Of a DNA stretch of 64,000 nucleotides, positions 1-64,000 are shown in pieces. The DNA lies in contig OZ244744.1 of the NCBI GenBank assembly GCA_965219455.1, positions 3,808,001 through 3,872,000 on the forward strand. Reading direction: 5' to 3'. The stretch is from Candidatus Latescibacterota bacterium (GTDB lineage: Bacteria; Latescibacterota; UBA2968; GCA-2709665). Both the position numbers and the translations under genes were made by a program. Numbering within the stretch: the first letter of the stretch is position 1; each line of letters begins with the position of its first letter. The notes under the pieces are model-generated. The model searched no databases and was not told the DNA's origin. It worked only from the letters and a program-made list of their open reading frames with translations.

Positions 1-432
1 CACGTTCTCGGGTTCGGGACGTTCTGGGAAACACTGAACCTGGTCCGCGGCGTCAGTGATATGTACTTCACCGGGCCACTGGCAATTCGAGCCTTTGACG
101 ATGCGGGCGGCCGGAACTACGACGGCCCGAAGGTACCCGTAGAGAACGACAGCGGCCATTGGAGGGGATCCGTGTTTGGCGACGAACTGATGACCGCGAG
201 CGTCAGGCCGGATCTCGACGGGACCCTGCCTTTAAGCGCGATTACGATCCAGTCGCTGGCGGATCACGGTTACGAGGTCGACGTTCGCCATGCCGACGAG
301 TACAGGCTGCCCGTCCCGGCAAGCGCGAAGCCGGTTGCCGAACATGCCCTGGACTGGGGTGAGTGTATCTCGGAGGGTCCGGTCTACGTGGTTGATGAGA
401 ACGGGCGCGTCATTGGTACCGTCGGAGAATGA
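1..432 (+). CDS. C-terminal part of a leishmanolysin (M8)-like zinc metallopeptidase, 5'-truncated by the window edge
   Basis: Frame 1 is open from base 1: HVLGFGTFW (end of HExxHxLGF), then GHWRGSVFGDELMT and PLSAITIQSLADHGY, typical M8-like motifs. Confidence 0.7.
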   Translation, partial: HVLGFGTFWETLNLVRGVSDMYFTGPLAIRAFDDAGGRNYDGPKVPVENDSGHWRGSVFGDELMTASVRPDLDGTLPLSAITIQSLADHGYEVDVRHADEYRLPVPASAKPVAEHALDWGECISEGPVYVVDENGRVIGTVGE

Positions 433-509
433 GGCAAAGTGAGTTGCATGCGCCGCGCACGACCACAGCCTTTCCGTAGAAGTGAGAGGAAGTAAAGGAG
501 GATTGCGAA

Positions 510-3500
510 ATGAAGCCAATTTCGCATGTTGCCATTTTGGCCGTCCTGTTCACGCCCCTGGCCTCCGTCCATGCATCGTCCACGGCTGCGGACAGCGTGC
601 ATTTCTGCCTGCCCGTCGATCCGGAACAGCGGCAGCGCAATGATCCTCTTTCCGCGGGCAAGTGGGCGACGGATCTGGACGTGGGCGAACCCCGCACCGT
701 GCGGCTCTTCTACTTCCTGCCGAACGACCGGCCGTATCGCACCGAGGTCGTCGACTCGATGAAAACGGGAATTCTCGATCTTCAGACGTTCTTTGGCGAG
801 CAGATGGAGGCGCACGGACACGGAAACACGACTTTCCAGATTGAAACCGATGACCAGGGCGATCCGGTCGTTCATCGTGTGGATGGGGATTACACCGACA
901 GCCACTACAGCAGCCGGGGATACACGGAAGGCGAGATTAAACGAGCGTTCGACAACTCGAAAAACATCATGCTGATTGTCATGGACGTCAGTGCCAGAAC
1001 TGCGCATGGACGCGGTACAGGATCGAAGAGTAGCGGATGGGCGATGATTTACGGCGAATGGAACTGGTTTGCCGCCGCGCACGAACTGGGGCATGCCTTC
1101 GGGTTGCATCACGATTTCCGCGATGATACGTATATAATGTCCTATGGCCGCGCCAATCGTTCCGCTGCCCAACTATCCGCGTGTGCTGCAGATTTCCTGT
1201 CTGCGCATCCGTACTTCGACTCCGATGTCCCGCTCGAAAACGAATCGCCACCCACCGTTGAGCTTGTTGCATCGGAATTTCCGTTCGGGTCAGTGAGTAC
1301 CACCGTCCAACTAAGAGTTCGAGATGATGATGGCCTACACCAGGTCATCCTGTTCGTTCGTCCTAGAAACCCCTTTCTGGGAAGTACGCCCGAAGTGAAA
1401 GCGTGTGACGGATTGTCGGGTGAAACCGATACTGTTGTTGAGTTCAACTTCGACGGAAGGCTTCCATCCGACAACGTCGGCACCAGCCCTGAGGCTCATA
1501 CGACGCTTGCAAACACGGTCCGGCATCCAATCCACGTCGTGGCTGTTGATACGGACGGGAATCGTACCAGCACTGCAAGCCCTATTTCCTTTACGCTTGA
1601 GGCAGGGCATTCGCCGCAGCATATCGCCACGCTGGACCGATATCGTACAATCCAAAGCGCGGCGTTTTCACCTGATGGCAACATCCTGGCGCTCGGGGGC
1701 CACGGCCATATAGAACTGTTGCAAGCTTCCACAAGAGAACATCTCGCCTTCCTCAGCCATTCTATCTATAACGAGGTTTACTCAGTAGCCTTTTCCCCAG
1801 ATGGGACACTGCTCGCTTCCGGATCAGAGGATGGCACTATCAAAACATGGAACGTGGCAACAAGAGAAGAGGTTTCCACACTTGAGGGACATACTGATCG
1901 GATCTGGTCCGTGGACTTTTCAGCAGATGGAATGTTGCTCGCTTCCGGAGCTTCGGACAACTCGGTCAAGCTGTGGAACGTGGCAACGGGAGCACAGAGC
2001 GCTACGCTTGAGGGACATACGGATGCGGTTTTATCGGTCTCCTTCTTATCTGATGGGACGCTCGCATCCAAGTCCAATGGAGGCACTGTCAAGCTGTGGG
2101 ACGTGACAACACAATCCCAGATTTCCACCTTTGACACTGATGCGAATATTGGAAGGGGTGTCGCGTTTTCGCCCAATGGGCCATTCCTTGCATCAAGGTC
2201 TCGTTACGCGATAAAGCTATGGGACCTGGAGACAGGAACACAGACCGGCTCCCTGAACCATATGCGTGATTACCCTTGGGCTACCTTGGCCTTTTCACCC
2301 GACGGTACAATCCTTGCCGTATCGGCCAATGGCTTGATTGAAATATGGGACGTCCTGACAAGCGAATTCTTGGCCTCCATCTCAGGGGGACCGGGCGGGG
2401 TGGGAGAACTGTTGTTTTCCCCCGACGGGACTCAACTTGTTTCCACTGGGAAAGTCAAATTCTGGGACGTGTCCGAGTGGACGGCTTCCCAGACCACCGT
2501 CTGCGACCGCACGCCGCAGGTGCAAACCGCAATTTTAGGTGTGCTACAGTTACAGAACCCAAGTCCTGGCACATGCGGCGAGGTAACGGAGGCGCACTTG
2601 GCCACCGGGATTACGAGTCTGTTCCTGAATGATCAGAGCGTTACCGCCCTGCAAGCCGGCGATTTTGATGGGCTCACCAGTTTGACCGAACTCCGTCTGA
2701 ACGGCAACCAGTTAACCACACTGCCAGCGGACGTCTTTGACGGTCTCACCGCACTGACAAAGATCGACTTGGGTTTCAACGATTTGAGCAGTTTGCCCGA
2801 AGGTGTGTTTGACGGACTCACCGCGCTTGGTGAACTCTCTCTGGGCGGCAACGATTTGAGTAGCCTTCCCGAAGACGCGTTTGATGGACTCACCGCACTG
2901 ACAACGCTCAATCTGGGCGACAACGATTTAAGTAGCCTTCCCGAAGACGTGTTTGATGGACTCACCGCACTCAGTGGACTTTATCTGGGCGGCAACGATC
3001 TGAGTAGCCTTCCCGAAGACGTGTTTGATGGACTCACCGCACTGACAACGCTTGATCTGGCCTACAACGATTTGCGTAGCCTTCCCGAAGACGTGTTTGA
3101 CGGACTCACCGCACTGGCAAGTCTCTATTTGTCCTCCAACGACTTGAGTAGCCTGCCAGATGGTGTGTTTGTAGGATTAACAGAACTGGCAAGTCTCAGT
3201 TTAGGTGGAAACACTGTTAATCCGCTTCCCCTTACCATTTCATTGGAGAAGGTTGGTGATGATCAATTCAAGGCAGTGGCACCCGCGGGCGCGCCGTTTG
3301 AGATGGTGCTGCCGATTCGCGTCACGAATGGGAGTATCACGGGTGGCGCGACGAGTATCACAATTCCTGCTGGCAGTGTAGAAAGTGAAGTGCTTACCGT
3401 TACCCGCACATCCGGTAATGTATGGTCAGTCACCGTGGATATCGGCGCGGTGCCGGGACTGCCAGCGAATCATTCCGGCTATTCCCTTGTCAAATCCGAT

Positions 3501-5039
3501 AACCTGCCGTTGGAGGTTATCAAAGGGCTCGCCGACGGGCCCGTAATCTGGTCAGGAACCATTACAGTTGGATCATGGCGGAATGGCACTTACACTGCTT
3601 TTGGTTACAGTCGTCGCCATAATGCTGGTTCAATTTCAAACGCAACTTTCACCTACAGAGGAACAACATACACTATCCATGGTTTTGGATTTGCCAAACT
3701 TGGCCACCATCGAACGCAAACATACACACTAGAAATTAGTCCAGGACTTCCAGCATGCGATAGAAAGCTTTTAAGTTTTGGAGGTTTTCATTTGGCTGAT
3801 GCGTCGCGCGGTTCGTTGGGCGATCCTTCTTCCTATCGTTGGTCTGGACGACCATTGGTTGTTTGGCCTATTGGGCAGCAACGGTCTTATTCAATAACCT
3901 TTCACCCAACAGTGCCAGATGTCCCCGTCGTAACCGCCATTTACGAAGGGAACCAAGTAACGCTGTCCTGGGAGACTCCGTGTGATGGTGGCATTGACAT
4001 CAACCGTCACGAATACCGGCAGAAAAATAGAAATAGCGAATTCGGTTCGTGGATACCCATCCCTAACAGTGGTGCGGGAGGTGTGAATGTAGCGAGTTAT
4101 ACGCTTACTGGCGTGAACAATCCGCAGGAACACATCTTTGAGGTCCGGGCAGTGAACGAACTTGGCGAAGGGTCGGTATCCGCACCCGCGTCGCCCACTG
4201 ATCGTACGCCACAGGTAGCAGAGGCGATTCTTAGTGCGGTCCGTCAAAACGATCCGAGTGTCTCCAGTTTCGCAGACATCACCGACAGCCACCTTGCGGC
4301 AATTACTGCCTTATATCTGGGTGGTAGAAATATCACATCCCTAAAGTCTGGTGATTTCGCTGGACTTACCGGTTTAACAGATCTCCGACTCCGTGGTAAT
4401 CAAATAAGTTCATTGCCCGGGGACATCTTTGACGGATTGCCCGCACTGACAACGCTCTATCTACGAAACATCCGACTCAGTAGCCTCCCCGCAGGACTCT
4501 TTGAAGGACTGACAGGACTGACAACGCTCTATTTAGAGGGCAATGCAGTTAGTCCCCTACCCTTTGCCGTGTCGCTCGAGAAAGTTGGAACGGGTCAATT
4601 CAACGCGGTGGCGCCCGCCGGTGCGCCGTTTAATATTGTCCTTCCCCTCACCGTCACCAACGGCAGCATCAGCGGAGGCGCGACGACTATCACGATTGCC
4701 AAGGGTAGCGTAGAAAGCCAACCGCTCACCGTGACTCCAACCCCGGGCACGACGGCTCCGGTCACGGTAAATATTGGCACATTGCCCAGCATCCCCTCAG
4801 GTCATTACGGCTATACGCTCGTCAAATCCGCCGACCTGCCATTGGAGATATTCAGCAGTAGTGAAACCGGCACCACCTCGGCAGCAACCGATTTCAACGG
4901 CGACGGCCGCACCGATTTCGTCGATTTCTTTCTGTTCGCCGATGCGTACGGCGGTACGGACCCTCGTTTTGACCTGGACGGAAACGGCACGGTGGACTTC
5001 GCCGACTTCTTCAAGTTTGTCGACGCATTCGGCTCGTAG
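510..5039 (+). CDS. Secreted modular protein: metzincin peptidase + WD40 propeller + 24-aa LRRs + Ig-like + Fn3 + LRRs + EF-hand/dockerin-like tail
   Basis: RBS AAGGAGG, signal peptide, HELGHAFGLHH...MSYG Met-turn, GH...WD repeats, LxxLPEDVFDGL repeats, Fn3 (VTLSW...FEVRAVN), DFNGDG tail. Confidence 0.88.
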   Translation: MKPISHVAILAVLFTPLASVHASSTAADSVHFCLPVDPEQRQRNDPLSAGKWATDLDVGEPRTVRLFYFLPNDRPYRTEVVDSMKTGILDLQTFFGEQMEAHGHGNTTFQIETDDQGDPVVHRVDGDYTDSHYSSRGYTEGEIKRAFDNSKNIMLIVMDVSARTAHGRGTGSKSSGWAMIYGEWNWFAAAHELGHAFGLHHDFRDDTYIMSYGRANRSAAQLSACAADFLSAHPYFDSDVPLENESPPTVELVASEFPFGSVSTTVQLRVRDDDGLHQVILFVRPRNPFLGSTPEVKACDGLSGETDTVVEFNFDGRLPSDNVGTSPEAHTTLANTVRHPIHVVAVDTDGNRTSTASPISFTLEAGHSPQHIATLDRYRTIQSAAFSPDGNILALGGHGHIELLQASTREHLAFLSHSIYNEVYSVAFSPDGTLLASGSEDGTIKTWNVATREEVSTLEGHTDRIWSVDFSADGMLLASGASDNSVKLWNVATGAQSATLEGHTDAVLSVSFLSDGTLASKSNGGTVKLWDVTTQSQISTFDTDANIGRGVAFSPNGPFLASRSRYAIKLWDLETGTQTGSLNHMRDYPWATLAFSPDGTILAVSANGLIEIWDVLTSEFLASISGGPGGVGELLFSPDGTQLVSTGKVKFWDVSEWTASQTTVCDRTPQVQTAILGVLQLQNPSPGTCGEVTEAHLATGITSLFLNDQSVTALQAGDFDGLTSLTELRLNGNQLTTLPADVFDGLTALTKIDLGFNDLSSLPEGVFDGLTALGELSLGGNDLSSLPEDAFDGLTALTTLNLGDNDLSSLPEDVFDGLTALSGLYLGGNDLSSLPEDVFDGLTALTTLDLAYNDLRSLPEDVFDGLTALASLYLSSNDLSSLPDGVFVGLTELASLSLGGNTVNPLPLTISLEKVGDDQFKAVAPAGAPFEMVLPIRVTNGSITGGATSITIPAGSVESEVLTVTRTSGNVWSVTVDIGAVPGLPANHSGYSLVKSDNLPLEVIKGLADGPVIWSGTITVGSWRNGTYTAFGYSRRHNAGSISNATFTYRGTTYTIHGFGFAKLGHHRTQTYTLEISPGLPACDRKLLSFGGFHLADASRGSLGDPSSYRWSGRPLVVWPIGQQRSYSITFHPTVPDVPVVTAIYEGNQVTLSWETPCDGGIDINRHEYRQKNRNSEFGSWIPIPNSGAGGVNVASYTLTGVNNPQEHIFEVRAVNELGEGSVSAPASPTDRTPQVAEAILSAVRQNDPSVSSFADITDSHLAAITALYLGGRNITSLKSGDFAGLTGLTDLRLRGNQISSLPGDIFDGLPALTTLYLRNIRLSSLPAGLFEGLTGLTTLYLEGNAVSPLPFAVSLEKVGTGQFNAVAPAGAPFNIVLPLTVTNGSISGGATTITIAKGSVESQPLTVTPTPGTTAPVTVNIGTLPSIPSGHYGYTLVKSADLPLEIFSSSETGTTSAATDFNGDGRTDFVDFFLFADAYGGTDPRFDLDGNGTVDFADFFKFVDAFGS
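2620..3215 (+). repeat. Tandem 72-bp LRR-coding units
   Basis: Recurrent aacgatttgagtagccttcccgaagacgtgtttgatggactcaccgcact units with a variable middle. Confidence 0.85.
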
Positions 5040-5190
5040 GCCCGAAAAAAGCAAGCGGCAATGGACCGCCACGCGAGTTGATTGCCCGAGGAAACGCGGT
5101 TGTCGAATTACGTACCTATCGCCGCTTCGCGTTGTTCAGCCGCAAACAGACTGGTCGCATTGAAGGCGAGAGCCTGTTTGACGGTCCAAT

Positions 5191-5285
5191 CACTCCCCCC
5201 TTGAGGGGGAGTCGCAGAAGCCGAGCCGGTTCCCTGAGCCCGTCGAAGGGTCGAAGGGCCGGCGACGGCTGATGCGGTGGGGGGA
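5191..5285. repeat. Intergenic palindromic REP/MITE-like element with a nested ccctgagcccgtcgaaggg unit
   Basis: cactccccccttgagggggagtcg hairpin ... gcggtggggggat. Confidence 0.5.
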
Positions 5286-5483
5286 TTCCAACGCCTTACC
5301 CTGGGCATGCAGCACGAAGAAACATGAACGCATTTTGCGAAGTAGTCTTACCGTAAGCGTCTAAACCGGTCGCAACCTGAAGGCCGCATCATGTCGCGAA
5401 ACCGTAAAGGCAAAGGCCATCAGGCGTGAACGTGGAGACAAATCAGGCGCCAATCAGCCTGCACGCAAAAGGAGATCGTCCGG

Positions 5484-7715
5484 ATGAAAAAGAACCGATC
5501 GTTTGATCTCGCGTTTCTGTTGGTCACAGTCCTCTTCGTGCAGGAAAACTTCGCCCAGACCATCCTGGAAGGGCATTCGGATCCCGGCAACTCAAAGGTG
5601 TTTTCGTCTACTGGGAATATCTTATCTACCGGGTCGTTGGATGGCGACTATCGAACATGGCGTCTTCCGGAAGGTGCAATAATGCGTCTGGGTAAAGGAG
5701 CTATCGGTCGTGGGGACCGGGCATTGGGTTACTCCCCCGATGGGACCCGGCTGGCGGTGGCCAGTACAATAGGCATCTGGCTTTACGACGTCCGGACCGG
5801 CGCCGAAGTCAATTTGCTTCCGGGAGGGAGTGTCACTTCGGTGGCATTTTCGACCGATGGCGCGCTGCTGGCTTCCGGAGCGCTGGATAATACGGTACAG
5901 TTGTGGGACATGCCAACCAATACGAATATCGCCAGACTTGAAGGCCATTCCGATGGGGTCAGGGCGGTGGCGTTTTCGCATGATGGAAAAATGCTCGCGT
6001 CCGGGGCAGGAGATCCGACCGTTCACTTTCCAGCGGATAATACGATCAAGTTGTGGGACGTGGCAACGAACGCAATTATCGCTACGCTCGAGGGGCATAA
6101 GGGGATGGTGGCTTCTGTGGCGTTTTCGCCGGATGGAAAGATTCTGGTATCCGGATCAAACGACGAGACGGTGAAATTGTGGGACGTGGCAACGAAGGAG
6201 AGTATCGCCACGCTGGAAGGCCATACAGATGGGGTCGCTTCGGTGGCGTTTTCGCCAGACGGAACAATCCTCGCGTCAGGAGCGAGGACTTTTGATGAGA
6301 CGGTGAAGTTGTGGGACGTGGCAACGAAGGAGAGTATCGCCACGCTGGAAGGCCATACGGATGGGGTCGCTTCGGTGGCGTTTTCACCCGACGGAGCAAT
6401 CCTCGCGGCCGGCGTAGGAGACGCGTTTTTTCCGATATTTTTTCTCGAGTTAAGTGAAAATACGGTGAAACTGTGGGACGTGACGAGCGGAGATCTGATC
6501 ATCTCTCCAGAAGGCCGGACGGAGACGGTCCATTCAGTGGCGTTTTCACCCCCCGATGGAAAAACGATCGTGGCTGGGGCGCGGATGCTCAGTGATTACA
6601 CCGTGCGGCTTTGGGACGTGGCCAGCGGAAACCAGACCGCTTCTCTGGAAGGTCATACGCAGGTGGTCCATTCGGTGGCGTACTTATCCGATGGCAGACG
6701 CCTGGCTTCAGGGTCTGGTAACACAATCATGCTTTGGGACGCGGCCAGTGGAGACCAGATGACCTCCCTTGAAGGCTTTGTGCTTTCGCCCGACGGAACG
6801 CGCCGGGCTACCCTGTCATGGGATGGAGCGATTCTGCTCTGGGACGTGGCCAGCGGAGATCGGATCGCCTCTCTCGAAGGCCATGAGGGAGACATCCTGT
6901 CGGCGTTTTCTCCCGATGGAAAGGTACTGGCAACCGGATCTGGGTTCTCGAGTGGCTATACGGTGCGGTTATGGGATGCGGCCGGCGGTGAACTGATCGC
7001 CACGCTCGAAGGGTTTGAGGATAGAGTCGCTTCGGTGGCGTTTTCGACCGATGGTAAAATGCTCGCGTCCGGAGGCGGATATTTTGATAGTACGGTGAAG
7101 TTGTGGGACGTGGCGGAAAATGCGAATATCGCCAGCCTTGAAGGCCATTCCAATGGGGTCTATTCGGTGGCGTTTTCGCCTGACGGAAAGATGCTCGCGT
7201 CTGGGGCAGGAGATAAAACGGTGAAGCTGTGGGACGTGTCCAGCGGAGGCCAAATCGCATCCCTGGAAGACCATACCGATTGGGTCTATTCGGTGGCGTT
7301 TTCGCCCGATGGAAGAGTACTCGCGTCCGGATCAAGCGATGGGAGCATCAAGTTGTGGGACGTGACCGGCGGTGAGCCGATCGCTACGCTCGAAGGACAC
7401 ACGGGGAGCGTCATTTCGGTGGCGTTTTCCGACTACGGAACCCGGCTGGCTTCAGGTTCGTGGGATGGCACGATTCTGCTGTGGGACATGTCGCCGTACA
7501 TCACAATTCAGCCTCCGATTCCATCTTCGCCTCCTACTCCCGATTTCGACGGCGACGGGACCGTCGGTTTCGGCGACTTTCTGCTGTTCGCCGCCGCGTT
7601 CGGGCAAAGTCAGGGTGATGCTGGTTATGATGCGCGCTACGATCTGGATGAGGATGGCGTCATCGGGTTCGGTGATTTTCTGATCTTCGCGGGCGCGTTC
7701 GGAAAAACATCATGA
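5484..7715 (+). CDS. Secreted WD40-repeat protein with EF-hand/dockerin-like tail
   Basis: RBS AAGGAG, signal peptide, about 14 LEGH..SVAFSPDG..VKLWD repeats, Pro linker, DFDGDGTVGFGDF tail. Confidence 0.9.
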   Translation: MKKNRSFDLAFLLVTVLFVQENFAQTILEGHSDPGNSKVFSSTGNILSTGSLDGDYRTWRLPEGAIMRLGKGAIGRGDRALGYSPDGTRLAVASTIGIWLYDVRTGAEVNLLPGGSVTSVAFSTDGALLASGALDNTVQLWDMPTNTNIARLEGHSDGVRAVAFSHDGKMLASGAGDPTVHFPADNTIKLWDVATNAIIATLEGHKGMVASVAFSPDGKILVSGSNDETVKLWDVATKESIATLEGHTDGVASVAFSPDGTILASGARTFDETVKLWDVATKESIATLEGHTDGVASVAFSPDGAILAAGVGDAFFPIFFLELSENTVKLWDVTSGDLIISPEGRTETVHSVAFSPPDGKTIVAGARMLSDYTVRLWDVASGNQTASLEGHTQVVHSVAYLSDGRRLASGSGNTIMLWDAASGDQMTSLEGFVLSPDGTRRATLSWDGAILLWDVASGDRIASLEGHEGDILSAFSPDGKVLATGSGFSSGYTVRLWDAAGGELIATLEGFEDRVASVAFSTDGKMLASGGGYFDSTVKLWDVAENANIASLEGHSNGVYSVAFSPDGKMLASGAGDKTVKLWDVSSGGQIASLEDHTDWVYSVAFSPDGRVLASGSSDGSIKLWDVTGGEPIATLEGHTGSVISVAFSDYGTRLASGSWDGTILLWDMSPYITIQPPIPSSPPTPDFDGDGTVGFGDFLLFAAAFGQSQGDAGYDARYDLDEDGVIGFGDFLIFAGAFGKTS

Positions 7716-7728
7716 AACGGACTTATTT

Positions 7729-9336
7729 ATGAAAATTCATGCTCCGATTTCGGTTGTGTTCACATCCCTCAATCTCGTTTTCTCGTTGTTGGCGTTCAAT
7801 CGACCAGTGGGTGCTCAAGGCGGAACTCCGGATTCATTGTCCCAGACGGCCCCGGTGATTCACAATGTAATTTTGAGGGTCGTACGCGTGACGCCGAGTT
7901 GGATGCCCTACGCATCCACCGGTGGTTGGACTGCTGCCGTTCCTCAAAAGGAAAGTGAAATTCTGCGGTTTTATGAAGCGGCCATCTGGGAAGAGACTTC
8001 AGCGGTACATTTTTACGCATTCCCTAACGACTACGATGACCGGTATGGAAACAGGGGCAGCGTTAGTGACGAGGAGAAGATCGCATACAGGGAGCAATAC
8101 CTGATAAGCCAGTTTACGGATATGCCGGGCGCCTACACAGCGGAAAGAAGCGCCTTCTTGAAGTCGACATTTATGGATATCGTATCCCATTTGGTGAACG
8201 AGCACCCCAATTCAGAGCATCATCTGATGTATAGCGGCCATGGCGGCCCGGGAGGCAAGCTCTTCGCCGGAAATTTATATCGAGACGATGCGAACGAACT
8301 CTTGAAACACTGGAGCCAGTCACTGAGGAGACCACTTGGCGTCATCGATATGGGAGGGCCGTGCACGAAGGGAAGTTTCTCGGACCTGGATAATTTCTGT
8401 GAATCCGCCAGATATTACGTGGCTTCGGATCTGGCCAATGGTGGATACACAATGGATCGCTGGACATCTGAAAAACACAATGAAACCAATCCTGAAACCC
8501 AATATCACAACCTGTTTTTCTCCAATTCAAGCCTGGAAGAGACACTGAAGGATCGAGTCGACCTGAAGAGGACGAGGTACGAATATTCCAGAAACAACAT
8601 GATCACGAATCAAGTCGCTCAGGCAAATTACCTCTACTCGTGCGCCGAATTGCGGTCGTTTGCGCATGTCTTCAAACCATTTATCGGTGCGGCGGGAGCC
8701 GAATATGGCATTTTCGATGACTTGCGCCAGTATCTGAATGATAATGGAGCTGCGCCGGCAGTGATAGAGCAATTCAGCAAGGTCATTGTACACCAGGCTG
8801 ACAACAAAGATTTCTTTGAGTGGAGCGTCGTCCGTAATGGGATGTTGATGCCCGATCCCGAGCATTTTGACCTGCAAAGCCCGCGTCCTCAGGCTCTGGC
8901 GAAGGTATTCGGCGATGGACAAGAAGCAGGAGCAGGCACGGTGCTTGAGGTCCCGTTGACGGTTGAAGTGCGGGATCAGAACGGGAACGTGCTTGCAGGC
9001 GCCACGGTCTTCTTCGACGTCACGGGAGGGGGAGGGAGTCTGTCGACTACCATCGCTACCACCGATGCCACGGGTCGGTCCTTTGTGACCCTGACGCTGG
9101 GGGCCCATCCGGGAGCCAACACGGTCGAGGTGACGTCGGGTGGACTTTCGCCGGTGACCTTTACGGTAGAGGCACTGGCTACCGCCGATTTCAACGGCGA
9201 CGGCCGGACCGATTTCGTGGATTTTTTCCTGTTTGCCGATGCGTACGGCGGCACGGACGCCCGCTTTGACCTCGACGGCAACGGCAGGGTCGATTTCGCG
9301 GACTTCTTCAGGTTTGTGGATGCGTTTGGCACTTAG
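7729..9336 (+). CDS. Secreted clostripain-like (clan CD) peptidase + Big_1 Ig domain + dockerin-like tail
   Basis: Signal peptide; HLMYSGHGG ... VIDMGGPC ... YYVASD resembles the C11 His-Gly/Cys dyad; GDGQ..VEVRDQNG..TTDATG Big_1; DFNGDG tail. Confidence 0.65.
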   Translation: MKIHAPISVVFTSLNLVFSLLAFNRPVGAQGGTPDSLSQTAPVIHNVILRVVRVTPSWMPYASTGGWTAAVPQKESEILRFYEAAIWEETSAVHFYAFPNDYDDRYGNRGSVSDEEKIAYREQYLISQFTDMPGAYTAERSAFLKSTFMDIVSHLVNEHPNSEHHLMYSGHGGPGGKLFAGNLYRDDANELLKHWSQSLRRPLGVIDMGGPCTKGSFSDLDNFCESARYYVASDLANGGYTMDRWTSEKHNETNPETQYHNLFFSNSSLEETLKDRVDLKRTRYEYSRNNMITNQVAQANYLYSCAELRSFAHVFKPFIGAAGAEYGIFDDLRQYLNDNGAAPAVIEQFSKVIVHQADNKDFFEWSVVRNGMLMPDPEHFDLQSPRPQALAKVFGDGQEAGAGTVLEVPLTVEVRDQNGNVLAGATVFFDVTGGGGSLSTTIATTDATGRSFVTLTLGAHPGANTVEVTSGGLSPVTFTVEALATADFNGDGRTDFVDFFLFADAYGGTDARFDLDGNGRVDFADFFRFVDAFGT

Positions 9337-9683
9337 GTGGACGTGAAGTGCGCGTCGTGATCGTGCCCGGTGCGCATCGTAAGTATTCACGACTTACCCC
9401 GGTGGCCGCGCGCCCGCCGGCTCGCAACGCATTCCAAACAGTGATCTGGGTTGTATGTATTTGTGCCGGGTTCATGTCGGTGCCGCCCGCATTCCTGTTC
9501 CGGAACCGAAACCGCCCACTTCAAGGGCTGTACGGAGAGAGGGTAAATTCCGTGCCGTTTTCGCCGGTGCATTCGGCCTGGAAGGTACATCGACTTGAAC
9601 TGCCCTATGCCATCATTGCAGTTGATTTAAACCGTTCCATAACACCTCAAATCATCCACCACATCGTAGAAAGGAGTCCGGCA

Positions 9684-11351
9684 ATGATCCATTTCATCCG
9701 TTTCCTGTGTGTTGCTTTGTGTTTTTGTTCGAGCAGCGACGTTTTAGGCAACAAGGTCTCGGGGCGTCTGGGCAAGCAACTGGACAAGGCATTGAAGGGG
9801 CGCAACCTGATACTGCGGGGCAGCATCCATCAGAATCCAATGACGTACTACGAGCTTGATGGCAACGTGTACTATTACGCGCATTCCCGGAGGTATCCGG
9901 TCCTGTTTCGCATCGAAAAAGACGAACCGGTGCAGATTCGGTCGGTCAAAGTGCGGGACGATGCGGTCGAAGTCGAACTCAGGAGCGCAAGGCTGGGGAA
10001 AGGGTTGGTGTCGTTTTCCGCGCCATTGCATTCGCCACCCGTGAATCGAGCGGCTTTCGACGCGGGATTTGCGCTATGTTTCAAGACAGGAGAAGAGACA
10101 GAGGTTTTGCCGTCCCTGATCGGCAATACGAGCAGTAACGTGTTTCACGTGGCGTCGTCCAATCATTTGCCGGATGCGGACAAACGGCAGGCCTTTCACA
10201 CACACGCGGAAGCGGAAACCGCGGGCATGCGCGCGTGTAAGCTGTGTTTCATGCGAATGCCGCTGGTGAGCGACTATACGACCGAGCGTACATTGGCGCT
10301 CTATGCGTCTCAGCAGATTCAAAGCATGGGACAGTTGGCGACGGATGACGCGTTGCAGTTGCGCGCGAGAGAGATCGGGCAGCGGGTGCTGGACAACTGG
10401 CCGGTTCCCCTGCAGGGATACAAATATCGGTTTTCGGTGATGGAAGACGACGAAGTCAATGCCTATGCCCTGCCCACGGGATTCGTCTTTGTCAATCGGG
10501 GTCTCCTGGAGGCAACGGAGAGCGAATTGGAAATCGAGGGTGTGATTGCCCACGAAATCGCCCACGTCGAGCGCCGGCACAGCTATCGAATCTATCGAAA
10601 TGAGAAAAAGAAACAGCTGATATCGTCAGCCGCGGGCGTGCTTGTGGGCGTACTGGCCGGTAAGAAATCAAAGAAAGACAAAGTGAAAACGGCAGTTATC
10701 TTCGGTGGATTGGCATACAACCTGGCCAAGGCCGCGACAGACGTGTTTTTTGAAGGATATCCGCGGTCGATGGAAGAAGAGGCCGACGCCATGGCGGCCT
10801 TGTATCTGGAGCGGCAATACGGTAGTGAAGGGCTTGCTGAAATGACCCGTGTATTGAGGAAGTTGCGGTATTACACGGATTACGTCGGGGCCGACCAAAA
10901 GAATATGCGGGCGTTTCGCTCGCACCCTTTGCTGGATGATCGCATCGCGGCCTTTACAAGCTCCAGGGTCAAGGTGTTCGACAAACCGGTGCGCGTGGTG
11001 GGGCGCAACAACCGCGGGGATGAGGTCGTGACCCTTGAAATGTCGTGCCAGCGCTGGACAACACCGGCTGTCGCCAGCCGTTTTTCTCTGGATCCGACAC
11101 AGGTCCTGGGCAAAGCCTATGCCACTGCCGACATTGGCAAACCCCGCAAGTTCAAAGACATCGTCTTTACGACTGCAGCCGGACGAAAGATCAAACTGGA
11201 CAACAAGGAAGATTCCCTCATCGGTCCTTATGAAGATCAAGGTTTTCTCCTGCGCGGAAATCTGCAGGCGAAGCTGGATGAACTGGACGTGAAAGGAGTG
11301 AAGGTCAACCTGGACGGCGCAAAGCTGAAGTGGCGTCTGGAAACAGATTGA
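9684..11351 (+). CDS. M48 family zinc metalloprotease with an Ada-type metal-binding domain
   Basis: RBS AAGGAG before ATG 9684; GNTSSNVFH...AETAGMRACKLC; VNAYALPTG, HEIAH, EEEAD, RSHP M48 motifs. Confidence 0.85.
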   Translation: MIHFIRFLCVALCFCSSSDVLGNKVSGRLGKQLDKALKGRNLILRGSIHQNPMTYYELDGNVYYYAHSRRYPVLFRIEKDEPVQIRSVKVRDDAVEVELRSARLGKGLVSFSAPLHSPPVNRAAFDAGFALCFKTGEETEVLPSLIGNTSSNVFHVASSNHLPDADKRQAFHTHAEAETAGMRACKLCFMRMPLVSDYTTERTLALYASQQIQSMGQLATDDALQLRAREIGQRVLDNWPVPLQGYKYRFSVMEDDEVNAYALPTGFVFVNRGLLEATESELEIEGVIAHEIAHVERRHSYRIYRNEKKKQLISSAAGVLVGVLAGKKSKKDKVKTAVIFGGLAYNLAKAATDVFFEGYPRSMEEEADAMAALYLERQYGSEGLAEMTRVLRKLRYYTDYVGADQKNMRAFRSHPLLDDRIAAFTSSRVKVFDKPVRVVGRNNRGDEVVTLEMSCQRWTTPAVASRFSLDPTQVLGKAYATADIGKPRKFKDIVFTTAAGRKIKLDNKEDSLIGPYEDQGFLLRGNLQAKLDELDVKGVKVNLDGAKLKWRLETD

Positions 11352-11689
11352 GCGGGAATAGGCTGGCGTTATAGCCCGCGAAACGGAGTCAGACGTCGTT
11401 GCACCATCGGATCTGGTGATTATCCGATCTTTTCAGATGGGTTTCGGGGCAAGGATTTGCCAGCGACGGCGGCGGACGTGACGAGGACGGCGCCTTCTGC
11501 TCGCTCCAGTATATCGGTGCTGTCCGTCGTCCGCCGTCCGGCAAATATAGTTCGGAGGTGCACCCGCTCTACGAGTCGTTTTGAGCCCACTTGCATGAAA
11601 CCTGCCCTCGACGGCGTCGTGTACTGACTCCCGTGAATTGTACAAATTGAAAGGATGGGGAAGTATTCTCTCAAAAGGAGGAAACCACG

Positions 11690-14335
11690 ATGCGACCCTC
11701 AGTTCTCTACTACACCCTTGCCCTATTGATCTGCCTCCTACTTTCGCCGCCGCAGGTCGCTCATGCATCCTCCGCGCCGCCCGATAGCGCAAATTTCTGC
11801 GCGCCGATTGATTACGAGCAGTGGCGGCGTGATCACCCCCTCCCCGCGGCCAAGCGGCTCGCGGGTCTGAACGTCGGCGAACCCCTTACCGTGCGGATGA
11901 TCTACTTTCTACCCAGCGATCGCTCCCCCCAGCAAGATATAGACGCAAAGATGGATGAGGTGATGAAGAACGTACAGCTATCTTACGCGGAGGTGATGGA
12001 ATACCACGGGTTCGGCAGAAAAACCTTCAGGCTTGAAACCGACGGCGATGGAAAGGCTGTGGTGCACCATGTTAGAGGGAAGTTCAACGATGAGTATTAT
12101 CATACGGACACTTACTCCAAGGTCGTCTGGCAAGAAACGGCTGAACAGTTTGACTTGTCAGCGAATATCTACTTCATCGTGCTGGATGTAAGTACCGCGA
12201 ACATCGACGGCTTCGCTTGCGGGCAAGGCGCACCCCACGGACCCGAAGGCGGAGCCACACTTATACCCGCTCCCAACAGTGCCCGCCAACGCGAACGCGG
12301 CTGGAGTTGTTTCAATGTTGCCGTTTCTGCCCATGAACTCGGACACGCCTTTGGACTGGCGCACGATCTCTTCATAAATGCCTCTCGAAGCCCATCTTCG
12401 TATCACACCGACTGGATGGTTACGTCATTCTGTGCCGCCGAATGGCTGGATGCCCACCGCTACTTCAACATAGGCCAAAGTTATCCCAAAGAAGACCAAC
12501 AAACCACAATTCAGATGCTTCCACCCCTCGCAGTTCCACCGTACGCGATCCGCCTCCGCTTTGAGGTAACCGATCCTGATGGACTCCATCAAGCGCAGTT
12601 GCACAACAGCACCGGTGACGCAATTGATTGTCAAGGGTTTGGCCTGGACGGGAAAAGTGGCTCCGTTGAATTTACCACTTCCGCAGTGTCGGAAGCACCA
12701 AGGAATCATGTGGGCCTCAGGGTCGTCGATGTGTATGGAAATGTAACGGAGAAACGGTTTTCAATCGACATTACGTCACTGCATCCGCCCAAAGTCGTGT
12801 CGATACCCGATGCGAATTTAGCCGCGGTGGTGCGGGAAGCCCTCGACTTGACACCGGCAGATGCTATCAGCCAACTGGATATGTTGAGATTGGGTGAACT
12901 TGAAGCCTCCCGTCGCCAGATAACTGACCTTACTGGGCTTGAGCATGCAGTTAATCTAAAGGGGTTATCCCTTGGCGAGAATCAGATTCGCGACATCACA
13001 CCCCTGGCGGGATCGACCATCCTCGAATCCTTGGATCTTAGAAGCAACAACATCTCGGATCTGTCGCCCCTCGCTAAGTTCACCAACCTTGTAAAATTAG
13101 AGCTTAACGACAACAACATCTCGGATCTGTCGCCCCTCGCTAAGTTGACCAACCTGACAGCACTGGGGTTTGAAAACAACTCGGTCTCGGATCTGTCGCC
13201 CCTCGCTAAGTTGACCAAACTGAAAGAACTGTGGCTTAACAACATCTCGGATCTGTCGCCCTTGGCGGGGTTGACCAACCTGACAGCACTGGGGCTTAAC
13301 GACAACAACATCTCGGATCTGTCGCCCCTCGCTAAGTTCACCAACCTTGTAAAATTAGAGCTTAACGACAACAACATCTCGGATCTGTCGCCCCTCGCTA
13401 AGTTCACCAACCTTGTAAAATTAGAGCTTGCCGCCAACCAGATCAGCGATATCACCCCTCTGGTAGGATTAACCATCCTGGAGTCATTACAGCTCTACGG
13501 AAACAATATCTCGGATATCTCATCGTTGGCTAAGATGACCAATCTGTCTCGGTTGCATATTGCGGGAAACTCGGTGAGGGACCTCTCGCCCTTGGCGGGG
13601 TTAATCAATATCTCAAGTCTGGAACTTGCCTACAATCGGATCAGAGAAATCACTCCACTCGCGAAGTTGATCTACCTTGTAAGATTAGAGCTTTTCGGCA
13701 ACCGGATCTCAGATATATCTCCTCTGGCGGAGTTGAACCACCTGGGATTCCTGAATACTCTGGACAATCCCCTCAGTTACTCCTCCATAAATGAGCACAT
13801 CCCCGCCCTCCGGAGCCGCGGAGTAACCGTAGAGTTCGACACACGAGTACCGAAGGGGTTGGAGAAATCCTCCGGTGACGGTCAAAAGGGACAGACCGAC
13901 ACTCAATTGAAGGAACCGTTCGTCGTAACGGTGTCGGATCAGAACAAGACGCCGTTTGAAGGTGTACCGGTCTCGTTTGCTGTCACAGCAGGTGGTGGAA
14001 AGCTCTCTTTAGAATCCACGATGACGGACTCGACCGGTCTGGCTTCGAGCACACTGACGCTTGGTGGCAAACCTGGTGCCAACACCGTGACCGTTAAAGT
14101 CTCAGGTATTGATGAGTATCAGACCTTCGTGGCGGAAGCCTTGGGTCTAGCCGACTTCGACGGCGATGGTACGGTGGGGTTCGGCGATTTCGTGCAGTTT
14201 GCTGCACACTTCGGCCAGAATCAGGCCGACGAAGGTTTTGAAGCGCGTTACGATCTTGATGGGAACGGCACCATCGGATTCGGTGATTTTCTGATCTTTG
14301 CCGGCGCCTTCGGGAAAAACATCTCTTCAAGCTGA
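11690..14335 (+). CDS. Secreted metzincin peptidase + internalin-like 22-aa LRRs + Big_1 + dockerin-like tail
   Basis: RBS AGGAGG, signal peptide, HELGHAFGLAH, IPDANL cap, NNISDLSPLAKLTNL repeats, DFDGDG tail. Confidence 0.88.
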   Translation: MRPSVLYYTLALLICLLLSPPQVAHASSAPPDSANFCAPIDYEQWRRDHPLPAAKRLAGLNVGEPLTVRMIYFLPSDRSPQQDIDAKMDEVMKNVQLSYAEVMEYHGFGRKTFRLETDGDGKAVVHHVRGKFNDEYYHTDTYSKVVWQETAEQFDLSANIYFIVLDVSTANIDGFACGQGAPHGPEGGATLIPAPNSARQRERGWSCFNVAVSAHELGHAFGLAHDLFINASRSPSSYHTDWMVTSFCAAEWLDAHRYFNIGQSYPKEDQQTTIQMLPPLAVPPYAIRLRFEVTDPDGLHQAQLHNSTGDAIDCQGFGLDGKSGSVEFTTSAVSEAPRNHVGLRVVDVYGNVTEKRFSIDITSLHPPKVVSIPDANLAAVVREALDLTPADAISQLDMLRLGELEASRRQITDLTGLEHAVNLKGLSLGENQIRDITPLAGSTILESLDLRSNNISDLSPLAKFTNLVKLELNDNNISDLSPLAKLTNLTALGFENNSVSDLSPLAKLTKLKELWLNNISDLSPLAGLTNLTALGLNDNNISDLSPLAKFTNLVKLELNDNNISDLSPLAKFTNLVKLELAANQISDITPLVGLTILESLQLYGNNISDISSLAKMTNLSRLHIAGNSVRDLSPLAGLINISSLELAYNRIREITPLAKLIYLVRLELFGNRISDISPLAELNHLGFLNTLDNPLSYSSINEHIPALRSRGVTVEFDTRVPKGLEKSSGDGQKGQTDTQLKEPFVVTVSDQNKTPFEGVPVSFAVTAGGGKLSLESTMTDSTGLASSTLTLGGKPGANTVTVKVSGIDEYQTFVAEALGLADFDGDGTVGFGDFVQFAAHFGQNQADEGFEARYDLDGNGTIGFGDFLIFAGAFGKNISSS
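13045..13430 (+). repeat. Near-identical 66-bp LRR tandem units
   Basis: aacaacatctcggatctgtcgcccctcgctaagttcaccaaccttgtaaaattagagctt occurs three times. Confidence 0.85.
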
Positions 14336-14483
14336 CGATCTGTCGAGTTTGGAATCAAGGGTGTCCATTGAGACCCATTGAGCCCAGGTATGTAATTTGT
14401 CGGAAAGGCGAAAATGCCACGCTACCCCAGTCACCGTCGACAGAGAGGGTGCCGTGACCGCTTCAAAATTGCCTGATAATACT

Positions 14484-17400
14484 ATGAAAACTCCTGCTCC
14501 TGAGCTCGCAATGTTCGTGTTGGTCGGCCTGCTTATCTCACCGCCGGCTCTGGTTCATGCTTCGTCTTCGTCGCCTGACAGCGTGCATTTCTGCGTGCCG
14601 TTCGATTACGAACAGTGGCGGCGCGATCACCCCCAGCCGGCCGGCAAGCGGCTGGCGGTTCTGAACGTGGGCGAACCGCGCACTGTGCGAATGATCTACT
14701 TCCTTCCGAATGACCGACCCTTCCGGCAGGAGGTGGTCGATTCGATGAAAGTTGTGATTCGCAGGGTTCAGACCTTTTATGCCGCGCAGATGGAGGTGCA
14801 CGGCTATGGTAGAAAAACCTTCCGCCTTGAAAGCGATACCCGGGACGAACCGATAGTCCACCTAGTGGATGGAAGTCATCCCGAGAGTCACTATTACAAC
14901 ACATTTGGTGGTGCTATGGTTGACGAGCTTTGGCAGGTGTTTGATTTTAACGTGAATATTTACTCCATAATCATCGACACTCATCATGCATCATTTCAGG
15001 GCCGTGGAGGTGGTGGCGGGCGGGATGGAAAAATCGGTGGATCTGCGTGGCTAACCAGCGGATATATTGGGGCCGGGGCACATGGCGGGTATGCGGGTAC
15101 AACGGCCCATGAAATTGGGCACGCCTTCGGCTTGGAACACGACTTCCGCGATGGTACGTACACCATGTCGTATGGCCAAGGAGGTCGGTTATCCGCGTGC
15201 GCTGCTGAATTTCTGGCCGTGCATCCCTACTTCAATCCGAATACCTCAATTGAAGAAGGGCGGCCGCCCACCATCGAGTTCATTTCTCCTCTAGGATATC
15301 CAGCCGGCTCAGAGAGCATCTCCGTCCAACTCAAAGTCAGCGATCCGTCGGGGATTCATCAGGTGATTCTATTTGTTGCATCATCACTTGGCGGCGCAAT
15401 CGAACTTAGGGCGTGTCGTGGCGTGCTAGCCAAAAAAGATGCCGTCGTCCAATTTGAGTATGACGGCGTGATTCCATCGGAAATAGGTACAAGCCTTTCC
15501 AACCCGATATCACATCCGATCATTGTCGAAGCCGTTGACACAGATGGGAATGTACACCAGCAGCCTTTCGGCCTCGCCGAAATGTCTCCATACCTAATCG
15601 CCACGCTGGAGGGACATACGGATCGGGTCCGTTCCGTGGCGTTTTCGTCCGACGGCACACTCGCCTCCGGTTCGTGGGATGGCACGGCCAAACTGTGGAA
15701 CACAGAGACACGAAAACAGATCACGACGTTTCCTCACGATGCCAGAGTCGTTTCAGTGGCATTTTCACCGGAAGGGAATATCCTCGCTGCCGTTTCATGG
15801 AGTACTGATTTGTGGGACGTTGTGACAGAGCGACGGATCGCCACTCTCCGAGGAGAGGGACAACCCTACTCAGCGGCATTTTCACCTGACGGTACGCTCG
15901 CTTTAGGCTTGTGGAATGGTGCGGTCGAGCTGTGGAATGTGGCGACCCGAGAACAGATCGCCACTCTGGAAGGGCATTCGAGTTGGGTGCGTTCGGTTGC
16001 GTTTTCGCAGGATGGGACGCTGCTGGCTTCCGGGTCTCATGATGGGCGACTGTTGCTGTGGGATGTGGGGACTAAGTATCAAATCGCCACACTGGAAGGT
16101 CATACAGGAGGGGTCGGTTCGGTGGCTTTCTCAAGGGATGGGTCATTGCTTGTTTCCGGCTCCGGGGATCGCACGGTTCGGCTGTGGGACGTGGCAACAA
16201 GACAGAACACCGCCACTATTGAAGAGCATACGTACAGCGTGGAGGCTGTTTCGTTTTCACCGGACGGGACGCTCGTTTCGGGTGACGCTCGTGGAGTGAT
16301 AATGTTGTGGAACGCGGCGACCCAAGAGCGGATTGCCCGTTTCGCGCACAGGGGTGGCGTCCAGTCGGTGGCGTTTGCCCCCGACGGCGGAATCCTTGCT
16401 TCCGGCTCGGGGGATGGCACGATCGCACTGTGGGATATGTCTGCGCGGACACGGCCTCGTCCTTCGGCGCTGGAGATATTCTCGGGCGACGGCCAGCAGG
16501 GCGCGCCTGGAACGCCGCTTGCCCAGCCCATGGTCGTGGAAGTGCGGGACCAGTACGGCGATCCCCTGCCCGATGCAGCCGTCACCTTTACCATCACGGC
16601 CGGTGATGGCAAGCTCAGCGGCCGTTTCACGGTGCAGCACGCGACCACCGATGCCAACGGCCGGGCGGAGCTGAACCTTACCCTGGGCCTCCCGGGCCCG
16701 AACACCGTGGGGGTGTCCCTCGGCGGCCGCGAACTGGCGACGTTTACAGCCGAGGGCGTGGGCACGGCGGTGGCGGAGCTGGAGGGAGACTACCGGACCT
16801 GGCATCTGCCCAGGGCGGCGACGGTGCGCCTGGGAAAGGGCGCCATGGGCGAAGGCGACCGGGCCCTCGCACTTTCGCCGGACGGCCGCTGCCTGGCCGT
16901 GTCCAGCGGCATCGGCGTGTGGTTGTACGAGGCAGCCACATCCCGCGCCCTGGCGCTCCTGCCGAGTGAGAATCCGGTCCATTCAGTGGCTTTCTCCCTC
17001 GACGGCACCCTCGCTTCGGGCTTGGACAACGGCCAGGTCGCGCTATGGGAAGTGGAGACGGGGGAGCGAATCGCCACGCTGAGGCATGCGGATCGGGGCA
17101 GGATCACCTCGGTCGTATTTTCGGCGGATGGAACTGGCCTGGCGTCCGGTTCGTGGGACCAGGTCATCAAGCTGTGGGATGTAGAGACCAGGCGCGAGGT
17201 GGGCACCTGGGAGGTGCCGTGGGAGTTTAACGCTCTTTTGCCCATTTCTGTGGCCTTTTCGCCGGATGGGTCGACGCTGGCTTCGGGGTTTCAGGACCGC
17301 ACGGTCCGGCTGTGGGACGTCGAGACCCAGACGGAGGTGGCCACGCTGAAAGGGCACACGGACCGGGTCATTTCGGTGTCGTTCTCGCCGGATGGTGGGC

Positions 17401-19088
17401 TCCTGGCTTCGGCCGGGGACTGGGATGATCGCACGGTCCGGCTGTGGGACGTGGCCACACAAGCACAGGTCGCCACGCTGAGAGGGCATACCAGGGAGGT
17501 CTATTCGGTAGCGTTTTCTCCGGCCGACGGCGCCACCCTGGCTTCGGGGTCGTGGGACCACACGGTCCGGCTGTGGGACGTGGCCACACACGAGGAGCTG
17601 GCCACGTTTGAAGAGCATATGGGTCCGGTCACTTCGGTGACGTTCTCGCGCGATGGGGGCACCCTCGTCTCGGGCGCCGCGGACGGCACGGTGCTGCTGC
17701 GGGACGTGGAGACGGGCAATGCCGACGGTCTGTCCGGTCACGGGTCTTTGACCACGATGGCGTTGTCGCCCGATGGCACGCTCCTGGCTTCCGGGTCTCA
17801 GGATGGCACGGTCCGGCTGTGGGACGCGGCCACAAGAGCACGAAATACCACTCTTGAAGGACATAGGACCAGGGTCGGTTCCGTGTCGTTTTCTTTTGAC
17901 GGCGCCGTCCTGGCCTCCGGGTCATTGAATCAAACGGTCAAGCTGTGGGACGTTGGGAAACGAGAACTGATCGCCAGCCTGGAGGGGCACACGGGTCCGG
18001 TCACTTCGGTTTCGTTTTCGCCCGATGGCGCCCTGCTAGCTTCGGCAGGGGGGTGGAATGATGCCACGGTCTGGCTGTGGGACGTGGGGACTCGCGAGCC
18101 GATCGGCACCCTCGAAGGGCATACGAATGATGTCCGCTCGGTGGCGTTTTCTCCCGACGGCGCTCTCCTGGCCTCGGCAGGGGGCTATGAAGACAAGACG
18201 GTCAAGCTCTGGAACGTCGCCACGCGAGAACTCATCGCTTCGCTGGAAGATCACACGGGTTCAGTGAATTCGGTGGTGTTTTCGCCCGATGGGAAGACCC
18301 TCGCTTCCGGGTCGTCAGATGGAACGGTGCGGCTGTCGGACGCAGCGACAAGAACCCCCATCTCCTCTCTGGACAATCGGAGTTCCGTGTATTCGTTGGC
18401 ATTCTCGTCTGACGGCGCCGTCCTGGCCTCCGGGTCATGGGATCGAACGGTCAAGCTGTGGGACGTGGAGACACGAGAACAGATAGGCGCCCTGCAAGGA
18501 GGGCACACGGGTTCGGTCCATTCAGTGGCGTTTTTTCGTGATGGCGCCACCCTGGTCTCCGGGGCATCGGACGGCACGATGCTGCTGTGGGATTTGCAGC
18601 GTCTGGAATCCCGACCCCATTCCCTGAGGCCGGTCTCCGGCCTGGAGCATCAAGGGCCGGCCGGCGGCGATTTAGCCGACCCCTTTGTCGTCTTGGTGCT
18701 GGATCAGAACGGGGAACCTGTCGCGGGTGCACAGGTCACGTTTGCCGTCACCGCTGGCGGGGGAACGCTGTCCGTAGAGACTGCCACCACGGATGAGAAC
18801 GGCCGCGCTGCCACGACCCTGACGCTTGGAAGCCAACCCGGTACGAACACCGTCGTCGCATCGGTAAAGGACCTCGAGCCGGTGACCTTCACCGCCACCG
18901 CCAGGGCCGCATCCGACTTCGATGGCGACGGGACCGTCGGTTTCGCCGACTTCGTGCGGTTTGCGGCGCAGTTTGGGTTGAGTCAGGGTGACGAGGGTTA
19001 CGACGCGCGTTACGATCTTGACGAAAACGGCGCCATCGGGTTCAGCGATTTTCTGATCTTTGCCCAAGCCTTTGGAAGAGAAGGGTGA
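14484..19088 (+). CDS. Secreted metzincin peptidase + WD40 + Big_1 + WD40 + Big_1 + dockerin-like tail
   Basis: Signal peptide after ATG 14484; HEIGHAFGLEH..MSYG; about 20 WD40 repeats; two Big_1 modules; DFDGDG tail. Confidence 0.88.
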   Translation: MKTPAPELAMFVLVGLLISPPALVHASSSSPDSVHFCVPFDYEQWRRDHPQPAGKRLAVLNVGEPRTVRMIYFLPNDRPFRQEVVDSMKVVIRRVQTFYAAQMEVHGYGRKTFRLESDTRDEPIVHLVDGSHPESHYYNTFGGAMVDELWQVFDFNVNIYSIIIDTHHASFQGRGGGGGRDGKIGGSAWLTSGYIGAGAHGGYAGTTAHEIGHAFGLEHDFRDGTYTMSYGQGGRLSACAAEFLAVHPYFNPNTSIEEGRPPTIEFISPLGYPAGSESISVQLKVSDPSGIHQVILFVASSLGGAIELRACRGVLAKKDAVVQFEYDGVIPSEIGTSLSNPISHPIIVEAVDTDGNVHQQPFGLAEMSPYLIATLEGHTDRVRSVAFSSDGTLASGSWDGTAKLWNTETRKQITTFPHDARVVSVAFSPEGNILAAVSWSTDLWDVVTERRIATLRGEGQPYSAAFSPDGTLALGLWNGAVELWNVATREQIATLEGHSSWVRSVAFSQDGTLLASGSHDGRLLLWDVGTKYQIATLEGHTGGVGSVAFSRDGSLLVSGSGDRTVRLWDVATRQNTATIEEHTYSVEAVSFSPDGTLVSGDARGVIMLWNAATQERIARFAHRGGVQSVAFAPDGGILASGSGDGTIALWDMSARTRPRPSALEIFSGDGQQGAPGTPLAQPMVVEVRDQYGDPLPDAAVTFTITAGDGKLSGRFTVQHATTDANGRAELNLTLGLPGPNTVGVSLGGRELATFTAEGVGTAVAELEGDYRTWHLPRAATVRLGKGAMGEGDRALALSPDGRCLAVSSGIGVWLYEAATSRALALLPSENPVHSVAFSLDGTLASGLDNGQVALWEVETGERIATLRHADRGRITSVVFSADGTGLASGSWDQVIKLWDVETRREVGTWEVPWEFNALLPISVAFSPDGSTLASGFQDRTVRLWDVETQTEVATLKGHTDRVISVSFSPDGGLLASAGDWDDRTVRLWDVATQAQVATLRGHTREVYSVAFSPADGATLASGSWDHTVRLWDVATHEELATFEEHMGPVTSVTFSRDGGTLVSGAADGTVLLRDVETGNADGLSGHGSLTTMALSPDGTLLASGSQDGTVRLWDAATRARNTTLEGHRTRVGSVSFSFDGAVLASGSLNQTVKLWDVGKRELIASLEGHTGPVTSVSFSPDGALLASAGGWNDATVWLWDVGTREPIGTLEGHTNDVRSVAFSPDGALLASAGGYEDKTVKLWNVATRELIASLEDHTGSVNSVVFSPDGKTLASGSSDGTVRLSDAATRTPISSLDNRSSVYSLAFSSDGAVLASGSWDRTVKLWDVETREQIGALQGGHTGSVHSVAFFRDGATLVSGASDGTMLLWDLQRLESRPHSLRPVSGLEHQGPAGGDLADPFVVLVLDQNGEPVAGAQVTFAVTAGGGTLSVETATTDENGRAATTLTLGSQPGTNTVVASVKDLEPVTFTATARAASDFDGDGTVGFADFVRFAAQFGLSQGDEGYDARYDLDENGAIGFSDFLIFAQAFGREG

Positions 19089-19123
19089 AATTCGAAACAA
19101 GATTGAATGTATCCGCATTTGAG

Positions 19124-19545
19124 CTGCATTATTCACGAATCAATCATTTTCGCCTCCGCACAATGGCTTGTCGAGCCGTTCAGGAAGTGGATGTGAACCC
19201 TTTCAAGCTTTTGTTCGAGGTATCGCTTGAGCGCGTCAACCATCCGAGACAAAACGCCTGTGCTTGCTTCCACTTCCCGAAGCAGCAAGGTGCCACTGTC
19301 ACCTGTGTGCCTGCCTGTCCTGCGGACGCAGGCAGGCCTGTGGCGACGCACAGGCAGGCTGGTCAGGACGCCCCCGTCGAAGGCGCCTTCCATCTTCTTT
19401 CCGCATCGACTTGCAAGAGAGACCCTGTCATGATTATCTTGAACCTCCACAGAAGTTTCCTCCCAAGTCATTGTTATAACGTTATTTGTGTAACTATAAT
19501 ACAATGACTTGAGTACGGAAACTACCTTTTTTATGAATTATTCAG
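19124..19545 (-). mobile_element. Internally deleted IS1380-family remnant
   Basis: Minus-strand AFDGGVLTS|DSGTLLLREVE resembles the IS1380 transposase N-terminus; imperfect terminal IRs ctgcattattca (19124) / tgaattattcag (19534). Confidence 0.6.
19302..19358. repeat. 57-bp nested CCTGCCTG..CAGGCAGG palindromic insertion within the IS1380 remnant
   Basis: Splits the LTS-DSG motif in frame. Confidence 0.7.
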
Positions 19546-19675
19546 ACTATGAGAGTGGATATACCCGCAGTCAAAGAAAGGAGGGGAAAAAGCCGGATGT
19601 AACATCAGCGGTACAGGTTGTTTTCACCAGCCGGGATTGCTGTGAACGGAGTCATTTTACTAGGGAGAAGCTGAC

Positions 19676-20332
19676 GTGATACACCTGCCCAAATACATCA
19701 TTGCCAGCGTCATCGCGCTGACAACCGTAAATTTCCCCGCACCTGTTCCGGGCCAGACCACACTCGCCATCCGGGGCGGCTTGAGCCGTGCGACGATGAG
19801 CGGAATCGAGGACCTGGGCGAATCTGCATTGAAAGCGCGCACCGGCCTTTCACTGGGTGCGTCCGCGACCATCCCTATTCAGGACAACTTCAGCCTTCGA
19901 CTCGATGGCGGCTACGTCCAGAAGGGCTACAGTGCCGAAGCCACCGGGTTAGAAGCAAACCTCTATCTCGATTACATCGAGCTCTCGGGCCTGGGAGCTG
20001 TCAAACTTACACCCTCCGGAAGTCCGGCTTCGGTATATGCGTTCGCAGGACCGTCGTTGGCGTTTAATACGAAGTGTGAAGGGTCTGCCACCGTAAGCCT
20101 TGGCGGTGAAAGTACCTCGGGCTCAGAGTCCTGCGGCGACGACGTCCGGGGTATCGATCTGGGAATTACGGGAGGGATTGGCGCGGTGATGGCGGTTTCC
20201 GAAAAGATGAGCCTTTCTGTAGATCTACGCTACACACTGGGTCTGCTCTCGGTTGACAAGACCGGCGACGACGACATCAAGAACCGGGACCTTATTCTTC
20301 AGGTCGGCGTCGGCTTTCCCATCGGAGAATAG
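19676..20332 (+). CDS. Outer-membrane beta-barrel protein (PorT/OMP_b-brl_2-like)
   Basis: Signal peptide, GGLSRA...GYVQKG...LDYIEL...RYTLGL, C-terminal VGVGF. Confidence 0.75.
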   Translation: MIHLPKYIIASVIALTTVNFPAPVPGQTTLAIRGGLSRATMSGIEDLGESALKARTGLSLGASATIPIQDNFSLRLDGGYVQKGYSAEATGLEANLYLDYIELSGLGAVKLTPSGSPASVYAFAGPSLAFNTKCEGSATVSLGGESTSGSESCGDDVRGIDLGITGGIGAVMAVSEKMSLSVDLRYTLGLLSVDKTGDDDIKNRDLILQVGVGFPIGE

Positions 20333-20447
20333 ACAGTAACCTTTTATAGTTGGCAATATCCACGTAACCATCGTGCGACCGGATCGTCTGGTCGCACGAT
20401 CTGTTTTCGCGCCTGCATCTGTCGCTGATCGCCGGTATGCCAGGCGA

Positions 20448-21737
20448 TCAGCCGCCCAGGAGTCGCCCGAGCGTGTCGATAACTTTCTGCCCGCCGGTGT
20501 AGCCGAAGAAAAGAAGGGTGGCGACGAGGATGGCGTTGACGACAGGGCTGCTCTTGAAGCCGGGTCCCACCCAGTCCAACCTGTTATTCATCATCAGAAG
20601 CGTGAGCGCTACCAGGGGCAGGAAGAACGAACCCAGGACGGCATAGGTGAGTTGGACCTCCGCCACCGAACCCCACAACAGGACGAGGGGCACTGTAGCG
20701 AGACCGACCAGGTAGGCGCGGTAGGCCGTGGATCGCGTGATGTCCGATTTCTGAAAGGCTTCAGGAGAGACCCCTTTACGCAGGGCGAGGAAATTCGCGA
20801 ACATGTAGGGATCGCTCTGCCAGACGCCGAGCAGGCTGGAGAAGACCGCGCCCCAGAAGCCCAGCAGGAAGGCCCACTTGCCCGGCGCCCCCAGCGCCTG
20901 TTCGAGTTGGCTTGACAGGATGAGGGCCAGCGATGCACCCTTCCCGTCCAGCGCGACGCGCGATCCGATGATAACCATGGCGACGCCGAACAGCGCGGTG
21001 ACGGTGTACCCCACGGCCAGATCAATGCGACAGGCTTTCACGCCCTCCCGCCCTTGCCTGCCCGTTTCCCGTATCCAGTAACCGTAAGAAAGCAGCGTGA
21101 CCGTCCCGCCGACGCCTCCCATCACGCCGAGGGTCCATCCCACGCCGCCGGGCGGGATGGCGGGAAAGAACAGGCCTTTGGCCAGGGCGTTCCAATCCGG
21201 ACCCAACAACAGGGCCGTGAGCAACACGGTAACGAACATCAATCCGATGCACGCCGACATGAGAACTTCAAAAACGCGAAAGCCGCCCATCCATACCAGG
21301 GCCAGACCGGCCAGGGCATGGACAACGCCCCACACGATCTTGGACGTCGCCGGATCGCCGATGGGAAGCAGACCGGTGCCCGCTACGCCGCAGGCCGTTA
21401 CCAGCGCGCCGCCCACGGAGAAGCTCCAGATGATAAGGTAGACAATGAAGACCCACTGCACCCAGGCGCCGAGCCGGTGCACCCAACCTTCCAGCATCGT
21501 GGTCCCGGTGGCCATCTGCCAACGGGCGATACCCTCGTTCAGGGTCCATTTGAGCAGCGCGCCGACCACGGCCGCCCAGACGATGCCAACGCCTATTTTC
21601 GAGCCGGCCAGGCTGGCCGTGAGCAGGTCTCCCGCGCCCACGCCGGTGGCGGCCATGAGAATGCCGGGAAGAATGAGAGCGGGTCTGAAACGCACACGGA
21701 ATCCGGGTTCGGGGTTCGAGGACGCAACACGCGGCAC
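20448..21737 (-). CDS. NRAMP-family divalent metal transporter
   Basis: PGILMAATGVGAGDL, KWTLNEGIARWQMATG, about 11 TM helices. Confidence 0.85.
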   Translation of the reverse strand: MPRVASSNPEPGFRVRFRPALILPGILMAATGVGAGDLLTASLAGSKIGVGIVWAAVVGALLKWTLNEGIARWQMATGTTMLEGWVHRLGAWVQWVFIVYLIIWSFSVGGALVTACGVAGTGLLPIGDPATSKIVWGVVHALAGLALVWMGGFRVFEVLMSACIGLMFVTVLLTALLLGPDWNALAKGLFFPAIPPGGVGWTLGVMGGVGGTVTLLSYGYWIRETGRQGREGVKACRIDLAVGYTVTALFGVAMVIIGSRVALDGKGASLALILSSQLEQALGAPGKWAFLLGFWGAVFSSLLGVWQSDPYMFANFLALRKGVSPEAFQKSDITRSTAYRAYLVGLATVPLVLLWGSVAEVQLTYAVLGSFFLPLVALTLLMMNNRLDWVGPGFKSSPVVNAILVATLLFFGYTGGQKVIDTLGRLLGG

Positions 21738-21813
21738 TGGACTGCGGCCACCTAAATAAGCAGGTGCCGGGAACCCGTCAAGCGAAAAACGCCGGCTCCC
21801 ACTGAATTGGCGC

Positions 21814-21842
21814 TTGACAGGGCGCCAACGGATTTCTATAAT
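21814..21842 (+). promoter_or_regulatory. Consensus sigma70 promoter for the TPR-eno operon
   Basis: TTGACA-N17-TATAAT. Confidence 0.85.
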
Positions 21843-21929
21843 TCAGCCACTGCTATTGTTCTGTCCCGGAAATAGATCGCCGAATGGTAACATAATTCCG
21901 GGGGCGGAACGCTGGGAGACATTGTGGCG

Positions 21930-25040
<3,111 letters not shown>

Positions 25041-25096
25041 CGTGACGGTTCTACCCGACGGGGTAACTGGCAGGTTGGAAACTACCCCGCGCCGAT

Positions 25097-26689
25097 TCAC
25101 GGCGTCTTTCCGAAATTCCGCGCGAACACAATGAAGTCCCCGAAAGAGACGATCCGGTCGGCATCAAGGTCGAAGGAGGGGTCGAAGCCGGGTTGGCCCG
25201 CAGATTTGCCAAAGCCCGCGGCAAATGCGATGAAATCCGGAAAATCGACCGTACCGCTGGCGTCGAAGTCCGCGGCTCCCGGAGTTCGTCCTTCGCGCGC
25301 GGTGAGAGAGAGGGTGTAGGTCTGAGGGCCGGCGGACGTGCGTGTGACGGCCAATACTTTTGGCGTGCCGCCGTAGAGACCGATGCGGCGGCGGGCGGTG
25401 TGAGGGACGGGTACGGCGGCGACGTCGAGTGTGCCGTCCCGTTCGGACACCAGTGTCACCAGCAGGTCGCTGTCGCTTCTGACATCGAGCGAGAGGCCCG
25501 CGAAACCCGACGTTCGAGGCACGAAATAGTCGATGCCCCAGAGCTGGAGGGCGCCGCCGAGGTCGTCGGCCGGAACCGCTACGGTATCTCTTCTGACCGG
25601 TCTGAGGGTGAGACCCCGGTATCCGGGTTCGCCCTCGTCGTTCACGAACACGGCCGCCGCCCAGTTGGCCCAGAATTGCTCGAAGCGCTCGCCCGCGTCG
25701 AGCGATTCCAGGGCAAGGTTGAACCCTTCAATACTGTTTGCCGGTTCGGCGACCAGTCGGGTGACGGCCGAATTGCCGTAGCGCTGGGCGAAGTAGGTCA
25801 TCAGCAGAAAGGTCTGGTCGAAGAGGAAAGGCAGGTAGCCGCCTTTGGACCAGCTGTCGGCATCCGTCAGGCCGGTATTGGGTGGTACAGAGACGGCGGA
25901 GTCCGACGATTTGAGCAGGTTGGGAACACGGAGGAAGTTCCGCGCGGCCGCGCCGGTCGTGTCCTTGTAACCGCAGGCCAGTTCGGCGTATTCTGAACAG
26001 CCCTCGTCCACCCATCTGTGTTCGTCGGGATCGGCGTTCCAGTGCAGCATGTGCTGGAACTCGTGGGCAAGGGTGGCCCGCGCCAGGTCGCTGTCGAGGT
26101 CCAGGGGATTGCTGTCGATGTAGAGGATTTCCCTGCCGACCGGCGCCGCCTGGTTCGCGGTATCGTAATACCCCACGAACGTGCCGCCCAGACTGCTGTC
26201 CATAATATCCAGTATAACGATCAGGACCCGTGGATCGCCGTCCGCGTCGGGCGGGGGGCCGAAGATCTCGGTATCGATGGAGAAAATGCCGCGTTCGCGA
26301 TACCGGGGGGTGGACCGGTCGAAGGCCAGGGCGAGGGTTGCGACAGCGGCGGGATTCACGCGGGGTCCGTTCCAGATATCGTCCTCCACGAAGATATAGC
26401 AGTGTTCGCCCTTAAAACGGCACGTGGTTGTGGTCAGATAGAACGGATCGGAACCCGCAACCGCGCCGAAATTATACGCACGAACGGTCAGGGGGTCGCC
26501 GACGTCAAACGTCTCGGCGGCCGTTTTTTTTGCCGCGGCGCCGGGATGTGGACGCACGGACAGGTAGGGAGTACCGCAGCGGGCGTCCGGGTCGGCGAAC
26601 ACGGCGGAATTGAGCAGCAGGCAGAACACCATCCCTGCTGAGGCAGGAAGCCAGGCGCAAGCCGCCGGATTAGAGACGGTCGAAGTCAA
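25097..26689 (-). CDS. Secreted M30-like zinc peptidase with dockerin-like tail
   Basis: CGT propeptide, TLAHEFQHMLH, WVDEGCSEYA, DFDASGTVDFPDF tail. Confidence 0.8.
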   Translation of the reverse strand: MTSTVSNPAACAWLPASAGMVFCLLLNSAVFADPDARCGTPYLSVRPHPGAAAKKTAAETFDVGDPLTVRAYNFGAVAGSDPFYLTTTTCRFKGEHCYIFVEDDIWNGPRVNPAAVATLALAFDRSTPRYRERGIFSIDTEIFGPPPDADGDPRVLIVILDIMDSSLGGTFVGYYDTANQAAPVGREILYIDSNPLDLDSDLARATLAHEFQHMLHWNADPDEHRWVDEGCSEYAELACGYKDTTGAAARNFLRVPNLLKSSDSAVSVPPNTGLTDADSWSKGGYLPFLFDQTFLLMTYFAQRYGNSAVTRLVAEPANSIEGFNLALESLDAGERFEQFWANWAAAVFVNDEGEPGYRGLTLRPVRRDTVAVPADDLGGALQLWGIDYFVPRTSGFAGLSLDVRSDSDLLVTLVSERDGTLDVAAVPVPHTARRRIGLYGGTPKVLAVTRTSAGPQTYTLSLTAREGRTPGAADFDASGTVDFPDFIAFAAGFGKSAGQPGFDPSFDLDADRIVSFGDFIVFARNFGKTP

Positions 26690-26750
26690 GCCGTTTCCGC
26701 CCTTTCACGGCTGTGAGGGGATCGTACGGGCGATCATTGAGCGTTAGAAC

Positions 26751-27398
26751 TCAGAAACCGTGTCCGAGGCTTGCGTACAGGCCGCCGCGAGGGTCCACGT
26801 GAAGCTTGACGCCGGCGCCCCGTGTACGGGTCTTGCGTGCGATGGAAGCCGCATTGAGAGCGCTGGCGAAGCGATTGAATATGAGGCCGCCGACAAAGAG
26901 GAAAGCTTTCTGTTCAGCGGAAGTGGCCTTGCTGCGTAGATCCTGAAACTTGATGCGGGAGGCTTTGGCATCCCATTCCCAGATCCGGTCGGGGGTTTCG
27001 GCCCGAAGATTCGCATGTTCGCCGGCGAGGAAGCGTTCGCGCTGGTTTCGGTTGTAGATGCTGTCGAAGTTTCCCACTTCCTTGATGAAGGACTCGGGCA
27101 GGTTCTCCAGATGAATACCGGCATGGGCGGCGGCATAGGCGCGATACGTATCGATACGGTAGGACTCCAGGACACGGAACGTGGCCATGCCGGTCCAGCA
27201 GATACCCTCCGTAGCCAGAAAGAAGCGTGCGGATCGGCGGCCGCCGGCGTAGAACTCGCCCAGACCGGGCAGAACGAGCGATAGCACCGCGGCTTTGGCC
27301 GGAGACTTACCCTTCGCGTGTCCGGCGGCGGGCGCGCAGATCAGGAGGAGGGACAGGACCGCGAGAAAGACAAGGGCTTTTGAAAAAGGGTTTGCCAT
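26751..27398 (-). CDS. Hypothetical membrane/secreted protein (DUF5683-like)
   Basis: Signal peptide; KSPAKAAVLSLVLPGLGEFYAG; paralog of the adjacent ORF. Confidence 0.65.
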   Translation of the reverse strand: MANPFSKALVFLAVLSLLLICAPAAGHAKGKSPAKAAVLSLVLPGLGEFYAGGRRSARFFLATEGICWTGMATFRVLESYRIDTYRAYAAAHAGIHLENLPESFIKEVGNFDSIYNRNQRERFLAGEHANLRAETPDRIWEWDAKASRIKFQDLRSKATSAEQKAFLFVGGLIFNRFASALNAASIARKTRTRGAGVKLHVDPRGGLYASLGHGF

Positions 27399-27432
27399 GC
27401 AGGTTGTTTCGGAAAAACGCATTGCCAGGCGA

Positions 27433-28164
27433 TCAGAACGGGAGGTGGATTGCCACTTCGGTCCGGTCCGGCCCGGGCGATATGGAGATTCGCATCGACC
27501 GTGCCCGTGTCGCGGCATGTATGGAACTCGCGATGCGGTTGACAACGGTCAGGCCGACAATGACCGAGGCGCGTTTGAGCAGTTTGTTGCTCTCGTTGCG
27601 CCGGTCCTCGTAGTCGACGCGCTGGTTGGAGGCGACGTCGCCGTTTCCGGTTTCGAAGCCCACGTCGCGGACGTCGCTCCAGCCGAATACAAACTGGTTG
27701 TACTTGCCGATCATTTCGTAATACTGCTGAGTGTCCACAGTGTGGCATCCCTCCAGGGCGCGTTTACAGGGCAGAGTCTCGGTTTCAATATAGGGCGAAC
27801 CCTTGGACCGGTTGGATTGCTGCCAGGCGCGATACCGTGTTTCGTCCCAATTTTGGTCCGCAAAGGCGCGAAATTCCGCCTTGAGGTCGTTGCCCTTGCT
27901 CCGCCAGCGGAGGTAGTTGAACCACGTGAACGCTTCGATCCCGAGGAAAACAGCCGCCCGTTTCGGCTCCCCCGCGTAGAGTTCGCCCAAACCCGGAACC
28001 ATGAGAGACATCACAAAGGCCAGTTTGGGCGATTTGCCGCCGGTCTGCAGGGGTTCGTCATCCTGCAGCCATCGATTCGCGCGGGATGGGCCGTGGTCGA
28101 GCAGGTCCGCGGCATGGACCGGGAGAGCGGCCAGCAGGATCAGGAATGGAATGACGCAGCGCAC
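27433..28164 (-). CDS. Hypothetical membrane/secreted protein (DUF5683-like)
   Basis: KSPKLAFVMSLMVPGLGELYAG; QQYYEMIGKYNQF. Confidence 0.65.
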   Translation of the reverse strand: MRCVIPFLILLAALPVHAADLLDHGPSRANRWLQDDEPLQTGGKSPKLAFVMSLMVPGLGELYAGEPKRAAVFLGIEAFTWFNYLRWRSKGNDLKAEFRAFADQNWDETRYRAWQQSNRSKGSPYIETETLPCKRALEGCHTVDTQQYYEMIGKYNQFVFGWSDVRDVGFETGNGDVASNQRVDYEDRRNESNKLLKRASVIVGLTVVNRIASSIHAATRARSMRISISPGPDRTEVAIHLPF

Positions 28165-28185
28165 GTGAGACTCCTGTTTAAAAAA

Positions 28186-28570
28186 AGCTGTCAGCTTTCA
28201 GCCATCAGCGGTCAGCTTAAAGCAAAAACCAAGAACCGAACAGCAAAACGTAAACGTCAGCACCGTTGTTGTCTTAGTAGGGGCAACTCGCGAATCGCCC
28301 ACATTGCGGGCGCAGGTTCTGCGATCCCTTATCCGACCGCTTCGCACGACTTTTGCGACGAGCAAGACGTGTATTTTGTGCTGGGACAGACGGGCAATCG
28401 AAAAACCGGTCGGGTGCTGGGGTCGTCTACCGATTTTCATCTCGCCTCTCCCCGCACGAGACCTACCCCCAATCCCTCTTCCTCAAGGAAGGGGGAAACT
28501 GTCATCGCTTGATGGACGCCTGGTTTCGCTCCCCCTCTCCCCCTGGGAGAGGGGGCCGGGGGGTGAGGGT
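28186..28570. repeat. Cluster of intergenic repeats (cagc heptamers, GTAG-type REP, paired CCCTCTCCC..GGGAGAGGG elements)
   Basis: tcagctttcagccatcagcggtcagc; gtaggggcaactcgcgaatcgccc; ccccctctccccctgggagagggggccgggggtgaggg. Confidence 0.55.
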
Positions 28571-28584
28571 CTCCCGTTTTACGT

Positions 28585-31500
28585 CTACCTTCCTCCGACG
28601 CTTTGCAGGTATCCGAAAAGCAGGGTGAAGTAGATTTTGAAACCGCTTTTTTCCAATACCTCGCCGGGGACAACACGCGGCAACGTGTCCATGCCGTAGG
28701 CGACGTCGAGGCTGGCGCGGGTCGGAAAGATGTAAAAGGAGGTGGCGTCGTAACGGATCTGGACACCGAGATCTCTCTTCCAGCCGCGGTTGAGCACCTT
28801 GTCCATATCGTTTCCGTCCCAGGCGCGGCCGATGCCGGCGAAGATGGATCCGAAGAGCTGGTCGGAGTAAATGGGGCCGGTCTGCCGATCCATTCCTGTC
28901 CGGATCGGGAAACGGTACGCGGCGCGAAACATGGCGACCCTCCGCCCTTCCAGGCTATAAAACGTATAACCTTTCATGTAAGGCAAGCCACCCAGAAAAT
29001 AATCGAAGTAGTCATCCACTTCTCTGTCGATCAGCCCGCCGTAGAAACGCAGCCCCAGGGTGCCGCGTCCGGGACCCACCGGCAGGTATTCGTTCCAGCT
29101 CAGTGTAAACCGGTTGTAAAAGTAGCGGTCGAACGTTTCGATCAGAAGGGACGAATTTTCTTTAAACCCGCTGATGAAGAAATTAAACTGACGGTCGTAG
29201 CGGAACCTCATCTCCCGGCCGGCTCGCGGGTTGATTTCCCGGTCTCTGGTACGGCGGATGTTGCGCATCGAATACGTGAACGCAAAATTGAAGCCATGTT
29301 GGGTGGTGGCGCCCACGCTTACTTCGTCCATGCCGTTGAAACGGGCCACGTCCTGGCCTGTGGACGACAGGTTGTAGATGAATCGGGCGTCCAGGCGGCT
29401 GCCGGTGCCAAGCCTGCGCCAGGCTCCAAGTTCCACGCCGGAGAGCGTGAATGTCTGGCTGAAGATGCGGAAGTTTTCGTCCCGGTTGAGTACGTCTTCT
29501 TCTTCGTGACGGACGGCTCGATAGGCTTCCAGAAAGACCGTGGGACGCCAACGGCGATATTCGTAGACGGCGAAGAGATCCAGGTCCCTGTCACGGGCGG
29601 CCATGGCGCCCACAAGGAGGGACTGTTTGTTGAGAATGTCGTTGGAACCGGCGAAGATACCCAGCTTCACCTTTCCCGCGTCCACGGCAATGCGGGGGTA
29701 GATCGAGCACGTGGAGAATTCGTTGCCGTAGGACCGGCCTTCCGGACCGGCTTCATCACCCGCAGCGGCGGCGGGCGGCTGCCCGTCCCCGGGCTGGAAG
29801 ATGGTGGAAGGTACCGGCTCCCACGCGCCTTTTCCGGATAGGATTCGGATCTCATATCCGGTTGCCCCGTAATGGGAGAAGGCAATCCGATGGTCTTCCG
29901 GATTGACGTGCGGTTGCAGGGCGCCGCCCAGAACGCGGGTAACGCGGTGAACGGCCCCGTCGACCAGGCCAAAATGGTAGAGATTGAAGATGCCGTCCTG
30001 ATCAGACGAAAAAACCAGACCTGCCCCATCGGGAGTCCAGGAGGGATCGCGGTCGGTGCCCGCGGAGGCGATGACGGTGCTCAACCGTCCGCCATCCGCG
30101 GGTATGATGGCGATATTCCTGGTATCCTTCGGACGGAAGACCGAACAGGCGATTTGCGAACCGTCGGGCGACCAGCGCGGCGTGTAAACCTGTGAACCGT
30201 CGTCGAACGACGTGAGCCGGCGGACGTTTTCACCGTCGACTTCCATCACGGCCAGGTTGGTCGAGCCGCGGCCGTTAACGACGAAAGCGATCTGTTTTCC
30301 ATCGGGCGAATAGGCCGGATAGCTGGCCCGGAGGCCCCGGGTCAGACGATTCTGATTGGGTGGCAATTCGAGAGATAGACCGAGTGTCGCCCTGGTTTTT
30401 TGAAACAGGCCCCTTCCCCGAGACGCGGTCGGGTCGACGGTGTAAAGATCCCGGAACCGGGAACCGTGTCTGTCGGGTGGGCTGCGGCGCGCATAAATCA
30501 GGCGGGAGCCGTTCGGTGACCAGTCCGGCGCCGTGTCGGCGCCGCCGGCGAGCGTCTCGGACGTACTGTCGGAAAGGGTATGTACAACCAGGGCGGTACG
30601 GCCGAAGTCGTTGCCCTGGTTGGACAGATAAGCCAGTTGTTTCCCATCCGCCGACCAGCGGGGGTGGAGGTTGAAGTACCCCTTGCCGTGCAGGATTTCG
30701 CCGTCGACAAGCCGTCCCTCCAGTTCGGCCTTCTGGACTTCGTACCGCTCTTCCAGGGCGGTAACCCAGCGCCGGTGGAGTTCGCGCCCGGAAATACCGA
30801 TTGCGCCACGGACCGCTGATTCGAAGTCCGTCCGCCAGAGCGTGGTCATATTGCGATAGATCCCCGGTAATTTGTCTTCACCGAAGGTGTTGACGATAAA
30901 CAGGGTGAGGGCGTAGCCGTGGTCGTACACTTTTTCAAGTCCCAGACCGGTCTTGGAGCCGAATACCCCCATTTCATCGTAGGTGAGCAGTCGGTCGTTC
31001 AAGGTGGCCATGCGCAGGATCATGTCACGGTGGGAGTCCCATCGGTCGAAATGGACGTCCGGGGCCATGTATTGGGCGGTACCTTCGGCGAACCATGGCG
31101 GTACGATGGTGAGGGGGATGGCGTAAGATGCAAAGACATCCGGATAACCCGTGAGAATATCGTCGCGCCGCTCTTCGTTCTGGTAGCCCAGATAGTGGAA
31201 GTAAACGGCAGGCAGACGCCGTGGACCCTTGCGGGCCGTCTGCAGGGCGATGATGTGGGTGAATTCATGGGCGATCACGTTCCGGAGCCAGTCGGTGTCG
31301 CCGCGCAGTTCGAAATCCAGGTTGGATGCCCAGATTTCCATGGTGTTGTGGTAATAGAAGGCCGCGCCATTGGCGTAGTCGTCGGTGTCCTTTACAATCA
31401 GGCGGATTTTTTCGTCCGGTGTGAACTTGTAAAACTTCGTAACAGGTCCGTACACGGCTTCGGCGGCCGTTGCGGCGCGACGGGCAAAGTCGGTGAGGCC

Positions 31501-31701
31501 CTGATGGTAGTATATTTTGAAGTGCGCGGTCTCCAGGACCTCCCAGCGCAATTCGGGATGGTTGGCGTCGAACTGGGCGCCTGCCGGCAGTGACGCCGAC
31601 AACATCAGGGCAAGGCAAATCCTGAAGATCGTGCCCGATGAACAACGCGTTTGGCCGTTATTGTACGCCTGCGGTCTGCATTGTATATCCATCGTAACCA
31701 T
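28585..31701 (-). CDS. Omp85/BamA-like protein with N-terminal MA-clan peptidase and PD40 (TolB-like) repeats
   Basis: HEFTH + WFAEGTA; PRWSADG/PAYSPDG/PRWSPDG repeats; C-terminal barrel with FLGG..MKGYTFYS. Confidence 0.8.
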   Translation of the reverse strand: MVTMDIQCRPQAYNNGQTRCSSGTIFRICLALMLSASLPAGAQFDANHPELRWEVLETAHFKIYYHQGLTDFARRAATAAEAVYGPVTKFYKFTPDEKIRLIVKDTDDYANGAAFYYHNTMEIWASNLDFELRGDTDWLRNVIAHEFTHIIALQTARKGPRRLPAVYFHYLGYQNEERRDDILTGYPDVFASYAIPLTIVPPWFAEGTAQYMAPDVHFDRWDSHRDMILRMATLNDRLLTYDEMGVFGSKTGLGLEKVYDHGYALTLFIVNTFGEDKLPGIYRNMTTLWRTDFESAVRGAIGISGRELHRRWVTALEERYEVQKAELEGRLVDGEILHGKGYFNLHPRWSADGKQLAYLSNQGNDFGRTALVVHTLSDSTSETLAGGADTAPDWSPNGSRLIYARRSPPDRHGSRFRDLYTVDPTASRGRGLFQKTRATLGLSLELPPNQNRLTRGLRASYPAYSPDGKQIAFVVNGRGSTNLAVMEVDGENVRRLTSFDDGSQVYTPRWSPDGSQIACSVFRPKDTRNIAIIPADGGRLSTVIASAGTDRDPSWTPDGAGLVFSSDQDGIFNLYHFGLVDGAVHRVTRVLGGALQPHVNPEDHRIAFSHYGATGYEIRILSGKGAWEPVPSTIFQPGDGQPPAAAAGDEAGPEGRSYGNEFSTCSIYPRIAVDAGKVKLGIFAGSNDILNKQSLLVGAMAARDRDLDLFAVYEYRRWRPTVFLEAYRAVRHEEEDVLNRDENFRIFSQTFTLSGVELGAWRRLGTGSRLDARFIYNLSSTGQDVARFNGMDEVSVGATTQHGFNFAFTYSMRNIRRTRDREINPRAGREMRFRYDRQFNFFISGFKENSSLLIETFDRYFYNRFTLSWNEYLPVGPGRGTLGLRFYGGLIDREVDDYFDYFLGGLPYMKGYTFYSLEGRRVAMFRAAYRFPIRTGMDRQTGPIYSDQLFGSIFAGIGRAWDGNDMDKVLNRGWKRDLGVQIRYDATSFYIFPTRASLDVAYGMDTLPRVVPGEVLEKSGFKIYFTLLFGYLQSVGGR

Positions 31702-31708
31702 CAGACGT

Positions 31709-34700
31709 TTATTTGATGATCGCGGTTTTTACGAACCGGACTTCGGATCGTTCTTCCGAGATGGCTTCCACGCGGCATACGTAGAAACCGCTGGCATAGT
31801 CGCCGGTGTTCCAGCGGAGTTCATTGTCCGTACGGGGCGTCGGATTTTCCATGGCCATCCGGTCCACGATTTCTCCCATCGCGTTGAGCACGGCCACCTG
31901 GATACGGGCGTCGTTCCCCAGGAAAAACCGAATGGTTGCCGACGTCCCTCGTACGGGGTTGGGATAGCAGTAGATCTGGTCCGGCGGCAGGAGCAGCGAC
32001 GTGGTTTCCGATGGCGGATCGCTGGGCAGCGTGAGAAGACGACTCGCGTTTCCCGGCCCGCCTCCTGCCTGGCTCCAGACCAGATGATTGCCCGTAAAGT
32101 GGGCGTCGAAGGTTTCCAGGTGCCAGAGATGCGCCCCACCGTCCACCGTGAACACGACCAGTTCGAGGGTGCCGTCGCCGTCCAGGTCGTCAACCAGGGG
32201 GGAGGTATGAACCGGGCCTGAGAGGGGCAGGGGAAAGGACGCAAGGCTCGAGCCGTCGGCGCCAAGACCGTACACCAGACCGCCCTGTGTGGCCGCGAAG
32301 ATGTCCAGGTCGCCGTCCAGGTTGACGTCGGCAAGGGCGGGTGGCGCTGATATCAGACCGGTTTCGTCCTTGAGAGGAAACGCGAGCGGCGTATCGGTCT
32401 GGTGCACCCCGTTGAAGCGTACCACCCACAGGCGTCCCTCGCCGCCGAAGACCACCTCGATGTACCCGTCTTCGTCCAGGTCGCCCAGGACCGGCGCCGA
32501 TCCCGCGCCCCCGGGTACGGGATCGCTTTGCGCCGTCATTCTCCCACTGGAAAAAATCGATACCACACCGTGCGCGTCCAGCGTCACGATCTCATCCCGG
32601 CCGTCCCGATCCAGGTCGCCCATTACGGGGCCTCCAAGAACGGGTTCGGCAAGGGTCGCCAGTTGAAATACCCGTCCATCCGCTTCAGCAACGAAGAGCT
32701 CGCCCGGGCCGGACAGGGCGACAAGCTCGTTGGCCGGATCGTCGTCCACGTTCCCCGCCGCCAGGCTGGTGACGGGTCCGCTGCCCATTTGCGTGATACC
32801 CGTATTCTTTCCTTCCAGGTTTCCCCAGGTGACGGCGCCGTTCGTCCAGCCCCAGATATCCACGGTCCGATCCGGAAATCTCGCGACAAGGGGCGGACAG
32901 GAGATGTCGGGCTCCGGACCGGGTGTCGTGACTGCCGACGGAGCGGCGGTGTTTTTTCGGCTCCAGAGGACCGGCGTGGGTCCCAGCGAGTAGACGAAGT
33001 CGTCTTCGCCGTCCCCGTCGATATCCCCCACGGCGGGGGTAAAGGAGCTGAAGAACGGAAACGTGGCGTCCGGCGCGAGTGCGGCAGGATTTCCGGATAG
33101 GGACAGCGGCAGGGCGTTCGGGCCCGCGGGCCCCGTCCCGGCCGGTCCGGAACCGATGTCGCCGCCGCTGCGGAGGATTTCCTTAACGCCGTCGCCGTCC
33201 AGGTCGATCGCCCGGGGGGCCTGCAGACCCACGTGCGCCAGCCCGGTTGCCGGCCATGCGTCCTGCTGGTAGTCAAACGTGATTGCCACGTCCATGGTAT
33301 CGGCGGGAGAACCGACGACCTGAATCGTGATACCGGTGGGATGGTTCAGGTTGCTGTTGGTACCGGGCACCGTATCCGGCCCTAAGACGGTGGCGTTGCC
33401 TGCGTAGAACGGATCCCGAGCGCCGCCTTCAATGGCATCCAGGCTGATGATGCCGGCCTGCACGATACGGTCCGCGGCGTTGTTGCCGATATCTTCCAGG
33501 CCGTCCGCTTCCTCCAGCGAGATGCCGCGCCGATATTGCCCCGGGGCGATGAGATACTGCGGATTGCTGTTGACGGCAATGCCCTCACCGCTGGCCCGGA
33601 TGACGGCGTCGTCGACGTGCCAGATCAGAATGCCGGAACCCGGAATGAAGGCGTCGTAGTCGTCCACCGAGAGCCAAACGCGTTCTCCGGGCGAGAATTC
33701 GATTTTCGGCGTCCGCCCGTATACTTCGAGCCGGGAGATGCGGTTTTCCAGGAGAAAGTACTCGGTGGCGCTGACAGGGACTTTCACGGCACGGTGCAGG
33801 TCGGAGCCGACAACGTGCGGCGCAACCAGCCGCAGGGTGTCGTTCCGCGTGACAACCGTCGGCTCCAGCCATCCGAGCCGGATGCGCGACCACGCGAGCA
33901 GGCGGCTCGGGACGAAACCGATGAGCAGGCTGTCCCGTGGTTCGCCGGTCAGCGGCTGAAGGTTCAGGCGGGCGGCGGAGGCCACGGCGCCGGGACCGCC
34001 GGTATCCAGCGGGCTCCAGTCTCCCACCGCGGGGAGTTCATCTTCAAAATTGGACAGCCCGGGCAGGCCGAGCTGATGAGCGAAAAAACGAACCAGAGTG
34101 CCGTTCAGACCGCCCCTCCCGTCCGTACTGACGGCTTCGGGAAGCAACATGCCGTTTTGAACGACTGCCCCACCGTCGTCCACCCCGATTGGCCCGTTCG
34201 CGAACCGGTCAAGATCGTTACGGGAAACAAAGGCGGACGGAATATCGTTGACGGCCTGCCCGCCGGCTTCCGCGCCAAGCCCGGCGTGAAAGACCACGAA
34301 GGCCTGGAAACCGGAAAAATCCAGGTTTTCACCTTCGGCGGTGTCGGCGGCCGCGATGCCATCGTGAAAAAGCTGCGTGATGCGCTGGGCGATCTCGTCG
34401 CGGGTGCGTCCGTTGCCGTATTCCTTCAGGGGCCTGTCTATGACGTAGCTGCCGTCCGTATCCTCCGGAAACACGGTGTATTCGATATCAAGTTGCCCGT
34501 CGGAAACTTCCAGATAATAGTTGCGCAGGGCCTGAAGGTGCGCTGTAAAATAGGATCTGTCGTGCGGGGGGGCGTCGAAGGGGAAGATATAGCCATCGCG
34601 GGCCTCGTCGAAAGTCCGGAGATCGAAGGCGCCGTTTCCGCTGGTGGTCCCGTCGTCGGGATCTTCCTCTGAAAAGGAGACCCGTACAGCCAGGATGCGC

Positions 34701-34837
34701 CAGGTTTCCTCGGCGCCCTGAACGACTAGCGGAGGAATAACAAGATAAAAAAAGCAAACGGCGAGAAAAAACGTGGATGTCGTTTGCTTCGTCGCTATTT
34801 GTAGACTGCGAATGGGTTCAACCCGCCGCAACCACAC
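31709..34837 (-). CDS. M6-like protein with FG-GAP repeats and a T9SS type-A C-terminal sorting domain
   Basis: ILAVRVSF, FHAG, EYFLLENR, GILIWHVDD; GDLDxDG repeats; YCYPNPV...ASGFYVCRV CTD; zinc motif degenerate (RFFAH). Confidence 0.8.
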   Translation of the reverse strand: MWLRRVEPIRSLQIATKQTTSTFFLAVCFFYLVIPPLVVQGAEETWRILAVRVSFSEEDPDDGTTSGNGAFDLRTFDEARDGYIFPFDAPPHDRSYFTAHLQALRNYYLEVSDGQLDIEYTVFPEDTDGSYVIDRPLKEYGNGRTRDEIAQRITQLFHDGIAAADTAEGENLDFSGFQAFVVFHAGLGAEAGGQAVNDIPSAFVSRNDLDRFANGPIGVDDGGAVVQNGMLLPEAVSTDGRGGLNGTLVRFFAHQLGLPGLSNFEDELPAVGDWSPLDTGGPGAVASAARLNLQPLTGEPRDSLLIGFVPSRLLAWSRIRLGWLEPTVVTRNDTLRLVAPHVVGSDLHRAVKVPVSATEYFLLENRISRLEVYGRTPKIEFSPGERVWLSVDDYDAFIPGSGILIWHVDDAVIRASGEGIAVNSNPQYLIAPGQYRRGISLEEADGLEDIGNNAADRIVQAGIISLDAIEGGARDPFYAGNATVLGPDTVPGTNSNLNHPTGITIQVVGSPADTMDVAITFDYQQDAWPATGLAHVGLQAPRAIDLDGDGVKEILRSGGDIGSGPAGTGPAGPNALPLSLSGNPAALAPDATFPFFSSFTPAVGDIDGDGEDDFVYSLGPTPVLWSRKNTAAPSAVTTPGPEPDISCPPLVARFPDRTVDIWGWTNGAVTWGNLEGKNTGITQMGSGPVTSLAAGNVDDDPANELVALSGPGELFVAEADGRVFQLATLAEPVLGGPVMGDLDRDGRDEIVTLDAHGVVSIFSSGRMTAQSDPVPGGAGSAPVLGDLDEDGYIEVVFGGEGRLWVVRFNGVHQTDTPLAFPLKDETGLISAPPALADVNLDGDLDIFAATQGGLVYGLGADGSSLASFPLPLSGPVHTSPLVDDLDGDGTLELVVFTVDGGAHLWHLETFDAHFTGNHLVWSQAGGGPGNASRLLTLPSDPPSETTSLLLPPDQIYCYPNPVRGTSATIRFFLGNDARIQVAVLNAMGEIVDRMAMENPTPRTDNELRWNTGDYASGFYVCRVEAISEERSEVRFVKTAIIK

Positions 34838-34902
34838 GATGGTTTTCGACCCTTAGAAAAGTCAAACGAAAAACGGCAGAAGGAAATGCCATTCCTATCG
34901 AT

Positions 34903-35949
34903 CTAGAAAGAGAACCCGCCCGTGAAGCGAAAGACGTTTGTGAGGGCGGAGTCTCTTTCGGCGAAGTAGGAGAGATCGAACGACGCCCAGTTGTATTTAA
35001 GGCCCAGACCGAAGGTGGGGCTTTTCCGGCCGCCATCCTGATCGTAGAAATATCCCGTCCGCAGGGCGAAGGCGGATTCTTCGGAAAGGTTGTATTTCCA
35101 TTCGATGCCGGTATGGTAGTCGATATCCTTGACTTCCTCGCTCCCGTTTCGGTCGTTCCAGCCCGTGGCAAAGGAGAAAAAGCCTCTGTCGGCCAGGGGT
35201 TTATAGATGTCCGCCGCGAAGAGCAGCGTTGAGTTCCCGCGCTGGAACGCCGTATGGGCGATGCCGATGGTGAAATTTTGCGGCAACGGATCGGCCTGAT
35301 CCGCGTCGATGAACGTAATGTTCGGCCCCACGTTTCGCAACACCCAGGCCAGGGTGAACCGATCGGAGGCTTTCCACATAAATCCCAGGTCGCCGGCGAA
35401 GGACGTGCCGGCGCCCTTGCCCTTTTCGATGCCGGCGCCCTGACTGGCCAGTTTCTCGTGAATGAACTTCATCGTAGTGCCCACAGAGACGTTTTTCACG
35501 ATAAAGGTGCCATAAGAAACCGCCACGGCCAGGCCAAAGCTTGTGAATTCGCCCAGGTCCTGCCCCTGAGAGTCGGTGCGGTGCTGGGTTCCGAGGGAGG
35601 TGTAGATCAGGCTGAAGCCCAGGTTGCCCACGCCCTCGACCGGCTGCGTGTAGGCGCCGAACGAGGTGAAAATGTCGTTGGCCAGAGAGGGAACGGGCTT
35701 GTACATCGTGGTGCTCATGTGCCTGTTCGTGTCGTCGGCCAGGGCGGCTGGATTGTAATAAGTGGCGTTGGCGCCGTCGGCAATCGCAATATAGGCTTCA
35801 CCCATTCCGGCGGAACGCGCGCTGGGCTGAAACAGAAGAAAGGGCGCGGCGGCCTGGCTCTCCGGCGTCGCCCACGACGGGCCGGGACATGCGAACGCAA
35901 CGGAGAGGAAGATGCCGGTCAGGCACACGCACAACGGGTTGCTTTTCAT
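34903..35949 (-). CDS. porV: PorV/PorQ-family type IX secretion outer-membrane protein
   Basis: APFLLFQPSARSAGMGEAYIAIADGANATYYNPAAL; QADPLP; LRTGYFY; RFTGGFSF. Confidence 0.8.
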   Translation of the reverse strand: MKSNPLCVCLTGIFLSVAFACPGPSWATPESQAAAPFLLFQPSARSAGMGEAYIAIADGANATYYNPAALADDTNRHMSTTMYKPVPSLANDIFTSFGAYTQPVEGVGNLGFSLIYTSLGTQHRTDSQGQDLGEFTSFGLAVAVSYGTFIVKNVSVGTTMKFIHEKLASQGAGIEKGKGAGTSFAGDLGFMWKASDRFTLAWVLRNVGPNITFIDADQADPLPQNFTIGIAHTAFQRGNSTLLFAADIYKPLADRGFFSFATGWNDRNGSEEVKDIDYHTGIEWKYNLSEESAFALRTGYFYDQDGGRKSPTFGLGLKYNWASFDLSYFAERDSALTNVFRFTGGFSF

Positions 35950-36367
35950 GGGGTTCGGCTCCTTGAGGTTTAATTGTGCGATTGGACCCGACGGAAATTC
36001 TCCAGGCGACAGGGCACAAAAAACCGGGTGCGGAGAGGGGTTGAACGGTGTGCGCCCCTTTTCTTATCCGGCGACCCGGGTGATCTCTGTAACGGCACGG
36101 GCACTCCACTCGCCATAGGTTTTGACAACACGTCCACAACGCGGCGTACGCCCGGAAAGCGGGCTTTGCCAACCCTGATTGATGGTTTCTATTGTGGAAC
36201 GAAATTGCGGAACAACGGGCAAAACACGTCAGCGAATGTTCAGAATAGGCGCTCCTGCCGGAAAAAAGCTTGTTCGACAACCGCTTGTTTTATATTTTCT
36301 CTCAACCTTAGAGTTGGATAGGACGAAATTCGTAATTCACGCTTCCGTATCTGAAAGGGGCCAGGGG

Positions 36368-36625
36368 GTGATCGACAAGGAACTGCTCGATATTCTGGCC
36401 TGCCCGGAAAACAAGACATCCGTCAGTCTGGCAGGGAGGGAATTGATTGAAAGAATTAACGAACTTATCGAGAAGGGCGAGGTTTGCAACCGGGGGGGAA
36501 CCCCCGTCGAGAACCCCGTTGACGGAGGTCTCGTTCGCGAGGACGGCGCTTACCTGTATCCGATTGAAGACAATATCCCCATTATGCTTGTCGAAGAGGC
36601 GATACCGCTTGCGAAGATCCGGTGA
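36368..36625 (+). CDS. Trm112-family protein
   Basis: IDKELLDILACPE...YPIEDNIPIMLVEEA. Confidence 0.85.
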   Translation: MIDKELLDILACPENKTSVSLAGRELIERINELIEKGEVCNRGGTPVENPVDGGLVREDGAYLYPIEDNIPIMLVEEAIPLAKIR

Positions 36626-36972
36626 GGATTCGAAGGCGTCCTCCATTGGAGCGGGATTCTAAAGCCGTTGCAGAACCATAAGTCTGGGTCGCCGGGGGCC
36701 ATTCCGATCGGCATCCGCGGATCGGAGACCTGAGTTCTCGCCAAGCGGAAAAATTACGTTAATCGCCGTTAAAATGTCAAGTCTTTTCGTGGATTTCAAG
36801 ATATAGACGCACCTGGCGCATCGTGGTTCCCGACTTTTCCGTTCGGCCGTCACATTTTTCCCGGCCGGTGTTGCGGTACCGGGAAGATAGACGGCCTTTC
36901 CAATTGGCTCACAATTGTCGACACACGGATCGCCGACCGTCGTGCGGGACGGGAGGTCTCCGCTGAGCGGAC

Positions 36973-38577
36973 ATGGAATGCACAATCAGAAAAGTCGCGT
37001 TCCGGCGGCTGTATCTGGCGTACCTGTGCGCGACTCTGAGTTCCGGGTTCACCGCATGCGAACGGGTTCCGGAAACATCTGCGATTGCCGACCTGTCCGC
37101 GCCGCCGCCCGGACGGGTGAACTGGCGGACGTGGTCAGCGCGGGATTCCGCGCGCGTTCTCAATCGGCCGCTGTTTCTGTATCTTTATTCCAACCGGTCC
37201 TACTGGTGCCGGGAAATGGTCAGACGCTGTTTCGAAGACCCTGAGTTGGCGCGGGCGATCGGACAGGGCACGTGGCCGGTCCGGGTGGACGTGGACGGGC
37301 GCCCCGACCTGGCGGAGCGATACGGCCTGGGCGGTTGGCCTTCAACGGCGATCCTTACCCCGGACGGCGACTGGATGACCGGGTCCACTTATCTGGATCC
37401 GGAAGATTTGCGGGAACTGTTGCGCCGGGTGTGGGTCTATTTCAACAACCCGAAGCGATGGGCGGATTTTGAACGTGCGCGGCGGAACCTGGCGCGGTGG
37501 GCGGCAAGAGAAGCGCCGCGTCTCCCGCGTGCGTCGTCGTCAAGCCTGTTCCACCAGTTTACGGACAGCACCGGGGCTGCGCTGGAACGAGGAGAGGTTC
37601 CTGGCGCGGAGGCCCTTCTTGCGCTACTCGATGCCCATTGCCCCGCGGCCCGGACCCTGGCGCTGGAGCGGTTGAAAACGATCGTCTCGAGCCCGCTGCG
37701 CGATTCCGACGGGACTTTCTTCCAGCGCCGGCTCACGCCGGACGGAGTCGTGCTCGACCGGGAGAAGACGCTGGCTGCGAATGCGGGCTGGCTGACGGTT
37801 CTGGCGGGGGTAGACACCCCGGCGGCGGTTGATCTCGGGGAGGCGCTGCTGGCCGGCCTTTACGAGTCTCGAAAGGGCATGTTTGCAGCCGGCATCGCGG
37901 GATTTTCCGAGGAGTCCGGAAACGCGGTCCTGCTGGACGCGGGTCAAAGGACCTTCAGAGACCCGGCTGTTTACGCCTCGTGGAACGCCATGGCCGTTAC
38001 CGGCTTTGTCGCGCTCTATCAGGCTTCCGGAAGCGCAGTCTACCTGGATCTGGCGCGTGGCGTCATGGCGACCCTCCGCACGCGACTTACCCATCCGGAC
38101 GGTGGCATGCGGCACGCATGGGACCCGCCGGGAAAGCCGCATTTTCTGCTTGCCGACCAGGCCCTGGTCGCACGCGCCGCGCTGGACCTCTACCGCGCGG
38201 GTGGCGACGAAGGTTTTCTGCGGTTTGCCTCGGAACTCACCGACGTGATGCTGGAGCGATTTCGAGACGGATCGGGCGCGCTGCGCGACCGATGGCCAGA
38301 GCCGGGCGCGGCCGTTACCCACGCGGTGGACCGCTTGGTTCCATCGGGTAACGGGGTGGCCGTTCAGGTGCTTTCGAGGTTGTACGCGCTGACAGGGCAT
38401 TCGCCCTATCGGGAAGGGGCCGGACGGATACTTTCGGCACTGGCGAGCACCCATCTCGAGCGCGCTGCCAACGCGGGCGCGCTATATAGAGGAATGGCTA
38501 TGTACCTGCGCCTGGGGACGGGGCAGGCGGCGCCGTCCGAACCGCAACAACGCGAAAAGGAACCTGGGCGTCCGTAA
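36973..38577 (+). CDS. DUF255/YyaL-like thioredoxin-domain protein
   Basis: VNWRTW, WCREM, RVDVDGRPDL, GGWPSTAILTPDG, PSGNGVA. Confidence 0.85.
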   Translation: MECTIRKVAFRRLYLAYLCATLSSGFTACERVPETSAIADLSAPPPGRVNWRTWSARDSARVLNRPLFLYLYSNRSYWCREMVRRCFEDPELARAIGQGTWPVRVDVDGRPDLAERYGLGGWPSTAILTPDGDWMTGSTYLDPEDLRELLRRVWVYFNNPKRWADFERARRNLARWAAREAPRLPRASSSSLFHQFTDSTGAALERGEVPGAEALLALLDAHCPAARTLALERLKTIVSSPLRDSDGTFFQRRLTPDGVVLDREKTLAANAGWLTVLAGVDTPAAVDLGEALLAGLYESRKGMFAAGIAGFSEESGNAVLLDAGQRTFRDPAVYASWNAMAVTGFVALYQASGSAVYLDLARGVMATLRTRLTHPDGGMRHAWDPPGKPHFLLADQALVARAALDLYRAGGDEGFLRFASELTDVMLERFRDGSGALRDRWPEPGAAVTHAVDRLVPSGNGVAVQVLSRLYALTGHSPYREGAGRILSALASTHLERAANAGALYRGMAMYLRLGTGQAAPSEPQQREKEPGRP

Positions 38578-38595
38578 CGTATCCTGGTGGTGCCA

Positions 38596-39507
38596 ATGGG
38601 TGATGGGTCATTAAAAACCGTATTGATCGTGGGGGCTTCAGGATTTCTGGGGCGGGCGCTTTGTGACGTGCCGTTTGAGGGTCTGCGCCGGCTTCCCGCG
38701 GTGCGCGCGCCGGGTCCGCCGTTTTTGGGATCGGACTGTCTGCGGATGGACGTCACGGATGCGGAGGCGGTTGACGATGCGGTTGCACGGGTGCGGCCGG
38801 ACTGGGTAATCAATGCGGCCGCGGAGGCCGGTGTGGACCGGTGTGAGCGTGATCCGGACCTGGCGCACCGCGTCAACGTGTACGGAACCCGGAACCTGGT
38901 CCGGGCGTGTGAAAACGCAGGCAGTGGATTGGTGACCGTTTCGACGAACTATGTATTCGACGGTCTGGCTGGTCCTTACGCTGAGACCGATCCCACCAAT
39001 CCAATTAACGTTTACGGCCGGACCAAGTTGGAAGCAGAGGCGGGCGTACTGACGTCACCGTGTCAGGGAATCGTGGTCCGGACGGCGGTACTATACGGGT
39101 ATCGTGCGGGTTGCCGGCCCAATTTCGTGACCTGGGCTCTGGAATCCATGCTTCGGGGCGAGACCATCCGGGTCGTTACCGACGAATGGGCAAATCCGAC
39201 CTTTGTGGATGAACTTGCCTTGTTTCTCCTTGGGCTGTGCGGCCGGGAATTCCGGGGGCTGGTCCACTTTGCGGGGCCTGAATTTCTGAGCAGGTATGAA
39301 ATGGCTGAGCGAATTTGCCGCTGTTTCGATCTCGACGCCGATCTGGTTGTGCCGGTAACTTCCGAAAAATTGGGGCAAATCGCTCCCAGACCCCCCGGGG
39401 CGGGCCTTAAGCTGGACCGCGCACGCAGGCTGTTCAATCCGGTACTACGGTCTTTTTCCGATAATCTGGAGCGGATTGGCAGGGATATGGGTGTCGCCGG
39501 CCGGTAA
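38596..39507 (+). CDS. rfbD: dTDP-4-dehydrorhamnose reductase-family SDR
   Basis: GASGFLG, STNYVFDG, YGRTK. Confidence 0.8.
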   Translation: MGDGSLKTVLIVGASGFLGRALCDVPFEGLRRLPAVRAPGPPFLGSDCLRMDVTDAEAVDDAVARVRPDWVINAAAEAGVDRCERDPDLAHRVNVYGTRNLVRACENAGSGLVTVSTNYVFDGLAGPYAETDPTNPINVYGRTKLEAEAGVLTSPCQGIVVRTAVLYGYRAGCRPNFVTWALESMLRGETIRVVTDEWANPTFVDELALFLLGLCGREFRGLVHFAGPEFLSRYEMAERICRCFDLDADLVVPVTSEKLGQIAPRPPGAGLKLDRARRLFNPVLRSFSDNLERIGRDMGVAGR

Positions 39508-39605
39508 TCTGCACCTATCGCACAGGGCTCGTTTGTCTCCGATACCCGCCTGCGGCGCCATCGACGTTGTCAAACCGCTCGGTCCCATTTACTCAGGTGA
39601 TTGGC

Positions 39606-40331
39606 ATGGGTGAAACCCCGTTACGCGTATCGCTGGTTACGCCGACCTACAACGAACGCCCGAACATCTCACTTCTGGCGGACGAGGTTTTTTCGGTGGT
39701 CGGACAGTTCCCTGAAATCGACCTGGAATTGATTGTGGTAGACGATGATTCACCGGATGGCACCGGGGAGGCGGCGGAGGCACTTAGAGACCGATATCCC
39801 GTTCAGGTGGTACACCGGCCCGGCAAGCTTGGTCTGGGCAGCGCGGTGATGGAGGGGTTTCAAAAATCGAACCGAGACTATCTGGGCGTGATCGACGCGG
39901 ATCTGAGCCACGATCCGACGGTACTGCCCCTGCTGATTCTCGGGTTGCGGGAATACGATCTTGCGCTGGGCAGCCGCTATAATCCCGAGAGCCGCGTGGA
40001 AAGGTGGCCGTGGTATCGAAAGTTGATCTCCCAGGCCGGCGTGCTCGCTGCGAGGCAGTTGACCGGAGTACAGGACCCGCTCAGCGGATATTTTTTTCTT
40101 CATCGCAGGGTGCTGCATGGTGTGACGCTGACGTCTCCGGGTTACAAGATTTTGCTGGAGATTCTGGTCAAGGGAACCTATTCCACATTTCTCGAGGTGC
40201 CGTACGTGTTCCGCAACCGGCAGCACAGCACCAGCAAACTGAATTTCAGGGAGTATTACCTGTTTTCCAAACAGCTTCTGGTCTTTTCGATGCGTAAGTC
40301 GAAAAACAAGGCCACCGGCTCCCTGGGCTGA
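39606..40331 (+). CDS. Polyprenol-phosphate mannose synthase-like GT2
   Basis: PTYNE, VDDDSPDGTG, DADLSHDP, GYKILLE. Confidence 0.9.
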   Translation: MGETPLRVSLVTPTYNERPNISLLADEVFSVVGQFPEIDLELIVVDDDSPDGTGEAAEALRDRYPVQVVHRPGKLGLGSAVMEGFQKSNRDYLGVIDADLSHDPTVLPLLILGLREYDLALGSRYNPESRVERWPWYRKLISQAGVLAARQLTGVQDPLSGYFFLHRRVLHGVTLTSPGYKILLEILVKGTYSTFLEVPYVFRNRQHSTSKLNFREYYLFSKQLLVFSMRKSKNKATGSLG

Positions 40332-40358
40332 TCGAGCCGCGGTGGATGCGGTTTATGC

Positions 40359-40387
40359 TTGACATCTCCGGCCGCGGTCGTTATGTT
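40359..40387 (+). promoter_or_regulatory. Putative sigma70 promoter for ctpA-ABC
   Basis: TTGACA-N17-TATGTT. Confidence 0.55.
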
Positions 40388-40442
40388 GAATCGCTTTTTT
40401 TGGCGATCTGAATCGATGTCGCGCGACTTCCGAAAGGGTTGC

Positions 40443-42092
40443 ATGTCGGTCATACGTCGGGTTGTTCCCATACTGATCCTGGTGTGGGTAGCGGGTCGTT
40501 CAGGCACGGCAGGCGCGGAGCCCGCGCCGCGCGTGAATACGGCGATGCAGGCGCATACGCTGGATCAGCTGGCAGACCTGGTACGGCGACAGTACTATCA
40601 GACCACCGATCCGGTCGAGTTGTATCACGGCGCCATCGAAGGCTATCTTTCGCGGCTGGACCCCCATTCAACGTATATTTCGCCGGAAGAACTCCAGGAC
40701 ACCCAGGAACGGATGCAGGGCTCGTTTGAGGGTATCGGAATTTATTTCGAAATCATCGCGGGCCAACTGACGGTCCTTTCTCCAATTGTCGGATCCCCGG
40801 CCTATAAGGCCGGCCTTCAAGCCGGCGACCGGATTGTAAAAATCGACGGGGTGCCGGTGGTTGGCGTGCGGAAGACCGATGACGTGAAAAAGCGGCTTAA
40901 GGGTCCGAAGGGCAGCACGGTGAACGTCCTGGTTCACCGGCCCGGGGTGACGGACCCCCTCAAGTTTGAGATTACCCGAGACAAAATCGAAGTGCCCAGC
41001 GTACCGTATGTATTCAAACTGAATACTGACGTTGGCTATGTGAAGGTCAACCGGTTCGCGAGTCGAACGTCCCGAGAGTTGCGGGTCGCGCTCGACGGCC
41101 TGATTGACCAGGGCGCCAAAAAGCTGATTCTTGATTTGCGCGGCAACAGCGGCGGGTACCTGGAGCAGGCTGTGGCCGTGGCGGATCAATTCCTCGAGAA
41201 AGACCGCCTCCTGGTGTATACCGAGGGTCGCAGAAGGGGTTCCCGTGAAGATCACTTCGCGGATCGCGACCCTGTTATGCCCCTCGATATGCCCCTGATG
41301 GTGCTCGTCGACAACTACAGCGCCAGCGCTTCAGAGATTGTGGCGGGTGCTGTTCAGGACTACGATCGCGGGCTCATCGTAGGTCGGACCACGTTTGGCA
41401 AGGGGCTGGTTCAAAAGCAGTATTCCCTTAAAAACGGCGGCGCGGTTCTGCTCACCGTGGCACGCTATTTCACGCCCAGCGAGCGGCCGATCCAGCGTCC
41501 GTATTCCAGTGACAGGCGGGCCTACCTGCAAGAGGCCCACGACGGCTACGATCCCAATGCTGATGCGGACAGCGTGCTCTCACAACCGGTCTATTTTACG
41601 CAGATATTGCACCGGAAGGTGTACGGCAGCGGCGGGATCACACCCGACGTGGAGTTGGCATCGGAGCGCCCAGGCGATTTTGAACGGCGGTTGACCCCAC
41701 GGCACTTTTTTGAATTCGCCAGCCGTCGCGGGTCGGAGTTCACCCGCGTATTTTCGGATTTTGGGGTCTACCTTCAACAATATACGCCCGGCAGTCGCGA
41801 GATATCGGAATTCAAGACTTTCCTCAAGGCGTGGGATACCGATCTGACGTTTACAGATGGAGATTTCGAATCGGGCATCGATCTGATTAAGCGGCAGATG
41901 AAGCGATATTTCGCGAAATTCCGTTGGGGAGACCGGGAGGCGGGCCGGGTCGCCGTGAGTCAGGATCCGGAAGTCGTTCAGACTCTGGCATTGTTCGACC
42001 GGGCGAGAAAGCTGTTGGCGGATCGGGCGTACTATTCGAGACGCCAGGGGCGCACCCACGTCCCCGTGATGCGCGACGCGGAAGTAAGGTAA
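40443..42092 (+). CDS. ctpA: S41 carboxyl-terminal processing protease
   Basis: LDPHS, PDZ GIGI, DLRGNSGG, SASASEI, TFGKGLVQ. Confidence 0.9.
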   Translation: MSVIRRVVPILILVWVAGRSGTAGAEPAPRVNTAMQAHTLDQLADLVRRQYYQTTDPVELYHGAIEGYLSRLDPHSTYISPEELQDTQERMQGSFEGIGIYFEIIAGQLTVLSPIVGSPAYKAGLQAGDRIVKIDGVPVVGVRKTDDVKKRLKGPKGSTVNVLVHRPGVTDPLKFEITRDKIEVPSVPYVFKLNTDVGYVKVNRFASRTSRELRVALDGLIDQGAKKLILDLRGNSGGYLEQAVAVADQFLEKDRLLVYTEGRRRGSREDHFADRDPVMPLDMPLMVLVDNYSASASEIVAGAVQDYDRGLIVGRTTFGKGLVQKQYSLKNGGAVLLTVARYFTPSERPIQRPYSSDRRAYLQEAHDGYDPNADADSVLSQPVYFTQILHRKVYGSGGITPDVELASERPGDFERRLTPRHFFEFASRRGSEFTRVFSDFGVYLQQYTPGSREISEFKTFLKAWDTDLTFTDGDFESGIDLIKRQMKRYFAKFRWGDREAGRVAVSQDPEVVQTLALFDRARKLLADRAYYSRRQGRTHVPVMRDAEVR

Positions 42093-42164
42093 AGCCGGGC
42101 GCCGCATCGGCGGCAACCGGGATCCGCGCCGCGATGGTTGTTCAGTTCGTTGTGGGAGGAGTTT

Positions 42165-42854
42165 ATGGCGCAAAGTTATTCTTCGTCTGCCCGCCGGGAA
42201 ATCGGCACGCAGGTCAAACTGCCAATCAGAAAGGCCGTCGAGATCAGTTTCAACAGCGTGAAGATCCGGTTCGGGCGGTCGTTGATTACGGTGAGCAGCA
42301 TTGTTCTGGCCATCGCCTTCCTCATGTCCATCTGGACAACCAGTTCCATTGTCAACAGCCTGCGGGCCGCCAACGATCCCAAAATGAACCTGATTCTCCA
42401 GCAAAAAGGGATCGACATCAGTCAGGAGAGCGAAGCCAACCGACAGGAGGAGGCCAAGAACACCTGGCTGGTTGTGCTTTCTCTGCTGGTGTGCCTGGTG
42501 GGGATCACAAACGCGATGCTGATGTCCGTCACCGAGCGCTTCCGCGAGATCGGCACCATGAAGTGCATGGGAGCGCTGGATGGGTTTATCGTCAAACTGT
42601 TTATTCTGGAGTCCTCGTTTATGGGTATGGCCGGCACGGTTATGGGCGCGGCCGTGGGCCTTCTGCTATCCATTCTGATGTCCTGGATCGGTTATGGCAA
42701 CACCGTCATCGATTACGTACCGTGGCCCAGCATTCTGCAGCGTGTGGTGTGGGCGATTGCGCTGGGTTCCTTCCTCTCACTGATGGGCGGTATCTTGCCC
42801 GCCTATAGAGCGGCGAAAATGGAGCCTGTAGACGCCATGCGGCTGGAAGTCTAG
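42165..42854 (+). CDS. FtsX/MacB-like ABC permease (short)
   Basis: GITNAMLMSVTERFREIGTMKCMGA; PAYRAAKMEPVDAMR. Confidence 0.9.
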   Translation: MAQSYSSSARREIGTQVKLPIRKAVEISFNSVKIRFGRSLITVSSIVLAIAFLMSIWTTSSIVNSLRAANDPKMNLILQQKGIDISQESEANRQEEAKNTWLVVLSLLVCLVGITNAMLMSVTERFREIGTMKCMGALDGFIVKLFILESSFMGMAGTVMGAAVGLLLSILMSWIGYGNTVIDYVPWPSILQRVVWAIALGSFLSLMGGILPAYRAAKMEPVDAMRLEV

Positions 42855-42920
42855 TCGTGAGGCCAACCATCCCGGGGCGATAACCACTTTGTAACGAATC
42901 AACTTGCCTGGAGGGCGACG

Positions 42921-43649
42921 ATGGCCGTCGTACGAACGCAGGGAGTGAAAAAGGTCTACGTCATGGGCGACGTGCAGGTAGCCGCGCTCAAGGGCGTGGA
43001 TATCGAAATTGAGCAGGGCGAGTACATTTCCATTATGGGACCTTCGGGCTCCGGGAAAACTACCCTGTTCAATATGGTCGGCGGGCTGGATAAACCCAGC
43101 GAAGGCAAGGTGTACATCGATGACGTGGACGTTGCGCAACTCGACGCTTATGAACTGGCATGGTTGCGTTGCCGGAAAATCGGGTATATTTTCCAGACGT
43201 TCAATCTGATTCCGGTGATGACGGCATTGGAGAACGTGACGCTGCCCATGGTTTTCGCGGGGCTGACCAGCGACGAGGCGCGCGACAAAGGGGTGGTGCT
43301 ATTGGGAAAGGTTGGATTGGGCGACCGTGTGTCGCATAAGCCGTTCGAACTTTCGGGCGGACAGCAACAGCGCGTGGCGGTAGCCCGGGCGTTCGCAAAC
43401 GATCCGGCGCTGATTCTGGCCGACGAACCCACCGGAAACCTGGATCTGCGTACCGGTACGGAAATTATCGAACTGCTTCGGCAGATGAACAAGGATTCTG
43501 GTGTAACCGTGGTATCGGCGACGCACGACCATAAGATGCTGAACGTTTCCGATAGGGTGGTGTGGGTGCGCGACGGGCGCGTGGATCGGGTCGTAAACCG
43601 GAGTGAGCTGAAGATCGAGGTGGGCACCATCGACGGACGGACGGCATAG
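42921..43649 (+). CDS. ABC transporter ATP-binding protein (LolD/MacB type)
   Basis: GPSGSGKT, LSGGQQQR, ADEPTGNLD. Confidence 0.95.
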   Translation: MAVVRTQGVKKVYVMGDVQVAALKGVDIEIEQGEYISIMGPSGSGKTTLFNMVGGLDKPSEGKVYIDDVDVAQLDAYELAWLRCRKIGYIFQTFNLIPVMTALENVTLPMVFAGLTSDEARDKGVVLLGKVGLGDRVSHKPFELSGGQQQRVAVARAFANDPALILADEPTGNLDLRTGTEIIELLRQMNKDSGVTVVSATHDHKMLNVSDRVVWVRDGRVDRVVNRSELKIEVGTIDGRTA

Positions 43650-43717
43650 TCGAAGCCGCGAGAGACCATGGGCGGGCGATCCGGATCCCGCGTGGAGTCG
43701 CTGGCGAAGATGGTTTC

Positions 43718-43751
43718 AAAAGGCCCGGGAGTTTGGCTCCGGGGCCTTTTT
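43718..43751 (+). terminator. Rho-independent terminator
   Basis: aaaaggcccggga-gtttggc-tccggggccttttt. Confidence 0.75.
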
Positions 43752-43768
43752 GATGCGGTAAGCAGTTA

Positions 43769-43798
43769 GAAGCGGGCAACCACAAGGGTTGCCCCTAC
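43769..43798. repeat. GTAG-type REP palindrome (copy 1)
   Basis: gaagcgggcaaccacaagggttgcccctac; second copy at 45095-45124. Confidence 0.75.
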
Positions 43799-43831
43799 GA
43801 ACCGGTTACGTGTTTTTGGAGGATCTTTGCT

Positions 43832-44695
43832 ATGTCCGGATGGATACCGATAGCCGCGTTGCTGGCATTTTCCGGCACGGCATTCGCACAGAGGGACTAT
43901 TCCGCGGTTGAGATTAAAGCCACCAGGCTCACGGATCGCGTCTACATGCTTGAGGGGAGCGGCGGCAACATCGGCGTGTCCGTGGGCGCGGACGGCGTCC
44001 TGATTGTCGACGATCAGTTCGCGCCGCTGGCCGGGAAGATCCGGGCCGCCATCGGCGAACTGGGCGGCGGCGATCCGACCTTTATTCTCAACACACACTT
44101 TCACGGCGATCACACGGGCGGAAATGCGCATTTCGGTGGGAAAGGCGTCATTGTCGCGCACCGGAACGTCCGAAACCGCCTTGCAGCCAGGCGTGTCGAC
44201 GACAAACCCCTGCCTTCAGCCGCCCTCCCGGAAATCACCTTCGACGAAGGACTGTCGATTCACTTCAACGGCGAGGAATTGCGCGTCGTACACTTTCCGA
44301 ATGCCCACACCGACGGCGACGGCGCCGTGTTTTTTACCGACTCCAACGTCGTCCACACCGGGGACCTCTTTTTCAACGGCAGATTTCCATACGTCGACCT
44401 CCGCGGCGGTGGAGACGTTCAGGGCTATATCGGGGCCGTCCGGTCCCTCCTGAAACAAATCCCTCCGGATGCGCGTATAATCCCCGGTCACGGACCGCTC
44501 GCAGAGCCGGCCGACCTGCGTGCGGCGCTGGAGATGCTGGAAACGTGCGCGAACCTCGTTCAGGAGGCCATCGGGGCCGGCAAGACGCGTGAGGAAGTCC
44601 AGGCCGCAGGGGTGCCGGAGAAGTGGCAATCCTGGGGCCAGGGCTGGATGAGCACCGACCGCTGGCTCGCGATCGTCTACGACAGCTACAAATAG
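43832..44695 (+). CDS. Secreted MBL-fold metallo-hydrolase
   Basis: THFHGDHTGGN, AHTDGD, HTGDL, IPGHG. Confidence 0.9.
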   Translation: MSGWIPIAALLAFSGTAFAQRDYSAVEIKATRLTDRVYMLEGSGGNIGVSVGADGVLIVDDQFAPLAGKIRAAIGELGGGDPTFILNTHFHGDHTGGNAHFGGKGVIVAHRNVRNRLAARRVDDKPLPSAALPEITFDEGLSIHFNGEELRVVHFPNAHTDGDGAVFFTDSNVVHTGDLFFNGRFPYVDLRGGGDVQGYIGAVRSLLKQIPPDARIIPGHGPLAEPADLRAALEMLETCANLVQEAIGAGKTREEVQAAGVPEKWQSWGQGWMSTDRWLAIVYDSYK

Positions 44696-44769
44696 GCTGC
44701 ACGAGGGCAGACCGGCGCCGTGCGCCGGCGGAAGGCTCAAACGTCCAACCAATCTGAGGAGGCACACCC

Positions 44770-45087
44770 ATGATAATGACCACCACACCCGGTATCGAAG
44801 GCAAAACCATCCGCGACTACAGGGGCATCGTCACCGGGGAGGCGATTCTCGGCGCGAATATTTTCAAGGACTTTTTCGCAGGAATCCGGGACATCGTGGG
44901 CGGGCGTTCGGCCGCTTATGAAAAGGAACTGAAGCGAGCCCGCGAGATCGCGCTTGGTGAGATGGAGGAAGCGGCCCGCCAGCAGGGCGGCAACGCCGTT
45001 GTGGGCATCGACCTGGATTACGAAGTCGTGGGAGGCGGCAGCATGCTGATGGTCTCGGTCAGCGGAACGGCGGTATTGATCGACTGA
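44770..45087 (+). CDS. ybjQ: UPF0145 heavy-metal-binding protein
   Basis: [33 protein letters not shown]; GTAV. Confidence 0.9.
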
Positions 45088-45094
45088 CCGGCGC

Positions 45095-45124
45095 GAAGCG
45101 GGCAACCACAAGGGTCGCCCCTAC
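45095..45124. repeat. GTAG-type REP palindrome (copy 2)
   Basis: One mismatch to 43769-43798. Confidence 0.75.
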
Positions 45125-45163
45125 ATACACGCTTCCGGCTGTTGGTTAAACGCCGAACGCGTC

Positions 45164-45192
45164 TTGCACAGGTTACTGAAATTCGCTATGAT
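45164..45192 (+). promoter_or_regulatory. Putative sigma70 promoter of the aspartic protease gene
   Basis: TTGCAC-N17-TATGAT; a similar promoter precedes the pseudogene copy near 49055. Confidence 0.55.
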
Positions 45193-45236
45193 TCAAAGAA
45201 TTCAATAGTGAAACCTGTTCACTAGGAGAACGGCCA

Positions 45237-45599
45237 ATGGGCGCGACCTATGTTGACGTAACCATCCGCAACCCCGCGGATCCGGGACGCAGCTGGACAG
45301 GCAGTTTCCTCGTCGATACAGGCGCGTTCGATTCGCTCGTGCCACGGGTGCAACTCGATGCGATCGGGCTCACACCGAGAGGCAGCCGCGAGTACGTGCT
45401 TGCAGACGGAAAATCCGTCGCCATGGACATCACGATAGCGGAACTTGAGTTTGAGGGTGAAGTCGTGGGCGGAACCATTGTCTATGGGGATGTGGGCGCC
45501 GAACCTCTACTCGGCGTAACTGCTCTGGAATCAGGCGGATTCGAAGTCGACCCTCGCAATGAAGAATTAAAGCGGCTGCCGGCGGTTCTGTTGAAATGA
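45237..45599 (+). CDS. Clan AA (retropepsin-like) aspartic protease
   Basis: FLVDTGA, LADG, PLLGVTALE. Confidence 0.9.
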   Translation: MGATYVDVTIRNPADPGRSWTGSFLVDTGAFDSLVPRVQLDAIGLTPRGSREYVLADGKSVAMDITIAELEFEGEVVGGTIVYGDVGAEPLLGVTALESGGFEVDPRNEELKRLPAVLLK

Positions 45600-45725
45600 C
45601 GTGGAGGAGCCGGCGTAGAACTCATAGCAATCTCTCTTGTCATATTTCGGCTTGACAAGACCCCCGGATACGTAAGATTTCTACTTAAACTGAGCACACG
45701 GCAAATCCATCCTCCGGGGTATCAC

Positions 45726-45974
45726 ATGAACGGTAAGATCTTCAATGAAGACAATCTTCGATTCGCCATTTTTCTACTGGCCTTATGGGGATCTCTATGG
45801 AGTTTCTCATCTGGAATCAACCAAAGAATAGATAGACTCGAAGATCGACTGACTCAAAGCATAGGCAAATTAGAAAATAAAATGGAAACAAGGTTTGACG
45901 CGATTGATTCACGTTTGGATTCCTTCGGGGAGCGCATTGCCGCGAACGAAGCAAAAATAAACGCCAAAGAGTAA
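45726..45974 (+). CDS. Small AT-rich protein: one TM helix plus coiled coil
   Basis: Hydrophobic helix followed by RIDRLEDRL heptads. Confidence 0.55.
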   Translation: MNGKIFNEDNLRFAIFLLALWGSLWSFSSGINQRIDRLEDRLTQSIGKLENKMETRFDAIDSRLDSFGERIAANEAKINAKE

Positions 45975-46573
45975 AACCATCCGCCCGACAATCCCGCCAA
46001 CATCCCACCTGCCAGTATAACCTATTGGCAGGCTTTGTTATGCCATCCTGCCTGAATTGCGATCCCCCTCCCACTGTCATCCTGAGGAGGCCGCCCTGCC
46101 TGCCGGAGAATCATTGGCAGGCAGGCTGACGAAGGATCTACTGCGGCATGGGACCATTCCCGCACGAGTTGCCGGTGTCGAAACCTGAGAGGCGGCACGT
46201 CCGCCCCTTCTTGCGGCGTCGGTTCTCTGTTGTTTCCCATAGCGACGTCGAAAAAAGAAAAACGGCATGCGATTCGAATCGCTATCGCGAATCCGTGTCT
46301 CATTGGGCGAAAAAACACAAGAATTCACCAAGAATTCATCACAAACAGCCTGCATTTCAGTGATAATTCAACAAATATGTGTTAATTTGCCGTGTACACC
46401 GACGCAATTTGCAACACATTTGTTTACCATCGAGCCGCTGAGTCACCCTCGCGCGGTACCGTCCGTAGATTCGAGTCAGAATGCCGTCCCTGGATTCCAC
46501 GGCCCCGGGCAGCGGCGGGCGACGGTTGCGGTTCACGAATTAAAGAGGTTACGTGACAATTTCCTTTATTTCA

Positions 46574-46592
46574 TGTCGCAATAGTTGCGACA
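46574..46592. promoter_or_regulatory. Inverted repeat upstream of the WYL gene (candidate operator)
   Basis: TGTCGCAA-tag-TTGCGACA. Confidence 0.5.
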
Positions 46593-46624
46593 ATCCGTAG
46601 TTACGTTTTCGCGGAGGATTCCAA

Positions 46625-47593
46625 ATGGAACGAACGATGAGCCGCGCCGCGCGGCTCAAGGCGATCGAAACCTTTCTCTATCGATCCGCGGGCGGAAGGA
46701 GAGCGACCGATATCGCCGCGCGATTCGGCGTGCATCGAAGTACGGTGTACCGGGACATTCAGTCGCTGGGGGAGGCGGGTTCACCGATTTGGGAGGATAA
46801 CGGGCGGTTCGGCGTGCTGAAGGACAAGTATCTGACCACCGTCCGGGTGAATCTGCACGAGGCGCTCGCGCTCTACCTGGCCGCGCGCCTGCTCTCCGCG
46901 CACAGCGACGAACACAATCCCCACGTGGTGTCCGCCCTCGAGAAACTCTCAAGCGCAATACCCGAGTCCATTGGCGAACACATCAATCGGACCGCGGCGG
47001 TCGCCGACAAACGCAGACCCGATCCCGATCATATCCGCGTTCTGGAAACGCTCACGCGCGCCTGGTCCGAACGCAGGCAGGTGCGTCTGATCTACCACAA
47101 CCCGCAAACCGGCGAAACCACCGGGCGCACGATAGATCCCTACTTTATCGAGCCGTCACCCGTGGGATACGCAAGCTATGTTATCGGATATGACCATTTG
47201 CGGCGGGATATTCGAGAGTTCAAGGTGGAGCGCATCCAGCGGGCGACGCTGTTGGAGGCGATGTACGAAACGAGGGAAGGATTCGACCCGTACGATTTCC
47301 TGCAGCATTCGTGGGGCATTATGGGTGGGGACGAGGTTGTGGATGTCGTGCTTCGGTTTTCAGCGAAGGTAGCGTACCGCGTGCGTGAATCGGACTGGCC
47401 TGGCGTGGTGGAGGTGGCGGACGAGCCGGACGGCGGCTGCAGAATGCGGCTCACGGTGAAGCATACGCTGGAGATGAAACCGTGGATTCGAGGATGGGGG
47501 CCGGAGTGCGAGGTACTGGCGCCGGAGGACCTGAGACGGACGATTGCGGAAGATATGATTGCGGCGGGGGAGGTCTATCGCAAAAGGTCGTAA
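46625..47593 (+). CDS. HTH-WYL-WCX transcriptional regulator
   Basis: ARFGVHRSTVYRDI HTH; RTIDPY..YVIGYD..REFKVERI WYL; WIRGWGPECEVLAP WCX. Confidence 0.92.
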   Translation: MERTMSRAARLKAIETFLYRSAGGRRATDIAARFGVHRSTVYRDIQSLGEAGSPIWEDNGRFGVLKDKYLTTVRVNLHEALALYLAARLLSAHSDEHNPHVVSALEKLSSAIPESIGEHINRTAAVADKRRPDPDHIRVLETLTRAWSERRQVRLIYHNPQTGETTGRTIDPYFIEPSPVGYASYVIGYDHLRRDIREFKVERIQRATLLEAMYETREGFDPYDFLQHSWGIMGGDEVVDVVLRFSAKVAYRVRESDWPGVVEVADEPDGGCRMRLTVKHTLEMKPWIRGWGPECEVLAPEDLRRTIAEDMIAAGEVYRKRS

Positions 47594-47810
47594 AGCAGGA
47601 ATCTCCCCCAAAACGTCCGCTACAGAGAGATTTATCTTGTCGGATGAAACGCATGGCATTGCGCGAAACGAGACGGATGTTGGGTAGTGCTCTTGCGTCT
47701 CCCACGGGTGTTGCATTTTGCAACACCCGGGAGCGCGGGGGGATCTTGCCCGCAACGTCGCGGCGCTGACATCACCCGATTGGCTTTTACTGACCGCTGC
47801 CTGCGTCTTG

Positions 47811-48122
47811 TTACTGCTTCGCCAGCGGTTCGATAGATAGCCTGAAGCCGAGGCTGTTCAGGATTTTCTCCATTGTGTCCAGACGAGGATTGCCCTTTTC
47901 GGAAAGCGCCTTGTATACGTGGGCTCGGTTCAGGTTCGCCTGCCTGGCCAATCGTCCCATCCCGCCCTGTATCGTGGCTACGTCCTTGAGTGCAAGCAGA
48001 AGGATCGATCTGTCCTTGTCTCTGGCGTAATCTTCCAGGGCGACCTCGAGGTAGGCGCGAGCGCGTTCTGGATCACTGAGGAATTCGAAATGGTGCTTTT
48101 CAAACGGGATGGAAGGCTTCAT
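47811..48122 (-). CDS. Addiction-module antitoxin (HI1420-type HTH)
   Basis: AYLEVALE, GGMGRLARQANLNRAHVYKALSEKGNPRLDT. Confidence 0.9.
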   Translation of the reverse strand: MKPSIPFEKHHFEFLSDPERARAYLEVALEDYARDKDRSILLLALKDVATIQGGMGRLARQANLNRAHVYKALSEKGNPRLDTMEKILNSLGFRLSIEPLAKQ

Positions 48123-48445
48123 CGGAAACGCTCCTTGTAGTCAGCCAGGTAAGCTATCGCTCGCTCGATATCTCTCTGCTGCGTACTCTTGTCTCCGCCA
48201 CACAGCAGGAGTAGGCTGTCTGTAGCGACACGCGTGAAATAGATTCGAAAACCCGGACCGAAGTCCACGCGCATCTCAATGACACCGCCACCGATGGGCC
48301 GGTGGTCGCCCAGAAGGCCCAGACTCAAACGGCGGAGACGGGCTTCTATGCGAGCCTGTGTCCGGATATCCCGAAGCGCGCCGAACCATTCAGTAAAGGG
48401 CTGTCTGCCGTTTCGAGCGACGTATATTTCAACCGTGAACCCCAT
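48119..48445 (-). CDS. RelE/HigB-type addiction-module toxin (HI1419-type)
   Basis: PFTEWF, RLSLGLLGD, EMRVDFGPGFRIYF, LLCGGDKSTQQRDI. Confidence 0.9.
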   Translation of the reverse strand: MGFTVEIYVARNGRQPFTEWFGALRDIRTQARIEARLRRLSLGLLGDHRPIGGGVIEMRVDFGPGFRIYFTRVATDSLLLLCGGDKSTQQRDIERAIAYLADYKERFR

Positions 48446-48811
48446 CAGGTATCTAATGTACGTTATAACAGATATCATGGCAACTAAGATCCTCCGCCAC
48501 CAGGCCGTCTGCCGCACGCTGCCTGCCGGGTTCTTCCCGCCGCTGTCGCATTTTGCAACACCCGGGAGCGAGGGCATCTTGCCCTCGACGCGCTCTTTCT
48601 GGTCCTGCTACGTCACGGCGCAGGCGTGAACTGATTGGCCTTTTTGCCGTCCGCCGGGTTCTTGGCCCCTCTGTTGCATTTTGCGACACTCTTGATCACG
48701 GGCGTAACGCTTGCCCGAACGCCTGTTTTCTCGCACCGGTGTCGCGTTTGTAGCGGCGAGGATAACGTTCACATGACGTCGGCGCCATTGGCTGATCCAT
48801 GCGTGGTATCC

Positions 48812-48839
48812 GTAGGGGCGACCGGCCGGTCGCCCCTAC
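48812..48839. repeat. GTAG-type REP palindrome
   Basis: gtaggggcgaccggccggtcgcccctac. Confidence 0.7.
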
Positions 48840-49126
48840 ATAAGCAACGCGGGCGCGAGGTTTGGTGTGCCCGATTGCCCTCTTGCTTTTTCCGTCTTGC
48901 CTCTTGGCTTTTTGTCTCTGGCTGCTCGCTGCCCGCTGCATCCCCGACGCTGTTTTTACCGCGCCGTCGTTGCAAACCGCACGGGCAGCCGGCCCAAACT
49001 TGCACTGGCGCCTGGATGAGGGCCGGTAAAGTGGTCCGCAGCTTCGTCAACGGCTTGCAATGGGTACGTGAATTCACTATGATTGCAGGAAATGACGGTA
49101 TAATCCATTCGCACGGAGAACCGCGT

Positions 49127-49490
49127 GTGGGTGCAACCTACGTTGACGTAACCATCCGCAATCCTGCGGATCCGGAACGAAGTTGGACAGGCAAATTCCT
49201 CGTCGATGCCGGCGCGTTCGACTCGTTCGTGACGGGGCGCAACTCGAATCGATCAGACTTACACTGAGTAGGACGCCGCGAGTACGTAATTGAGGACGGA
49301 AAACCCGTCGCCATGGACATAACTATCGCGGAAATCGAGTTTGAGGGTGAAGTTGGGGGTGGAACCATCGTTTCTGGGATGAAGGCGCCCGACCCCCGCT
49401 CGGCGTTACGGCACTGGAACCAGGCGGATTCGAGGTCGGCCCGCGAAACGAAGAATTGAAGCAGTTGAGGGGGATTCTGTTGACGGGATG
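49127..49490 (+). pseudogene. Degraded paralog of the 45237 aspartic protease
   Basis: VGATYVDVTIRNPADP..FLVDAGA (DTG changed to DAG), premature TGA at 49265, frameshifts; DNA collinear with 45237-45599. Confidence 0.85.
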
Positions 49491-49502
49491 TGGGTAGTTG
49501 TC

Positions 49503-49531
49503 TTGCATAGTGAACATATTTTCACTATATT
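49503..49531 (+). promoter_or_regulatory. Putative cas-operon promoter overlapped by a palindrome
   Basis: TTGCAT-N17-TATATT; ATAGTGAA-N6-TTCACTAT at 49507-49528. Confidence 0.55.
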
Positions 49532-49589
49532 TCTAACGTACAAATTGATGGTCGTAGCACATCATACCCAGCACATCAAGATCACAACT

Positions 49590-49673
49590 ATGGAATACTA
49601 CGCACACGAAGGCCAGTCTTTGGTAGAACATCTGCGTGCGGTGGCCTTGGACCCGACTCACGTAGGGGTATAA
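49590..49673 (+). pseudogene. cas3: N-terminal stub of a Cas3 HD domain
   Basis: MEYYAHEGQSLVEHLRAVA resembles the YAH...L.EHL..VA start of Cas3 HD, followed by a stop. Confidence 0.55.
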
Positions 49674-49688
49674 CTCTGGAGGAACTGG

Positions 49689-50318
49689 ATGAAATCCTAT
49701 ACAGTGCAACTCGAAATTGCCGGTCCTACGGCCATGTGGACTCGGCCGGACACCGGATCGTCACCGGTGTCTTATGTGGCACCTACCTTCAGTGCAGTGA
49801 AAGGAATCTTTGAGTCTGTCCTTCGTTGGAAATCCGCAAATGTGCGCCCGGTGAAAGTGGAAATATGCCGGCCAGTCCAGTTTCATCGTTACGTCACCAA
49901 CTACGGCGGGCCATTGCGTGCATCTGACGCAATAAGGAAAGGCGCATCATTCCAGTTATTTGCGATGGTGCTGGTGAACGTTTGCTACCGGCTCTACGCT
50001 GAGGTGGACTGGAATCGCGGGCCAAACGGGGAACGGGCGCAGGCACCTGATGGTCAATGTTCACCTCATGCTTTTCAGGATGCCTTCAACCGTCGGTTGG
50101 TGAACGGCCAGTGGTTTTATACGCCCTGCCTCGGGTGGAAGGAGTTCGCCCCGGATTATATGGGGCCGTTTCGTCCAGAGACATGCGTGTGCGAAAGCGA
50201 AAGTCACGAATTGCCCTCCATGTTGCGCATGGTATTTGACCGCCCGCAGCAAGGTTGCATCAAGCCAAGCTTCAGCCAGGGAATGAAAGTTGAGAAAGGA
50301 GTCCTGGTCTATGCTTAA
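49689..50318 (+). CDS. cas5: Cas5 (type I-C-like)
   Basis: LEIAGPTAMWTRPD..VSYVAPTFSAVKGIFESVL; PCLGWKEF. Confidence 0.9.
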   Translation: MKSYTVQLEIAGPTAMWTRPDTGSSPVSYVAPTFSAVKGIFESVLRWKSANVRPVKVEICRPVQFHRYVTNYGGPLRASDAIRKGASFQLFAMVLVNVCYRLYAEVDWNRGPNGERAQAPDGQCSPHAFQDAFNRRLVNGQWFYTPCLGWKEFAPDYMGPFRPETCVCESESHELPSMLRMVFDRPQQGCIKPSFSQGMKVEKGVLVYA

Positions 50319-52506
50319 TGAACTGTATCAGGTCTCGCAGAGTCTGGAGCGCGTGGGCATCAATTTCCCATCGCGAGATTCGCGCATCAGCCCGATGGGA
50401 AAGAATAGGGAATTGTTGATCGTGCGGCTGAATGACGATGCGGAACTGTCCGACATGGAGTTCGTTTCAGGAGCAGTGGCAGCCAATCTTTATCGGGTTG
50501 AGCACGGTTCGGCGGGTTCCAGCTTCCCCGGGTTCAATCTCCCCACGCCACTTCGAGACCTCACTCAGGTATCCACTGACTTGAAACCTGTTTTGCAGCG
50601 GCTCAGTGACCTTTGGAAAAAAAAGGATTCATCTACAGAGCAGATTCACGATGCCATGAAGGAACTCGCTCAATTGTCTTGTGGGTACCCATTCACCGGC
50701 AGTCAATGCAAGCAGTTCAAGCGCTCGGTCATCGAGTTGGTTCAGGAGCTTCAAGGCACGTTCTGCAAGGCCGGGCCGGAACTGACCAGCTTCAAACGAC
50801 TTTTGGATGTGGTCGGACGAGCCGAACTCGACTTAGAGCGGTTCGTCCAGAACCTAACGAACGCCTTGCTTCGGACGGCGAAGACAACAGACCGCAAGAC
50901 CCTCTCCTCAATTCAGGGAGTCTTATTCGGTGTGCTTGATTGGAAAAAGCGCAGTGCCGATTTGGGAACAGTCGAATACGAAGAAGAAAAGGCAAAGCGA
51001 GATAAAAACGCCAATCAACCTATTTATCTGGATGTAGCAAATATGGATCACAGATTCAAGCCCGTCGCTCATCAGGATACGAGTAAAGCGATAAACAAAA
51101 TTCTGGTCCAGCAATCCAATGCGGAAGATCAGACTGATCAAAGTGTGGTTGACGCCTTTGGAAGTCGAGGTTCATTGCAGGACAAGTATCCAACGCCAAA
51201 GATCGCAAAACTCGGTGATATGAAGCTTTTTTCAGTGAATACGAACGAAATTTCAGCATTGAATCGCTATGGACTGAAGGGATCCAAGCAGTTCCCAGCA
51301 TCCACTCAGGTCGTACAGAAGATGAGCGACGTTCTGCTCTACTTGGGTGATGAAGGAAGAGAAGAGGGCGTTACTTGGAAGCCAGTCCCGGGTAACCTTG
51401 TGGACAGAAAGGGTAAAAACAAAAACGACTTGTTGATCGCCTATCTGGAGGAAGCACCGGAATTTCAGGAAGAACTGGCCGATCTATTCGGTGGCGAGGC
51501 ACCGTCCTTTGGTGATGACGATTTCGCGGCACGTACGCAGCCCGTGCTACAGGTATTAGATGCCAAGTTAAAGACGGAGCCGAACCTGAAAGTTCGACTT
51601 CTGGCGCTCTGTTCACTCGACAAGGCACGCAAGCAGATCAGCCTGCATCGCCAGTTCCGTGTGCAGGACGTCGTTCAGGCGGCTTGTGGGTGGAAGACCG
51701 GAGCCGCCAACACGCCGCCTGTTTCCATCTGGTTCTATGACAAGAAGGAAAAGAAAGCTGTATGGAAACCTCATGTTGTACCTCACCCACTTGACCTGAC
51801 ATCGGTCATAAATCGCGTCTGGAATTCCGACCCCAAGTCCGGCTTTAAATTCAAATTCCAGCGAGCTGTCATGACGTCGGACGCTTACGACGTATTCTTT
51901 GCTGACGGACCAATATCCGAGAGTAAGACGCGCTCTTGCTTTTCTCTTCTTTTGCATCGGATGTCTCCGGTCCTTGTTCGCCTCGGTGGAGTCAAGACCA
52001 GCCGTAATTGGAAAAACTTGAGTGAGACAATTCGCTGGCAATGCAGGAAGGCGATTTCACTCATCGGCATTCTCCTTCATCAACTCGAACATCGAAAGGA
52101 TCAATTTATGAAAGACTCAATCTATCAAATCGGGCGGCTGCTGGCTCTGGCCGACAGCCTGCATTTTCAATACTGTAAGTGGGTCCGCACCTCGGACGGC
52201 AAGCGCAAGAACGGCGAGGTGGATGCGCCTTCCGAATTGCTCGGCAACTCACTTTTCAACTTCGCCCTCGAAGACCCGGTAGCGGCACTCGCCCGTCTCG
52301 CCGAGCGTATTCGGCCGTACAAGGGCTGGGCAGATACCTACTCGGGTGAGGACGCAGGATTGGTTCACTGGTTTGTTCGCCAAATGGGCGAATGCGAACG
52401 CCAGTTTGATGCTACCGATCTTCCCAATCGCATGGAAGACATTCACAAAGCGCAACTCCTTCTCGGCTACTTGGCCGATCATCCGAAGACTGAAATGGAG
52501 GATTAA
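50311..52506 (+). CDS. cas8: Divergent Cas8 large subunit
   Basis: Lies between cas5 and cas7; MLNELY start; C-terminal YQIGRLLA...LLGY resembles Cas8c/Cas11. Confidence 0.7.
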   Translation: MLNELYQVSQSLERVGINFPSRDSRISPMGKNRELLIVRLNDDAELSDMEFVSGAVAANLYRVEHGSAGSSFPGFNLPTPLRDLTQVSTDLKPVLQRLSDLWKKKDSSTEQIHDAMKELAQLSCGYPFTGSQCKQFKRSVIELVQELQGTFCKAGPELTSFKRLLDVVGRAELDLERFVQNLTNALLRTAKTTDRKTLSSIQGVLFGVLDWKKRSADLGTVEYEEEKAKRDKNANQPIYLDVANMDHRFKPVAHQDTSKAINKILVQQSNAEDQTDQSVVDAFGSRGSLQDKYPTPKIAKLGDMKLFSVNTNEISALNRYGLKGSKQFPASTQVVQKMSDVLLYLGDEGREEGVTWKPVPGNLVDRKGKNKNDLLIAYLEEAPEFQEELADLFGGEAPSFGDDDFAARTQPVLQVLDAKLKTEPNLKVRLLALCSLDKARKQISLHRQFRVQDVVQAACGWKTGAANTPPVSIWFYDKKEKKAVWKPHVVPHPLDLTSVINRVWNSDPKSGFKFKFQRAVMTSDAYDVFFADGPISESKTRSCFSLLLHRMSPVLVRLGGVKTSRNWKNLSETIRWQCRKAISLIGILLHQLEHRKDQFMKDSIYQIGRLLALADSLHFQYCKWVRTSDGKRKNGEVDAPSELLGNSLFNFALEDPVAALARLAERIRPYKGWADTYSGEDAGLVHWFVRQMGECERQFDATDLPNRMEDIHKAQLLLGYLADHPKTEMED
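52108..52506 (+). CDS. cas11: Putative internally translated Cas11 small subunit
   Basis: Internal SD AAAGGA plus in-frame ATG immediately before YQIGRLLA; 132 aa. Confidence 0.6.
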   Translation: MKDSIYQIGRLLALADSLHFQYCKWVRTSDGKRKNGEVDAPSELLGNSLFNFALEDPVAALARLAERIRPYKGWADTYSGEDAGLVHWFVRQMGECERQFDATDLPNRMEDIHKAQLLLGYLADHPKTEMED

Positions 52507-52511
52507 CGTAT

Positions 52512-53435
52512 ATGAATGCTAAAGAACAAAGAGACACCACCCGGGTTCCTCGAATCACTGGGCTGCTTGTCATTGAAGTCCGCAAATCCAACCCCAACGG
52601 CGACCCTGAACGCGAAAGTTCGCCGCGCCAGCGCCCAGACGCCAAAGGCGAGATCTCGCCGGTGTCCATCAAACGCAAGCTCCGTGATCTGGTCTTGGAA
52701 AAAGAGGGCGTGGTCTGGCAGGAGCTCAAGGGCAAACTGGAAATTCAGAGTGACCAGCAGTTCCAGATTCTCGAGTATCGCGGGAGAAACCGCGACGAAA
52801 TCAGAAAACTCATGGAAACTCCGAAGGGCCAACTCTCCCAAGCGTTCAAAGATGCCTACTGGGACGGACGCCTGTTTGGGAATACGTTCCTCGAAGAAGG
52901 CGGTGGGGATACGATCCGTGCCGGGGTGGCACATTTCGGCGTCGGCGTTTCTGTGGCACCGATAGAAATCGAGTTTTCAACGTGGACGAACATGGCTGGT
53001 GTTCAAGAGGGCAAAGATCGCGGCATGGCCCCAATGGGATTTCGCGTCCTAAAACATGGCGTTTATGCTGCACCTTTTTTCGTCAATCCCAGTTTGGCCC
53101 ACAAGACGGGATGTACGAAACTCGACATTGACCTGATGCTTGAGCTTCTACCACTGGCATACGCGCATACCCGCTCGGTTGTTCGAACAATGGTCGAGGT
53201 AGTTCACGCTCACGTTTTCACCCATAATAAGCCGCTCGGTTCGCTGTCGGATTTCGCTCTACTGGATGCGCTCACGCCCCGCAAGACATCGGACCTGGAC
53301 AAGCCGTCAAACTCACTGGGCGAGTACGAGATTCCGACTTGGGATGAGATCAAAGAGAAACCTATTCGGGCCGGAGCCAAGAAAACATTTTCGGATTGCG
53401 GAACTTACCGCGACTACACACTTGATAGCGAGTAA
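52512..53435 (+). CDS. cas7: Cas7 (Csd2/Cas7c-like)
   Basis: SNPNGDP..PR, SIKRKLRD, YWDGRLFG, AHKTG. Confidence 0.9.
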   Translation: MNAKEQRDTTRVPRITGLLVIEVRKSNPNGDPERESSPRQRPDAKGEISPVSIKRKLRDLVLEKEGVVWQELKGKLEIQSDQQFQILEYRGRNRDEIRKLMETPKGQLSQAFKDAYWDGRLFGNTFLEEGGGDTIRAGVAHFGVGVSVAPIEIEFSTWTNMAGVQEGKDRGMAPMGFRVLKHGVYAAPFFVNPSLAHKTGCTKLDIDLMLELLPLAYAHTRSVVRTMVEVVHAHVFTHNKPLGSLSDFALLDALTPRKTSDLDKPSNSLGEYEIPTWDEIKEKPIRAGAKKTFSDCGTYRDYTLDSE

Positions 53436-53437
53436 AC

Positions 53438-55738
53438 ATGTCGCTTGCCAACCTGTCACCTCTGGCCCACAGCGCCCGAAGGGGCTCGCCAGAGCAGAGC
53501 TACCATGACCATGTGACCAATGTGCGCCGCTTCGCAACCAAGTTTGCTCGCGAAGCGGCGGCATATTCGGAAGGCTGTCGGGAACTCTTTCAAGCTGTGG
53601 TGGAGTTAGTAGCCACTTATCACGACCTTGGTAAGTTGGACGAGATCTTCCAAGACATTCTGCACCGCAACCGCCCCAATAACGAAGGCTTCAATCACGT
53701 CGAAGCAGGCACGGCGTATCTCAAGAAGCTAAAGCAGGGCGAGGCGGCGCTGTGCTGTTTTGCCCACCACATTGGCCTGCCGTCCCTGCCGAAAGAGAAA
53801 GCGAGGGGTGACGGACGGCTGTTTTTGCGTGACGAAAAAGAGTTAAACGTCATCGGGGTTCGGTCTTGGGAACGGACAGACGAACTGCTCGATGGCTATC
53901 TCGCCCAACACCACTCCCTTTTTGATCCGCAGTCAGCCGGTGTTTCTGTCAAGTTCACCGGCTTAGTCCGCCGCCTGGCTTTATCGTGTCTGGTGGATGG
54001 AGACCATAGTGATACCGCGCAGCACTACCAAGAAGAACGTGAACTGGACGGCCTTCCACTTAAGGCCGCTGATCGTTTGCAGGCCTTGGACCGCTACGTA
54101 GAAAACCTCAAGAGTGATCAGACCAACAAGTCCCAAAGAGAAAAGGATCGGCTTCGTTTGCGTCAGAGCATTTATAAGGCGTGCCGTAACAGGACACTTG
54201 AATCCACTGAACGATTTGTCGCCTGTGATAGTCCGGTAGGTACCGGCAAGACCACCGCCGTAATGGCTCATCTGCTGCGCGTCGCTTCCGAACGCGGTCT
54301 GCGCCGAGTGTTCGTAGTTCTTCCATTCACCAATATCATTGATCAGTCCGTTGAAACTTATCGTAGAGCATTGGTGCTGCCTGGTGAAGATCCTGAAGCG
54401 GTGGTCGCCGCTCACCATCACCGTGTTGAGTTTAGTGGTGAGAAATGGAGAGATTTGCGGCAACTGGCTCAGCGCTGGGAAGCACCTGTCGTAGTGACTA
54501 CAGCAGTGCAGTTTTTCGAGACGCTGGCCTCTAATCGGACGATCGGACTCCGAAAACTCCATCAAGTGCCGGGCTCAGCCATCTTCGTAGACGAAGCACA
54601 CGCGGCCATGCCGGCACCGCTGTGGCCTCAGCACTGGCGCTGGTTGAAGGAACTTTGCGATGACTGGAATTCCCACCTCGTTTTCGCCAGTGGTTCACTG
54701 TCGCGTTTCTGGGCATTGGAGGACTTCGTTCCAGTTGAGCAACAGAGTCCCGTTCCTGAACTCCTTACTGGGAAATTGAATGAGCAAGCCCACGCCTTCG
54801 AAGCCAGACGGATTTATCTCAAGAGCCGGGATGATCTGTTGGGTCTGACAGCATTGGCGGATTTTATCGTTGAAAAACCGGGACCTCGATTGGTAATCCT
54901 GAACACCGTGCAATCCGCCGCTATCCTAGCCAAACACCTATGGGATCAATTCTATCCCGGTTGTGGCTGGGCAGGCGAGACGGACTCAAGAGTAGAGCAC
55001 ATCTCAACGGCAATTTGTCCCGCACATCGTGCAGTGATTATCTCCCGAATTAAACAGCGTCTCCGAAACAGATGGGATAACGACTGGACTTTAGTCGCCA
55101 CCAGTTGCGTTGAGGCAGGAGTAGATTTCTCGTTTCGCACCGCCTTTCGTGAACGCTGCAGCTTGACGAGCCTTCTCCAAATAGCCGGACGGGTCAGTCG
55201 CAGTGGCGAATATTCTAAAGCTGAGGTGTGGGATTTTCGACATGACGAATCTGGTTTTCTGAATTTGCATCCCAACTACAAAAGTTCGCGTAGGGTATTT
55301 GCTGACCTATTCGAAGAGTACGGTGAGGATCTTGGCCCTCAGCACTGCACCGAAGCCTTACGTCGAGAAGTCAATTCAGGTTTTGGGAAAACAGAGAACA
55401 TGGCTCGGCAAATCGTTGCCGCTGAGAAAAGTGAAGATTATCCCCAAGTTGCCCAAGACTGCCGGATTATCACAGCGGACACGTGCACGGTGCTTGTCAG
55501 TCAGGAATTGATTAATCGGTTTCAAACAAGAGATCCTAAACAATTTCCGTCGCCCCGCGAAGTCATGAATTATAGTGTGCAGGTGTGGCAAAATAAACTG
55601 AACGAACTACCAGTCACCCAACTACTGGATTTTGAATTAGTTGGCATCCAACCCAACTGCTACAACGGCTTCCTGGGTTACATGCGAGGATTGCTTCCCC
55701 TGTTAAAAGCGCAGCATGATGGAGGAATCGTCTTGTGA
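53438..55738 (+). CDS. cas3: Cas3 HD nuclease-helicase
   Basis: LAHS, HDLGK, HH, PVGTGKT, DEAH, VEAGVD, QIAGRVSR. Confidence 0.95.
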   Translation: MSLANLSPLAHSARRGSPEQSYHDHVTNVRRFATKFAREAAAYSEGCRELFQAVVELVATYHDLGKLDEIFQDILHRNRPNNEGFNHVEAGTAYLKKLKQGEAALCCFAHHIGLPSLPKEKARGDGRLFLRDEKELNVIGVRSWERTDELLDGYLAQHHSLFDPQSAGVSVKFTGLVRRLALSCLVDGDHSDTAQHYQEERELDGLPLKAADRLQALDRYVENLKSDQTNKSQREKDRLRLRQSIYKACRNRTLESTERFVACDSPVGTGKTTAVMAHLLRVASERGLRRVFVVLPFTNIIDQSVETYRRALVLPGEDPEAVVAAHHHRVEFSGEKWRDLRQLAQRWEAPVVVTTAVQFFETLASNRTIGLRKLHQVPGSAIFVDEAHAAMPAPLWPQHWRWLKELCDDWNSHLVFASGSLSRFWALEDFVPVEQQSPVPELLTGKLNEQAHAFEARRIYLKSRDDLLGLTALADFIVEKPGPRLVILNTVQSAAILAKHLWDQFYPGCGWAGETDSRVEHISTAICPAHRAVIISRIKQRLRNRWDNDWTLVATSCVEAGVDFSFRTAFRERCSLTSLLQIAGRVSRSGEYSKAEVWDFRHDESGFLNLHPNYKSSRRVFADLFEEYGEDLGPQHCTEALRREVNSGFGKTENMARQIVAAEKSEDYPQVAQDCRIITADTCTVLVSQELINRFQTRDPKQFPSPREVMNYSVQVWQNKLNELPVTQLLDFELVGIQPNCYNGFLGYMRGLLPLLKAQHDGGIVL

Positions 55739-56388
55739 CACCAGATCAAAACTGCAAGGCTCAAACTGTGAGTCCTCCCGACCCCATCCCTCTCTCACTC
55801 CTCAACGACTTCCTATATTGCCAGCGCCGGGCGGCACTGAAGGCGATTGAGGGGTGGCGCGGGACCAACGAGCATACCGTGGTCGGCGACAGCGTCCACC
55901 AGCGGGCTGACGATTCCAGTTACGAGACCGTCAAGGGCGTGACACTATTGCGCGCCCTACCCGTCTGGTCGGATCGTCTCGGGCTCAGTGGCAGATGCGA
56001 CATTGTCGAGCGGCATCCCGATGGTTCGTTAGTTCCAATAGAATATAAAAAGGGCAAACGTCGCAAATTTGATAACGACGACGCGCAGCTGTGCGCGCAA
56101 GCCTTGTGCTTGGAAGAGATGTTTGGGCTCGAGGTCCCACGAGGGGCTATCTTCCACGCCCGGAGCAAGCGCCGGAGGGAGGTTGAATTCACAGGGGACC
56201 TGCGTCGGCTCACGGTAGAGGCAATTCAGGCGGTACACCGGCTGATCGAGGAAAATGAAGTCCCACGGGCCGTCTATAAACCTCAATGTACAGAGTGCTC
56301 GCTGTTTGACTATTGTCTACCTGAAATTACCAGCGTTCCGCCCACTCTCGCGCAGGCGGCTCGGGAGGTGTTTGACACAACAGGCTAA
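55735..56388 (+). CDS. cas4: Cas4
   Basis: YCQRR, GRCDIVE, PIEYKKG, QLCAQALCLEEM, CxxCSLxxxC. Confidence 0.95.
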   Translation: MTPDQNCKAQTVSPPDPIPLSLLNDFLYCQRRAALKAIEGWRGTNEHTVVGDSVHQRADDSSYETVKGVTLLRALPVWSDRLGLSGRCDIVERHPDGSLVPIEYKKGKRRKFDNDDAQLCAQALCLEEMFGLEVPRGAIFHARSKRRREVEFTGDLRRLTVEAIQAVHRLIEENEVPRAVYKPQCTECSLFDYCLPEITSVPPTLAQAAREVFDTTG

Positions 56389-56430
56389 ATTCGCCCGGCT
56401 GTTGCGGGCCGAGGGGCTCAGTCGCAAATC

Positions 56431-57492
56431 ATGGCCATTATTCAGAACACCCTTTATCTGACGACCTCTGGCACCGTAGTACACAGGGATCATCTGACGC
56501 TTCGGGTCGAGATCGAAAAACAAACCCGATTGACTGTGCCGATTCACCACCTGGAGAGTATCTGTGCATTCGGGAGGGTCGTCGTTACGCCTTCCGCAAT
56601 GGCCTTATGCTGGCGACACCAGGTGGCGGTTCATTTTCATACCGAAAACGGGTACCTGTTGGCGCAGGTACTGGGCAGCGGAGACACCCGCTATCTGTTG
56701 CGTCGAGCACAGTACGCGGCGGCGGACAATCCGGAGGAAGCATCCCGGATTGCCCGCCAGTTCGTTGCTGGGAAATTGCAGAACTCGCGCACCAATTTGC
56801 AGCGGTCCGGCCGCGAGGCCGATACGGATTCGGATCGCGCGGAATTGGCCAGAGCGGCGAGTGAGCTGGCGCGGCTGATCCAGCAACTGGGAAATGCCGA
56901 ACCTTTGCCCCAAGATTCTGGGCTTCGGGAAGCGATTGACCCCATCAGAGGAATGGAGGGTCTCGGCGCCAGGGTATATTTCTCAGCGTTCCAGTATATG
57001 CTGAAACAGCAGCGGGACGACTTCAGGTTCTTGAATCGCTCTCGCCGTCCTCCTCGTGACCGCGTGAACTGCCTGCTGTCCTTCATTTACGCACTGGTGC
57101 GCCACGACTGTTTGGCGGCGTTAACGACCGCCGGATTGGATCCATTCGTCGGATGGCTCCACGCCACGCGGGCTGGAAGACCGGCGTGCGCATTGGATCT
57201 GATGGAAGAATTCCGGCCCTGTTTGGCTGAGCGTCTGGCGTTGACCCTGATCAATCGGCGACAGATTGAGCCAGGGCACTTTCGCGAACGAGAAGGCGGC
57301 GCCGTGGAATTTACCGACCGTGGCAGGAAGGAAGTGATTCAGGCCTGGCAGCGGCGCAAGCAGGCCGAGATAAAGCATGCCCTGTTTAAGGAAAATGTCC
57401 GTCTGGGACAGGTGTTCAGCATTCAAGCCCGGTTGCTCGCGAGGTACCTTCGCGGCGATATTCCCGACTATATTCCGTATATACCAAAGTAA
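56431..57492 (+). CDS. cas1: Cas1 (I-C)
   Basis: NTLYL, RGMEG, RSRRPPRDRVNCLLSF, LDLMEEFRP. Confidence 0.96.
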   Translation: MAIIQNTLYLTTSGTVVHRDHLTLRVEIEKQTRLTVPIHHLESICAFGRVVVTPSAMALCWRHQVAVHFHTENGYLLAQVLGSGDTRYLLRRAQYAAADNPEEASRIARQFVAGKLQNSRTNLQRSGREADTDSDRAELARAASELARLIQQLGNAEPLPQDSGLREAIDPIRGMEGLGARVYFSAFQYMLKQQRDDFRFLNRSRRPPRDRVNCLLSFIYALVRHDCLAALTTAGLDPFVGWLHATRAGRPACALDLMEEFRPCLAERLALTLINRRQIEPGHFREREGGAVEFTDRGRKEVIQAWQRRKQAEIKHALFKENVRLGQVFSIQARLLARYLRGDIPDYIPYIPK

Positions 57493-57530
57493 CGCAGTGT
57501 GTCCACTTTTTGTTGTTTGAGGAGAGCGGA

Positions 57531-57818
57531 TTGAAACTGATCGCGTACGACGTTTCGACAATTGACCGGGCGGGACAAAAACGACTACGCCGCGTGGCGA
57601 GGGCCTGCAAGGATTTTGGAGTTCGTGTACAAAAATCGCTGTTTGAATGCCAGGTTGGTAAAACGGAATGGGCGGTACTTCGAGATCGTCTACTGACGGA
57701 AATCGACCATGAGTACGACTCCCTTCGAATCTATCACCTCGATGAAGACACCGGAAAGGAGACCGAGCATCACGGAATCAGCGAACCAGTGGACCTGTCC
57801 GGTCCGCTTGTCCTGTAG
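57531..57818 (+). CDS. cas2: Cas2 (TTG start)
   Basis: SD GAGGAG; LIAYDVST..RLRRVARAC..RVQKSLFEC..DSLRIY. Confidence 0.92.
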   Translation: MKLIAYDVSTIDRAGQKRLRRVARACKDFGVRVQKSLFECQVGKTEWAVLRDRLLTEIDHEYDSLRIYHLDEDTGKETEHHGISEPVDLSGPLVL

Positions 57819-57998
57819 CTTGCGCGAACGTCAAGTGACGGAAATCTGCTGGTCTGTTCGCGCAAAGGGAAACCGTTTGTCTGACAACAGGTTGTCGAGT
57901 TTATCGACGGGTGGGTCAGCAATTCTACTCGTCTTTTTGATAGAATCGCGCATTCGGTTGTATAAACTGTTGTCTTTGTGCTGGTTGTAGCAACCAGC
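57819..57998 (+). promoter_or_regulatory. CRISPR leader
   Basis: gcgcgaac...gttcgcgc inverted motif after cas2; AT-rich run up to the first repeat. Confidence 0.75.
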
Positions 57999-58912
57999 AT
58001 CTCCCCTCACTCCGGTGGGGGGAGCGGATTGAAACTAAAATCCCACGTGCTGACAGTTGATAGCCCGCCGTATCTCCCCTCACTCCGGTGGGGGGAGCGG
58101 ATTGAAACGTTCGCCCGGACGCCGTCCCGGAAAAGGGGTGGCGCAATCTCCCCTCACTCCGGTGGGGGGAGCGGATTGAAACGCCTTCAAGTCCACGGGC
58201 GTTTCATTTACCGCCTGGCCGATCTCCCCTCACTCCGGTGGGGGGAGCGGATTGAAACCTCGAAGATGGCGAACTTCGCGTGATTATTCAGCGATCTCCC
58301 CTCACTCCGGTGGGGGGAGCGGATTGAAACATCCGACGTATGGGCCAGGCATTTCGCCGGAACTCGATCTCCCCTCACTCCGGTGGGGGGAGCGGATTGA
58401 AACATCAGGAATTGGCTGATCCCGTCTATGTCGGCTCTGGATCTCCCCTCACTCCGGTGGGGGGAGCGGATTGAAACCCGGAGCGTAAGGCTGTCAGACC
58501 TTCAAATGCCGATCTCCCCTCACTCCGGTGGGGGGAGCGGATTGAAACGGCGCTGCGATCGAGATTCAGAAAACGGTCAAGAATCTCCCCTCACTCCGGT
58601 GGGGGGAGCGGATTGAAACAGACAAAGAGCGACGCAGAAGGCCGAAAATCCCTGCATCTCCCCTCACTCCGGTGGGGGGAGCGGATTGAAACACTTTCGC
58701 TTTTCCGCAGGCTGACTGCACCACGTGCATCTCCCCTCACTCCGGTGGGGGGAGCGGATTGAAACTGACTTACAATGCCGCAAACCGTGATTATTCTTCG
58801 ATCTCCCCTCACTCCGGTGGGGGGAGCGGATTGAAACGTGGAAGACCGATTATGCCGAGATGGCCAAGAAGACAGATCTCCCCTCACTCCGGTGGGGGGA
58901 GCGGATTGAAAC
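57999..58912 (+). CRISPR. CRISPR array A: 13 identical 37-bp repeats, 12 spacers of 34-39 bp
   Basis: ATCTCCCCTCACTCCGGTGGGGGGAGCGGATTGAAAC at 57999, 58072, 58146, 58222, 58294, 58367, 58441, 58512, 58583, 58656, 58729, 58801, 58876. Confidence 0.98.
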
Positions 58913-58943
58913 CGGGCGGTAGCCACGTCCCATCAAGTTTGAG

Positions 58944-58975
58944 GTCGCTCTCCGTGAGGGAGCGTGAATTGAAAC
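58944..58975 (+). CRISPR. Single 32-bp repeat of the canonical I-C type (family B)
   Basis: GTCGCTCTCCGTGAGGGAGCGTGAATTGAAAC, with 31- and 37-bp spacers on either side. Confidence 0.75.
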
Positions 58976-59012
58976 TCGCACCTCTCGCGCAGTTCGAGAA
59001 AGTCGCCAACGA

Positions 59013-59121
59013 CCCCGCGGAATACTCCCATCAGAACAAGGATTGAAACCGTAGCGCGGTCTCGCTGCCTGTCATGCTGCCGAGCCCGGTGAGAATCTTC
59101 CATCGGAACAAGGATTGAAAC
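59013..59121 (+). CRISPR. Two 37-bp family C repeats with a 35-bp spacer
   Basis: ccccgcggaatactcccatcagaacaaggattgaaac and cccggtgagaatcttccatcggaacaaggattgaaac. Confidence 0.8.
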
Positions 59122-59178
59122 TCCACCACTCCGCGTCCCGCGCGGCCACACCCACCCCAGCCCAGGAGCCCGAACCCG

Positions 59179-60660
59179 ATGGGCGCGATGGAACGCCTCA
59201 CAGCAGACATCCAGGCGCTGCCGCTCGACATCGGGCGGATCATCGTCGGCGGGGTCCTGTTTGTCTACTTCCTCAACACGCTCAGGCAGGCGCCCGACTT
59301 CAGCGATCCCGACGGCTTGATCGACCACTGCCTGGTGTGCCGGCTCTTCCCTCCCACCCGCGTGAGCCTCTTTCAGCCGGGGATGCCGGGGGTGCTGTTC
59401 CGCGGCGTCTTCGTCTGCGCGTGCGGGGCGGCGCTCATGGTGGTCGCGGGCTTCCATCCGCGCGCAGCCGGAGCGTTCCTCTTCCTGTCGGCGTTGTCCG
59501 CCCTGCGCTGGAACGTGCTGGCCAGCTACCTCGACGACGCCATGATCCACATCTTCTGCCTGTGGATCGTGCTGCTGCCGGTGGGGAGTACGCTGAACGT
59601 GCCGGATCTGATCGCGGGGGGTTGGGGAAGCGCAACCACCGACACCTGGATCTCAGCGACCGTCCCCGGGGCCGCCCCCCGCGCCTTCATCGCCAACATG
59701 GCGCTCATCTATATCGTCGCCGGACTATACAAGTTCACAAGCCCGATGTGGCGCGACGGCTCCGCGATGCACTCCGCGCTCCGCATGCCAATCGCGCACG
59801 CGCCAGACTTCTGGACGTTGCGGTGGCGCACCCCGCTCCGTCTGGTAACCTGGGCCGCGCTGATCCTGGAGCCCCTCTTAGCGCTCATCTTCGTGCTGCC
59901 GCCAGGCTCGGCGCTCAAGTGGCTGCTGGTCGCGGGGGCCATCGTCTTCCACCTCGGGATCGCGTTTACGCTCAAGATCCCGTACTCCAACTCGGCGATG
60001 CTCGCCGCAATCCCGCTCGCCCTCGCGCCCGAGATCATGCAGGGCTGGCTGGGGCCGCCGCCGCTGGAGGGGGCTGTCGTGACGGCCGGCAATGCCGCCG
60101 CCGCTAACGACGGCCCCGGCCCCGCCGGCTGGATCGCCCTCACCCTCGTTGCGCTGATCGTGATCCAGGTCGTCTGGGAGGCCGTCAACACCGGTCGCCG
60201 GCTCCGCCCCCGCTATTCGTCGAGCGGCTGGGACAACCCGGTCCGCGCCCTCCTCTGGATGGCCGGCATCTTCCAGAGCTACCGCCTCTTCGACTGGGTC
60301 GACGAACGCAACCATCACGTGCGCTTCGAGGTCACGCGGGTGGGGCCGGGCACCCCCCTCAATCCCGACGCCATCTTCCCCCAGACCATGCGTCACCTCC
60401 TTCTCCAGTCGTACCTTGTCGGCAACATCTGGATGCGGATGAGCCCCGACCAACTCGAGCAGGTCCGCCGCTCGATCCTCATCCGGCACGCCCGCCGCTA
60501 CGCCCGCACGCACCCTGACGCGGGCACGATCGAAGCGGTCGCGATCGTGCAGCGGGTCACCGACGAGAACCTCGAGCTCACCCGCGGGGAGCGGCGGCCC
60601 ATGATGCGCTTCACCTGCCGGGGGGGCAGCGCCGTCATGCATCATCCACGAGAGGAATAG
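59179..60660 (+). CDS. HTTM-domain (SdpB/gamma-carboxylase-like) membrane protein
   Basis: FSDPDGL, LIYIVAGLYKFTSPMWRDGSA, VFHLGIA; many TM helices; soluble C-terminal domain. Confidence 0.75.
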   Translation: MGAMERLTADIQALPLDIGRIIVGGVLFVYFLNTLRQAPDFSDPDGLIDHCLVCRLFPPTRVSLFQPGMPGVLFRGVFVCACGAALMVVAGFHPRAAGAFLFLSALSALRWNVLASYLDDAMIHIFCLWIVLLPVGSTLNVPDLIAGGWGSATTDTWISATVPGAAPRAFIANMALIYIVAGLYKFTSPMWRDGSAMHSALRMPIAHAPDFWTLRWRTPLRLVTWAALILEPLLALIFVLPPGSALKWLLVAGAIVFHLGIAFTLKIPYSNSAMLAAIPLALAPEIMQGWLGPPPLEGAVVTAGNAAAANDGPGPAGWIALTLVALIVIQVVWEAVNTGRRLRPRYSSSGWDNPVRALLWMAGIFQSYRLFDWVDERNHHVRFEVTRVGPGTPLNPDAIFPQTMRHLLLQSYLVGNIWMRMSPDQLEQVRRSILIRHARRYARTHPDAGTIEAVAIVQRVTDENLELTRGERRPMMRFTCRGGSAVMHHPREE

Positions 60661-60669
60661 GGGGCGGCC

Positions 60670-62568
60670 ATGTGCGGCATTGCAGCGATCCTGTCCCGCA
60701 ACGGGCCCGTCGACGCGGGAGCCCTCCGCCGCGCCACCGGGGCCTTGCGGCATCGTGGGCCGGACGCGGAGCGTACCTGGGTTTCTCCGAGCGGCAGGAT
60801 CGGGCTGGGTCACCGGCTCCTCGTGATCAACGACCCCGAGGGCCACCAGCCGATCGCGAGCGAGGACGGGCGGCTGCACATCGTCGTCAACGGCCAGTTC
60901 TACGACTTCGCGCGCATCCGTACGTCACTCGAAGCCCGGGGGCACCGTTTCCGCACCCGCTCCGACAGCGAGATCGCGCTGCACCTCTACGAGGACCACG
61001 GCGCAGCGTGCCTGGAGCACCTGCGCGGCCAGTTTGCCTTCGTGGTCTGGGACGAGGAGACCGGCAACCTCTTCGCGGCGCGCGACCGCTTCGGCCTCAA
61101 GCCGCTCTTCTACACCGAACACGACGGTGCGCTCTACCTCGCGTCCGAGGCGAAGGCACTCTTCGCGGCGGGGGTGCCCCGCGCGTGGGACACCCAGGGC
61201 GTGTATCACTGGCTGCTCGCCTGCCCGGATGAGCGGCGGTCGCTCTTCGACGGGATCCGGCAGGTGCCGCCCGGGCACTTGATGAGGGCCAGTAACGGAT
61301 CAGTGCGGCTGCAGGGCTACTGGGACCTGCCGGCGTCGCCGCCGGGGGGGCGAGATGCCCCCGACTTCCCCCGCGCCGTCGAGCACGCCCGCGAACTCAC
61401 CGAGGAGGCGATCCGGCTGCGCATGGTAGCCGGGGTCCCCGTCGGCTGCCTGATCAGCGGCGGCCTCGATTCCTCTTCCGTCCTGGCCGTGGCGGCCACC
61501 TGCACGGACCGCCCGGTCGCCGCCTTCACGGTCGGGTTCGAGCGGCGCGAATTCGACGAGAGCCCGGGGGCACGGGAAGCGGCCGCCGCCGCCAACGCCG
61601 ACCACACCGTCGTCACGCTCAGCGACGCCGACCTGGCCGATCACTTCGCCGACGCCGTGTGGCACGCCGAGACGCTTCAGTTCAACACCCACGGCGCGGC
61701 GCGCTACCTGCTGAGCCGGGGCGTGCGCGACGCAGGCTACCGCTCGGTCCTCGCAGGCGAGGGCGCCGACGAGGCCTTCTTCGGCTACGAGTTCCTGCTC
61801 GCGGCGGCTGGTGCATCCCGCGGCGGATTCGGTCCGCGCAAGCTGCTGCGCATCCTGTCGGGATTCCTGCGCTCCCCCCGGCGCCACCACCCTACCCTGG
61901 CCGCCGTCTCCCCCTGGCTCGCCCGCCTCGCCCTCCTCCTCCCGGCGGCCCCCTCGCTCTTTACGCGGCTCTCGGGTGGACTCGGCCTCATCCAGTCGGT
62001 CTGCTCACGCGACTTCCTGCACCGCTTCGACGGCTACGACCCCTACCGCACCTATTACCTCCGCTGCAAGGAGGCCGCCGCCATCTCCCGGCGCGAACCG
62101 GCCCGGCAGCTCCTCTACCTCTGGCTGCACTCGATCTTCGCCAACTACCACATGGCCGCCGACCGGCTCGACATGGCGCACGGCGTCGAAGTCCGCCTCC
62201 CCTTCCTCGACCACCACCTCTTCGAGCACCTGAACCGCCTCCCGCTCGCCCTCCTCACCGACCATCCCCGCGAAAAGCACCTCCTGCGCGAGGCCATGCG
62301 CCCCCACATCCCGGACTCGGTGTACGGGGCGGTGAAGCGACCGTTCATGGCGCCATCGGCGGTTGGGGTGGACGGGCCGCTGCACGATTTTCTGCAGGAC
62401 ACGTTGCGGGGGGAGGGGCTGCGGGCCGTGCCGTTCGTGGATGCGGCGGCGGTGGGGGGCGTGCTGGACGGGCTGCCGCAGGTGGGTGAGCGGGAGCGCG
62501 GGTCGGTGGATTCGCTGCTGTTGATGCTGGCTTCAGTGGCGGTGTTGCAGGAGCGGTGGGGGTTGTAA
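60670..62568 (+). CDS. asnB: Asparagine synthase (glutamine-hydrolysing)-like amidotransferase
   Basis: MCGI, HRGPD, ARDRFGLKPL, SGGLDSS, GEGADE, EVRLPFLD. Confidence 0.92.
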   Translation: MCGIAAILSRNGPVDAGALRRATGALRHRGPDAERTWVSPSGRIGLGHRLLVINDPEGHQPIASEDGRLHIVVNGQFYDFARIRTSLEARGHRFRTRSDSEIALHLYEDHGAACLEHLRGQFAFVVWDEETGNLFAARDRFGLKPLFYTEHDGALYLASEAKALFAAGVPRAWDTQGVYHWLLACPDERRSLFDGIRQVPPGHLMRASNGSVRLQGYWDLPASPPGGRDAPDFPRAVEHARELTEEAIRLRMVAGVPVGCLISGGLDSSSVLAVAATCTDRPVAAFTVGFERREFDESPGAREAAAAANADHTVVTLSDADLADHFADAVWHAETLQFNTHGAARYLLSRGVRDAGYRSVLAGEGADEAFFGYEFLLAAAGASRGGFGPRKLLRILSGFLRSPRRHHPTLAAVSPWLARLALLLPAAPSLFTRLSGGLGLIQSVCSRDFLHRFDGYDPYRTYYLRCKEAAAISRREPARQLLYLWLHSIFANYHMAADRLDMAHGVEVRLPFLDHHLFEHLNRLPLALLTDHPREKHLLREAMRPHIPDSVYGAVKRPFMAPSAVGVDGPLHDFLQDTLRGEGLRAVPFVDAAAVGGVLDGLPQVGERERGSVDSLLLMLASVAVLQERWGL

Positions 62569-62657
62569 GGGATCGCTTGGTGGGCCAAAATGTAAGACAG
62601 ACCTTACAGAATGTCGTGTTTGTTGTACATGTCGCTTGCGTCCGACGCTGGACGACT

Positions 62658-62678
62658 TAACATAAGCAGCTTATGTTA
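62658..62678. promoter_or_regulatory. Perfect palindrome (operator-like) before a small ORF
   Basis: TAACATAAGC-A-GCTTATGTTA. Confidence 0.55.
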
Positions 62679-62683
62679 TTGAC

Positions 62684-62878
62684 ATGGACAACACAATCCG
62701 AAGTTATCTCGCCGAAATCGGTCGGAGAGGCGGCAGGAAGAGTCGTCGCACTCTGGACCCGGAGACCGCCAGGGCCATGGTCCGCGTCCGCGAGGCCCGG
62801 CGGGCGTATCGCAAGTACAACGCCACATGTTTCTGGTCCTACCGCAAGGATCTGAGTATCGGCCTGACCGATGTGCCT
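62684..62878 (+). pseudogene. Small basic protein truncated at a CRISPR repeat
   Basis: YLAEIGRRGGRKSRR...CFWSY..DVP, then the frame runs into repeat C and IS21. Confidence 0.55.
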
Positions 62879-62899
62879 GGTGAGAATCTTCCATCAGAA
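62876..62899 (+). CRISPR. 5' 24 nt of a family C repeat, cut by IS21
   Basis: cctggtgagaatcttccatcagaa, 22/24 identical to 59085-59108. Confidence 0.75.
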
Positions 62900-63703
62900 T
62901 GTCAATGATCGCCCATATGCGGCCAATGCGGGATCGGCCTAATCAGGCCACCTGGGATGCGATTGAGGTTTCGGACTTTCCGTCAACGATTCTACCTTCT
63001 GAGTGTCTCCCCGACATTCAGGAGGGAAGAACATGGCAAACCGGAGGTTCGAGATGTATGAGTATCGCCAGGTATTGGCGCGTATGCGGTTGGGCGAGTC
63101 GGATCGTGCGATCGCCCGTTCAGGGTTGATAGGACGCCAGAAGGGCAGCGCTTGTCTGTGCGCCTGCGCGCAACGCGCGGGCAGGCGCACAGGCAGGCGC
63201 TTCGTGAGGTGGCCGGCCGTGAGGGATGGCTGGAGGCTTCCAGCGTGATGCCCGATGATGCGGCGCTCGCGCAGGTTCTACAGCACCCTTCCTCGCGTCC
63301 TCAGTCGGCGGCGTCGGTTTTGCTCTACCAGGACAAGGTCACGGCCTGGTGGCGTCAGTGTATCCGAGGTACGGTCATCCACCAGGCGTTGGTGGACACC
63401 TGCGGCTATGCCAGCTCGTATTCTTCCATCCGGCGTTTTCTCCAGGGGCTCAAAGGCGCTCATCCCGATGTCACCACCGAGTTGGACTTCGATCCCGGCG
63501 ACGTGGCGCAGGTGGACTTTGGGCGTGGTCCAACCATAAAGGACGTCTTAACACACCAGTCCATCGCGACGTGGATCTTCGTGATGGTGCTGGCCTGGTC
63601 TCGCCACCAGTATGCCGAGATCGTACCGGATCAAAAGGTCGAGACGTGGCTTTGCTGCCATCGAAGCGCCTTCGAGTTCTTCGGCGAGCGCCGGCATTCT
63701 TGA
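62900..63703 (+). mobile_element. istA: IS21-family element (left end and disrupted istA)
   Basis: TGTCAATG left end; MANRRFEMYEYRQVL at 63033; PGDVAQVDFG, FVMVLAWSRHQY; frameshift and early stop. Confidence 0.85.
63151..63197. repeat. 47-bp nested palindromic insertion that frameshifts istA
   Basis: cttgtctgtgcgcctgc..gcaggcgcacaggcagg; removing it restores KGSALREVA. Confidence 0.75.
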
Positions 63704-64000
63704 TTGGCAAACGACCGGTGCTGTTCGCACCTGAATCCGGGGACACTTTACGCCGAGTCAATTCGACGCGGCGACTCGTAGTAATCTGGGTTCCCGGCCT
63801 GGCCAACGCGCTGCTTCCGACCGACACCAACTGCACAAAGAGCGAGACAATACCCGACACGCGTACGCCGGAAACCGGCACCTGAGGCTCCGAAAGATAG
63901 CCTTGTCTATTCCAGAGAGCCTCGACCGAAGTGGAGGAATTCAATGATAGCAGCCGACCAGGAGACTGGTCCGACGCCAGTTGAACGAAGCGTGTCTATC

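Follow-up and report, generated by a model that had tools for sequence, protein, structure and literature searches.

CRISPR arrays are usually taken as clean time series of one system, in which normal spacer acquisition duplicates the leader-proximal repeat. In canonical type I-C systems, the operon runs cas3-cas5-cas8c-cas7-cas4-cas1-cas2, and Cas5 cleaves the pre-crRNA where the hairpin of the repeat ends on its 3' side, which leaves an 11-nt 5' handle. Another kind of repeat-delimited region is the integron cassette array, where co-oriented short repeats separate promoterless genes that follow one promoter region and where the content varies among relatives. As to irregular arrays, PMC8047081 places non-consensus repeats at the leader-distal end, presents the trailer end as the most stable part of the array and holds that unlike repeats resist repeat-repeat recombination; PMC7145637 reads arrays lacking matching cas genes as remnants or as arrays used in trans and describes several subtypes in one complex locus. 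In the locus analyzed here, from the genome of a Candidatus Latescibacterota bacterium (G000), a live array appears to be joined to relics of two other subtypes.

The window is the whole stretch of 64,000 nucleotides that was analyzed; its coordinates equal the genome coordinates minus 3808000, the genome is assembled as one contig, and the window features given below lie on the + strand. A sequence-only reading had described an array that switches between three repeat families, with gaps of 31, 37 and 35 nt, and this description is confirmed by the sequence and by bridging contigs. Repeat search and spacer lengths delineate an active-looking array of 13 identical 37-nt A repeats and 12 spacers of 34-39 nt (57999..58912), the last repeat of which (A13, 58876-58912) is followed by a 31-nt spacer (58913..58943), a single 32-nt B repeat (58944..58975), a 37-nt spacer (58976..59012), the first 37-nt C repeat (C1, 59013..59049), a 35-nt spacer (59050..59084) and the second 37-nt C repeat (C2, 59085..59121). 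Judged by the spacers of the A array, the 37- and 35-nt gaps are in range and the 31-nt gap is slightly short. All three families end in the same 8-mer, ATTGAAAC, of which the window contains 20 copies where 1.96 would be expected; none of 100 shuffles reached 20. C1 and C2 share 92% identity over their 25-nt 3' part and, in an alignment made by hand, agree at only about 29 of 37 positions; with good conservation limited to the 3' ~25 nt, the C units can be delimited only approximately at their 5' end. The repeats of a functional array are identical or near-identical to their neighbors, which allows the enzymes of acquisition and processing to recognize them; B, C1 and C2 are not, with three families standing side by side.

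The junction is spanned by contigs of three runs from three studies (X1, X2 and X3, one of which may be the source sample). Record 13 of X2 covers 58883-59700 with 1 difference, record 17 of X3 covers 58882-59244 with none, and records 2 and 3 of X1 cover 58883-59051 and 59022-59244, also with none. In a metatranscriptome run (X7), some A units and the gene that follows C2 are covered by contigs and the region 58933-59154 is not, although contigs of this kind are uninformative on absence. The relic spacers, including the 31-nt spacer between A13 and B and the 37-nt spacer between B and C1, have no match at E <= 0.05 in the genome or the fetched loci.

The A array follows the sole cas locus found in G000, an operon recognized by profile matches as divergent type I-C, in the order cas5, cas8, cas7, cas3, cas4, cas1, cas2 (49689..57818). 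The cas1 gene is the only one in the genome, and its product scores 418.9 bits with the I-C Cas1c model TIGR03640 (cut-off 385), which places it in the I-C clade; Cas4 (129.3 bits) and Cas2 (52.6 bits) are each over their cut-offs. The effectors have I-C models as their best NCBIfam matches, all below cut-off (Cas5d 40.3 against 85, Csd1 22.7 against 218.65, the Cas7 protein Csd2 115.7 against 182.25), and among the Pfam models Cas_Cas5d is over its cut-off (42.2 against 23) and Cas_Csd1 just under (23.6 against 27); the best match of Cas3 is an I-G model, under its cut-off. Repeat A, ATCTCCCCTCACTCCGGTGGGGGGAGCGGATTGAAAC, is 37 nt long, and the fold of its RNA, at -20.1 kcal/mol, consists of a 10-bp stem capped by a tetraloop and followed by an 11-nt 3' tail, a stability equaled by none of 200 shuffles; by analogy with type I-C, Cas5 would process the A transcripts. 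The 14-nt 3' end of the repeat (GAGCGGATTGAAAC) also occurs at 57524..57537, found by repeat search, where it overlaps the cas2 ribosome-binding site and TTG start, an arrangement present in the congener G013 as well. Between cas2 and the first A repeat lies the leader (57819..57998, read from its position), in which a consensus scan found no sigma-70 promoter and called a terminator-like hairpin at 57906-57933. A TTGATA/TATAAA pair separated by 18 nt was spotted in the leader by eye, outside the tool output. A k-mer scan of the genome returned one CRISPR array; of 17 other periodic clusters, 7 were inspected, and each of these is a tandem repeat within coding sequence (periods 49-105 nt) and no CRISPR array; the 10 outside the inspected set have 3-4 copies each.

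Repeat B, GTCGCTCTCCGTGAGGGAGCGTGAATTGAAAC, has the GTCGC start, hairpin, ATTGAAAC end and length of about 32 nt of I-C repeats, and its RNA hairpin (-11.1 kcal/mol) is matched by 1 of 200 shuffles. In public genome DNA, a pattern derived from B hits at least 118 stretches, and in many of these it recurs several times at intervals of about 66 nt. In both of the loci examined among these, from Azospirillum doebereinerae (L051) and a Desulfobacteraceae bacterium (L100), the array directly follows cas genes, with Cas4, Cas1c (516 and 523 bits, respectively) and Cas2 over cut-off; Csd2, also over cut-off (353 bits), was found in L051 only. The resemblance to canonical I-C repeats that had been noticed from the sequence alone thus holds, and B fits the canonical type I-C family. 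None of the 60 relatives searched contains the B pattern, and a multi-unit B array is absent from G000 and these relatives.

For repeat C, the affiliation is with a different type of system. C2 matches a 31-nt C motif at 30 of 31 positions and C1, which is decayed, at 26 of 31, and a search for the exact 26-nt core, which covered 61 genomes with G000 among them, found it in 23; six of these (G003, G006, G009, G011, G015 and G026) have 38-140 matches each, and the spacing is about 74 nt in the four for which positions were listed (G003, G006, G009 and G011). In G009, the C array is preceded by a type I-B operon encoding Cas6b (PF17262, 111 bits), Cas8, Cas7 of the Cst2/DevR type (221 bits), Cas5b, Cas3, Cas1 and Cas4. 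The 15 genomes of the genus yielded 3 Cas6b genes, each with a C array no more than about 9 kb away. C1 RNA shows no structure (-1.7 kcal/mol, a value that 173 of 200 shuffles reach), and C2 folds weakly; the terminal ATTGAAAC is the part of such repeats that supplies the 8-nt handle of Cas6-type crRNAs. These observations support the view that C is a genuine separate family of Cas6-dependent (Cas6b, I-B) repeats, as the first reading had surmised. That reading had also reported no cas6 in the window, and none was found there or elsewhere in G000: genome-wide profile searches gave no match for the Cas6 families TIGR01877, PF17262, PF01881 and PF10040, nor for the RAMP family PF03787 or TIGR02585, and Cas10/Csm1 reached 29 bits only (cut-off 170). 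A tblastn search with 10 G009 proteins yielded weak matches to the cas4, cas1 and cas3 genes of the window itself and one 25-aa match, and nothing for Cas5b, Cas7, Cas8b or Cas6b. With Cas6b lacking, there is no known binder of C repeats in this genome.

The C family does not stop at C2. Further copies, all on the + strand, are dispersed among genes across about 25 kb downstream, several of them ending 28-84 nt ahead of a gene start. The segment 59073-59121 matches 82795-82843 (G000 3890795-3890843) at 89.8%, and it is the last ~12 nt of the C1-C2 spacer that are conserved upstream of that distant copy. Immediately after C2 comes a block that appears to be foreign (59122..62683) by its GC content (0.65-0.735, against 0.51-0.64 in the flanks) and a search of 14 congeners, in which the only DNA matches were one fragment of 30 nt (E 2e-4) and one of 50 nt (E 8e-4); by family match, it encodes an SdpB/HTTM-like membrane protein (59179-60660) and an asparagine-synthase-family amidotransferase (60670-62568). 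Next is a 74-aa ORF (62684..62908) without a Pfam match in either of two scans, whose last codons are a truncated C repeat. This truncated copy (Cp, 62876..62899) consists of the 5' 24 nt of the repeat, with 23 of 25 bases identical to the 5' part of C2, and is interrupted by a frameshifted and truncated transposase remnant (62900..63703, recognized from translations), with a weak Pfam rve (integrase core) match (E 3.3e-4), which is probably IS21/IstA-like by its N-terminal sequence. A second mini-array, outside the window and 7.7 kb downstream (G000 3874599-3874864), consists of C, B', A and a degenerate A with an 18-nt insertion; its A repeat has a TTCG loop, and the T-run after the degenerate last repeat was not called a terminator in the scan. 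The genome search for further B and C arrays and for cas6 that had been proposed thus returned one array, the single B', scattered C copies and no cas6. A short-seed complementarity search over 45 kb gave chance-level 11-mers (about 0.56 expected per spacer) and one 13-mer among the 10 sequences tested; the 13-mer, between the A14-A15 spacer of the mini-array and position 62638, was not taken as a target against this background.

The mini-array has the look of an original trailer that was displaced from the A array. Each of the two A/C boundaries, A13-B-C1 and C3-B'-A14, carries a B-type unit, as though these units bounded an insert. If a B-bounded element had integrated by one crossover, a clean 5'-A/3'-B hybrid would be expected on the left side, and neither unit is one: the 3' end of B' is A-type, and the left junction is not hybrid. 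The 5' parts of B and B' also show 3 differences in 21 positions, along with a 2-nt difference in length.

Comparison with congeners puts these relics into the context of a shared chromosomal site. The site that carries the I-C variant and the A array in G000 carries the I-B system and the C array in G009, with the upstream flank of G000 (36736-46149) matching at 82-88% and the downstream flank (67248-69992) at 74%; among the congeners, the site holds either combination or both arrays in tandem. In G011, a small ORF, one C repeat and a DUF4432 gene that is truncated separate the 20 A units from a 76-unit C array, past which come a C-DUF4432-C segment and an A-like repeat. The A repeats have a TTCG loop throughout in G013 (37 repeats) and G010 (31 repeats); of the 20 in G011, the 2 nearest the trailer have it as well, and the other 18 have a TCCG loop, as do all 13 array repeats of G000. 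Compared with G000, the Cas1 and Cas2 proteins of G010, G011 and G013 are 90-96% and 86-94% identical, the Cas8 and Cas3 proteins of G010 and G011 are 26-27% and 45% identical, and the effector gene order of G013 differs; to judge from these identities, effector modules are exchanged among the relatives while adaptation genes are kept. The A arrays of G010, G011 and G013 align with that of G000 at 70-76%, as expected from repeats alone, and no shared A spacers or long identity run were seen among them. In contrast to this lack of shared A spacers, the DUF4432 gene and the C copy that follows it, with orthologous flanks, are common to G000, G011 and G013 at 96-97% identity. The A-B-C-C junction and the relic spacers are not shared by any relative searched. 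In G011, which retains the uniform 76-unit C array, neither Cas6b nor the Cst2/DevR Cas7 was found, the genome being 95% complete in 5 contigs; either the loss of the I-B system was very recent or C arrays are usable without I-B genes.

The slots between C repeats in this genus are also occupied by genes. We identified a genus-restricted family encoding a protein of about 58 aa, with the motif WHPDGTP...PVPT...WAE, that is placed exactly between C repeats, its start codon mostly about 4-5 nt past the end of a repeat and its stop 0-30 nt ahead of the next one. In 27 of the 28 copies examined, a C or A repeat lies at most 111 nt upstream or 98 nt downstream, and for 18 of the 28 the distance from the end of a repeat to the start of the match is 13 nt or less; the median dN/dS is 0.305 over 123 pairs. 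The protein matches no Pfam family (the best, DUF7423, at E 0.2), has just three database relatives, each unnamed or 'hypothetical', gave no usable Atlas match and, with an AlphaFold model of pLDDT 82, no Foldseek match at E <= 0.001 among PDB and viral structures. A viral origin is unsupported, as searches of viral contigs turned up neither an exact C 24-mer nor any protein related to the small one. It is conceivable, although we consider it a minority possibility, that the I-B repeats of the genus serve as junctions of an integron-like cassette region, with genes in spacer slots, read-through from the array, excision by Cas6b and repeat-repeat shuffling between genomes. The shuffled units would then be the small protein gene, the DUF4432 gene, a gene for an endonuclease/exonuclease/phosphatase-fold protein and the foreign HTTM-AsnB block; where Cas6b is present, the gene messages would be cut out separately at the repeats, and the B, C1 and C2 repeats past the last A unit might mark one edge of the region.

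We consider it likely that the array is a composite, with the live A array of the divergent I-C system fused in register to fossil B and C repeats. The 13 A units would be the working array of a type I-C system that operates without Cas6, and B, C1 and C2 would be relics of two families, the canonical I-C repeat and the Cas6b-dependent I-B repeat, that recombination and the replacement of modules brought into register with A at a CRISPR hot spot of the chromosome. As the genome has a single cas1 and a single array, and nothing above threshold for Cas6, RAMP or Cas10, B and C are most likely unused fossils; the C units could not be processed and should be inert, to go by the genes that the genome lacks. 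Maturation would be conceivable only for the 31-nt spacer between A13 and B, provided that Cas5 takes the B hairpin. The relics probably persist because unlike repeats do not recombine with the A repeats, a general property of divergent terminal repeats, and recombination-prone repeats sharing the 3' GGATTGAAAC would account for the scatter of C copies in one orientation, for the foreign DNA and the IS remnant between them and for the second mini-array. What speaks against the composite reading is that it gives no account of the placement of B and no fixed order of events, that the junction and the relic spacers are private to G000 among the relatives searched, that G011 keeps its uniform C array and that the Cas5, Cas7 and Cas8 matches to I-C models lie under the NCBIfam cut-offs.

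Other explanations have to be weighed against this one. The trivial one, that the junction is a chimera formed at the ATTGAAAC ends or that B and C are mutated A repeats, is barely credible: these ends, common to all three families, could mislead an assembler, and B aligns without gaps to the 3' 27 nt of A at 74%, but contigs from three studies run from A13 to past C2 with 0-1 differences in a genome assembled as one contig, so that the junction is not an assembly artefact, and decay from A is ruled out by the near-perfect match of C2 to its own family motif and by the occurrence of the B pattern in so many foreign DNA stretches. The two outcomes that had been named in advance as refuting the three-family description are thereby contradicted. 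The proposal that B and C are co-transcribed with A and serve effectors or processing enzymes encoded elsewhere is very improbable. All units are indeed co-oriented and in register, the consensus scan found no + strand terminator-like site between A13 and the downstream genes, and G011 keeps its long C array in the apparent absence of Cas6b and Cas7; in G000, however, the profile searches and the tblastn search revealed no second effector or processing enzyme, there is a single cas1, and the C units are only two, one of them unstructured and with 5 mismatches in 31 nt. This suggestion of the sequence-only reading is not sustained.

Its other suggestion, of successive Cas systems layered at one locus, fared better in part. 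That different systems occupied the same site is borne out by the I-B system and C array of G009 opposite the I-C variant and A array of G000, and the order leader, A, B, C agrees with the oldest material at the trailer, as do the C relics that G000, G011 and G013 share with orthologous flanks, where shared A spacers were not seen. Strict layering, in which one leader persisted while the resident Cas system was replaced twice and the array records time from C, the oldest, through B to A, is nonetheless rather improbable. Because acquisition copies the leader-proximal repeat, a switch of family requires recombination anyway, and a simple C-B-A stack does not fit A repeats of the older TTCG type downstream of C copies in G000 (an A-like repeat is likewise found there in G011), C copies that run on for about 25 kb interleaved with genes, the side-by-side A and C arrays of G011 or the absence of B from all 60 relatives. 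Similarly improbable is a functional role of the C copies as solitary repeats, whether as junctions of gene cassettes, as modules for RNA processing or the start of translation, or as regulatory RNAs of a crRNA-like or decoy kind. This would agree with the uniform orientation of the copies, with the position of several shortly before gene starts and with the small genes between repeats and their median dN/dS, and solitary units and crRNA-like regulators are known in other systems (PMC10651486 and bioRxiv 10.1101/2024.12.27.630466). Against it, the C1-C2 interval has an ordinary spacer length and contains no ORF, the only known kind of C-repeat binder is lacking in G000, the complementarity of the relic spacers to the neighboring DNA does not go beyond chance, and the search of viral contigs was negative.

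If the composite reading is correct, automatic array callers and analyses of spacer chronology would misread the trailer end of this array, owing to the in-register fusion to relics of other subtypes. At one site, effector modules seem to have been exchanged whole while adaptation genes and repeat were kept, I-B and I-C arrays stand in tandem, and foreign genes have gathered between repeats, so that modular CRISPR-Cas evolution and repeat-mediated recombination become testable in close relatives. The small gene in the spacer slots, if functional, would represent a use of CRISPR repeats that was not found in the literature searched.

From integron gene-cassette arrays this locus differs in that no integron integrase or attC structure is involved, the repeats are CRISPR repeats and the mobility of the units is only hypothetical. 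With the solitary repeat units, RNA anti-CRISPRs and crRNA-like regulators of PMC10651486 and bioRxiv 10.1101/2024.12.27.630466, it has in common single CRISPR-like repeats outside arrays and beside genes, but those units reside on viruses or plasmids or pair with the promoters that they regulate, whereas here no viral copy and no target complementarity above chance were found; RNA anti-CRISPRs are carried by viruses, plasmids or prophages, and this locus, whose exact C 24-mer is on none of the viral contigs searched, is chromosomal and syntenic with G009. Canonical type I-C arrays, such as those of L051 and L100, have the length of 32 nt, the GTCGC start, the hairpin and the ATTGAAAC end in common with B, but B occurs only as single units, one in the window and B' beyond it; the system's own repeat A is 37 nt long with a 10-bp stem, and cas3 comes after cas7 instead of first in the operon. 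The Cas6b-dependent I-B arrays of G009, G003 and G006 share with C2 the conserved 3' part ending in ATTGAAAC, and C repeat RNA is weakly structured or unstructured, whereas G000 has two in-register units and scattered single copies without Cas6b or I-B effector genes. Orphan and remnant arrays, in the account of PMC7145637, resemble this locus in their unmatched repeats and in the presence of several subtypes at one site; here, by contrast, the remnant is fused in register to a live array, with more copies lying between genes. The divergent terminal repeats discussed in PMC8047081 likewise are leader-distal non-consensus repeats, as here, but they are mutated or truncated copies of the array's own repeat, whereas the end of this array is formed by two other families that have arrays elsewhere.

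The cas operon on the plus strand (cas5, cas8, cas7, cas3, cas4, cas1, cas2; 49689-57818) is followed, after a 180-nt leader, by 13 identical 37-nt A repeats with spacers of 34-39 nt (57999-58912), and then, exactly as the sequence-only reading described it in units and gaps, the repeat family changes. A single 32-nt B unit (58944-58975) comes after a 31-nt gap, the first C unit, C1 (59013-59049), after a further 37 nt, and the second, C2 (59085-59121), after 35 nt more. Every unit, whether A, B or C, ends in ATTGAAAC, an 8-mer with 20 copies in the window where about 2 would be expected, a count equalled in 0 of 100 shuffles. The junction is not an assembly chimera: the stretch from A13, the last A repeat, through C2 into the flank is bridged, with 0-1 differences, by short-read contigs from three runs in three studies, one of which may be the source sample, and the assembly of this genome (G000) is a single contig.

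Several details of the A array and its surroundings deserve mention in their own right. A copy of the 14-nt 3' end of repeat A (GAGCGGATTGAAAC) lies 460 nt upstream of the array, at 57524-57537, where it overlaps both the ribosome-binding site of cas2 and its TTG start codon; the congener G013 (L019) shows the same overlap. This copy may be what is left of a repeat, or else a crRNA-like element with a regulatory role. The newest A spacer (58036-58071) resembles a spacer within a C-type (I-B) array of the congener G003 (26/29 nt; L017 18621-18649; E 0.008); a common mobile element may be the target of both systems. The last 15 nt of two other A spacers (58279-58293 and 58786-58800) are nearly the same, CGTGATTATTCAGCG versus CGTGATTATTCTTCG, which suggests two acquisitions from related targets.

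Repeat A, the RNA of which forms a hairpin of 10 bp, closed by a tetraloop and followed by an 11-nt tail (-20.1 kcal/mol), is part of a divergent type I-C system. The score of Cas1 against the I-C model (418.9 bits) exceeds the cut-off of 385; for Cas5, Cas7 and Cas8, I-C models are the best matches, yet under the NCBIfam cut-offs, and cas3 is located after cas7, not at the operon head. The B pattern, GTCGC..CCGTG.GGGAGCG..ATTGAAAC, is present in at least 118 DNA stretches of public genomes from many phyla, many of these with several matches about 66 nt apart, and in both loci examined, the array lies directly 3' of Csd2-Cas4-Cas1c-Cas2. Because of this spread and this neighborhood, B can be assigned to the canonical I-C repeats, as its appearance had originally suggested. 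An alignment of B to A, over the 3' two thirds of the latter, shows that they are related, although their hairpins are constructed differently. C is a family separate from both. Of the 61 related genomes searched, 23, among them G000, contain its exact 26-nt 3' core; several relatives have 38-140 matches each, spaced by about 74 nt where positions are listed; folding leaves C1 unstructured and C2 weakly structured. In the congener G009, a C array lies 3' of a type I-B operon encoding Cas6b, Cas8, Cas7 (Cst2/DevR), Cas5b, Cas3, Cas1 and Cas4, and the three Cas6b genes found among the 15 genomes of the genus all have a C array no farther than about 9 kb away, in agreement with the proposed likeness of C to repeats of Cas6-dependent systems. 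Decay of A into B and C is ruled out, given that B is canonical I-C and the C core forms arrays in relatives.

The suggestion that a hybrid array serves several effectors in trans lacks any basis in G000, because this genome has one cas1 and searches of it yielded no match to four Cas6 families, no RAMP match, no Cas10 above the cut-off and, in tblastn with the I-B proteins of G009, no I-B effector genes; the cas6 reported as missing from the window was thus not found elsewhere in the genome either. A single CRISPR array is present in G000; the further periodic repeats that were inspected are coding tandem repeats. Those with 60-72-nt periods (13053-13380, 2859-3102 and several other genome sites) were caught by a scan for CRISPR-like periodicity and rejected as coding; by eye, they look like leucine-rich repeat genes.

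Comparison with congeners presents another facet of the locus. Both flanks of the locus are syntenic between G009 and G000, but in G009 the site carries I-B and a C array. G013 has 37 A units, after which come the DUF4432 gene and the corresponding C copy (97% identity). In G011, 20 A units are followed by a small ORF, a C repeat, a truncated DUF4432 gene, a regular 76-unit C array, another small ORF, a C-DUF4432-C segment and, after a 36-nt gap, an A-like repeat. Across the operon (49689-57818), compared with those of G010 (L020+L139), G011 (L018+L141) and G013 (L019+L140), the adaptation genes are 86-96% identical (Cas1, 90-96% in amino acids), the effector genes are much more diverged (Cas8, 26-27%; Cas3, 45%), and the effector gene order of G013 differs. 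These identities, together with the conserved repeat, indicate a swap of the effector module under one adaptation module; entire modules have changed hands at this site. A TTCG loop characterizes every A repeat of G010 and G013 and the two trailer-most A repeats of G011, and a TCCG loop, the 13 array repeats of G000 and the other 18 of G011; hence, a TTCG-type A repeat found 3' of C copies in G000 looks like part of the original A-array trailer. Upstream of the operon, a WYL/WCX-domain HTH regulator (46625-47593) is 89-92% identical in G011 and G013, despite the different effector genes. In G011, cas2 matches as two pieces about 1.7 kb apart and seems to be interrupted, and the cas8 homologues of G010 and G011 have one in-frame stop codon each.

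The change of family at 58913 marks just one border of a larger mosaic that extends mostly outside the window (coordinates here are genome coordinates minus 3808000, unless given as genome positions). C-type repeats, all on the plus strand, are found at 59013, 59085, 62876, 65321, 66605, 79056, ~82494, 82813 and 83679; of the copy at 62876, only the 5' 24 nt remain, cut by a transposase remnant, presumably IS21-like. A second mini-array (66599-66864) consists of C, a 36-nt gap, a 30-nt B-type unit (B'), a 34-nt gap, an A repeat with the TTCG loop, a 37-nt gap and an A repeat with an 18-nt insertion, followed by a T run. Between C2 and the truncated C copy lies a 3.5-kb block (59122-62683; GC 65-73.5% versus 51-64% in the flanks) with genes for an SdpB/HTTM-like membrane protein and an asparagine-synthase-family amidotransferase, which has no real DNA match in 14 congeners and therefore looks like recent foreign DNA. 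A 1.2-kb duplication (95.6% identity; genome positions 3873316-3874539 and 3887050-3888270, that is, L001 7316-8539 and L002 3050-4270) starts exactly at a C repeat and holds a DUF4432 gene; this gene-plus-repeat module also occurs 3' of the A array in G011 and G013. At genome positions 3881511-3886269 (L001 15511-17841, L002 65-2269), two adjacent ORFs encode the N-terminal half (DUF4011, AAA_11) and the C-terminal half (AAA_12, MTES_1575 nuclease, DUF3320) of a large helicase-nuclease that is usually a single protein; the gene may be split or frameshifted here.

We also observed a family of ~58-aa proteins with a conserved W-H-P-D-G-T-P ... P-V-P-T ... W-A-E pattern in 12 of 14 congeners, G000 (3890630-3890815; L002:6630-6815) and one further genome of the taxonomic family (relatives' loci, L142-L171), and in none of the 46 other genomes searched. 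All 37 matches are on contigs or regions that also bear the CRISPR locus or C repeats. Of the 28 gene copies examined, 27 are flanked by a C or A repeat, at a distance of up to 111 nt on the upstream side or 98 nt on the downstream side, and in 18 of the 28, a repeat ends at most 13 nt ahead of the match start. The start codon is typically about 4-5 nt past the ...GGATTGAAAC of a C repeat and the stop 0-30 nt before the next repeat, and thus, the gene sits in a spacer slot. With a median dN/dS of 0.305 (123 pairs, all below 1), it is evidently under purifying selection; no Pfam family, structural neighbor or viral relative of the protein was found.

The data establish what the families are, that partner genes are absent and that the junction is real, as well as the synteny and the exchange of modules. 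Most likely, the locus is a hot spot for CRISPR systems, with repeated recombination between repeats of three families that point the same way and have GGATTGAAAC as their common 3' end. G000 would have lost the I-B genes and the bulk of the C array; it retains a live array of the I-C variant, to which one canonical I-C unit and two I-B units are fused, and other relics lie scattered between genes that were inserted or duplicated. A would be processed by Cas5, whereas B and C would be left unprocessed, and the unlike repeats presumably persist because they are unable to recombine with A, a general argument made in a review (PMC8047081). The A-B-C direction suits a history in which an I-B cassette was replaced upstream of an old C array, whereas the A relics farther downstream suit one in which C-bearing DNA was inserted into an A array; neither order of events accounts for the B-type units at both A/C boundaries. 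The uniform C array of G011, where I-B genes went undetected, counsels caution toward reading the C units as fossils. Of the sequence-only reading, then, the observation stands and the interpretation is supported in part: the families, the missing cas6 and a site of changing systems hold up, and effectors in trans find no support.

Narrow searches of the open-access literature, on arrays with two different repeats and on reading frames inside arrays, listed no description of this arrangement. Solitary repeat units and crRNA-like regulators have been described elsewhere (PMC10651486; bioRxiv 10.1101/2024.12.27.630466). The ingredients, namely, terminal-repeat divergence, remnant arrays (PMC7145637) and modular cas exchange, are already known, and the locus is a variant of these, to which the gene-bearing spacer slots add an unusual and testable feature.

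Follow-up and report, generated by a model that had tools for sequence, protein, structure and literature searches.

Known Cas1-Cas2 complexes measure spacer length, which is regarded as tightly controlled, and new spacers are normally acquired next to the leader. The canonical type I-C PAM is TTC, and CRISPR is commonly viewed as an obstacle to gene transfer. Casposons use Cas1-type chemistry to insert kilobase-sized DNA and duplicate their target in doing so, and the duplicated target is thought to foreshadow the CRISPR repeat (passages on casposons in PMC5137440 and PMC6977970). Tn7-like transposons that home to CRISPR arrays have also been described; according to the passages on these elements, they carry tns genes and element ends and are positioned within spacers at a constant offset rather than on repeat borders (bioRxiv 10.1101/2024.10.13.618069). 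Solitary repeats, mini-arrays and Racr (PMC10651486) and repeat-like RNA elements (bioRxiv 10.1101/2023.03.03.530964) occur as lone repeats beside cas loci, and their descriptions there are of small RNAs with spacer-sized inserts or none. In the literature searched, which left most subscription journals and supplementary files aside, we found no account of spacer positions occupied by kilobase-scale DNA.

The window (the whole stretch of 64,000 nucleotides that was analysed) carries a type I-C-like cas locus with three kinds of repeats (Table 1). In NCBIfam, Cas1c scored 418.9 bits (cut-off 385), Cas4 (129 bits) and Cas2 (52.6 bits) exceeded their own cut-offs, and the matches to Cas5c, Cas8c, Cas7/Csd2 and Cas3 were all below cut-off. 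The cas1 gene, the only match in the whole genome, is located 1.6 kb upstream of the insert. Folding of repeat A gives a 10-bp hairpin and leaves an 11-nt 3' tail (-20.1 kcal/mol, z -3.4); the family-C consensus has a weak fold (-3.3 kcal/mol, z +1.0). Downstream, arrays begin again at 66599-66863.

Table 1 Features of the locus, with positions counted from the first nucleotide of the window.
Feature	Position	Strand	Evidence or remark
Divergent type I-C-like cas operon: cas5, cas8c, cas7, cas3, cas4, cas1, cas2	49689-57818	+	NCBIfam
Presumed leader	57819-57998		
Regular array, 13 family-A repeats (37 nt), spacers 34-39 nt	57999-58912	+	
Lone 32-nt repeat of a third kind (B), GTCGC...GAATTGAAAC	58944-58975	+	Partial match in family D2
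Family-C repeat variant C0, then ordinary 35-nt spacer (59050-59084)	59013-59049	+	
Complete family-C repeat, left border of insert	59085-59121	+	CCCGGTGAGAATCTTCCATCGGAACAAGGATTGAAAC; read directly
Insert in spacer position, 3754 bp	59122-62875	+	Longimicrobiales-like chromosome slice
Intact 493-aa membrane protein, SdpB/HTTM-like (weak match)	59179-60660	+	Donor proteins match residues 1-493
Intact 632-aa asparagine-synthase-like amidotransferase	60670-62568	+	Pfam Asn_synthase E 4e-78, GATase_7 E 8e-42
Small ORF, first 64 of ~88 codons, cut by right border	62684-62875	+	Homologue comparison
Second family-C repeat, 5' 24 nt only, right border of insert	62876-62899	+	CCTGGTGAGAATCTTCCATCAGAA; read directly
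Truncated IS fragment, left terminus and N-terminal part of IstA-like transposase	62900-63700	+	Shared termini, rve match
Start of 443-aa endonuclease/exonuclease/phosphatase-family (EEP) gene	63944-64000, runs to 65275 beyond the window	+	Pfam Exo_endo_phos

An initial annotation of this DNA had described a C repeat, an insert of 3754 bp and a same-orientation copy of the repeat, and its coordinates were correct. The two flanking repeats lie on the same strand and are identical at 22 of 24 positions. A 24-nt degenerate pattern fitting both copies occurred at exactly two sites in the window, those starting at 59085 and 62876, and 100 dinucleotide-preserving shuffles of the window gave no match. 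Direct copies of an array repeat are thus found on both sides, as for a spacer, and the second copy was truncated by the IS, probably later than the insertion. In length the insert is far from the 34-45 nt of 155 ordinary spacers, and no inserts of intermediate length were seen inside regular arrays. It lies on the trailer side and not next to the leader; the 13 A repeats, the B repeat and C0 all precede it. Its GC content of 68.9% compares with 53.7% for the cas operon, a difference that had been remarked on before, and with 58.3% for the genome; among genome windows of the same size the standard deviation was 3.2%, and just 0.17% reached 69%.

The gene content of the insert consists of the two intact genes and the truncated small ORF. 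Pfam agreed with the earlier AsnB-like call. The earlier HTTM call found weaker backing: the 493-aa protein had no Pfam match at E<=0.01, and it matched the NCBIfam SdpB family (E 3.5e-6, 26.9 bits) below the cut-off of 178. It is up to 90% identical to proteins of Longimicrobiales metagenome-assembled genomes (MAGs). That the last ORF is cut at the repeat junction had been proposed from the window; donor loci with the intact ORF, which the initial annotation had suggested looking for, were found, with 24 codons past the junction in eight of the nine examined. Three homologues from the host's own class are likewise 24 codons longer. The exact residue had to be corrected, as homology stops at ...TDV (62875) and the P that had been read before the repeat is the repeat's own CCT; the frame stays open for 9 more codons, which lie in the repeat and the IS. 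A Pfam scan detected no recombinase or mobility genes inside the insert, and none of the 25 longest inverted-repeat pairs links both of its ends, in agreement with the earlier statement that no integrase or terminal inverted repeats are evident.

By blastn, the insert is colinear with a chromosomal neighbourhood that is conserved among Longimicrobiales (Gemmatimonadota) MAGs, with 82-93% nucleotide identity over 46 loci and at most 93.6% to the best match among the donors compared. RpoB of the same Longimicrobiales genomes is 56-57% identical to that of the host. The insert was not found in 14 genomes of the same genus and is single-copy in the host genome (G000). No other copy was detected in 100 relatives, nor among 47 loci of a collection of species-representative genomes, from which the host's own records may be absent. 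The high nucleotide identity despite the divergent RpoB, the GC content and the absence from the genus demonstrate that the insert is foreign and originates from the chromosome of another phylum.

The donor homology stops at the repeats. The first blastn HSP started at 59122 in seven of the 46 loci and at 59126 in two, elsewhere at 59192-59311; HSPs ended at 62875 in 13 loci, at 62863-62869 in five and at 62880 in one. None exceeded either insert border by more than 5 nt. Base-by-base reading showed that the donor sequence outside each junction is unrelated to the array and revealed no in-register microhomology at either junction, so that the insert, like a spacer, ends at repeat borders and has no homology to its target. 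The donor flanks are themselves syntenic, sharing at least 1 kb upstream in 25 of 45 loci and downstream in 19 of 45, and the insert is an internal slice of this neighbourhood, not a discrete mobile element. Neither C nor A repeats were found in the 47 donor loci, nor C repeats in three donor genomes. Kilobase-scale foreign DNA in spacer position, with both ends exactly on repeat borders, is therefore strongly supported.

With ordinary type I-C acquisition by Cas1-Cas2(-Cas4), the insert shares its foreign DNA between direct repeats, border-exact junctions, lack of homology to the target and an adjacent cas1-cas2-cas4 module, but it measures 3754 bp, holds two intact genes and lies on the trailer side. 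If Cas1 inserted it, it would resemble a casposon in chemistry and target duplication. It is not a casposon, having no casposase gene, polB or terminal inverted repeats; it represents a random stretch of a cellular chromosome, and its target is a CRISPR repeat. As in integrons, a recurring short site separates genes that lack promoters and share one orientation, all downstream of a fixed platform, and the cassette contents vary among relatives. An integron identity was nevertheless rejected: no recombinase of the IntI tyrosine type was found among the scanned ORFs, attC hairpins are absent, CRISPR repeats of a weakly folding family form the borders, and the inserts can be gene fragments. Array-targeting Tn7-like transposons also are large DNA within CRISPR arrays, but the insert has no mobility genes and is bordered by repeat edges. 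Unlike the lone repeats of small RNAs, solo C repeats bracket coding segments of 0.2-5 kb on the host chromosome.

Family C is a working CRISPR repeat family. It forms regular arrays in four genomes of sister species (G003, G006, G009 and G011), with 37-81 copies per genome and a spacing of 71-90 nt in the arrays listed, and a reversed-pattern control gave no matches. Solo C repeats, 0.2-5 kb apart, were found distal to the array in most genomes of the genus. A second cassette (cassette 2) lies between repeats in three species (G000, G011 and G013). In G011 its start encodes the final ~40 residues of an FMN-dependent dehydrogenase (Pfam positions 311-349 of 350), again an intragenic cut at a repeat border. 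Cassette 2 was duplicated together with its upstream repeat (95.6% identity, the duplication beginning at the repeat); it occurs twice in G011 and is located between an A and a C repeat in G013. Its flanking repeats are different variants, and in G013 different families, so duplication of a single repeat is not visible there. The order of cassette 2 and the EEP gene is swapped between G000 and G011.

Three alternatives named in the initial annotation have lost ground. The left junction (59121|59122) is spanned by contigs of three runs from three studies, with no mismatches in X3 and X4 and six in the 1.9-kb contig of X1, which may be the source sample. Confirmation of both junctions had been recommended, and this succeeded for the left one; at the right (62875|62876), no bridging contig was found among those listed, which stop at 62849-62852. 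One X4 contig passes 62875 with the donor version of the sequence. Donor-type sequence in the same kind of sample, the unbridged right junction and a contamination estimate of 8.49% for the host genome would suit an assembly chimera, in which a Longimicrobiales fragment of the same metagenome was misjoined. This is very improbable given the left junction in three studies, joins that both fall exactly on CRISPR repeat borders with donors that share no repeat with the array, and the ceiling on identity to any donor compared. We give as little credence to delivery by a mobile element targeting CRISPR repeats, such as a Tn7-like transposon or an IS-mobilised segment. Transposons of this kind exist, an IS21-like terminus abuts the second repeat and IS elements interrupt the G003 array, but no transposase, element ends or terminal inverted repeats bound the insert, the IS begins only after 24 nt of repeat, and the insert is an internal part of a syntenic donor neighbourhood; the reading is largely refuted. 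A native chromosomal segment between two independent arrays might be suspected where families A, B and C coexist and arrays resume downstream. It is refuted by the absence from 14 genomes of the genus, a GC content beyond 99.8% of same-size windows, the cross-phylum identity and the base-exact ends of homology.

The best explanation, and on balance a probable one, is that the CRISPR adaptation integrase joined an unprocessed ~3.75-kb fragment at the repeat borders. A linear fragment of a Longimicrobiales chromosome would have entered the sponge-associated host bacterium, and Cas1-Cas2, perhaps without the usual Cas4/ruler trimming, would have joined it to the trailer-side part of the array, exactly at both borders of a C repeat. 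The two 3'-OH ends would attack the two borders of one repeat, and the repeat would be doubled by gap repair, just as when an ordinary spacer is acquired, except that the insert is ~100 times too long. An IS would later have landed in the downstream copy and have been partly deleted itself. Units that lie between repeats are then shuffled and copied by inter-repeat recombination, as cassette 2 shows. Cas1 catalysis, like the repeat duplication and the order of events, is inferred; it fits the anatomy best: exact borders without microhomology, an arbitrary right cut inside an ORF, a foreign insert with neither recombinase nor terminal inverted repeats, donor loci free of C and A repeats, a working repeat family close to cas1, and a second unit that is also cut within a gene. 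For the geometry, support was also drawn from the Discussion of Rollie et al. Of the Cas1-type capture proposed initially, the descriptive core (exact borders, intragenic end, no mobility genes) is thus observed, and the catalysis is probable. Against Cas1-Cas2 stand the spacer ruler, the trailer-side location, the two differences between the flanking repeats and the unlike repeats around cassette 2, besides the unbridged right junction and the failure to find an empty-site allele. Ahead of the left end the donors read TTG in six of seven loci and TTT in one, which also differs from TTC; no protospacers were found for spacers of the host system, so no PAM was derived for it. Less likely, though not negligible, is import by homologous recombination between repeats, the cassette having already stood between C repeats in another array, of another strain or a mobile element. 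Recombination in array evolution has been published (as part of PMC4524480), and the duplicated, differently flanked cassette 2 and the order swap with the EEP gene argue for it. It merely moves the question, however, as the first placement of a repeat-less segment would still need a border-specific mechanism, and no other copy of the first cassette turned up in the 100 relatives or the 47 species-representative loci. Rather improbable is Cas1-independent capture, in which breaks at or near both repeat borders were closed by end joining that trapped a stray fragment. The arbitrary fragment ends and the lack of microhomology, as in blunt end joining, would agree with this, as would the many rearrangements, gene fragments and IS scars nearby. 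For two breaks to fall on precisely the terminal bases of a spacer interval while both repeats stay intact is very unlikely without a border-specific enzyme, and Cas1 is to our knowledge the only enzyme with repeat-border specificity.

The locus holds a natural, base-exact, gene-bearing 'spacer' of ~100 times the normal length from another phylum, and it suggests that whole genes can occasionally be captured by the machinery that inserts CRISPR spacers. If Cas1-Cas2 made the insert, the integrase can act in vivo like its transposase ancestors, the casposases, and arrays can acquire functional genes; this bears on the origin of CRISPR from casposons and on Cas1-Cas2 as a tool for inserting long DNA. 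A wider reading, possible but held with reserve, is that the adaptation machinery repeatedly inserts long unprocessed DNA, foreign genes included, at repeat borders in this sponge-associated genus, the trailer being an integron-like store of co-oriented cassettes and the repeats their shuffling junctions. In that case CRISPR adaptation would serve horizontal gene acquisition in addition to immunity. The 'gene-capture platform' of the initial annotation gains partial support from the second cassette in three species and the kilobase-spaced solo C repeats, with a donor traced for the first cassette only. The repeats might also act as signals for RNA processing or translation start in captured genes: in 21 copies, a conserved small ORF begins ~6 nt downstream of a C repeat. 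Such events may be overlooked by array finders that discard long 'spacers'.

Downstream, the second C repeat is cut at 62899|62900 by the IS terminus. Five other sites in the genome share the terminal ~50-245 nt of this IS, beginning at 62900-62905, and a partial match to rve (integrase core) was obtained for the ORF at 63152-63703, which clusters with a 524-aa protein of G003 (F28). The right end of the IS and the remainder of the repeat, which the initial annotation had hoped to locate, have both been deleted, and homology to G011 resumes at 63700. No recombinase was detected among the ORFs scanned at 45237-84597 (all except those at 47811-48577 and several short ORFs further along). The EEP gene is the first of a repeat-studded island, and all 16 ORFs of at least 150 aa that passed the ORF filter at 59122-84597 are on the strand of the array.

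The only cas1 gene of the host genome, a single contig of 5.84 Mb (G000), belongs to a cas operon followed by three CRISPR repeat families, A, B and C. Cas1 scored 418.9 bits with the type I-C model, against a curated cut-off of 385, and Cas4 and Cas2 also exceeded their curated cut-offs. The effector subunits gave weak matches to I-C models, and the best model for Cas3 was I-G. Repeat A forms a strong hairpin that leaves an 11-nt tail (-20.1 kcal/mol, z -3.4) and consensus C hardly folds at all (-3.3 kcal/mol, z +1.0); both have the same 3' end, ...GGATTGAAAC. A copy of the repeat A 3' end, GAGAGCGGATTGAAAC, is found within the first cas2 codons (57512-57540), ~460-500 nt upstream of the first repeat; G011 and G013, two genomes of the same genus, show it at their cas2 start as well. 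Immediately upstream of the cas operon lies a region flanked by a ~435-bp direct repeat of 78% identity (45160-45594 and 49051-49483), whose first copy overlaps a retropepsin-like ORF.

Features of the CRISPR locus and the region behind it in the host genome. Positions above 64000 are window-equivalent, extrapolated beyond the window end.
Feature	Position	Strand	Remarks
cas operon	49689-57818		order cas5, cas8c, cas7, cas3, cas4, cas1, cas2
Repeat A, 37 nt	57999-58912		13 copies, spacers 34-39 nt
Repeat B, 32 nt	58944-58975		single, 3' of the A array
C0, C-family variant	59013-59049		followed by a 35-nt spacer
C repeat	59085-59121		left border of the insert
Membrane protein, 493 aa		array's strand	in the insert; weak SdpB/HTTM-type match
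Asparagine-synthase-like amidotransferase, 632 aa		array's strand	in the insert
ORF, 74 codons		array's strand	in the insert; extends into the repeat
Cassette 2	65352-66598		GC 0.70; between two complete C repeats; 360-aa gene F10
Further C copies	65315, 66599, 79050, 82807, 83673	same strand	beyond the window
Weaker C copy	82482	same strand	beyond the window

The initial annotation had described a giant spacer in this array, and this was borne out. After position 59121, a spacer-sized interval is replaced by 3754 bp (59122-62875, cassette 1), and then a second C repeat follows (CCTGGTGAGAATCTTCCATCAGAA, 62876-62899), with 22/24 identity to the start of the C repeat. A pattern spanning both C copies matched only these two sites in the 64 kb of the window (G000:C1:3808001-3872000), with 0 matches in 100 shuffles. 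An insertion sequence (IS) terminus starts at 62900 and is common to five other genomic places from 62900-62905 on, and an ORF at 63152-63703 contains a partial rve domain. Because homology to the sister genome G011 picks up again at 63700, this IS is a stump of ~800 bp. The missing 13 nt of the second C repeat were looked for around the locus and found nowhere nearby.

All three ORFs of the insert lie on the array's strand. Of the proposed cargo, the AsnB-like enzyme was recovered as asparagine-synthase-like, whereas the HTTM assignment came down to a weak match. Terminal inverted repeats are indeed absent, with none at the insert ends among the 25 longest inverted-repeat pairs reported. The left insert end was also considered as a donor transcription start, which was rejected after a promoter scan without a sigma-70-like site. 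A palindromic motif, TTAACATAAGC.GCTTATG.TA (62640-62683), is located just upstream of the small ORF and is conserved in distant homologues too (donor loci L027-L029). It looks like the operator of a small two-gene module, the second gene of which is missing in the host genome.

Judged by its composition and distribution, the insert is foreign. Its GC content is 0.689, versus 0.583 for the genome, and 0.69 is reached by just 0.17% of same-size windows. As DNA, it is single-copy in the host genome. In 100 relatives nothing was found beyond short conserved stretches (65-76% identity) and a few matches of chance size; the 14 other genomes of the genus gave just two trivial matches of 30-51 nt. 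A donor scan with the 493-aa protein as query and one genome per species returned 47 loci. All except one, a distant Flavobacteriales record, were Gemmatimonadota or Longimicrobiales metagenome-assembled genome records (46 loci, 47-90% protein identity). RpoB of the host is only 56-57% identical to that of three donor-lineage genomes; host and donors are therefore only distantly related, and the segment was acquired by horizontal transfer. Colinearity with donor locus L035 extended for at least 1 kb upstream in 25 and downstream in 19 of the 45 other loci. The captured piece is thus a slice taken arbitrarily from the interior of a conserved chromosomal neighbourhood. No C- or A-type repeats were present in the 47 donor loci, and no C repeat in three donor genomes.

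The junctions were mapped by blastn of 58900-63100 against the donor loci. The closer donors showed colinear homology of 82-93% identity. The matching segments started at 59122 in seven loci and at 59126 in two, with the first one elsewhere beginning at 59192-59311. They ended at 62875 in 13 loci, at 62863-62869 in five and at 62880 in one, and none reached further into the array. Read base by base, the donors carry their own sequence, ...GTAGATTG, before TCCACC at the left junction, and GACTGGG... or GAGTGGG... after GATGTG at the right junction. These outer flanks are unrelated to the repeats, and in-register microhomology is absent at both junctions. The last ORF of the insert is cut at the repeat, as first noted: the right border falls after codon 64, and 24 more codons follow in eight of the nine donors examined. 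In the ninth, the small ORF is fused to the next gene. Three small-ORF homologues from the host's own class likewise continue past the junction point.

Part of the stretch was contained in 21 of 22 listed sequencing runs. Contigs from four runs were placed on the locus, and the three that bridge the left junction belong to three studies: X1 (1891 nt, 58930-60773, 6 mismatches), X3 (223 nt, 59022-59244, 0 mismatches) and X4 (327 nt, 58930-59209, 0 mismatches). Run X1 may be the source sample. The right junction had no bridge among the contigs listed for the four runs, which end at 62849-62852, in a stretch highly conserved among co-occurring donor relatives. Another X4 contig extends past 62875 as the donor version, which places relatives of the donors in the same kind of sample. 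Run X18, a metatranscriptome from an RNA library labelled 'sponge metagenome', gave four contigs on two genes of the insert with 0-2 mismatches, which is only a hint of their expression.

A second repeat-bordered unit, cassette 2, lies further downstream. The unit and its upstream repeat recur as a duplicate at 79050-80270 (95.6% identity), and the duplication starts at the repeat. In G011, one whole copy is found between C repeats and a second, partial one between the A array and a long C-variant array. In G013, cassette 2 stands between the last of 37 A repeats, which it adjoins directly, and a C repeat. In G011, the 55 codons that immediately follow the repeat match positions 311-349 of the 350 in FMN_dh (E 1.6e-7, over the cut-off), and by this profile match they represent the tail of a gene without its body, a second in-gene cut at a repeat border. 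Relatives of F10 occur in 80 of 132 class genomes, at just 66-74% identity, and none of 10 loci checked had the end of an FMN-dehydrogenase gene upstream of them. A donor of cassette 2 was not found in three Longimicrobiales genomes.

Upstream of a shared block with an endonuclease/exonuclease/phosphatase-family (EEP) gene, which starts at 63944 in the host genome, the order is C-cassette 2-C-spacer-A in G011 versus C-cassette 1-C'/IS in G000 (C', the truncated second C copy). At a comparable place, relatives thus hold different content. An empty-site allele was not found, with G011 holding a different unit upstream of the shared EEP block. A possible further capture in G010 (L016:12910-13713) is 804 nt long, has 68.5% GC and lies between two near-identical C repeats. 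It is unique to this genome, without a DNA relative among 131 other class genomes; the closest metagenome relative of the 170-aa ORF that it contains shows 62% identity.

Unrelated DNA with arbitrary ends, no microhomology, exact spacer borders and two copies of one repeat are the signature of the Cas1-Cas2 reaction, and we know of no other enzyme with this border specificity. Our favoured explanation, which we consider slightly better than an even bet, is that an untrimmed fragment was integrated by the resident adaptation module; units would then have been shuffled via the repeats, as documented by cassette 2. Besides the signature, this is favoured because the two ends of a DNA of several kb can readily be brought together by looping, unlike those of a stiff 30-40-bp spacer (Discussion of Rollie et al. 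2015, PMC4574026), and because casposases, relatives of Cas1, are described as integrating kilobase elements (PMC5137440, PMC6977970). Against the Cas1-Cas2 reading count the observation that none of the inserts seen within regular arrays is of intermediate length and the position of the insert on the trailer side of the array. Spacer length is also normally set by a ruler, which speaks against it as well. In a search for protospacers from which to read the PAM, the 155 unique ordinary spacers, drawn from G000 and from arrays of G003, G006, G009, G010, G011 and G013, had no match other than to themselves in the G000 genome or in any of the loci analysed, and the array spacers of G011 and G000 had no match in a phage collection. 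In the donors, TTG or TTT precedes the fragment; the canonical I-C PAM is TTC.

Import from another array by recombination within the repeats is plausible for the spread of such units, but leaves their first placement unexplained. End joining at two breaks would not strike both repeat borders with single-base precision. A transposon targeting the repeats is excluded by the content of the insert; the known Tn7-like elements that target arrays are reported to be located within spacers and to encode tns genes. An assembly chimera is unlikely, since the left junction is bridged by contigs of three runs and since donor and array have no sequence in common. The alternative raised in the initial annotation, a native segment between independent arrays, was refuted.

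On the favoured reading, the finding would be a case of spacer integration in which the insert has the size of genes. The literature surveyed covers solitary repeat units, mini-arrays, repeat-like regulators, array recombination and array-targeting transposons, and a description of kb-scale DNA in spacer position was not found in it (most subscription journals were outside its scope). The 'kb-long spacer' in the relevant passage of PMC8860600 belongs to 'kb-long spacer acquisition hotspots', and the paper was rejected as a precedent. Should such integration prove recurrent and functional, it would constitute a new route of gene acquisition.

The 29-nt core of C was searched with up to three mismatches in 101 genomes including the host, and was found in 15 of them, among these 11 of the 14 other genus members; a reversed-pattern control gave 0 matches. 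Since it forms regular arrays of 37-81 copies in G003, G006, G009 and G011, C is a working CRISPR repeat. Interruptions of the G003 array were rejected as giant spacers, being IS insertions within spacers. In G011 (L091, C5:3032001-3048000), a single cas locus precedes two long arrays that belong to different repeat families and come one after the other, 20 A repeats and then ~82 C-variant repeats, between which lie a small ORF, a C repeat and the truncated cassette 2 copy. C-like repeats spaced 0.2-5.6 kb apart also occur in G001 and G008-G014, either distal to a regular array or replacing one. The gene families between them vary and include an EEP-family nuclease, Nmad3, an Ig-repeat protein, a ParA-like protein and a split Hhe/PDC-S37 helicase-nuclease.

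Behind the host array lies a mosaic that resembles a defence island. The 16 ORFs of at least 150 aa that passed the ORF filter between 59122 and 84597 are all on the array's strand, and after 66599 the array picks up again with a B-like repeat followed by two A repeats, the second of which has a 16-nt insertion. GCGGATTGAAAC at the EEP stop (65266-65277) was rejected as a repeat remnant, being a conserved gene end in the G011 and G008 homologues. An Hhe/PDC-S37-type helicase-nuclease defence gene, probably split by a frameshift, forms two overlapping ORFs of 776 and 842 aa (L001:15511-17841 and L002:3741-6269, window-equivalent 73511-78269), with a ParA-like ATPase pair upstream. Translation revealed three putative copies or fragments of a small ABC-ATPase-like gene (L002:6697-7049, 10360-10481 and 12904-13437; window-equivalent 78697-79049, 82360-82481 and 84904-85437), two of which are broken, each running directly up to a C-like repeat.

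A family of small ORFs of ~55-65 aa carries the motif WHxDGTP...DY..AG.PVPT..QLA.WA. It is represented at L002:10630-10806 (window-equivalent 82630-82806) and by 20 copies in G001, G007-G012 and G014. The copies read start ~6 nt past a C repeat and usually end at the next one, which accounts for a recurrent repeat spacing of ~190-260 nt. Their median dN/dS was 0.37 (98 pairs). The ORF had no Pfam match at E<=0.01, scanned within a 158-aa ORF, and no match in the protein database Atlas; in G001 the motif is also the C-terminal part of a 421-aa protein. In the host genome, the 158-aa open frame contains a C repeat, with the small ORF before it and the remainder at L002:10807-11106 (window-equivalent 82807-83106). 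The ~86-aa fragment after this repeat matches Peptidase_S58 (profile positions 125-164 of 307) and is another gene fragment abutting a repeat.
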